Shown here piece by piece: positions 1 to 64,000 of a stretch of 64,000 bases of DNA. Made by a program: the position numbers and the translations under genes. Numbering within the stretch: position 1 is the first letter of the stretch; every line of letters begins with the position of its first letter. Location of the stretch: assembly GCA_036785375.1 (NCBI GenBank), contig JAWMAR010000508.1:930001-994000 (forward strand), written 5' to 3'. Source of the stretch: Leucoraja ocellata (Eukaryota). The notes under the pieces were generated by a model, which had not been told where the DNA came from, did no database searches, and saw nothing but the letters and a program-made list of their open reading frames with translations.

Positions 1-23615: not shown

Positions 23616-24694
23616 TATCCCTTTCCCATCCATGTACTTATCCAAGTGTTTTTTTAAATGTTATTGTACCTGCCTCAATGACTTCCTCTGGCAGCTCGTT
23701 CCATCCATCCTCTACTATTATAACTCCATTGAGCATAATGAAAAATATTTCTGTATTTTCTGCATATTCCATTCAATCATTCATAAATGCTTTGTTTAAA
23801 AAGCACCACACCTTCTGATTGTATTTCCTCCAACAAATATAATTGCTACTTGGCTGGTTGAGGTAAAAAAAATCTCCTCTAATAGGCTTTCAAAGGTTTA
23901 CTGCTTCTGACTGAGTGCTTTGAAAATGTATTGCAAGCTTTGCTCTGCCCCACCATTCAGTGGGCCATTTTAAGATGGAGGCAACTGATAACATGTTCTT
24001 TGCCCCTGTTGCACTCTCAAGGCCAATCGCCCGATGCCCCAAAGTAATTTAACTCAGCCACCAATTCCACTGTGGTAAAAAATAACTTCATGCCCAGAAG
24101 GAGTTCACATAATTTGTTTACAAGACACTTTCCGCTTGCCCCTTTGCACAATATGATTTTGTGGTGCTTCACGGGGAGGGTGAATACAGCAGGTTAAATT
24201 ATGTAATTCATCCTTAAAACTGTCCTTGATTAACTAACATCTGAAACTGTTCAGTAGGGTTCTGTTCTTCATTAAATGTGGACCAGTCAAGCTGTCAGTT
24301 TAATGTAGCTGGACTGCAGATGCAATAAACACTGAGAAGGGTCCCAACCCATAACGTTACCTTTCCACGTTCTCCAGAGATGCTGCCTGACCCGCTGAGG
24401 TATGCCAGCACTTTGTATCTTATTTTGTCTGTTTAATATTACTTGGGTTAAGTTCTAAGGGGGCGGCACAATGACAGAGTTGCTGCCTTACAGCGCCAGA
24501 GACCCAGGTTCAATCCTGACTACGGGTGCTGTCTGTACAGAGGTTGTACGCTCTCCATGTGACTGTAAAGGGGCTGTTCCACTGTGGCGACCCTAATCCG
24601 CGAGTTCAGGCGACTTTGCCCTCGACTCATACTCGCTGCATGGTCGACATGAGGTCCTAGGAGGTCTTTGTAGCTCTCCTTTGAGTATCCTTTG

Positions 24695-25320
24695 AGGATT
24701 TGAGTATAGGAGCAGGGAGGTTCTACTGCAGTTGTACAGGGTCTTGGTGAGACCACACCTGGAGTATTGCGTACAGTTTTGGTCTCCAAATCTGAGGAAG
24801 GACATTATTGCCATATAGGGAGTGCAGAGAAGGTTCACCAGACTGATTCCTGGGATGTCAGGACTGTCTTATGAAGAAAGGCTGGATAGACTTGGTTTAT
24901 ACTCTCTAGAATTTAGGAGATTGAGAGGGGATCTTATAGAAACTTACAAAATTCTTAAGGGTTGGACAGGCTAGATGCAGGAAGATTGCTCTCGATGTTG
25001 GGGAAGTCCAGGACAAGGGGTCACAGCTTAAGGATAAGGGGGAAATCCTTTAAAACCGAGATGAGAAGAACTTTTTTCACACAGAGAGTGGTGAGTCTCT
25101 GGAACTCTCTGCCGCAGAGGGTAGTTGAGGCCAGTTCATTGGCTATATTTAAGAGGGAGTTAGATGCGGCCCTTGTGGCTAAGGGGATCAGAGGGTATGG
25201 AGAGAAGGCAGGTACGGGATACTGAGTTGGATGATCAGCCATGATCATATGAATGGCGGTGCCAGGCTCGAAGGGCCGAATGGCCTACTCCTGCACCTAA
25301 TTTCTATGTTTCTATGTTTC
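24695..25320 (+). mobile_element. CR1 family A 3' fragment
   Basis: ORF 24962-25225; tail. Confidence 0.9.
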
Positions 25321-25350
25321 CTTCATGCTCGAGAGTAGTCCCCGCGTACT

Positions 25351-26046
25351 CAGATTCAGATTCAACTTTATTATCATTGTGCAGTGTACAGTACAGAGAC
25401 AACGAAATGCAGTTAGCATCTCCCTAGAAGAGAGACATAAATATGAACAATAAATAAATCTATTTACGTGCAAACAGTCATAGTATTTTTTTTTACCTGG
25501 TGGGAGGAGGTGTCCGGGGGGGGGGGGTGATTGGCAGTCACTGAGGTACATTGTTGAGTAATGTAACAGCCGCCGGGAAGAAGCTGTTCCTCGACCTGCT
25601 GGTCCGGCAACAGAGAGACCTGTAGCGCCTCCTGGATGGTAGGAGGGTAAACAGTCCATGGTTGGGGTGAGAGCAGTCCTTGGCGATGCTGAGCGCCCTC
25701 CGCAGACAACGCTTGCTTTGGACAGACTCAATGGAGGGGAGCGAGGAACCGGTGATGCGTTGGGCAATTTTCACCACCCTCTGCAATGCCTTCTGGTCGG
25801 AGACAGAGCAGTTGCCATACCATACTGTGATGCAGTTGGTAAGGATGCTCTTGATGGTGCAGCGGTAGAAGTTCACCAGGATCTGACGAGACAGGTGGAC
25901 CTTCTTCAGTCTCCTCAGGAAGAAGAGACGCTGATGAGCCTTCTTGATCAGAGTTGAGGTATTGTGGGGTCCAAGAGAGGTCATCGGAGATGTTGACCCC
26001 CAGGAACCTGAAGCTGGAAACACGTTCCACCTCCGTCCCGTTAATG
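25351..26046 (-). mobile_element. Rex-Babar (Rex1) LINE 3' fragment
   Basis: FRFLGVNISDDLSW, QRLFFLRRLKK, HGLFTLLPS.RRYRS, NSFFP; (TGAATC)n tail. Confidence 0.88.
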
Positions 26047-27321
26047 TGGTTGGGGGGTCGAGGCCTCAGCTTGGTCGTGGCGTATTTTACAACACGCTGA
26101 AAAATGCACGCGAGTTAAAAAAGGTCGCCATGGAAAAAAATCAATATTTTTGTTACTCGTAGGTTTAGTCGAAGTAGGTCGTAATATACGGCATGTTATT
26201 CGTAGGTAATCGAGGGTAGTCGAAGGAAATCGAAGGTAGTCGAAAGTAAAGCTCGCTCAGAAAAATAAGGTAAGTAAACCGACAGGTAATGTTAATGTGG
26301 TTGGGGGTCGAGGCCTCAGCTTGGGTAATGTTAAATGCCCACTGAACTTTATTAAAAGTTGTCTGATGTGTCTCCACTACTTCTCTCCCCTTCTCCCCCC
26401 TTCTCTCCCCCTCTCCCCATCTCCCACCCCCCTCTCCACGCTCTCTAAAGGACTTACCCGTACTGTGCCAGCTGTCTTTTACCTTCCTATTCATCGTGGG
26501 TGTGAATTTCATACAGCGCTCCCCCGCTTTCCCTGGCCCCCGCCTTGAGATGTGTGTGTGTGCGGCCTCGGTCGATCCAGCTCGCAGTTTCATCGCTGAC
26601 GGTCGATCCAGCTCGATGTTTTTCAGGCGAGTGCCCTCGAGTTTGAAGGTTGAAGACAGTCTTCTGAACTCGCGGATTAGATCGCCGCAGTGGGACACCC
26701 TTATGTTTTGTCCGGGTGCTCTATTTCCTCCCACTTTCCAAAGATGGACAGGTTTATAGGCTAATTGGCTTCTGTAAATTGTTCCTGGTGTGTGGGGTGC
26801 GAAGGTGAAATGACACAGAGCTAGTGTACAAATAATCATTGGTTGGCTCAGACCCAGTGAGCCGAAGGTTTGTTTCCATACTATATCACTAAACTGTTCT
26901 CAACTAAACTAAACTAAGTACAGAAAGTAGCAAGCAAAGTGAGATAATGACATTGCGAGGGAAGGATGTGTTACCCAAGTGCTGGCTCAGTAAGCTATCT
27001 TAGCTAATTAAATGTAATCACTTCAGTGAGAGAACAGATTCAATCAATGATTTGCACAAGAACCATGGGGTCATGCAGCAAATTATATATAACATCTTTC
27101 AAATTGCACATTAAACAAAAGGCCCATCTACCATGCCCAGAATGCAAAGGATTCCAAGGCACCAGGTTAATGCAGAGCGGGGCTGTACTCCTTCCCTGAC
27201 ATCTCGTCCACCGTCTCGTCCAACAACTAATGCAACCTTCCTATTCCTAAATCAGATGATCTATCCACCTTGACCTCTGCACATTAGCGGCAGGAAATCT
27301 GCAGACCATTGAGATAAACCA

Positions 27322-27511
27322 TTGAGGCCAGTTCATTGGCTATATTTAAGAGGGAGTTAGATGTGGCCCTTGTGGCTAAAGGGATCAGAGGGGTATGGAG
27401 AGAAGGCAGGTACGGGATACTGAGTTGGATGATCAGCCATGATCATATTGAACGGCTCGAAGTGCCGAATGGCCTACTCCTGCACCTAATTTCTATGTTT
27501 CTATGTTTCTA
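27322..27511 (+). mobile_element. CR1 family A tail
   Basis: Matches other copies; octamer tail. Confidence 0.85.
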
Positions 27512-27606
27512 AATGGTAGATGGGAGTGGAAGAGAAGGTGGAGTTGGTCAAGGGAGTGAAGTCCGGGGTTCCTTTGTGGAGGAAAAGGGCACCGTTGTTC
27601 TGAGAA

Positions 27607-27895
27607 CATATAACCATATAACAATTACAGCACGGAAACAGGCCATCTCGGCCCTACAAGTCCGTGCCGAACAACTTTTTTTTTCCCTTAGTCCCACCTG
27701 CCTGCACTCATACCATAACCCTCCATTCCCTTCTCATCCATATGCCTATCCAATTTATTTTTAAATGATACCAATGAACCTGCCTCCACCACTTCCACTG
27801 GAAGCTCATTCCACACCGCTACCACTCTCTGAGTAAAGAAGTTCCCCCTCATATTACCCCTAAACTTCTGTCCCTTAATTCTGAAGTCATGTCCT
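27607..27895 (-). mobile_element. CR1 family B 3' end
   Basis: C-terminal part of ORF 27688-27984; tail. Confidence 0.88.
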
Positions 27896-27994
27896 GTAAA
27901 TTGCATCATATATTTAACCATCACTTGCCCTCCTTTACAAAAGGCTCCAAGATGTTTTGCAATGAGGATCTGACCTGGTAACATACAGTTAAAA

Positions 27995-28370
27995 ACACAA
28001 AGTTCGGGTCAGGCAGCATATCAGGAGAACATGGTAGGTGAGATTTCGGTTGGGATCCTTCTTCAGACAGAAAAGTAAACTTCTTCAAAGTACGCATACT
28101 TTGAGGATTGTTTGCAGTGGGTCAGTAAAATATACACAGAAGGAATTGCAGATGTTGGTTTACAAAAAAGACACAAAATGCTGGAAAAACTCAGCGGGTC
28201 AGGCAGCAGCTTGGATTGGATTGGTGAAGCTTCGGGTCGGGATCTTTCACCAGAGCCTTTCAGGACTAACCATGAGGAGTCTGAAGAAAGGGCCCAACAC
28301 AAAATATTTCTGTTATCCAGAAATGCCACCTGACTGCTGAGTTATTCCAGCACTTTGTGTTTTTTTGCTT
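27995..28370. mobile_element. Cluster of Penelope-like short repeats in both orientations
   Basis: gggtcaggcagcat / gctgagttattccagcactttgtg and ctgaaga...gaaa-like motifs. Confidence 0.55.
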
Positions 28371-28447
28371 AAGGATCTATGTCCTTATGTATGGTGTGGT
28401 TTTATGGATAGCATGCAGAATAAGCATTTCACCACATCTTTGTACAG

Positions 28448-28912
28448 GTGATTCCTGGGATGTCAGGACTGTCTTATGAAGAAAGACTGGATAGACTTGG
28501 TTTATACTCTCTAGAATTTAGGAGATTGAGAGGGGATCTTATAGAAACTTACAAAATTCTTAAGGGTTGGACAGGCTAGATGAAGGAAGATTGTTCCCGA
28601 TGTTGGGGAAGTCCAGGACAAGGGGTCACAGCTTAAGGATAAGGGGGAAATCCTTTAAACCGAGATGAGAAGAACTTTTTTCACACAGAGAGTGGTGAAT
28701 CTCTGGAACTCTCTGCCACAGAGGGTAGTTGAGGCCAGTTCATTGGCTATATTTAAGAGGGAGTTAGATGTGGCCCTTGTGGCTAAGGGGATATGGAGAG
28801 AAGGCAGGTACGGGATACTGAGTTGGATGATCAGCCATGATCATATTGAATGGCGGTGCAGGCTCGAAGGGCTGAATGGTCTACTCCTGCACCTAATTTC
28901 TATGTTTCTATG
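28448..28912 (+). mobile_element. CR1 family A 3' fragment
   Basis: Same sequence as other copies; tail. Confidence 0.9.
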
Positions 28913-29444
28913 TGACAACAAAAGAAACCATTAAACCATTGAATCAAAGATCCTATAGGATCTTTGCATTGAATGACCCACACTGGAACAAGAGCTATTG
29001 GTGTCCAAAGTCTTGATTCATTTCATGCTGATATTTAGGAGGAGACCTACTGGAAGAATCCTCTAAGTGAAACAATTAATAGAAACACAAAAACAAATCT
29101 TGAAAGTAACTCCCTGAACCCAAAGTACAGAAGATTTTATGCTCTTTAAGCACAAAGATAATAACAGGAGATTGAATACAGATTTAATGGTTGCAATTTA
29201 CTGAAGTTTACTTCAACATTTTTTGGAAGTCGACATTGTAAACCTGTGCAGACTGTAAAAATTACATATTTTTAGTGGGAGTTCACCTCAACTGGCAAGA
29301 ACAAGGCTGAATATCCAGGTACGCAAAGCGGCCTTCTTTTGTCAAGCCACAAAGTTCTGGAGGAACTGAACGGGTCAGGCAGCATCTGTGGAGAGAATGG
29401 TCAGGTGATGTTCCATGTTGGGACCTTTCCCCCGACTGACCTTG

Positions 29445-29713
29445 GTTTAGTTTAGTTTAGAGATACTGTGTGGAAGCAGGCTCTTCAGCCCACCGAGTCA
29501 GTGCCGACCAAAAATAATTCTATCCTACAGACTAAGAACAATTTACAGAAGCCAATTAACCTACAAACCTGTACGTCTTTGGAGTGTGGAAGGAAACCAG
29601 ACTACCCATAGAAAACCCACATGGTCACAGGAAAACTTACAATCTCCATGCTGACAGCACCTACAGTCAGGATCTAAACTGGCAGCAACTCTACCGCTGT
29701 GCCACCGTGCCAC
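29445..29713 (-). mobile_element. HE1/V-SINE
   Basis: Reverse complement of SINE head and V-domain; (TTTAG)n tail. Confidence 0.75.
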
Positions 29714-29817
29714 CTCTTGCAAGTTCCTAATGACTTTCAGCTCATCATGTGGAGAATTTGGTGTTGTGCTTGGACCAGAGAAGGTTGAGAGGAGGTTTGA
29801 TAGAAAAATTCAAGATC

Positions 29818-30017
29818 NNNNNNNNNNNNNNNNNNNNNNNNNNNNNNNNNNNNNNNNNNNNNNNNNNNNNNNNNNNNNNNNNNNNNNNNNNNNNNNNNNN
29901 NNNNNNNNNNNNNNNNNNNNNNNNNNNNNNNNNNNNNNNNNNNNNNNNNNNNNNNNNNNNNNNNNNNNNNNNNNNNNNNNNNNNNNNNNNNNNNNNNNNN
30001 NNNNNNNNNNNNNNNNN
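29818..30017. other. Assembly gap (N run) within a CR1 fragment
   Basis: Directly visible. Confidence 0.98.
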
Positions 30018-30844
30018 TCACAGTTTAAGGATAAAGGACAAATCTTTAAGGATATGGGATGATGTTCCTCCAATTTGCATTTAGCCCCACTCTGACAGTA
30101 GAGGAGACCTAGGACAGAAAGGTCAGTGTGAGAATGGGACGGGTAATTAAAGTGTTTGGCAACCGGGAGATCAGGTAGGTCCAGGCAGACTGAGCAAAGG
30201 TGTTCAGCGAAATGATCATAGCAGCCCCAGCACCGACCCCTGCGGAACTCCGCTAGTCACTGGCAGCCAACCAGTAAATGCCTCCTTGCCCGTAAACACT
30301 TCCGAGTTGCTGCTGGTGGTACCTTGGAGAAGGAGAGGAGGAAGAACGATCGCTCGATCATTGTCCGATCCCAGATATCCCGTCAGTTACCCGATCTGGA
30401 AGAGAAAGTAATTGCAGTCAAACTCCAGCGACCAATATACATAAAACGAAACCGATGTAATGCTGAGGTTCTACAAGGCAGTGGTCAGGCCACATTTGGA
30501 ATATTGTGAGCAATTTTGAGCCCATATCAGATGAAGCATGTGCAGGCTCTGGATGGGATCAGAGGAGGTTTACAGCAATGAGTGTGTTTACATACGATGA
30601 GCGTTTGACGGCACTGGGCTTTTACTCGCTGGAGTTTAGAAGAATGAGGGGGGGACCTCAATGAAACTTACCGAACAGTGAAAGGTTTGGAGAGTGTGGA
30701 TGCGGAGAGGATATTTCCACTAGTGGGAGAGTTCACAGTCTCAGAATTAAAGGACGTTCTTTTAGGAAGGAAATTATGTGGAATTTCTTTAGTCAGAGGG
30801 TGGTGAATCTGTGGAATTCTTTGACGCAGACGGCGGTGGAGGCC

Positions 30845-31716
30845 AATTCAAACTTTCAAGGTCAGTTTATGGTCTCATGTGCCATTACGGTACTGTGAAG
30901 TTCGAATAACCAAAAAAAAGCAACAAGGGACACAACTGCATAAAAGTCACCATAAACATCCACCACAGCGGACTCCCCACGATCCTCTCCGGGACCGAAG
31001 GCAATAAAGTCCAAACTTCTTCTTCCTCTTTTATTCTCCCATGGTTGGGGCAATCGAACTATCCGCAGTCGGGAGGATTGAAGCTCCCGCAGCCAGCGGT
31101 GGAAGATCCCGCGTTGGGGTGATCGAAGACTCTGCGTCGGGGCAGTGGAAGACCCCGTGTCGGGGCGGTGGAAGACCCCGTGTCGGGGCGGTGGAAGACC
31201 CCGCGTTGGGGCGATCGAAGACGCCGCGTCGGGGCGATCGAAGACCCCGCGTCGGGGCGATCGAAGACCCCGCGTCGGGGCGATCGAAGACCCCGCATCG
31301 GGGCGATCGAAGCTCCTGCGGTTTGGAGTTCCCGAAGTCGGTCTCTAACCAGCGACCACAAGCTCCACAACGTTAAAGTCCACAGGCACCCATGGGTGGA
31401 GCCCCAAACTTGACCCCGACAGGGATCGTAAGCTCCGTGATGGTAAGTCCTGCAGACACCCGGGGTACAGCTCTCCAAGTCGGTCTCATGCAAATGCCAC
31501 CAACTCCTCGATGTTAGACCGCAGTGCGGACGGAAATACGATACGGAAGAAAATCGCATCTCCGTTGAGGTAAGTGATTATAAAAAGTTTCCACAAACTC
31601 CCGCCCACTCCCTACATAAAACAAGCTAAAGAACACTAAAAACATACATTTAACACACACAAACAGACAACAAAACAGGAAGGGACAGACAGACTGTTGG
31701 CGAGGCAGCATTGCTA
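30845..31716 (-). mobile_element. GC-rich non-autonomous retroposon with internal 23-bp tandem repeat
   Basis: Inserted in CR1; shares a 3' motif with the elements at 37357 and 46690. Confidence 0.65.
31095..31312. repeat. 23-bp tandem repeat (9 units; 8 in copy 2 at ~56160-56355)
   Basis: Unit approximately cgatcgaagaccccgcgtcgggg. Confidence 0.9.
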
Positions 31717-31987
31717 AGTGGTGGTTAAGGCAGTGGATATTTTTAAGGCTGAGATAGAAAGATTATGAATTAGTGCGGATGTCAGGGGTTATGGGGAGAA
31801 GGCAAGAGAATGGGGTTAAGAGGGAGTGATAAATCAGCCATGATTGATGGGGGAGTAGACTTTGATGGGCCAAATGGCCTAATTCTACTATCACTTATGA
31901 CCTCCTGAGCAATCTAGTTGCCTTCTTTTGGTTTTTAAAAGCTTCCCAATCGTTAGAACTCCTGCTAATCTTTGTCAAGTTACATGA

Positions 31988-32362
31988 TGGCGCATGGTGG
32001 TGCAGCGGTAGAGACCCGACTTTGATCCTGACTACAGGTGCTGTCTGTACGGAGTTTGCACGTTCTCTCTTCTGTGATCTGCGTGGATTTTCTCCGGGGT
32101 ATCTGGTTTCCTTCCACGCTCCAAAGATGTATGGGTTTGTAGGGTTAATTAGACTTCGGTAAAAGAAAAAATATTTGTCCGAAGTGTGTGTGTAGGATAG
32201 CGTTGGTCACTGGTCAGCATGGGCCGAAGGGCCTGTTTCTGCACAGTATCACTAAACTAAACACAGAACTTGTTTGTGAACGGGCGATCGATTGTCGGTG
32301 TGGACTCGATGGGCTGAAGGGCCTGTTTCCGCGCTGTGTCTCTAAACTAGAAAACTAAACTC
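31988..32362 (+). mobile_element. HE1/V-SINE with duplicated tail
   Basis: V-domain and two CR1-like tails. Confidence 0.75.
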
Positions 32363-32697
32363 AACTGACATGAACGGCTACTGTTCTGCCATGTGGCTAC
32401 CTCCCACAAGGTGCCTGGTTCATGAATTAGGGAAGGTATCTGAGGAACAGCTTAGGGTTGGTTCTAAGCTGATCATTGCTAAAGTTGAAGTAAGAGGCTA
32501 TTTTATACAGAGGTTGATGAGGGGTTGTGTGGATATGTGGAACAAGATGCCGGAGGAAGTAGTTGAGGCAAGTACAATAACAACAAAATAACTGTGGACT
32601 TCAGGAAGAAACAGACAACACACACCCCACTCACCATCAATGGCAGTGCAGTGGAGTCTGTGAAAAGCACCAAGTTCTGGAAGGGCACATCACAGAT

Positions 32698-32715
32698 AAT
32701 AATAATAATAATAAC

Positions 32716-32789
<74 letters not shown>

Positions 32790-32925
32790 GTTTATTTCTA
32801 TAGCACATTTATAGTCAATTTTCATTGACCCCAAAGTGCTTTACATAATTAAAAATCAGTTCCATGCAAAGCATAAAGATGGGTTAACAAAATAATAAAA
32901 TGCATAAACAGGACACAACATGTAC
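32698..32925 (-). mobile_element. L2-type 3' end with (AAT)n tail (32698-32789)
   Basis: Microsatellite followed by aaagtgctttaca, typical of L2 3' UTRs in this window. Confidence 0.6.
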
Positions 32926-33391
32926 ATGACACTAAGCTGGGGGGGCAGTGTTAGCTGTGAGGAGGATGCTAGGAGACTGCAGGGTGACTTGGATAGGCTG
33001 GGTGAGTGGGCAAATGTTTGGCAGATGCAGTATAATGTGGATAAAGGTGAGGTTATCCATTTTGGTGGCAAAAACAGGAAAGCAGACTATTATCTAAATG
33101 TTGGCCGATTGGAAAGGGGGAGATGCAGCGAGACCTGGGTGTCATGGTACACCAGTCATTGAAGGTAGGCATGCAGGTGCAGCAGGCAGTAAAGAAAGCG
33201 AATGGTATGTTAGCTTTCATTGCAAAAGGATTTGAGTATAGGAGCAGAGAGTTTCTACTGCAGTTGTACAGGGTCTTGGTGAGACCACACCTGGAGTATT
33301 GCATACAGTTTTGGTCTCCAAATCTGAGGAAGGACATTATTGCCATAGAGGGAGTGCAGAGACGGTTCACCAGACTGATTCCTGGGATGTC
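32926..33391 (+). mobile_element. CR1 family A internal fragment
   Basis: ORFs 32920-33162 and 33123-33440. Confidence 0.88.
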
Positions 33392-36300
33392 TTTGCCTAG
33401 GGGCAAACAACAATATTTAATTAAGCCTGCAATGACCTGATAGTCAAATTCTAGCCATCTATCAGGCAAACAGCGAGTGTAATTTGCAAATAGTAGCTGC
33501 ATTCCCAGCAGTATGGGCCTTTGCATTACCAGAACTTACAGCAAGCAAAGGAACGAACACTCAGATTACATGCAGAGAGTGGTGAATCTCTGAAATTCTC
33601 TGCCACAGAAGGTAGTTGAGGCCAGTTCATTGGCTGTACTTAAGAGGGAGTTAGATGTGGCCCTTGTGGCTAAAGGGATCAGGGGATATGGAGAGAAGGC
33701 AGGTACAGGATACTGAGTTGGATGATCAGCCCTGATCATAATGAATGGCGATTAGTGCAGGCTCGAAGGGCCGAATGGCCTCTACTCCTGCACCTATTGT
33801 CTATGTTTCTATGTCCTGTTTCTGTATTGTACCTCAACATAGAAACATAGAAATTAGGTGCAGGAGTAGAGGCCATTCGGACCTTCGAGATAAATTCAAG
33901 AGAGTATAAACCAAGTCTATTCAGTCTTTCTTCATAAGACAGTCCTGACATCCCAAGAATCAGTCTGGTGAACCTTCTCTGCACTCGCTCTATGGCACTA
34001 ATGTCCTTCCTCAGATTTGGAGACCAAAACTGTACGCAATACTCCAGGTGTGGTCTCACCAAGACCCTGTACAACTGCAGTAGAACCTCCCTGCTCCTGT
34101 GCTCAACTGCTCTTGTTATGAAGACCAACAGGCCAAAACTGTACGCAATACTCCAGGTGTGGTCTCACCAAGACCCTGTACAACTGCAGTAGAACATCCC
34201 TGCTCCTGTACTCAACTCCTCTTGTTATGAAGGCCAACAGGCCAAAACTGTACGCAATACTCCAGGTGTGGTCTCACCAAGACCCTGTACAACTGCAATA
34301 GAACCTCCGTGCTCCTATACTCAAATCATTTTGCAATGAAAGCTAACATACCATTCGCTTTCTTCACTGCCTGCTGCACCTGCATGCCTACCTTCAATGA
34401 CTGGTGTACCATGACACCCAGGTCTCGCTGCATCTCCCCCTTTCCCAAGAACTAAACACAGAAATAGTGTGTGAATGGGTGATTATTGGTCAGCGGACTC
34501 GATGGGCTGAAGGTCCTGTTTCTGTATTGTATCTCAAGAGCTAAACGTAAAACTAGTATGTGAATGGGTGATCGGTGGCCGGCATGGACTCGGTGGGCCG
34601 AGGGGGCCTGTTTCAACGCTGCATCTCTGAACTAAACTAAACTAAACTAAGCTCTCAGCAATTTATTGTGGTCTTGAGCAGAGCTGGTCCCAAACCAGGA
34701 TGTGATGCAACATAACAGAGTTCTTTCACAATTCATGTGGAGAGGTTGGTGTGAGTCAATGGGGGAAGTTCCGAACTTCCTTCATCTTTTGAGGAAGATG
34801 AGACATTCGTCTGCCTTATTGACCACAGCTTCAATGTAGTTGATGCAGTGTATGTTGTTTGGTGATATTTACAGTCATGTGATAGTAGCAGAATTAGGAT
34901 ATTTGACCCATCAAGTCTACTCCGCCATTCAATCATGGCTGATCTATCTCTCCCTCCTAACCCCATTCTCCTGCCTTTTCTCCATAACCCCTGACACCCG
35001 CACAAATAACCATATAACAATTACAGCACGGAAACAGGCCATCTAGACCCTTCTAGTCCGTGCCGAACACATAATCTCCCCTAGTCCCATATACCTGCGC
35101 TCAGACCATAACCCTCCATTCCCTTCAGATTCAGATTCAGATTCAGATTCAGATTCAATTTTAATTGTCATTGTCAGTGTACAGTACAGAGACAACGAAA
35201 CGCATTTAGCATCTCCCTGGAAGAGCGACATAGCAAACGATTTGAATAAATAGTAATAAGTGTCCGGGGGGGGGGGGGGGGGGGGGGGTGAATGGCAGTC
35301 ACCGAGGTACGTTGTTGAGTAGAGTGACAGCCGCCGGAAAGAAGCTGTTCCCATCCATATAACTATCCAATTTATTTTAAATGATAGAAACGAACCTGCC
35401 TCCACCACCTTCACTGGAAGCTCATTCCACACAGCTACCACTCTCTGAGTAAAGAAGTTCGCCCTCATGTTACCCCTAAACTTCAGTCCCTTAATTCTCA
35501 AGTCATGTCCCTTGTTTGAATCTTCCCTACTCTCAGTGGGAAAAGTTTATCTATAATCTATAGATCATTTTGTTGTCTCTGTACTGTACACTGACAATGA
35601 CAATTAAAATTGAATATGAATCTGAAGATCACCTCTCAATCTCCTAAATTCTGGTTTATAATCTCTAGAATTTAGGAAGTAGGCATGCAGGTGCAGCAGG
35701 CAGTGAAGAAAGCGGATGGTATGTTTGCTTTCATAGCAAAAGGATTTGAGTATAGGAGCAGGGAGGTTCTACTGCAGTTGTACAGGGTCTTGGTGAGACC
35801 ACACCTGGAGTATTGCGTACAGTTTTGGTCTCCAAATCTGAGAAGGGACATTATTGCCATAGAGGGAGTGCAGAGAAGGTTCACCAGACTGATTCCTGGG
35901 ATGTCAGGACTGTCTTATGAAGAAAAAGTGGATAGACTTGGTTTACACTCTCTAGAATTTAGGTGATTGAGAGGGGATCTTATAGAAACTTACAAAATTC
36001 TTAAGGGGTTGGACAGGCTAGATGCAGGAAGATTGTTCCCGATGTTGGGGAAGACCAGGACAAGGGGGTCACAGCTTAAGGATAAGGGGGAAATCCTTTA
36101 AAACCGAGATGAGAAGAACTTTTTTCACACAGAGAGTGGTGAATCTCTGGAACTCTCTGCCACAGAGGGTAGTCGAGGCCACAGTTCATTGGCTATATTT
36201 AAGAGGGAGTTAGATGTGGCCCTTGTGGCTAAGGGATCAGAGGGTATGGAGAGAAGGCAGGTACGGATACTGAGTTGGATGATCAGCCGTGATCATATTG

Positions 36301-37356
36301 AATGGCGAATGGTGCAGGCTCGAAGGGCCGAATGGCCTACTCCTGCACCTAATTTCTATGTTTCTATGTTTCTAATCAACAATCTATCTATCTCAGCCTT
36401 AAAAATATCCACTGACTTGCTCTCCACAGCCTGCTATGGCAAAGAATTTCACAGATTCATCACCCACTGACTAAAGAGAGAACTAGTGTGTGAACGGGTG
36501 ATCGATAGTCAGCGTGGACTCGATGGGCAGAAGGCCTGTATTCGCTCTGTATCTCTAAACTGAACTGAACTAAATTATATGTTACTAAAGTAAACTTTAT
36601 TGTCAATTCAATTATGCAACAGTAGTTACACAGAGGATTGAAATTACGTTTCCCCATACTCCAAATGTGCAAGTAATATTAAAAACACAGACAGACAACA
36701 TATCAATAAAAATAGACAATAGACATTACATTATTTAAAATATTAAAATATTCACAGTATGCCAAAAAATGTCGCAAAACCTTTGAGGTATTTTAAACAG
36801 GGTGCAACAATGAAAGGTGCAATATAAAAAAGTGCACATTTCGTACTGGAGACATTGAGCCAAAGTATTTTCACAGTTTGTTGTCTTTGTTTGGGTACTG
36901 TTCATAGAATTTTCTTAAGTGTGTTGAGTAGTCTGATGGCCTGAGGTAAAAAGCTGTTTTTGAATCTGGTGGTTTTGCTCTGCATGCTGCGGTAGCGCTT
37001 ACCGGAAGGTAGGAGGGTGAACAGTTTGTGTGCTGGGTGGGTGGTGCCTTTGATGATATTGCTTGCTCTCTTGCGACAGCGAGATGGGTATAGGTCCTGG
37101 ATTGCTGGTTGGGGTGATCTGGTGATCTTCTCCGCTGTCCTCACCACTCACTGTAGTGCCTTCTGGTCAGCAGCAGAGCAACTGCCATACCAGACTGAGA
37201 GACTGCTGGTAAGAATGCTCTCAATGGCACCCCTGTAAAAAGTCGTGAGGGCAGAAGGGGGGAGGTCGGCTCTCCTTATCCGTCGAAGGAAGTGGAGGCG
37301 TTGCTGTGCCTTCTTGACTAGGGAGATGGTGTTGGTGGACTATGTCTGATCATCTG
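33392..37356 (-). repeat. Inverted block homologous to ~57730-61810
   Basis: Same series of Rex, SINE tail, CR1-A, CR1-B' and DIRS junctions in reverse complement. Confidence 0.88.
36590..37356 (-). mobile_element. Rex-Babar LINE 3' part (5' part at 32593-32697, + strand)
   Basis: HPAHKLFTLLPSGKRYRS; colinear copy at 57630-58500. Confidence 0.85.
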
Positions 37357-38102
37357 GGGCGCTGTTCTGGCGGCAGCCATGGCAGCAGCGCGTCAGCCTT
37401 TCAATTTTATTTTTTTATTTTTAGTATGTTTTAAGTGTGTATTTAGTGGGGATTTTTGTGTTTTGTGTGGGGGGTGGTGTGGGTGGTGTAAGGGGAAACC
37501 GCTTTGGTCGCCTCCTCCATGGAGAGGCGACTTTTTCCAGGTCGCCTTCCGCGTGGCCTACCATCAAGGATCAGCGAGGCCTTTCCCGGAGACGTGCCCG
37601 GGGCTTCAGCGGCAGGCGCAGCGTGGACTCGGCGTGGAGCGGGTGAGCCCTCCCTGGGGCTCGCTGGAGGGGAGTGCTCCATTTCACTGGCCTGGGGCAA
37701 CCGGCATCCTGAAGCCGCAGCCTGAAGCCGCGGTCTGCAGAGTTCCAGCTGCTGCAGCGTCTACAGCCCGGGATCCCTCGTGGGGGACCCGGGGGAAGAA
37801 GAAGCCGCCATTGCCGGCCCGCGGGCCCGGCATGGACTTACCATCACCCCTGGAGGGGAGCTTCGACCGCCGGCCCTGCAGTCTACGGTGCTTCTGGCTG
37901 CGGTGGGGACTTTAAATCTCAACCGCCGGCCTGCGGCCTACACAATCTTGAAGCCGCGGTCTCCGGTGAGGAAAGACCGATCCTGGACTGCACTCTGGAC
38001 TCTGGTCGTCTCCACCTGGGGGGGGGGGGGATGGAGGAGGACGGCCAAAAAATGTTGTGCCTTCCACCATAGTGATGAATGCTGTGGTGGATGTTTATGT
38101 TA
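37357..38102 (+). mobile_element. GC-rich non-autonomous retroposon
   Basis: GC 5' end, T/GT tract, GC-rich body, hairpin-TGTTTATG motif; 3' end cut by CR1. Confidence 0.6.
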
Positions 38103-38347
38103 CATAGAAACATAGAAACATAGAAATTAGGTGCAGGAGTAGAGGCCATTCGGCCCTTCGAGCCTGCACCGCCATTCAACATGATCATGGCTGATCATCC
38201 AACTCAGTATCCTGTACCTGCCTTCTCTCCATACCCCCTGAGCCCCTTAGCCACAAGGGCCACATCTAACTCCCTCTTAAATATAGCCAATGAACTGGCC
38301 TCAACTACCTTCTGTGGCAGAGAATTTCAGAGATTCACCACTCTCTG
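38103..38347 (-). mobile_element. CR1 family A tail
   Basis: (CATAGAAA)n tail. Confidence 0.88.
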
Positions 38348-40316
38348 CATGTAATCTGAGTGTTCGTTCCTTTGCTTGCTGTAAGTTCTGGTAATGCAAA
38401 GGCCCATACTGCTGGGAATGCAGCTACTATTTGCAAATTACACTCGCTGTTTGCCTGATAGATGGCTAGAATTTGACTATCAGGTCATTGCAGGCTTAAT
38501 TAAATATTGTCGTTTGCCCCTTGGCAAAGTCACCAACGTATTTACTGTTTTTGATAGTAAATTCTAGGTAATCAATTACCCTTGCAGGTGTCAATTTTGA
38601 TTTAACTGGATGGATGAGGTAACCAAGTCTTTCAAACAGGGTTTTGGTTTGCTTCTGCCAATTCTTGGTGACTCCAAAATGAAAATGTCCTCCAAATATG
38701 CCATTACTATGTGGTTCTGAGACCTTTGTAGACCCAGAATTGCTTTCCGTAGTTTCGTCAATAGTCTAGGAGCTGATGTCAACCCATTGGGCAGAGCCAT
38801 GCCATCCAGTTAAACTTCAAATATCTCCTGTTCTTAGTGAATAGACACCGAATAGTATGCATCTTTGAGGTTGATGCATGCCACGTGACCATTTTATAGG
38901 AAGCTCCTATAAAACAGTAGTTAGACCGTAACAAAAAATTGCTGTTCTGAAAGTCTGTACTGCACAAACGAGTTAAACCTGGATGAAGGTATTCCCTACC
39001 ATTTACATGGTAAATGGTAGGGAATTACATGGTAAATGGTAGGGGATTACATGGTAATGGTACGGAATTAAAGAATACAGTTGAACAGAGGGATCTGGGT
39101 ATAACCGTGCATAGTTCCTTGAAGTGGAATCTCATATAGATAGGGTGGTAAAGAAAGCTTTTGGTATGCTAGCCTTTATAAATCAGAGCATTGAGTATAG
39201 AAGCTGGGATATAATGTTAAAATTGTACAAGGCATTGGTGAGACCAAATTTGTAGTATGGTGTACAATTTTGGTCGCCCAATTATAGGAAGGATGTCAAC
39301 AAAATAGAGAGAGTACAGAGGAGATTTACTAGAATGTTACCTGGGTTTCAACAACTAAGTTACAGAGATAGGTTGAATAAGTTAGGTCTTTATTCTCTGG
39401 AGCGCAGAAGGTTAAGGGGGGACCTGATAGAGGTCTTTAAAATAATGAGAGGGATAGACAGAGTTGATGTAGACAAGCTTTTCCCTTTGAGAATAGGGAA
39501 GATTCAAACAAGAGGACATGACTTCAGAATTAAGGGACAGAAGTTTAGGGGTAATATGAGGGGGGACTTCTTTACTCAGAGAGTGGTAGCGGTGTGGAAT
39601 GAGCTTCCAGTGGAAGTGGTGGAGGCAGGTTCATTGGTATCATTTAAAAATAAATTGGATAGGCATATGGATGAGAAGGGAATGGAGGGTTATGGTATGA
39701 GTGCAGGCAGGTGGGACTAAGGGGAAACAAAGTTGTTCGGCACGGACTTGTAGGGCCGAGATGGCCTGTTTCCGTGCTGTAATTGTTATATGGTTATATG
39801 GTTATAAGTGACATCATCCATCTGTCACCTGTCCTGGAAGGCAATCCTGCCCAAAATACTGGGCCTGCCTTGAAGACAATTCCGGATCGAGTGCCAAGTC
39901 TGCTTGGAACCTCTGTATGTTGTGCAGTAAAAAATAATCACATGTTGTTATCTGTTTTTTAAAACCAGATCTGAAATTCATGTTATTGTCATTTTGAACA
40001 AAAACACAAGAGTAAAAATTACCAACATGTAACTGGTCCACAATCCCTTGTTTCAGTAAACCCAGACCCACCTATCTCCATGGCTACCGGTGGTCTTGTG
40101 GTAAGCCCAAAGGCCCCTAATGCGAGTTCCTTTTCACTCCTTGATTGGGCAGTAGGACTGGTAGGGAGTGTGGATGCCATGTTTCTCCTGACCTCTGCTT
40201 GGGTCTTGGTCTGAAAACCTCATCATACTGAGCCTGCCTTGTCGGACAATTCTGGCCATAATTCTGAGTCTGCCTTGAAAGACGACTCTGATCATATTTC
40301 CGTGCCCAGCTTTCAA
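38348..40316 (-). mobile_element. Decayed DIRS RT-region relic interrupted by CR1-B
   Basis: ALPNGLTSAPRLLTK...VMAYLEDIFI (degenerate YLDD); VTLP.GK-like sequence resembles the 6859-8061 ORF. Confidence 0.75.
39003..39806 (+). mobile_element. CR1 family B 3' fragment
   Basis: ORF 39334-39720; tail; ~22-bp triplication at 5' end. Confidence 0.92.
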
Positions 40317-40319
40317 GAC

Positions 40320-41190
40320 AAGTCAAGTCAAGTCAAGTTTATTTGTCACATACACATACGAGATGTGCAGTGAAATGAAAGTGGCAATGCTCGCGGACTT
40401 TTGTGCAAAAGACAAACAACCAAACAAACTATAAACACAATTATAACACACATATTCTGTCCAAAGCAAGCGCTGTCTGCGGAGGGCGCTCAGCATCGCC
40501 AAGGACTGCTCTCACCCCAACCATGGACTGTTTAACCTCCTACCATCCGGGAGGCGCTACAGGTCTCTCCGTTGCCGAACCAGCAGGTCGAGGAACAGCT
40601 TCTTTCCGGCGGCTGTCACTCTACTCAACAACGTACCTCGGTGACTGCCAATCACCACCCCCCCCCCCCCGGACACTTATTATTATTTATTCAAATCGTT
40701 TGCTATGTCGCTCTTCCAGGGAGATGCTAAATGCATTTCGTTGTCTCTGTACTGTACACTGACAATGACAATTACAATTGAATCTGAATCTAAATCTGAA
40801 TCTGAATCGGTATTCTTTTACATAATAAATAATGGAAGGAAAAACGTTCAGTAGAGTTAGTCCCTGGTGAGATAGGCGTTTACAGTCCGAATTGCCTCTG
40901 GGAAGAAACTCCTCCTCAACCTCTCCGTTCTCACCGCATGGCAACGGAGGCGTTTGCCTGACCGTAGCAGCTGGAACAGTCCGTTGCAGGGGTGGAAGGT
41001 GTCTCCCATGATTTTGTTTGCTCTGGAGTTGCACCTCCTGTTGTATAGTTCCTGCAGGGGGGTGAGTGAAGTTCCCATAGTGCGTTCGGCCGAACGCACT
41101 ACTCTCTGCAGAGCCTTCTTGTCCTTGTCAGTGCAATTCCCAAACCAGATGGTAATGTTCCCGGACAAGATGCTTTCCACCGCCACTGCC
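40320..41190 (-). mobile_element. Rex-Babar LINE (second subfamily) with nested Rex insertion
   Basis: ORF 40857-41192 (HPCNGLFQLLRSGKR); (TTGAC)n tail at 40320; nested + strand Rex 3' end at 40456-40808 flanked by TATTCT. Confidence 0.8.
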
Positions 41191-41263
41191 ATTTACGTTT
41201 GTGGTTGCAACATGACAAAATGTGGAAAAATTCAAGGGGTATGAATACTTTTGCAAGCCACTG
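41190..41263. mobile_element. Tc1/mariner terminal fragment
   Basis: Reverse complement reads CAGTGGCTTGCAAAAGTATTCATACCCCTTGAA, a typical fish Tc1 TIR. Confidence 0.65.
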
Positions 41264-41368
41264 CAAATCTAACTCTCTTTTGAAAACACCCAGTGAATTG
41301 GCCTCCACTGAATTCTGTGGCAGAGAATTCCATAGATTCACAACTCTGTGTGAAAAAGTGTTTCCTCA

Positions 41369-42195
41369 TCAGATTCAGATTCAGATTCAATTTTAATTGT
41401 CATTGTCAGTGTACAGTACAGAGACAACGAAATGCATTTAGCATCTCCCTGGAAGAGCGACATAACAAACGATTTGAATAAATAATAATAAGTGTCTGGG
41501 GGGGTGGGTGGTGATTGGCAGTCACCGAGGTACGTTGTTGAGTAGAGTGACAGCCGCCGGGAAGAAGCTGTTCCTCGACCTGCTGGTTCGGCAACGGAGA
41601 GACCTGTAGCGCCGCCCGGATGGTAGGAGGGTAAACAGCCCATGGTTGGGGTGAGAGCAGTCCTTGGCGATGCTGAGCGCCCTCCGCAGACAGCGCTTGC
41701 TTTGGACAGACTCAATGGAGGGGAGCGAGGAACCGGTGATGCGTTGGGCAATTTTCACCACCCTCTGCAATGCCTACCGGTCGGAGACAGAGCAGTTGCC
41801 ATACCATACTGTGATGCAGTTGGTAAGGATGCTCTCGATGGTGCAGCGGTAGAAGTTCACCAGGATCTGAGGAGACATATGGACCTTCTTCAGTCTCCTC
41901 AGGAAGAAAAGATGCTGATGAGCATTCTTGATCAGATTTGAGGTATTGTGGGTCCAAGAGAGGTCATCGGAGATGTTGACTCCCAGGAACCTGAAGCTAG
42001 AAACACGTTCCACCTCCGTCCCGTTAATGAGGATGGGGGTGTGCGTGCCGCCTCTGGACTTCCTGAAGTCTACAATGAGCTCCTTGGTCTTCTTGGAGTT
42101 AAGGGCCAGGTTGTTGTCAGAGCACCATGCTGCTAAGTGCTGGACCTCCTCCCTGTAGGCCAGCTCATCGTTGTTGCTGATGAGGCCAATCATCA
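41369..42195 (-). mobile_element. Rex-Babar LINE 3' fragment inserted in old CR1
   Basis: ORFs 41774-42247 (LNSKKTKELIVDFR) and 41522-41770; (TGAATC)n tail. Confidence 0.9.
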
Positions 42196-42434
42196 GCATC
42201 GCAGTCCTAAATGGCCGACCCCTTATTCTTAAACTGTGTGTGACCACTGGTTCTGGACTCCGCCAACATCAGGAATATTTTTCCTGCATCTAGCTTGTCC
42301 AATCCCTTCAGAAGTTTATATGTTTGTATAAGATGCCCTCTCATCCTTCTAAATTCCAGTGAATGCAAGCCCAGTTGACCCATTCTTTCATCATATGTCA
42401 GTCCCACCATCCCGGGAATTAACCTAGTAAAAAT

Positions 42435-42710
42435 GTGTAGAATAGAACTGCAGATGCTGGTTTAAATTGAAGGTAGGCACAAAATGCTGGAGTAATTCAG
42501 CGGGACAGGCTGCATCTCTCGAGAGGAAGAATGGGTGATGTTTCGGGTCGAGACCCTTCTTCAGAACTGGTGAACCTACTCGGCAATCCCTCAATAGCAA
42601 AAAAACTAAACAAACTCTCCAGAGATGCTGCCTGTCCTGCTGAGTTACTCCAGCACTTTGAGTCTATCTTCAGTGTAAACCAGCATCTGCAGTTACCTTA
42701 ATACACAAGG
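42435..42710. mobile_element. Inverted pair of Penelope-like short repeats
   Basis: Left copy carries CTGAAGA-GGGTCTCGACCC-GAAAC on the minus strand. Confidence 0.6.
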
Positions 42711-42749
42711 TATTTCAGTGATCAGACTCCGTACAAATTCACAATTCAA

Positions 42750-43418
42750 TAACCATATAACCATATAACCATATAACAATTACAGCACGGAAACAGGCCA
42801 TCTCGACCCTTCTAGTCCGTGCCGAACACATATTCTCCACTAGTCCCTTATACCTGCGCTCAGACCATAACCTTCCATTCCTTTCCCGACCATATAACTA
42901 TCCAATTTATTTTTAAATGATAAAAACGAACCTGCCTCCACCACCTTCACTGGAAGCTCAATCCACACATCCACCACTCTCTGAGTAAAGATGTTCCCCC
43001 TCATGTTACCCCTAAACTTCAGTCCCTTAATTCTCAAGTCATGTCCCCTTGTTTGAATCTTCCCTACTCTCAGTGGGAAAAGCTTTTCCACGTCAACTCT
43101 GTCTATCCCACTCATTATTTTAAAGACCTCTATCAAGTCCTCCCTTAACCTTCTGCGCTCCAAAGAATAAAGCCCTAACTTGTTCAACCTTTCTCTGTAA
43201 CTTAGTTGCTGAAACCCAGGCAACATTCTAGTAAATCTCCTCTGTACTCTCTCTATTTTGTTGACAACCTTCCTATAATTAGGCGACCAAAATTGTACAC
43301 CATACTCCAGAATTGGCCTCACCAATGCCTTGTACAATTTTAACATTACATCCCAACTTCTATACTCAATGCTCTGATTTATAAAGGCCAGCACACCAAA
43401 AGCTTTCTTTACCACCCT
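42750..43418 (-). mobile_element. CR1 family B' 3' fragment
   Basis: 191-aa ORF 42840-43415; tail. Confidence 0.92.
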
Positions 43419-43452
43419 AATAAACTGGTCGTTGACTGACAGAATTACATAC

Positions 43453-43509
43453 CTTGGTTCTGTCCGCTGCTCGTCTCTGGAATATTGACTGACAAACTCT
43501 TGTCCTCAG
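43453..43509 (-). other. Candidate 57-nt exon (phase 1-1: EDKSLSVNIPETSSGQNQ)
   Basis: Non-repetitive island with CAG acceptor and AAG|GTATGT donor; open in phase 1. Confidence 0.35.
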
Positions 43510-43886
43510 CTGCCGTCACAGTGTGGAGAACACAAATGTGTAGAGGGGACAATTTACATCAAGAAACGGAAATAAAATAAGGAAGTATTCTTTTATCGGC
43601 AAATAGTTAACCCCTTTCATCCCTGTGGGGGCATGACTGATTTAGTGGAGGGAGTGCTGTAATGTGGGATGAGTCCCTCACTATCTCTGCAAACCTACTT
43701 TGGCTCTGAAACTATTCCTGGTCTCTGTAACCCCCTCCCCACCGGCCCCTACTCCCCTCCCTGTCAAATTGGAGGTATTGAATCTAGCGAGTGTGACAGT
43801 CTCCTGTTCCACAGTGCTCATTTGAACAAGACTGCACTGATTCAAGAATTGTGTGGGAAAGAACTGTAGATACTGGTTTAAAGTGA

Positions 43887-44571
43887 AGTGCAGCAGGCAG
43901 TGAAGAAAGCGAATGGAATGTTAGCTTTCATAGCAAAATGATTTGAGTATAGGAGCAGGAGGTTCTCCTGCAGTTGTACAGGGCCTTGGTGAGACAACAC
44001 CTGGAGTATTGCGTACAGTTTTGGTCTCCAAATCTGAGGAAGGACATTATTGCCATAGAGGGAGTGCAGAGAAGGTTCACCAGACTGATTCCTGGGGTGT
44101 CAGGACTGTCTTATGAAGAAAGACTGGATAGACTTGGTTTATACTCTCTAGAATTTAGGAGATTGAGAGGGGATCTTATAGAAACTTACAAAGTTCTTTT
44201 GGGTTGGACAGGCTAGATGCAGGAAGATTGTTCCGATGTTGGGGAAGTCCAGGACAAGGGGTCACAGCTTAAGGATCAAGGGGAAATCCTTTAAAACCGA
44301 GATGAGAAGAACTTTTTTCACACAGAGAGTGGTGAATCTCTGGATCTCTCTGCCGCAGAGGGTAGTCGAGGCCACAGTTCATTGGCTATATTTAAGAGGG
44401 AGTTAGATGTGGCCCTTGTGGCTAAGGGGATCAGAGGGTATGGAGAGAAGGCAGGTACGGGATACTGAGTTGGATGATCAGCCATGATCATATTGAATGG
44501 CGAATGGTGCAGGCTCGAAGGGCCGAATGGCCTACTCCTGCACCTAATTTCTATGTTTCTATGTTTCTATG
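43887..44571 (+). mobile_element. CR1 family A 3' fragment
   Basis: ORF 43974-44216; tail. Confidence 0.9.
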
Positions 44572-44572
44572 T

Positions 44573-44730
44573 CTTTAGAATGTGGGAGGAAACCGAAGAT
44601 CTCGGAGAAAACCCACGCAGGTCAAGGGGAGAACGTATAAATTCCGTACAGACAGCGCCCGTAGTCAGGATCGAACCCAGGTCTCTGGAGCTGTGAGGCT
44701 GCAATTCTAACGCTGCACTACCGTGCCGTG
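44573..44730 (-). mobile_element. HE1/V-SINE 5' part
   Basis: Reverse complement gives tRNA-like head with gttcgatcc B box. Confidence 0.75.
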
Positions 44731-45187
44731 CCTTTCAGCTATCCCCCTCTGATCTTAATTTTCACCCGTAGGTTGTTCCTAGTGTATGAGTAAGAGTCAT
44801 GGAAACAATGAAGTTGCAGAGACTTCATAAGGAAGTGGACAGAAGTATGAACAGGTAACTTAATGCGAAAAATCACGATGTCCTTTATACAGAAGGGAAC
44901 ATGTTTCGAACAGTTCCCCAAAGTTGAGGGTGCAGAACAGTCCTTTTATTCATCAAGAAAGCAAAGAGCTGGAGGAACTCAGCGGATCTGCGGATGGAGT
45001 GGACTAGTGTTTACACAAACAACATTTCAGATTGAGTCATAGAATGCAAAGTCATAGTCATAGAGTGATACAGGGTGGAAACAGGCCCTTCGGCCCAACT
45101 TGCCCACACTGGCAAACATGTCCCAGCTACACTAGTCCCACCTACCCACGTTTGGTCCATATCCCTCCAAACCTGTCCTACCCATAT

Positions 45188-45835
45188 ACATAGAAACATA
45201 GAAAACATAGAAATTAGGTGCAGGAGTAGGCCATTCGGCCCTTCGAGCCTGCACCATTCGCCATTCAATATGATCATGGCTGATCATCCAACTCAGTATC
45301 CTGTACCTGCCTTCTCTCCATACCCCCTGATCCCCTTAGCCACAAGGGCCACATCTAACTCCCTCTTAAATATAGCCAATGAACTGGCCTCAACTACCCC
45401 CTGTGGCAGAGAGTTCCAGAGATTCACCACTCTCTGTGTGAAAAAAGTTCTTCTCATCTCGGTTTTAAAGGATTTCCCCCTTATCCTTAAGCTGTGACCC
45501 CTTGTCCTAGACTTCCCCAACATCGGGAGCAATCTTCCTGCATCTAGCCTGTCCAACCCCTTAAGAATTTTGTAAGTTTCTATAAGCTCCCCTCTCAGTC
45601 TCCTAAATTCTAGAGAGTATAAACCAAGTCTATCCAGTCTTTCTTCATAAGACAATCCTGACATCCCAGGAATCAGTCTGGTGAACCTTCTCTGCACTCC
45701 CTCTAAGGCAAGAATGTCCTTCCTCAGATTTGGAGACCAAAACTGTATGCAATACTCCAGGTGTGGTCTCACCAAGACCCTGTACAACTGCAGTAGAACC
45801 TCGTTGCTCCTATACTCAAATCATTTTGCTATGAA
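45188..45835 (-). mobile_element. CR1 family A 3' fragment
   Basis: ORF 45293-45787; tail. Confidence 0.92.
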
Positions 45836-46079
45836 TATCCCTGTTTGTGTAAAACAGCCCTATCGAAATATATGCTTGCATTGAGTTTGCTCTCTATATT
45901 AGCATTATCACTAGAACTTATGAAGTGGCAGAAACTCCAGAGGCCCAACGACCTCTTGTTATATGAGGAAGTAGACAGAAGTTGTGACAGGAAATCTAGT
46001 GCTAAAAATGAAAATGTTCTTTCACAGAATGATGGGAAATGTATCACAGAGTTCCCCAAAGCCGAGGGTGCATAATACT

Positions 46080-46296
46080 CCCTTTAATGCTTTTAATGTA
46101 TTTTAATTTTTAATTTAATGTAATTTAATTCAATTTAATAACACTCCCTTTAATGCTTTTAATGTCTTTTTAATTTTTACTGTTTTTACAGTCCTGTGGT
46201 CTTAATGGTTTAAGTAGTTTGTAATAACTTTTTGTTGACTTCCCATGTACAGCACTTTGTGGTAACTGATGTTGTCTAAAAGCGCTTTATAAATAA

Positions 46297-46335
<39 letters not shown>

Positions 46336-46352
46336 ATTATTATTATTATTAT
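46080..46352 (+). mobile_element. L2-type 3' UTR with (ATT)n tail
   Basis: tgtacagcactttg...ataaataaattattatt as in the L2 at 52617-53437. Confidence 0.65.
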
Positions 46353-46689
46353 TCATCGAGCAAACAAATGCTGGGGGAACTCGGCGGATCTAGGGGTGGT
46401 TAGACACAAAGGGCTGGAGTAACTCAATGGGATGGGCAGCATCTCTAGAGAGGAGGATTTCGTGTCGAGGGTGACATTTCAGACTGAGAGTCAGGGGAGA
46501 GGGAAATTAGAGATATGGACGGTGATGTATATATAGAAGAAATGAATGAAAGATGCAAAATAAGTAACAATGGTAAAGGAAGCAGGCCGTTGTTAGCGAT
46601 TTACTATATGAGAACGAGAAGCTGGTGCAACTTGGGTGGGGGAGGGATGGAGAGAGCGGAAACGCAGCGGTTACTTGAAGTTACTTGAA

Positions 46690-47562
46690 GGCGGTAGGCG
46701 GCGCGACTCTCGTCAGCAGCGGTCTCTGCAGCCCGTCTGCGTTTTTATTATTTTCTGTCTATGTTTTTATGTGTTTTTTGTTATTTTTTGTTGGGGTGTG
46801 TGTGTGTGGGGGGGGAGGGGGGGGGGGGGGTGAGGGTGGGGGTGGGAGGGAGGGGGTAACTTTTAAATCTCTCCCTGCACGGGAGACCCGACCTTTTCTT
46901 TGTCGGGTCTCCGTTGTCGTTGGGGCTGCAACGAGGAGCGGCCTCCAACAGGAGAAGACCGGGGGCTCTGGTGCCGACGACTCACCTCACCGTCGCGGAG
47001 CTGGCCGAGTCCAGAGCGGGTGGAGCGGTGGTGGAGCGCTGCTGCTGCTGCGGCCCGACCTCCGGAGGCTGCAACTGCAGGTCTGGCGGACGGCGGCACC
47101 GGGAGCCCGCGGGTCCCTGGAGGGAGACCGCTTTTCAGGGCTCTCGCAACGGCGACTTATCCCGCCCGAGTTGCGGGGTTGAAGAGCTCCTAGAGCGGGG
47201 CCTTACAGCACCGCCCCGCGCGGCTTGGAATGGCCGCGGGACTCTGCGAGCGCACGCCGGTGGCTCCAACACCAAGACCCGGTGTGCGACCTCGCACCAC
47301 CCGGCGTGGCTTTAATGGCCGCGGGACAATCACCATCGCCAGCCGGGGCTTTGACTTTGACTCTGACATGGGGGGGGGGGGGGGGGAGAGTGCAGTGGAG
47401 ATATGTTTTTTTGGCCTTCCATCACAGCGATGTGATGGATGTTCATGTAAATTATGTTGTGTCTTGGGTCTATTTGTTTGTAATGTATGGCTGCAGAAAC
47501 AGCATTTCGTTTGGACCTCAAGGGGTCCAAATGACAATTAAATTGAATCTTGAATCTTGAAT
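46690..47562 (+). mobile_element. GC-rich non-autonomous retroposon with Rex-like 3' tail
   Basis: Ends gcatttcgttt...aatgacaattaaattgaatcttgaatc; CTTGAAGTTA direct repeat on both flanks. Confidence 0.7.
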
Positions 47563-47880
47563 CTTGAAGTTAGAGAAATCAATATTCATATCATACCGAG
47601 AGGTGGCAGAGGGAGGCGGTGCAAAAGCATCGACATTAGTGAGCAAGTCCGTCTGACACAACTAAAATTGCTCATGATATGGTCTGTTATCACGAGGGTT
47701 TATGGTCAAGAGGGTGAATTTAGTTGAAGGAGGGACCACAGATGCTGGCTTAAACCAATGATAGACACAAAAAGCTGGAGTCACTCAATAAGTCAGTTTT
47801 ATTTAGTTTAGAGATACAGTGCAGATGCAGCGTGGAAACAGGCCCTTCAGCCCTTCAGCCCAGAAGATGGCCATCGTAGA

Positions 47881-48875
47881 AAAGGATTTGAGTATAGCAT
47901 TTTTCATAGCAAAAGGATTTGAGTATAGGAGCAGGGAGGTTCTACTGTAGTTGTACAGGGTCTTGGTGAGACCACACCTGGAGTATTGTGTACAGTTTTG
48001 GCCTTCATAACAAGAGTTGATGAGTTTCGGAGCGGGCAGAAGCGTGGCAGATGCAGTTTAATGCGGATAAATGTGAGGATATCCACTTTATGGTGGCAAA
48101 AACAGGAAGGCAGACAATTATGTGAATGGTAGGCGATTAGGAAAAGGGGAGATGCAACGAGACCTGGGTGTCATGGTACACCAGTCATTGAAAGTAGGCA
48201 TGCAGGTGCAGCAGGCAGGGAAGAAAGCCAATGGTATGTTAGCATTCATAGCAAAATGATTTGAGAATAGGAGCAGGGAGGTTCTACTTCAGTTGTACAG
48301 GGTCTTGGTGAGACCACACCTGTAGTATTGCGTACAGTTTTGGTCTCCAAATCTGAGGAAGGACATTATTGCCATGGAGCGAGTGCAGAGAAGGTTCACC
48401 AGACTGATTCCTGGGATGTCAGGACTGTCTTATGAAGAAAGACTTGGTTCATACTGTCTAGAATTTAGGAGACTGAGAGGGGATCTTATAGAAACTTACA
48501 AAATTCTTAAGGGGTTGGACAGGCTAGATGCAGGAAGATTGCTCCCGATGTTGGGGAAGTCCGGGACAAGGGGTTCACAGCTTAAGGATAAGGGGGGAAA
48601 TCCTTTAAAACCGAGATGAGAAGAACTTTTTTCACACAGAGAGTGGTGAATCTCTGGAACTCTCTGCCGCAGAGGGTAGTCGAGGCCACAGTTCATTGGC
48701 TATATTTAAGAGGGAGTTAGATGTGCCCCTTGTGGCTAAGGGGATCAGGGGGTATGGAGAGAAGGCAGGTACGGGATACTGAGTTGGATGATCAGCCATG
48801 ATCATATTGAATGGCGGTGCAGGCTCGAAGGGCCGAATGGCCTCTACTCCTGCACCTAATTTCTATGTTTCTATG
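47881..48875 (+). mobile_element. CR1 family A, 5'-rearranged
   Basis: ORF 48374-48619; tail. Confidence 0.88.
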
Positions 48876-49240
48876 ATCACCCGTTCACACTGATTTCAGG
48901 AAGGTCAGAGGGGGCAGACATACCCCCCATCCATATAAACGGGACTGAGGTGGAGCGCGTCTCCAACTACAAATTCCTCGGGTACACATCTTGTTGGCTG
49001 TAACGTCCCCTGATAGTGGTGTTCACTGCATTGTGTTGGGTGGCAACCTTACTGCCAGGAATCGTACCTCTGACACATGCCCTCCATCCCTTGAGGTATG
49101 CTCCACGCTATACCCTCAGCCTCGGCATCAGATTTACACTGACCCGGCATGTTCTCCTCCTCCTCCATAAGGAAGACATTAAGCAGCTACAAGGCGCAGC
49201 TGGCGCGGCCTCTCAAACAGGCCCACACTTCAGGGTCAGA

Positions 49241-49702
49241 ACATAGAAACATAGAAATTAGGCGCAGGAGTAGGCCATTTGGCCCTTCGAGCCTGCACCG
49301 CCATTCAATATGATCATGGCTGATCATCCAAGTCAGTATCCCGTACCTGCCTTCTCTCCATACCCTCTGATCCCCTTAGCCACAAGGGCCACATCTAACT
49401 CCCTCTTAAATATAGCCAATGAACTGTGGCCTCGACTACCCTCTGCGGCAGAGAGTTCCCACAGATTCACCACTCTCTGTGTGAACAAAGTTCTTCTCGT
49501 CTCGGTTTTAAAGGATTTCCCCCTTTAAGAGGGAGTTAGATGTGACCCTTGTGGCTAAGGGGATCAGGGGGTATGGAGAGAAGGCAGGTACGGGATACTG
49601 AGTTGGATGATCAACCATGACCATATTGAATGGCGAATGGTGCAGGCTCAAAGGGCCGAATGGCCTACTACTGCACCTAATTTCTATGTTTCTATGTTTC
49701 TA
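49241..49702. mobile_element. Two CR1-A 3' ends joined head-to-head
   Basis: Minus copy 49241-49524 abuts plus copy 49525-49702; tails point outward. Confidence 0.85.
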
Positions 49703-50192
49703 TATAACCATATAACAATTACAGCACGGAAAAAGGCCATCTCGACCCTTCTAGTCCGTGCTGAACACATATTCTCCCCTAGTCCCATATACCTGCGCTC
49801 AGACCATAACCTTCCATTCCCTTCCCGTCCATATAACTATCCAATTTATTTTAAATGATAAAAACGAACCCGCCTCCACCACCTTCACTGGAAGCTCATT
49901 CCACACAGCCACCACTCTCTGAGTAAAGAAGTTCCCCCTCATGTTACCCCTAAACTTCAGTCCCTTAATTCTCAAGTCATGTCCCCTTGTTTGAATCTAC
50001 CCTACTCTCAGTGGGAAAAGCTTTTCCACATCAACTCTGTCTATCCCTCTCATCATTTTAAAAACCTCTATCAAGTCCCCCCTTAACCTTCTGCGCTCCA
50101 AAGAATTAAGCCCTAACTTGTTCAACCTTTCTCTGTAACTTAGTTGCTGAAACCCAGGCAACATTCTAGTAAATCTCCTCTGTACTCTCTCT
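49702..50192 (-). mobile_element. CR1 family B' 3' fragment
   Basis: CR1 part of ORF 49997-50299; tail. Confidence 0.9.
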
Positions 50193-50245
50193 AACAGCTG
50201 GGAAGAAACTGTTGAGTGAATGAGTGAATTATACAGGACACTTAC

Positions 50246-50611
50246 CAATAACACGGAGCTGTGTTGGAGGGTGGTAGTTGTAACGATTTCCATATCCAAA
50301 ATGAACTCCGAAAAAATAAGGACCTGTATCTTGCTGCGTGACGTTGTCTATATCCAGGGAACAGTCGTTGTCGCTCATGACTCCTGACAGCCGGGTCCGA
50401 TGCTGAAACTGTGTTGATATTTCACTGGGATACCTGGAGTGGAAGGCTACAGACCGATAGTTCTGTATCTCACTGTTTAACCAGATTCCAGTCCGTGGTT
50501 TTTTATTTAGATACCACTGGTACCTGTAGTGACACGGAATCCGTGCACACAAACCATTCTGCGCTGTCACACGTGGTGGATTGTCCGCAATCCACTGTCC
50601 CGGCACCACGG
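50246..50611 (-). CDS. Exon encoding a Siglec/MAG/CD22-like V-set Ig domain
   Basis: 366 nt, phase 1-1, acceptor ttccttctctcctcAG, donor G|GTAAGT; W..P..V....GLC..IPC, GIW, F..R..L.G, DCSL.I..V...D.GPYFF; Cys in B and E strands, none in F strand (Siglec pattern). Confidence 0.88.
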
Positions 50612-50747
50612 CTGAGGAGAGAAGGAACAATATTTAGCAGTGAACACCCTGTCAGTTCACTGGACTCACGCTCCACACATTTTATCCTGCGCTGTGGGCC
50701 TAGTATGTACGGAGCGGGGAAGAGCAGCATGGTGGTGTAGTGGTAGA

Positions 50748-51510
50748 GCCTCACTCCTCACCCCCCCCCCCTCACACAGTCCGTCACTCCCACCTCACCC
50801 CCCCCCACAGTGCGTCACTCCCTCCCACAGTGTCTCACTCCCTCCTCACCACCCCTCCCACAGTGTGTCACTCCCTCATCACTGCTCCTCCCACAGTGTG
50901 TGTCACTCCCTACAACAGTGTGTCACTCTTCACTGCCCCCCCCACAATGAGTCACTCCACCCTCACCCCCCTCCCAAAGTGCCTCACTCCCACCTCCCCC
51001 CCCACAGTGTGTGTAACTCCCTCTTCACCCCTCTCCCACAGTGCGTCACTCCCTCCCACAGTGTCTCACTCCCTCCTCACCACCCCTCCCACAGTGCGTC
51101 ACTCACACCTCACCGCCCCTACCACAGTGCGTTACTCCCTTCCACGGTGTCTCACTCCCACCTCACCCCTCCCTCCCACAGTGTGTGTCACTCCCTCCCA
51201 CAGTGTGTGTCACTCCCTCCTCACACCCCTCCCAAAGTGCCTCACTCCCACCTCCCCCCCCCCCGCAGTGTGTGTAACTCCCTCTTCACCCCTCTCCCAC
51301 TGTGCGTCACTCCCTCCCACAGTGCGTCATTCCTCTCACAGTGCATCACTCCCTCCTCACCCCCCCCCCTCCCACAGTGCTTCACTCCCACCTCACCGCC
51401 CCTCCCACAGTGCGTTACTCCCTCCCACGGTGTCTCACTCCCACCTCACCCCTCCCTCCCACAGTGTGTGCCACTCCCTCCTCACCGCACCTCCCACAGT
51501 GCGTCACTCC
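50748..51510. repeat. C-rich minisatellite (core ctcccacagtgYgtcactcc)
   Basis: More than 20 units of ~20-35 bp with higher-order duplications. Confidence 0.92.
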
Positions 51511-51559
51511 CATGGACCAGTAGAGTGTCCCTTGTGGCCAGGGTCCGGAGGGAAAGGAG

Positions 51560-51742
51560 CACCGCCACTCCACCTCGGGCCCATAGGGGGAGGAGTGACT
51601 CTGCTGTCAACGACCGAAGGACTGGTGATGGGATCTATGGAGTTGGCAGGGCCGAATATGGCCTGGCTGGGTTGCTCCTGGGCCTGGACAAGCTGGCCAT
51701 CCGCGAGCCACGGTGCCAGGCGGAAGACGGCTTTGCCTGAAC
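51560..51742 (+). mobile_element. Probable Tx1-like LINE C-terminal fragment
   Basis: Translates GLLLGLDKLAIRE...QAEDG, resembling the Tx1 ORF2 end (from memory of the family). Confidence 0.45.
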
Positions 51743-51744
51743 AG

Positions 51745-52290
51745 TTTTGCGTACAGTTTTGGTCTCCAAATCTGAGGAAGGACATTATTGCCATAGAGGG
51801 AGTACAGAGAAGGTTCACCAGACTGCTTCCTGGGATGTCAGGACTGTCTTATGAAGAAAGACTGGATAGACTTGGTTTATACTCGCTAGAATTTAGAAGA
51901 TTGAGGGGGGATCTATTAGGAACTTACAAAATTCTTAAGGGGTTGGACAGGCTAGATGCAGGAAGATTGTTCCCGATGTTGGGGAAGTCCAGAACAAGAG
52001 GGTCACAGTTTAAGGATAAAGGATAAATCTTTAAGGACTGAGATGAGAAAAACATTTTTTACACAGAGAGTGGTGAATCTCTGGAATTCTCTGCCACAGA
52101 AGGTAGTTGAGGCCAGTTCATTGGCTATATTTAAGAGGGAGTTAGATGTGGCCCTTGTGGCTAAGGGGATCAGGGGGTATGGAGAGAAGGCAGGTACTGT
52201 TGGATGATCAGCCATGATCATATTGAATGGCGGTGCAGACTCGAAGGGCCGAATGGCCTACTCCTGCACCTATTTACTATGTTTCAATGT
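51745..52290 (+). mobile_element. CR1 family A 3' fragment
   Basis: CR1 translation at end of ORF 50740-52026 and in ORF 51956-52207. Confidence 0.9.
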
Positions 52291-52319
52291 GTGATCTGTA
52301 GTCCCATATGAAGCTTGTA

Positions 52320-53712
52320 ATAATGGAGTCTAACTTTTTAAAGACATGTTTTGTTAAGTATGTTGGTATTGATTGAAATAGGCATTTATTCTGCCTATTA
52401 AGGACATCGGCAGTGTTTTCCAGAATTTGAACAACGCGTTCAATTTAGTTAACAAAGGCATGACGTTTGCATCAAAAAGTGATTTATATTTTCTAGTAAT
52501 TTGGATACCCAAATACTCTAATTTTTCTGTTGCAATTTTAAAGGGAAAATGTTAACAGGTGTGTCGACTCTTGCGGTTTTAGCATCATAATTTCACTTTT
52601 GTTCCAATTTATTCTACGTGAAGCCAACAGTTGTGAACCTGGGTTTTAGGATGGGCAGTGACTTTAAATTAGGTCGCCAAATATGCGCGGTGGTTAAGTC
52701 CAGCTTCTTTCACCTAAGGAAGCTGGCGAAGGTGAAGCCCATTCTCGAGCGGCAGCATTTTGAGACAGTAATCCTTGCCTTTATTACATCTAGGCTGGAT
52801 TACTGTAACGCGCTCTATTTTGGAGTTGCTCGTTCTTCACTGGCTCGTCTCCAGTTGGTTCAGAATGCTGCTGCTCGCCTTTTAACTGGGACTCGAAATA
52901 GGGAGCACATATCGCCATTTCTGGCCTCCCTACACTGGCTCCCGGCGCACTTTCGAGTTCATTTTAAGATACTGTTATTTGTTTTTAAATCTCTGAATGG
53001 GCTCGCCCCGCCTTACCTCTCTGAGCTGCTCCACCCATACGCTCCTGCCCGGTCCCTCAGGTCAGCTGGTCAGCTGCTCCTGGAGGTACCGAGGTCTAGT
53101 CGGAGGCTCAGAGGGGATAGAGCCTTCTCTGTTGCTGCTCCAGCGCTCTGGAACACCCTGCCGTTGCACATCAGACAGGCCCCCTCACTGTCCATCTTCA
53201 AATCCAGTGTTAAAACACATTTGTACTCCCTGGCTTTTGACCATGCCTGAGACTTTGCTTCTGTTTGTGGTGTTTTTGATGTTTCTTTATTTTTACATGT
53301 CTTTTCCTACTATTTCTTTTGATTGTTATTTTTGGTGTGTATTAACTTTTTTGTCAATGATTAGTGATGTACAGCACTTTGTTGCAGCTATGTTTGTTTT
53401 TAATGTGCTCTGTAAATAAAATTATTATTATTATTATTCTATATCCTGAAAAGGAGCTAAATTCCTCTATTAAATTTAGTATATTTGGTATACTAATTTG
53501 CGAATTTGTAATGTATAATAATACGTCCTCTGCGTATAGTGAAATATTATTATTTGAATCTTTGATATTATATCCCCGAATATTCGGATGGCTTCTTATA
53601 CTTTCTGTTAAAGGCTCTATCACAAGGGCAAATAACAGGGGTGATAATGCACACTCCTGTCTATTGCCCCACGATAATTAAATGTTGAAGATAACAAGTT
53701 ATTAGTCAGTAT
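52320..53712 (-). mobile_element. L1-clade RT fragment split by L2
   Basis: ORF 53354-53623 (SLYAEDVLLY, FSSFSGYRI) continues at 52616 leftwards. Confidence 0.8.
52617..53437 (+). mobile_element. L2 LINE 3' fragment
   Basis: 210-aa ORF 52618-53250 (SRLDYCNAL, LQLVQNAAARLL, LHWLP, RAFSVAAPALWN); (ATT)n tail; TTATTCTA flanking repeat. Confidence 0.92.
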
Positions 53713-54498
53713 TGTCTAAATGGTGGCCGATATTATCTAAATGGTGGCCGATTGGGAAAGGGGGAGATGCAGCGAGACCTGGGTGTCATGGTACACCATC
53801 ATTGAAGGTAGGCAGGCAGGTGCAGCAGGCAGTAAAGAAAGCGAATGGTATGTTAGCTTTCATTGCAAAAGGATTTGAGTATAGGAGCAGGGAGGTTCTA
53901 CTGCAGTTGTACAGGGTCTTGGTGAGACCACACCTGGAGTATTGCGTACAGTTTTGGTCTCCAAATCTGAGGAAGGACATTATTGCCATAGAGGGAGTGC
54001 AGAGAAGGTTCACCAGACTAATTCCTGGGAAGTCAGGACTGTCTTATGAAGAAAGATTGGATAGACTTGGTTTATACTCTCTAGAATTTAGGAGATTGAG
54101 AGGGGATCTTATAGAAACTTACAAAATTCTTAAGGGGTTGGACAGGCTAGATGCAGGAAGATTGTTCCCGATGTTGGGGAAGTCCAGGACAAGGCGTCAC
54201 AGCTTAAGGATAAGGGGGAAATCCTTTAAAACCGCGATGAGAAGAACTTTTTTCACACAGAGAGTGGTGAATCTCTGGAACTCTCTGCCACAGGGGGTAG
54301 TTGAGGCCAGTTCATTGGCTATATTTAAGAGGGAGTTAGATGTGGCCCTTGTGGCTAAGGGGATCAGGGGGTATGGAGAGAAGGCAGGTACGGGATACTG
54401 AGTTGGATGATCAGCCATGATCATATTGAATGGCGGTGCAGGCTCGAAGGGCCGAATAGCCTACTCCTGCACCTAATTTCTATGTTTCTATGTTTCTA
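53713..54498 (+). mobile_element. CR1 family A 3' fragment
   Basis: 229-aa ORF 53712-54401; tail. Confidence 0.92.
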
Positions 54499-54749
54499 TT
54501 CTAGCAGTGTGATCATAATTAAATAAATTATTTTTGATTAAAAAAAGAGTCCGTTGCTCCATCATTTGCTGCACTATATTCCATCTGCCACTTCTCTTCC
54601 CACTCTCCCAACCTGCTCAAGTCCTTCTGCAGAGTCCCTGCTTTCTCCACACAACCTGCCCCTCCACCTATTTCTGTATCATCCACAAACCTGACCACAA
54701 AGCCTTCAATCCCCTCGTCCCAATCATTAATATATAACGTGAAGAGTGG

Positions 54750-55270
54750 TGGTGTGCAGGAAGGAACTGCCGGTGCTGGTTTGAACTGAAGATTGACACA
54801 AAAATAGGGAGAAACTCAGCAGGACAGGCAGCATCTCTGGAGAGAAGGAATGTGTGATGTTTCGATTCAAGTCCCATCTTCAGACTGAAAGTCACGGGAG
54901 AGGGAAACGAGAGATATAGACAATGATGTAGAGAGACACAGAACAATGAATGAAAGATATGCAAAAAAGTAATGATGACAAAAAAACAGGCCATTGTTAG
55001 CTGTTTGTTGGGTGAGAACAAGAAGCTGGTGCGACTTGTGTGGGTGAGGGATGGAGAGAGTGGGAATGCAGGATTTACTTGAAGTGGGAGAAATCAATAT
55101 TGCCCAAGCAAAATATGGGATGATGTTCCTCCAATTTGCATTTAGCCCCACTCTGACAGTAGAGGAGACCTAGGACAGAAAGGTCAGTGTGAGAATGGGA
55201 AGGGCGATTAAAATGTTTGGCAACCGGGAGATCAGGTAGGTCCAGGCGGACTGAGCGAAGGTGTTCAGTG
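54750..55270. mobile_element. Penelope-like element 3' region
   Basis: Homologous to 46400-46685; hammerhead-like core at ~54855-54885 (minus). Confidence 0.5.
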
Positions 55271-57629
55271 AAACGATCGTAGCAGCCCCAGAACCGACCC
55301 CTGCGGAACTCCGCTAGTCACTGGCAGCCAACCAGTAAATGCCTCCTTGCCCGTAAACACTTCCGAGTTGCTGCTGGTGGTACATTGGAGAAGGGAGAGG
55401 AGGAAGAACGATCGCCCGATCATTGTCCGATACCAGATATCCCGTTAGTTACCCGATCTGGAAGAGAAAGTAATTGCAGTCAAACTCCAGCGACCAATAT
55501 ACATACAACGAAACGGATGTAATGCTGAGGTTCTACAACGCAGTGGTCAGGCCACATTTGGAATATTGTGAGCAATTTTGAGCCCCATATCAGATGAAGC
55601 ATGTGCAGGCTCTGGATGGGATCAGAGGAGGTTTACAGCAATGAGTGTGTTTACATACGATGAGCGTTTGACGGCACTGGGCCTTTACTCGCTGGAGTTT
55701 AGAAGAATGAGGGGGGGACCTCAATGAAACTTACCGAACAGTGAAAGGTTTGGAGAGTGTGGATGCGGAGAGGATATTTCCACTAGTGGGAGAGTTCACA
55801 GTCTCAGAATTAAAGGACGTTCTTTTAGGAAGGAAATTATGTGGAATTTCTTTAGTCAGAGGGTGGTGAATCTGTGGAATTCTTTGACGCAGACGGCGGT
55901 GGAGGCCAATTCAAACTTTCAAGGTCAGTTTATGGTCTCATGTGCCATTTACGGTACTGTGAAGTTCGAATAACCAAAAAAAAGCAACAAGGGACACAAC
56001 TGCATAAAAGTCACCATAAACATCCACCACAGCGGACTCCCCACGATCCTCTCCGTGACCGAAGGCAATAAAGTCCAAACTTCTTCTTCCTCTTTTATTC
56101 TCCCATGGTTGGGGCAATCGAACTATCCGCAGTCGGGAGGATTGAAGCTCCCGCAGCCAGCGGTGGAAGACCCCGCGTTGGGGTGATCGAAGACTCTGCG
56201 TCGGGGCAGTGGAAGACCCCGTGTCGGGGCGGTGGAAGACCCCGTGTCGGGGCGGTGGAAGACCCCGCGTTGGGGCGATCGAAGACGCCGCGTCGGGGCG
56301 ATCGAAGACCCCGCGTCGGGGCGATCGAAGACCCCGCATCGGGGCGATCGAAGCTCCTGCGGTTTGGAGTTTCCCGAAGTCGGTCTCTAACCAGCGACCA
56401 CAAGCTCCACAACGTTAAAGTCCACAGGCACCCATGGGTGGAGCCCCAAACTTGACCCCGACAGGGATCGTAAGCTCCGTGATGGTAAGTCCTGCAGACA
56501 CCCGGGGTACAGCTCTCCAAGTCGGTCTCATGCAAATGCCACCAACTCCTCGATGTTAGACCGCAGTGCGGACGGAAATACGATACGGAAGAAAATCGCA
56601 TCTCCGTTGAGGTAAGTGATTATAAAAAGTTTCCCACAACTCCCGCCCACTCCCTACATAAAACAAGCTAAAGAACACTAAAAACATGCATTTAACACAC
56701 ACAAACAGACAACAAAACAGGAAGGGACAGACAGACTGTTGGCGAGGCAGCCATTGCTAAGTGGTGGTTAAGGCAGTGGATATTTTTAAGGCTGAGATAG
56801 AAAGATTATGAATTAGTGCGGATGTCAGGGGTTATGGGGAGAAGGCAAGAGAATGGGGTTAAGAGGGAGTGATAAATCAGCCATGATTGAATGGGGGAGT
56901 AGACTTGATGGGCCAAATGGCCTAATTCTACTATCACTTATGACCTCCTGAGCAATCTAGTTGCCTTCTTTTGGTTTTTAAAAGCTTCCCAATCGTTAGA
57001 ACTCCTGCTAATCTTTGCCAAGTTACATGATGGCGCATGGTGGTGCAGCGGTAGAGACCCGACTTTGATCCTGACTACAGGTGCTGTCTGTACGGAGTTT
57101 GCACGTTCTCTCTGTGATCTGCGTGGATTTTCTCCGGGGTATCTGGTTTCCTTCCACGCTCCAAAGATGTATGGGTTTGTAGGTTAATTAGACTTCGGTA
57201 AAATAAAAAATATTTGTCCGAAGTGAGTGTGTAGGATAGCGTTGGTCACTGGTCAGCATGGGCCGAAGGGCCTGTTTCTGCACAGTATCACTAAACTAAA
57301 CACAGAACTTGTTTGTGAACGGGTGATCGATTGTCGGTGTGGACTCGATGGGCTGAAGGGCCTGTTTCCGCGCTGTGTCTCTAAACTAGAAAACTAAACT
57401 CAACTGACATGAACGGCTACTGTTCTGCCATGTGGCTACCTCCCACAAGGTGCCTGGTTCATGAATTAGGGAAGGTATCTGAGGAACAGCTTAGGGTTGG
57501 TTCTAAGCTGATCATTGCTAAAGTTGAAGTAAGAGGCTATTTATACAGAGGTTGATGAGGGGTTGTGTGGATATGTGGAACAAGATGCCGGAGGAAGTAG
57601 TTGAGGCAAGTACAATAACAACAAAATAA

Positions 57630-58500
57630 CTGTGGACTTCAGGAAGAAACAGACAACACACGCCCCACTCACCATCAATGGCAGTGCAGTGGAGTCTGTG
57701 AAAAGCACCAGGTTCCTGGGAGTACACATCACAGATGATCAGAGATGGTCCACCAACACCATCTCCCTTTTCTAGAAGGCACAGCAACGCCTCCACTTCC
57801 TTCGACGGATGAGGAGAGCTGACCTCCCCCCTTCTGCCCTCACGACTTTTTACAGGGGTGCCATTGAGAGCATTCTTACCAGCAGTCTCTCAGTCTGGTA
57901 TAGCAGTTGCTCTGCTGCTGACCAGAAGGCCCTACAGAGAGTGGTGAGGACAGCGGAGAAGTTCACCAGATCACCCCAACCAGCAATCCAGGACGTATAC
58001 CCATCTCGCTGTCGCAAGAGAGCAAGCAATATCATCAAAGACACCACCCACCCAGCACACAAACTGTTCACCCTCCTACCTTCCGGTAAGCGCTACCGCA
58101 GCATGCAGAGCAAAAGCACCAGATTCAAAAACAGCTTTTTACCTCAGGCCATCAGACTACTCAACACACTTAAGAAAATTCCATGAACAGTACCCAAACA
58201 AAGACAACAGACTGTGAAAATAACTTTGGCTCAATGTCTCCAGTAAGGAATTTGCACTTTTTCTATATTGCACCTTTCATTGTTGCACCCTGTTTAAAAT
58301 ACCTCAAAGGTTTTGCGACATTTTGGCATACTGTGAATATTTTAATATTTTAAATAATGTATGTCTATTGTCTATTTTTATTGGTATGTTGTCTGTCTAT
58401 GTTTTTAATATTACTTGCACATTTGGAGTATGGGGAAACGTAACTTCGATCCTCTGTGTAACTACTGTTGCATAATTGAATTGACAATAAAGTTTACTTT
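57630..58500 (+). mobile_element. Rex-Babar LINE 3' fragment
   Basis: ORF 57809-58186. Confidence 0.88.
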
Positions 58501-58711
58501 ACTAACATATCATTTAGTTCAGTTCAGTTTAGAGATACAGAGCGAATACAGGCCTTCGGCCCATCGAGTCCGCGCTGACTATCGATCAGCCGTTCACACA
58601 CTAGTTCTCACTTTAGTCAGTGGGTAGTGAATCTGTGGAATTCTTTGCCATAGCAGGCTGTGGAGAGCAAGTCAGTGGATATTTTTAAGGCTGAGATAGA
58701 TAGATTGTTGA

Positions 58712-59410
58712 TTAGAAACATAGAAACATAGAAATTAGGTGCAGGAGTAGGCCATTCGGCCCTTCGAGCCTGCACCATTCGCCATTCAATATGATCATGG
58801 CTGATCATCCAACTCAGTATCCCGTACCTGCCTTCTCTCCGTACCCCCTGATCCCTTTAGCCACAAGGGCCACATCTAACTCCCTCTTAAATATAGCCAA
58901 TGAACTGTTGCCTCGGCTACCCTCTGTGGCAGAGAGTTCCAGAGATTCACCACTCTCTGTGTGAAAAAAGTTCTTCTCATCTCGGTTTTAAAGGATTTCC
59001 CCCTTATCCTTAAGCTGTGACCCCTTGTCCTGGACTTCCCCAACATCGGGAACAATCTTCCTGCATCTAGCCTGACCAACCCCTTAAGAATTGTGTAAGT
59101 TTCTATAAGATCCCCTCTCAGTCTCCTAAATTCTAGAGAGTATAAACCAAGTCTATCCAGTCTTTCTTCATAAGACAGTCCTGACATCCCAGGAATCAGT
59201 CTGGTGAACCTTCTCTGCACTCCCTCGATGGCAATAATGTCCTTCCTCAGATTTGGAGACCTAAACTGTACGCAATACTCCAGGTGTCGTCTCACCAAGA
59301 CCCTGTACAACTGCAGTAGAACCTCTCTGCTCCTATACTCAAATCCTTTTGCTATGAAAGCTAACATACCATCTGCTTTCTTCACTGCCTGCTGCACCTT
59401 CATGCCTACT
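58712..59410 (-). mobile_element. CR1 family A 3' fragment (paralog 35677-36373)
   Basis: ORF 58876-59403. Confidence 0.9.
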
Positions 59411-59846
59411 TTCCTAAATTCTAGAGAGTATAAACCAGAATTTAGGAGATTGAGAGGGGATCTTCAGATTCAGATTCAATTTCAATTGTCATTGTCAGTG
59501 TACAGTACAGAGACAACGAAATGATCTTATAGATTAGAATAGATTATAGATAAGCTTTTCCAACTGAGAGTATGGACGATTCAAACAAGGGGACATGACT
59601 TGAGAATTAAGGGACTGAAGTTTAGGGGAAACATGAGGGGGAACTTCTTTACTCAGAGAGTGGTAGCTGTGTGGAATGAGCTTCCAGTGAAGGTGGTGGA
59701 GGCAGGTTCGTTTTTATCATTTAAAAATAAATTGGTTAGTTATATGGATGGGAAGGGAATGGAGGGTTATGGTCTGAGCGCAGGTATATGGGACTAGGGG
59801 AGATTATGTGCTCGGCACGGACTAGAAGGGTCGAGATGGCCTGTTT

Positions 59847-60284
59847 CTTGGTTTATACTCTCTAGAATTTAGGAGATTGAGAGGGGATCTTACAGAAACT
59901 TACAAAATTCTTAAGGGGTTGGACAGGCTAGATGCAGGAAGATTGTTCCCGATGTTGGGGAAGTCCAGGACAAGGGGTCACAGCTTAAGGATAAGGGGGA
60001 AATCCTTTAAAACTGATATGAGGAGAACATTTTTCACACAGAGAGTGGTGAATCTCTGGAACTCTCTGCCACAGAGGGTAGTTGAGGCCAGTTCATTGGC
60101 TATATTTAAGAGGGAGTTAGATGTGGCCCTTGTGGCTAAGGGGATCAGAGGGTATGGAGAGAAGGCAGGTACGGGATACTGAGTTGGATGATCAGCCATG
60201 ATCATATTGAATGGCGGTGCAGGCTCGAAGGGCCGAATGGCCTACTCCTGCACCTAATTTCTATGTTTCTATGTTTCTATGTTT
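59847..60284 (+). mobile_element. CR1 family A insertion private to copy 2
   Basis: Splits CR1-B' tail (cctgtttc|...|cgtgctgtaattg); absent near 35030. Confidence 0.85.
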
Positions 60285-62286
60285 CCGTGCTGTAATTGTT
60301 ATATGGTTATTTGTGCGGGTGTCAGGGGTTATGGAGAGAAGGCAGGAGAATGGGGTTAGGAGGGAGAGATAGATCAGCCATGATTGAATGGCGGAGTAGA
60401 CTTGATGGGTCAAATATGCTAATTCTGCTACTATCACATGACTGTAAATATCACCAACAACATACCCTGCATCAACTACATTGAAGCTGTGGTCAATAAG
60501 GCAGAGTAATGTCTCATCTTCCGCAAAAGATGAAGGAAGTTCGGCACTTCTCCACTGACTCACACCAACCTCTCCACACGAATTGTGAAAGAACTGTGTT
60601 ATGTTGCATCACATCCTGGTTTGGGACCAGCTCCGCTCAAGACCACAAGAAATTGCTGAGAGCTTAGTTTAGTTTAGTTTAGTTCAGAGATGCAGCGCTG
60701 ACACAGGCCCCCTCGCCCCATCGAGTCCATGCCGGCCACCGATCACCCATTCACATACTAGTTATACGTTTAGCTCTTGAGATACAATACAGAAACAGGA
60801 CCTTCCGCCCATCGAGTCCGTGCTGACCAATAATCACCCATTCACACACTATTTCTGTCTTTAGTTCTTGGGAAAGGGGGAGATGCAGTGAGACCTGGGT
60901 GTCATGGTGCACCAGTCATTGAAGGTAGGCATGCAGGTGCAGCAGGCAGTGAAGAAAGCGAATGGTATGTTAGCTTTCATTGCAAAAGGATTTGAGTATA
61001 GGAGCAGGGAGGTTCTACTGCAGTTGTACAGGGTCTTGGTGAGACCACACCTGGAGTATTGCGTACAGTTTTGGCCTGTTGGCCTTCATAACAAGAGGAG
61101 TTGAGTACAGGAGCAGGGAGGTTCTACTGCAGTTGTACAGCGTCTTGGTGAGACCACACGTGGAGTATTGCGTACAGTTTTGGTCTCCAAATCTGAGGAA
61201 GGACAGTATTGCCATAGAGGGAGTGCAGAGAAGGTTCACCAGACTGATTCCTGGGATGTCAGGACTGTCTTATGGATAAAGACTGGATAGACTTGGTTTA
61301 TACTCTCTAGAATTTATCTCGAAGGGCCGAATGGCCTACTCCTGCACCTAATTTCTATGTTTCTATGTTGAGGTACAATACAGAAACAGGACATAGAAAC
61401 ATAGACAATAGGTGCAGGAGTAGAAGCCATTCGGCCCTTCGAGCCTGCAGTAATCGCCATTCATTATGATCAGGGCTGATCATCCAACTCAGTATCCTGT
61501 ACCTGCCTTCTCTCCATATCCCCTGATCCCTTTAGCCACACGGGCCACATCTAACTCCCTCTTAAGTACAGCCAATGAACTGACCTCAACTACCTTCTGT
61601 GGCAGAGAATTTCAGAGATTCACCACTCTCTGCATGTAATCTGAGTGTTTGTTCCTTTGCTTGCTGTCAGTTCTGGTAATGCAAAGGCCCATACTACTGG
61701 GAATGCAGCTACTATTTGCAAATTACACTCGCTGTTTGCCTGATAGATGGCTAGAATTTGACTATCAGGTCATAGCAGGCTTAATTAAATATTGTTGTTT
61801 GCCCCAACGCAAAATCACCAACATATTTACTGTTTTTGATAGTAAATTCTAGGTAATCAATTACCCTTGCAGGTGTCAATTTTGATTTAACTGGATGGAT
61901 GAGGTAACCAAGTCTTTCAAACAGGGTTTTGGTTTGCTTCTGCCAATTCTTGGTGACTCCAAAATGAAAATGTCCTCCAAATATGCTATTGCTATGTGGT
62001 TCTGAGACCTTTTATACCCAGAATTGGTTTCCGTAGTTTCGTCAATAGTCTAGGAGCTGATGTCAACCCATGGGGCAGAGCCATGCCATCCAGTTAAACT
62101 TTACATATCTCCTGTTCTTAGTGAATAGACACCGAATGGTCTGCATCTTTGAGGTCGATGCATGCCATGTGACCATTTTATAGGAAGCTCCTATAGAACA
62201 GTAGTTAGACCGTAACAAAAAATTGCTGTTCTGAAAGTCTGTACTGCACAAATGAGTTAAACCTGGATGAAGGTATTCCCTGCCAT

Positions 62287-62980
62287 TTACATGGTAAATG
62301 GTAGGGAATTACATGGTAAATGGTAGGGAATTAAAGAATACAGTTGAACAGAGGGATCTGGGTATAACCGTGCATAGTTCCTTGAAGGTGGAATCTCATA
62401 TAGGTATAGGTGGTAAAGAAAGCTTTTGGTATGCTAGCCTTTATAAATCGCCCAATTATAGGAAGGATGTCAACAAAATAGCGAGAGTACAGAGGAGATT
62501 TACTAGAATGTTGCCTGGGTTTCAACAACTAAGTTACAGAGATAGGTTGAATAAGTTAGGTCTTTATTCTCTGGAGCGCAGAAGGTTAAGGGGGAACCTG
62601 ATAGAGGTCTTTAAAATGATGAGAGGGATAGACAGAGTTGATGTGGACAAGCTTTTCCCTTTGAGAATAGGGAAGATTTAAACAAGAGGACATGACTTCA
62701 GAATTAAGGGACAGAAGTTTAGGGGTAATATGAGGGGGAACTTCTTTACTCAGAGAGTGGTAGCGGTGTGGAATGAGCTTCCAGTGGAAGTGGTGGAGGC
62801 AGGTTCATTGGTATCATTTAAAAATAAATGGATAGGCATATGGATGAGAAGGGAATGGAGGGTTATGGTATGAGTGCAGGCTGGTGGGACTAAGGGGAAA
62901 ATAAATTTGTTCGGCACGGACTTGTAGGGCCAAGATGGCCTGTTTCCGTGCTGTAATTGTTATAAGGTTATATGGTTATA
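62287..62980 (+). mobile_element. CR1 family B fragment (paralog of 39003-39806)
   Basis: ORF 62298-62681 with internal deletion. Confidence 0.9.
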
Positions 62981-63180
62981 AGTGACATCATCCATCTGTC
63001 ACCTGTCCTGGAAGGCAATCCTGCCCAAAATACTGGGCCTGCCTTGAAGACAATTCCAGTCCGAGTTCCAAGTCTGCTTGGAACCTCTGTATGTTGTGCA
63101 GTAAAAAATAATCACATGTTGTTATCTGTTTTTTAAAACCAGATCTGAAATTCATGTTATTGTCATTTTGAACAAAAACA

Positions 63181-63803
63181 CATTGAGTATAGAAGCTGGG
63201 ATGTAATGTTAAAATTGTACAAAGCATTGGTGAGACCAAATCTGGAGTATGGTGTACAATTTTGGTCGCCAAATTATAGGAAGGATGTCAACAAAATAGT
63301 GAGAGTACAGAGGAGATTTACTAGAATGTTGCCTGGGTTTCAACAACTAAGTTACAGAGATAGGTTGAATAAGTTAGGTCTTTATTCTCTGGAGCGCAGA
63401 AGGTTAAGGGGGGACCTGATAGAGGTCTTTAAAATGATGAGAGGGATAGACAGAGTTGATGTGGACAAGCTTTTCCCTTTGAGAATAGGGAAGATTCAAA
63501 CAAGAGGACATGACTTCAGAATTAAGGGACAGAAGTTTAGGGGTAATATGAGGGGGAACTTCTTTACGCAGAGAGTGGTGGCGGTGTGGAATGAGCTCCC
63601 AGTGGAAGTGGTGGAGGCAGGTTCATTGGTATCAGTTAAAAATAAATTGGATAGGCATATGGATGAGAAGGGAATGGAGGGTTATGGTACGAGTGCAGGC
63701 AGGTGGGACTAAGGGGAAAAAAATTGTTCGGCATGGACTTGTAGGGCCGAGATGGCCTGTTTCCGTGCTGTAATTGTTATATGGTTATATGGTTATATGG
63801 TTA
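63181..63803 (+). mobile_element. CR1 family B insertion private to copy 2
   Basis: ORF 63206-63712; empty site at ~40005-40015. Confidence 0.9.
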
Positions 63804-64000
63804 AAAATTACCAACATGTAACTGGTCCACAATCCCTTGTTTCAGTAAACCCAGACCCACCTACCTCCATGGCTACCGGTGGTCTTGTGGTAAGCCCAAA
63901 GGCCCCTAATGCGAGTTCCTTTTCACTCCTTGATTGGGGAGTAGGACTGGTAGGTAGTGTGGATTCCATGTTTCTCCTGACCTCTGCTTGGGTCTTGGTC

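Follow-up and report, generated by a model that had tools for sequence, protein, structure and literature searches.

A Siglec-type V-set exon in the skate Leucoraja ocellata encodes glycine at the position of the essential arginine, and the question raised by this locus is whether the exon belongs to a receptor that has lost or changed its glycan binding or to a young pseudogene. The window analysed is a stretch of 64,000 nucleotides (C508:930001-994000, contig JAWMAR010000508.1), and 80 kb past it were also searched. The exon and its codon of interest are:

50246..50611, minus strand: Siglec V-set exon of 366 nt, phase 1-1, with an open frame and intact AG/GT sites
50307..50309, minus strand: GGA codon (Gly101) at the essential-Arg position (MAG R118), placed by alignment and family codons

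The exon is read on the minus strand, the plus-strand frame being full of stops, and its frame is open over 121 whole codons. Its splice sites are good, as the original prediction stated: the pyrimidine-rich acceptor reads ...TTCTCTCCTCAG/CC (the slash marks the exon boundary) and the donor reads TTG/GTAAGT, which agrees with the consensus at 7 of 9 positions. The only cysteines are Cys21 (GLC), Cys26 (IPC) and Cys83 (DCSL), and the F strand, which reads DTGPYFFGVHF, has none; both this Siglec cysteine pattern and the string GPYFFGVH, with GGA at 50309-50307, had been recognised in that prediction. The exon matches the Pfam V-set model above the cut-off (E=3e-10) and Ig_CD22 below it (E=9e-5). 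The 15 best PDB sequences for the V domain are all Siglecs (E<=3e-8), with Siglec-5 at 2.6e-13, MAG at 3.7e-13 and CD33 at 2.9e-12, while matches to the non-Siglec IgSF proteins SCN2B, PILR and JAML are much weaker (E>=1.4e-4). An AlphaFold model built from a 48-sequence alignment is confident (pLDDT 90.3) and has the Siglec fold; its top Foldseek matches are MAG, sialoadhesin and CD33, with E of 1e-11 and TM of 0.86-0.87 for MAG and sialoadhesin. The 54 database homologues come from sharks, skates and rays wherever an organism is named. Judged by its sequence, 50246-50611 is a region that encodes a cartilaginous-fish Siglec V-set domain, as had been proposed, and the alignments gave neither another arginine at the canonical site nor a grouping outside the Siglecs.

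Between CD33-related and MAG-like Siglecs, the similarity scores of the V domain are split, with near-equal bit scores for Siglec-5 (53.6) and MAG (53.1), and a full-length relative scores best to MAG. The domain shares the fold of MAG (Siglec-4) Ig1 and of CD33-related V-sets and keeps C21, C26, C83 and Y110, which aligns with MAG Y127; it differs from them in having glycine at R118, and its identity to them is about 30%. Cys21 aligns with MAG C37, which is described as disulfide-bonded to C165 in Ig2 (PMC5150538). The best single-domain relative is a RefSeq MAG-like model of the skate Leucoraja erinacea (P0004), which has the same leader and a V domain 88% identical, but has the arginine, three C2 domains and a TM segment with an 8-residue tail. 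The receptor type nearest to the copy studied here, referred to below as the Gly101 copy, has a tail of only these 8 residues. Another receptor type, found in P0009, P0018 and at C508:1188264 and 1222122, has a glutamate inside the TM segment and tyrosine motifs in the tail, and ITIM-like motifs are found in tails of skate and ray relatives.

Gly101 aligns with the arginine of YFFRVE in Siglec-5, YYFRGD in MAG and YFFRME in CD33, and residue 101 of the MAG chain becomes R118 once W22 is taken as its first residue, an offset of our own. MAG R118 is reported to bind the carboxylate of sialic acid through a salt bridge, and its change to alanine to abolish GT1b binding (PMC5150538). A misaligned arginine was considered and rejected, because none of the other arginines of the domain (13, 23, 29, 39, 52, 59, 71, 73, 109 and 119) aligns at this position. 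The assembly was searched with the V exon, which gave at least 116 matches, merged into at least 102 loci. The site is covered in 98 of the 101 paralogous loci among the matches listed, and 91 of these have arginine, encoded by AGA (85), AGG (5) or CGA (1); the rest have Lys (3), Thr, Ser, Met or Tyr (1 each), the Ser standing beside a frameshift and the Met and Tyr belonging to distant paralogs. The 60 V domains of the database homologues have 53 Arg, 4 Lys, 1 Thr, 1 Ser and one misaligned Pro at this site. Since the family codon is mostly AGA, Gly101 is, at the level of the assembly, a copy-specific one-base change of AGA to GGA, in agreement with the prediction that the codon stands one base from an arginine codon. 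By analogy with MAG R118, sialic acid binding would have been lost in this V domain.

The glycine codon could be an assembly error or the allele of a single individual, in which case the copy has the arginine and would still be truncated, as described below. In the public sequencing runs the entire aligned contig depth at 50309 carries the Arg base in 4/4 runs; at 98% likeness contigs over 50302-50314 are found in 0/4; and no contig with the Gly base is found among 7 runs, 2 of which gave no matching contig. One contig of depth 8 is identical to 50323-50382, with the private letters of M78 and D86 included, before it continues into 28 unrelated letters, and its run gave no contig bearing the Gly base. 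Against an error, no public run contains more than 0.20 of the words searched, so that none is apparently the source and the Arg contigs are likely to be paralogs; no RNA run was listed as containing them. Nine further codons of the V exon carry private changes, two of which also stand in the independent contig just described, and in long-read assemblies substitution errors are rarer than indels. An error or a private allele is therefore quite improbable.

The decisive features lie after the V exon, on the side where the rest of a receptor is expected:

47315..48994, minus strand: 1.68-kb junction in place of 13.9 kb of a paralog, common to a sister copy at C508:1366136
38110..47314, minus strand: region collinear (95-96%) with sequence downstream of the terminal exon of the paralog, without a Siglec exon
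30322..30361, minus strand: leader exon of the next tandem unit, with a 1-bp deletion; the unit runs into a 200-N stretch at 29818-30017

With all 54 homologues as queries, no C2, TM or tail exon was found past the V exon in the window, nor in C508:850001-994000 with 11 homologues and the post-V parts of 14, and a scan of 30020-50245 gave no acceptor followed by an in-frame hydrophobic segment. C2 exons behind a long intron were likewise looked for and not found across 130 kb of sequence, N stretches excepted. Among the matches listed, 93 of 100 family V exons have their first C2 exon within 20 kb, at a median distance of 972 bp and a maximum of 15.4 kb (the two most distant paralogs are left out of this count); the exon at 50246-50611 is one of the seven that have none within 20 kb. 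Neighbouring paralog units have the order leader, V, three C2 and TM-stop exon, and because the TM exon, with the stop, is the last coding exon in them, nothing is left here for splicing.

Compared with the paralog unit at C508:1060775, the window keeps the same order of sequence from 56200 to 48995 and resumes it past the junction, from 47314 to 38110. The paralog bases 1045615-1059548 (13.9 kb), which hold the three C2 exons and the TM/stop exon, have no counterpart in the window. This template unit is itself damaged, with a frameshift in V and a stop in one C2, and is thus usable for layout only. Below 38110 the second tandem unit is entered, 30052-40008 repeating 55113-63182 in pieces at 94-98%. 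L003 (C508:1366136, plus strand) has the same junction at 95.5% with gaps, 42 substitutions in 1660 positions giving 2.5% divergence. There are no N letters between 30018 and 64000, which, together with the second locus with the same junction, argues against misassembly.

The next unit leaves room for an alternative in which the leader-V cassette is spliced over more than 20 kb to C2 and TM exons of that unit at the 200-N stretch, giving a membrane Siglec that does not bind sialic acid. The strong V donor is consistent with such splicing, and the leader of the next unit stands just before the N stretch, so that its other exons may be unassembled. The short V-to-C2 distances of the family speak against it, as do the damaged leader donor of the Gly101 copy and the finding of no Siglec exon past the N stretch down to C508:850001; we regard such long-range splicing as very improbable.

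Over the 6.5 kb that remain of its contig, L003 has no C2 exon, and it keeps both the AGA arginine codon and an AAG/GT leader donor. Since it has the deletion junction together with the arginine, the deletion was likely earlier than the arginine change. A further copy, L007 (C3595:60538, plus strand), has leader and V exons with the arginine kept and no C2 exon within 9.7 kb. A nucleotide tree of 42 V exons groups the Gly101 copy with L002-L007, but support inside this clade is low, and the order of events is for this reason based on the shared junction and not on the tree.

The Gly101 copy is, with a probability of about three in four, a leader and V remnant without C2 and TM exons, likely a young truncated pseudogene, in which the change of AGA to GGA arose after truncation. 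It shows introns and disabling lesions, as a duplicated (unprocessed) pseudogene would; such a pseudogene would also give no functional product. The two readings of the original prediction thus fared differently: the receptor with changed binding is not supported, given the absent C2 and TM exons, the missing block and the changed leader donor, while the young pseudogene is the better supported of the two. Some observations stand against a pseudogene: the V frame and both V splice sites are intact, the model is confident, and the private changes of the exon, treated below, are unlike plain neutral decay.

The features before and directly after the V exon bear on what could be made from the remnant:

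55384..55423, minus strand: leader (signal-peptide) exon MIGRSFFLLSLLQ, found by homologue match
50229..50245, minus strand: read-through of the V donor, GKCPV followed by a stop, with AATAAA at 49850-49845

The leader donor at 55384 reads AAT/GTACCA, and AAG/G is found in the 19 other leader exons retrieved (19/19). The GT is kept, and the change of G to T at -1 is unique among the 20 leader exons retrieved, in a donor that was already off consensus at +4 to +6. With this change the predicted pairing with the 5' end of U1 goes from -5.6 to -0.7 kcal/mol. One of the substitutions in the V exon, S3P, would adjoin the likely signal cleavage site. Exonic and intronic matches of donor sites are reported to compensate each other, and the same study notes that a specific coupling of -1 and +5 is absent from its metazoan model (PMC10599564). 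The intron between leader and V holds a C-rich degenerate minisatellite (50750-51512), which is also present in close paralogs.

The Gly101 copy has six unique residues at columns conserved in at least 85% (S3P, P31Q, S32W, L78M, V86D and R101G), and the median of the 37 other copies is one; L013 and L096 also have six and L101 has eight. All 10 of its private codon changes are nonsynonymous (P about 0.05 if neutral), and private changes are more frequent in the V exon than in the flanks (9/364 vs 18/1940; Poisson p=0.008). Six sister copies show the same exon excess (Fisher p=0.55), so that the whole clade was subject to diversifying selection or to conversion, and dN/dS does not set the Gly101 copy apart from them. 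V exons diverge by 6-8% vs 1-5% in the collinear flanks, and in the clade nearest to the Gly101 copy dN exceeds dS in 14 of 15 pairs.

These changes can also be read as those of a secreted V-only Siglec, made by splicing of leader to V, read-through of the V donor into GKCPV and the stop, and use of the intronic AATAAA, in which loss of the arginine would have turned the protein into a decoy or a protein-binding form under diversifying selection. The open frame with a stop after five read-through codons and AATAAA about 400 nt further on, the confident Siglec fold, the 10:0 ratio of private codons and the two further V-only copies all agree with such a product; the read-through cysteine might pair with Cys21, and soluble Siglec-14, made by intron retention, is a reported precedent (PMC8787094). 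That secreted form of Siglec-14 likewise ends in few intron-encoded residues, but it comes from a complete gene that retains intron 5, whereas the Gly101 copy would leave the V domain only. Against a secreted product, the -1 G of an already poor leader donor is gone and S3P lies by the presumed cleavage site. The read-through codons are moreover ordinary donor sequence, which sister V-only copies read through alike, and the AATAAA recurs at an equal distance in a C2-bearing paralog, so neither feature is special to the Gly101 copy. The sister V-only copies retain the arginine. We consider a secreted product of this copy unlikely. With at least three V-only copies in the clade, the V-only form could be tolerated or used, and L003, with its intact leader donor, is the strongest candidate for a soluble protein of this kind. 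A bolder idea is that skates have a type of locus for secreted single-domain Siglecs, made by deletion of C2 and TM exons, and that the Gly101 copy is a soluble decoy with a new ligand under diversifying selection; this we hold to be rather unlikely as well.

Under the preferred reading of a truncated pseudogene, a tandem duplication in a birth-and-death Siglec cluster would have given rise to the Gly101 copy, and it would have separated from its sister at C508:1366136 after a deletion had taken everything past the V exon. With constraint relaxed from then on, the arginine, the leader donor and the region of signal cleavage (S3P) would have decayed. Such a copy would make no membrane receptor; any protein from it would lack the carboxylate salt bridge and have Cys21 unpaired, and the copy could serve at most as a donor in gene conversion, for which the nonfunctional allele SIGLEC16P, donor to SIGLEC11, is a described case (PMC5701461).

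Loss of the arginine in single Siglec paralogs is a known recurrent event: the critical arginine is reported as lost in human SIGLEC12 (R122C), in SIGLEC17, where it is tryptophan in a disrupted frame, and in ape SIGLEC5/14 (PMC7379906). The human pseudogene SIGLEC17 (Siglec-P3) is like the Gly101 copy in belonging to a fast-evolving cluster and in combining a mutated V-set arginine with a separate disabling lesion (PMC7379906). It differs in that a 1-bp deletion breaks its frame, while the frame of the Gly101 copy is open, its C2 and TM exons are gone and its leader donor is changed. Human Siglec-XII (R122C) and ape SIGLEC5/14 (Arg to His or Tyr) are also alike, a single codon ending sialic acid recognition as described in the same source (PMC7379906), but they keep C2, TM and tail and are expressible as receptors, and the Gly101 copy has none of these.

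The Gly101 copy alone matters little, since primates offer known cases in which one paralog of a Siglec cluster has lost the arginine and is also disrupted as a gene. Of more interest are the size of the family, with at least 102 loci and 42 distinct open V exons, and a paralog with threonine at the same site that is shared with the little skate. Fish genomes are described as having no inhibitory CD33-related Siglecs in a paper whose accessible text deals with salmonid and percid fishes and contains neither 'shark' nor 'cartilaginous' (PMC7226832). If cartilaginous fish have a large and fast-evolving Siglec cluster, this would matter for dating the origin of such clusters. No paper on a chondrichthyan Siglec expansion was found in the literature searched, although subscription papers, which are outside its scope, may cover it; Siglecs are mentioned once in the accessible text of a whale shark paper and twice in that of a 2026 IgSF survey. 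RefSeq already names many Siglec or MAG-like genes of cartilaginous fish.

The V loci are spread over many contigs (C508, C478, C352, C428, C1278 and others), and the assembly also gave at least 115 matches to the first C2 exon. Among the matches listed, 49 of 102 V loci pass a test for open frame and splice sites, 42 of them distinct; the test is crude, since a few loci scored as broken merely have no acceptor in the search window, and L078, scored as open, is missing a portion of the G strand. The assembly shows many frameshifts, which are possibly errors. A link between non-Arg residues and open or broken exons (7/49 vs 1/50, p=0.03) was not retained, since the rows, which include near-identical broken copies and two distant paralogs, are not independent of one another.

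The paralog with threonine (L013/L131, C504:1069014-1069370, minus strand) reads YFFTVKF at the essential-Arg site and has two extra cysteines. It has the same threonine as P0014 of Leucoraja erinacea, with 93% identity over the V match and 97-99% over two C2 exons. An N stretch at 1062804 interrupts its unit: leader, V and two C2 exons stand before it, a C2 exon and tail exons that carry ITIM-like motifs stand after it, and a full TM exon was not found. This paralog is a better candidate for a conserved Arg-less Siglec than the Gly101 copy.

Lysine (AAA) stands at the arginine site in the open V exons of L012, L019 and L055. The ray Siglecs P0002 and P0003, from Mobula and Hypanus, have four tandem V-set domains with Lys or Ser at some of the arginine sites. 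L120 (C1330:58225), which has Tyr there, and L121 (C288:633363) are distant Siglec-type V exons that match both V-set and Ig_CD22 in Pfam and may be orthologs of conserved Siglecs. Very similar V exons with one common early TGA and the arginine kept occur at L027, L028 and on many small contigs, and form either an amplified pseudogene clade or a set of unresolved haplotypes. The tandem units of L005 and L006 (C508:1002204-1031508) have identical V-exon translations, from either a recent duplication or an assembly duplication, and no leader exon was found for the lower unit. Retroelement remains lie on the minus strand of the window at 18724-21101, 15562-16944 and 5895-8115; they include a frame with aspartyl protease and DUF7041 (LTR type), a LINE reverse transcriptase and further frames that look DIRS-like by eye and have no Pfam match. 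Short LINE pieces make up most of the window.
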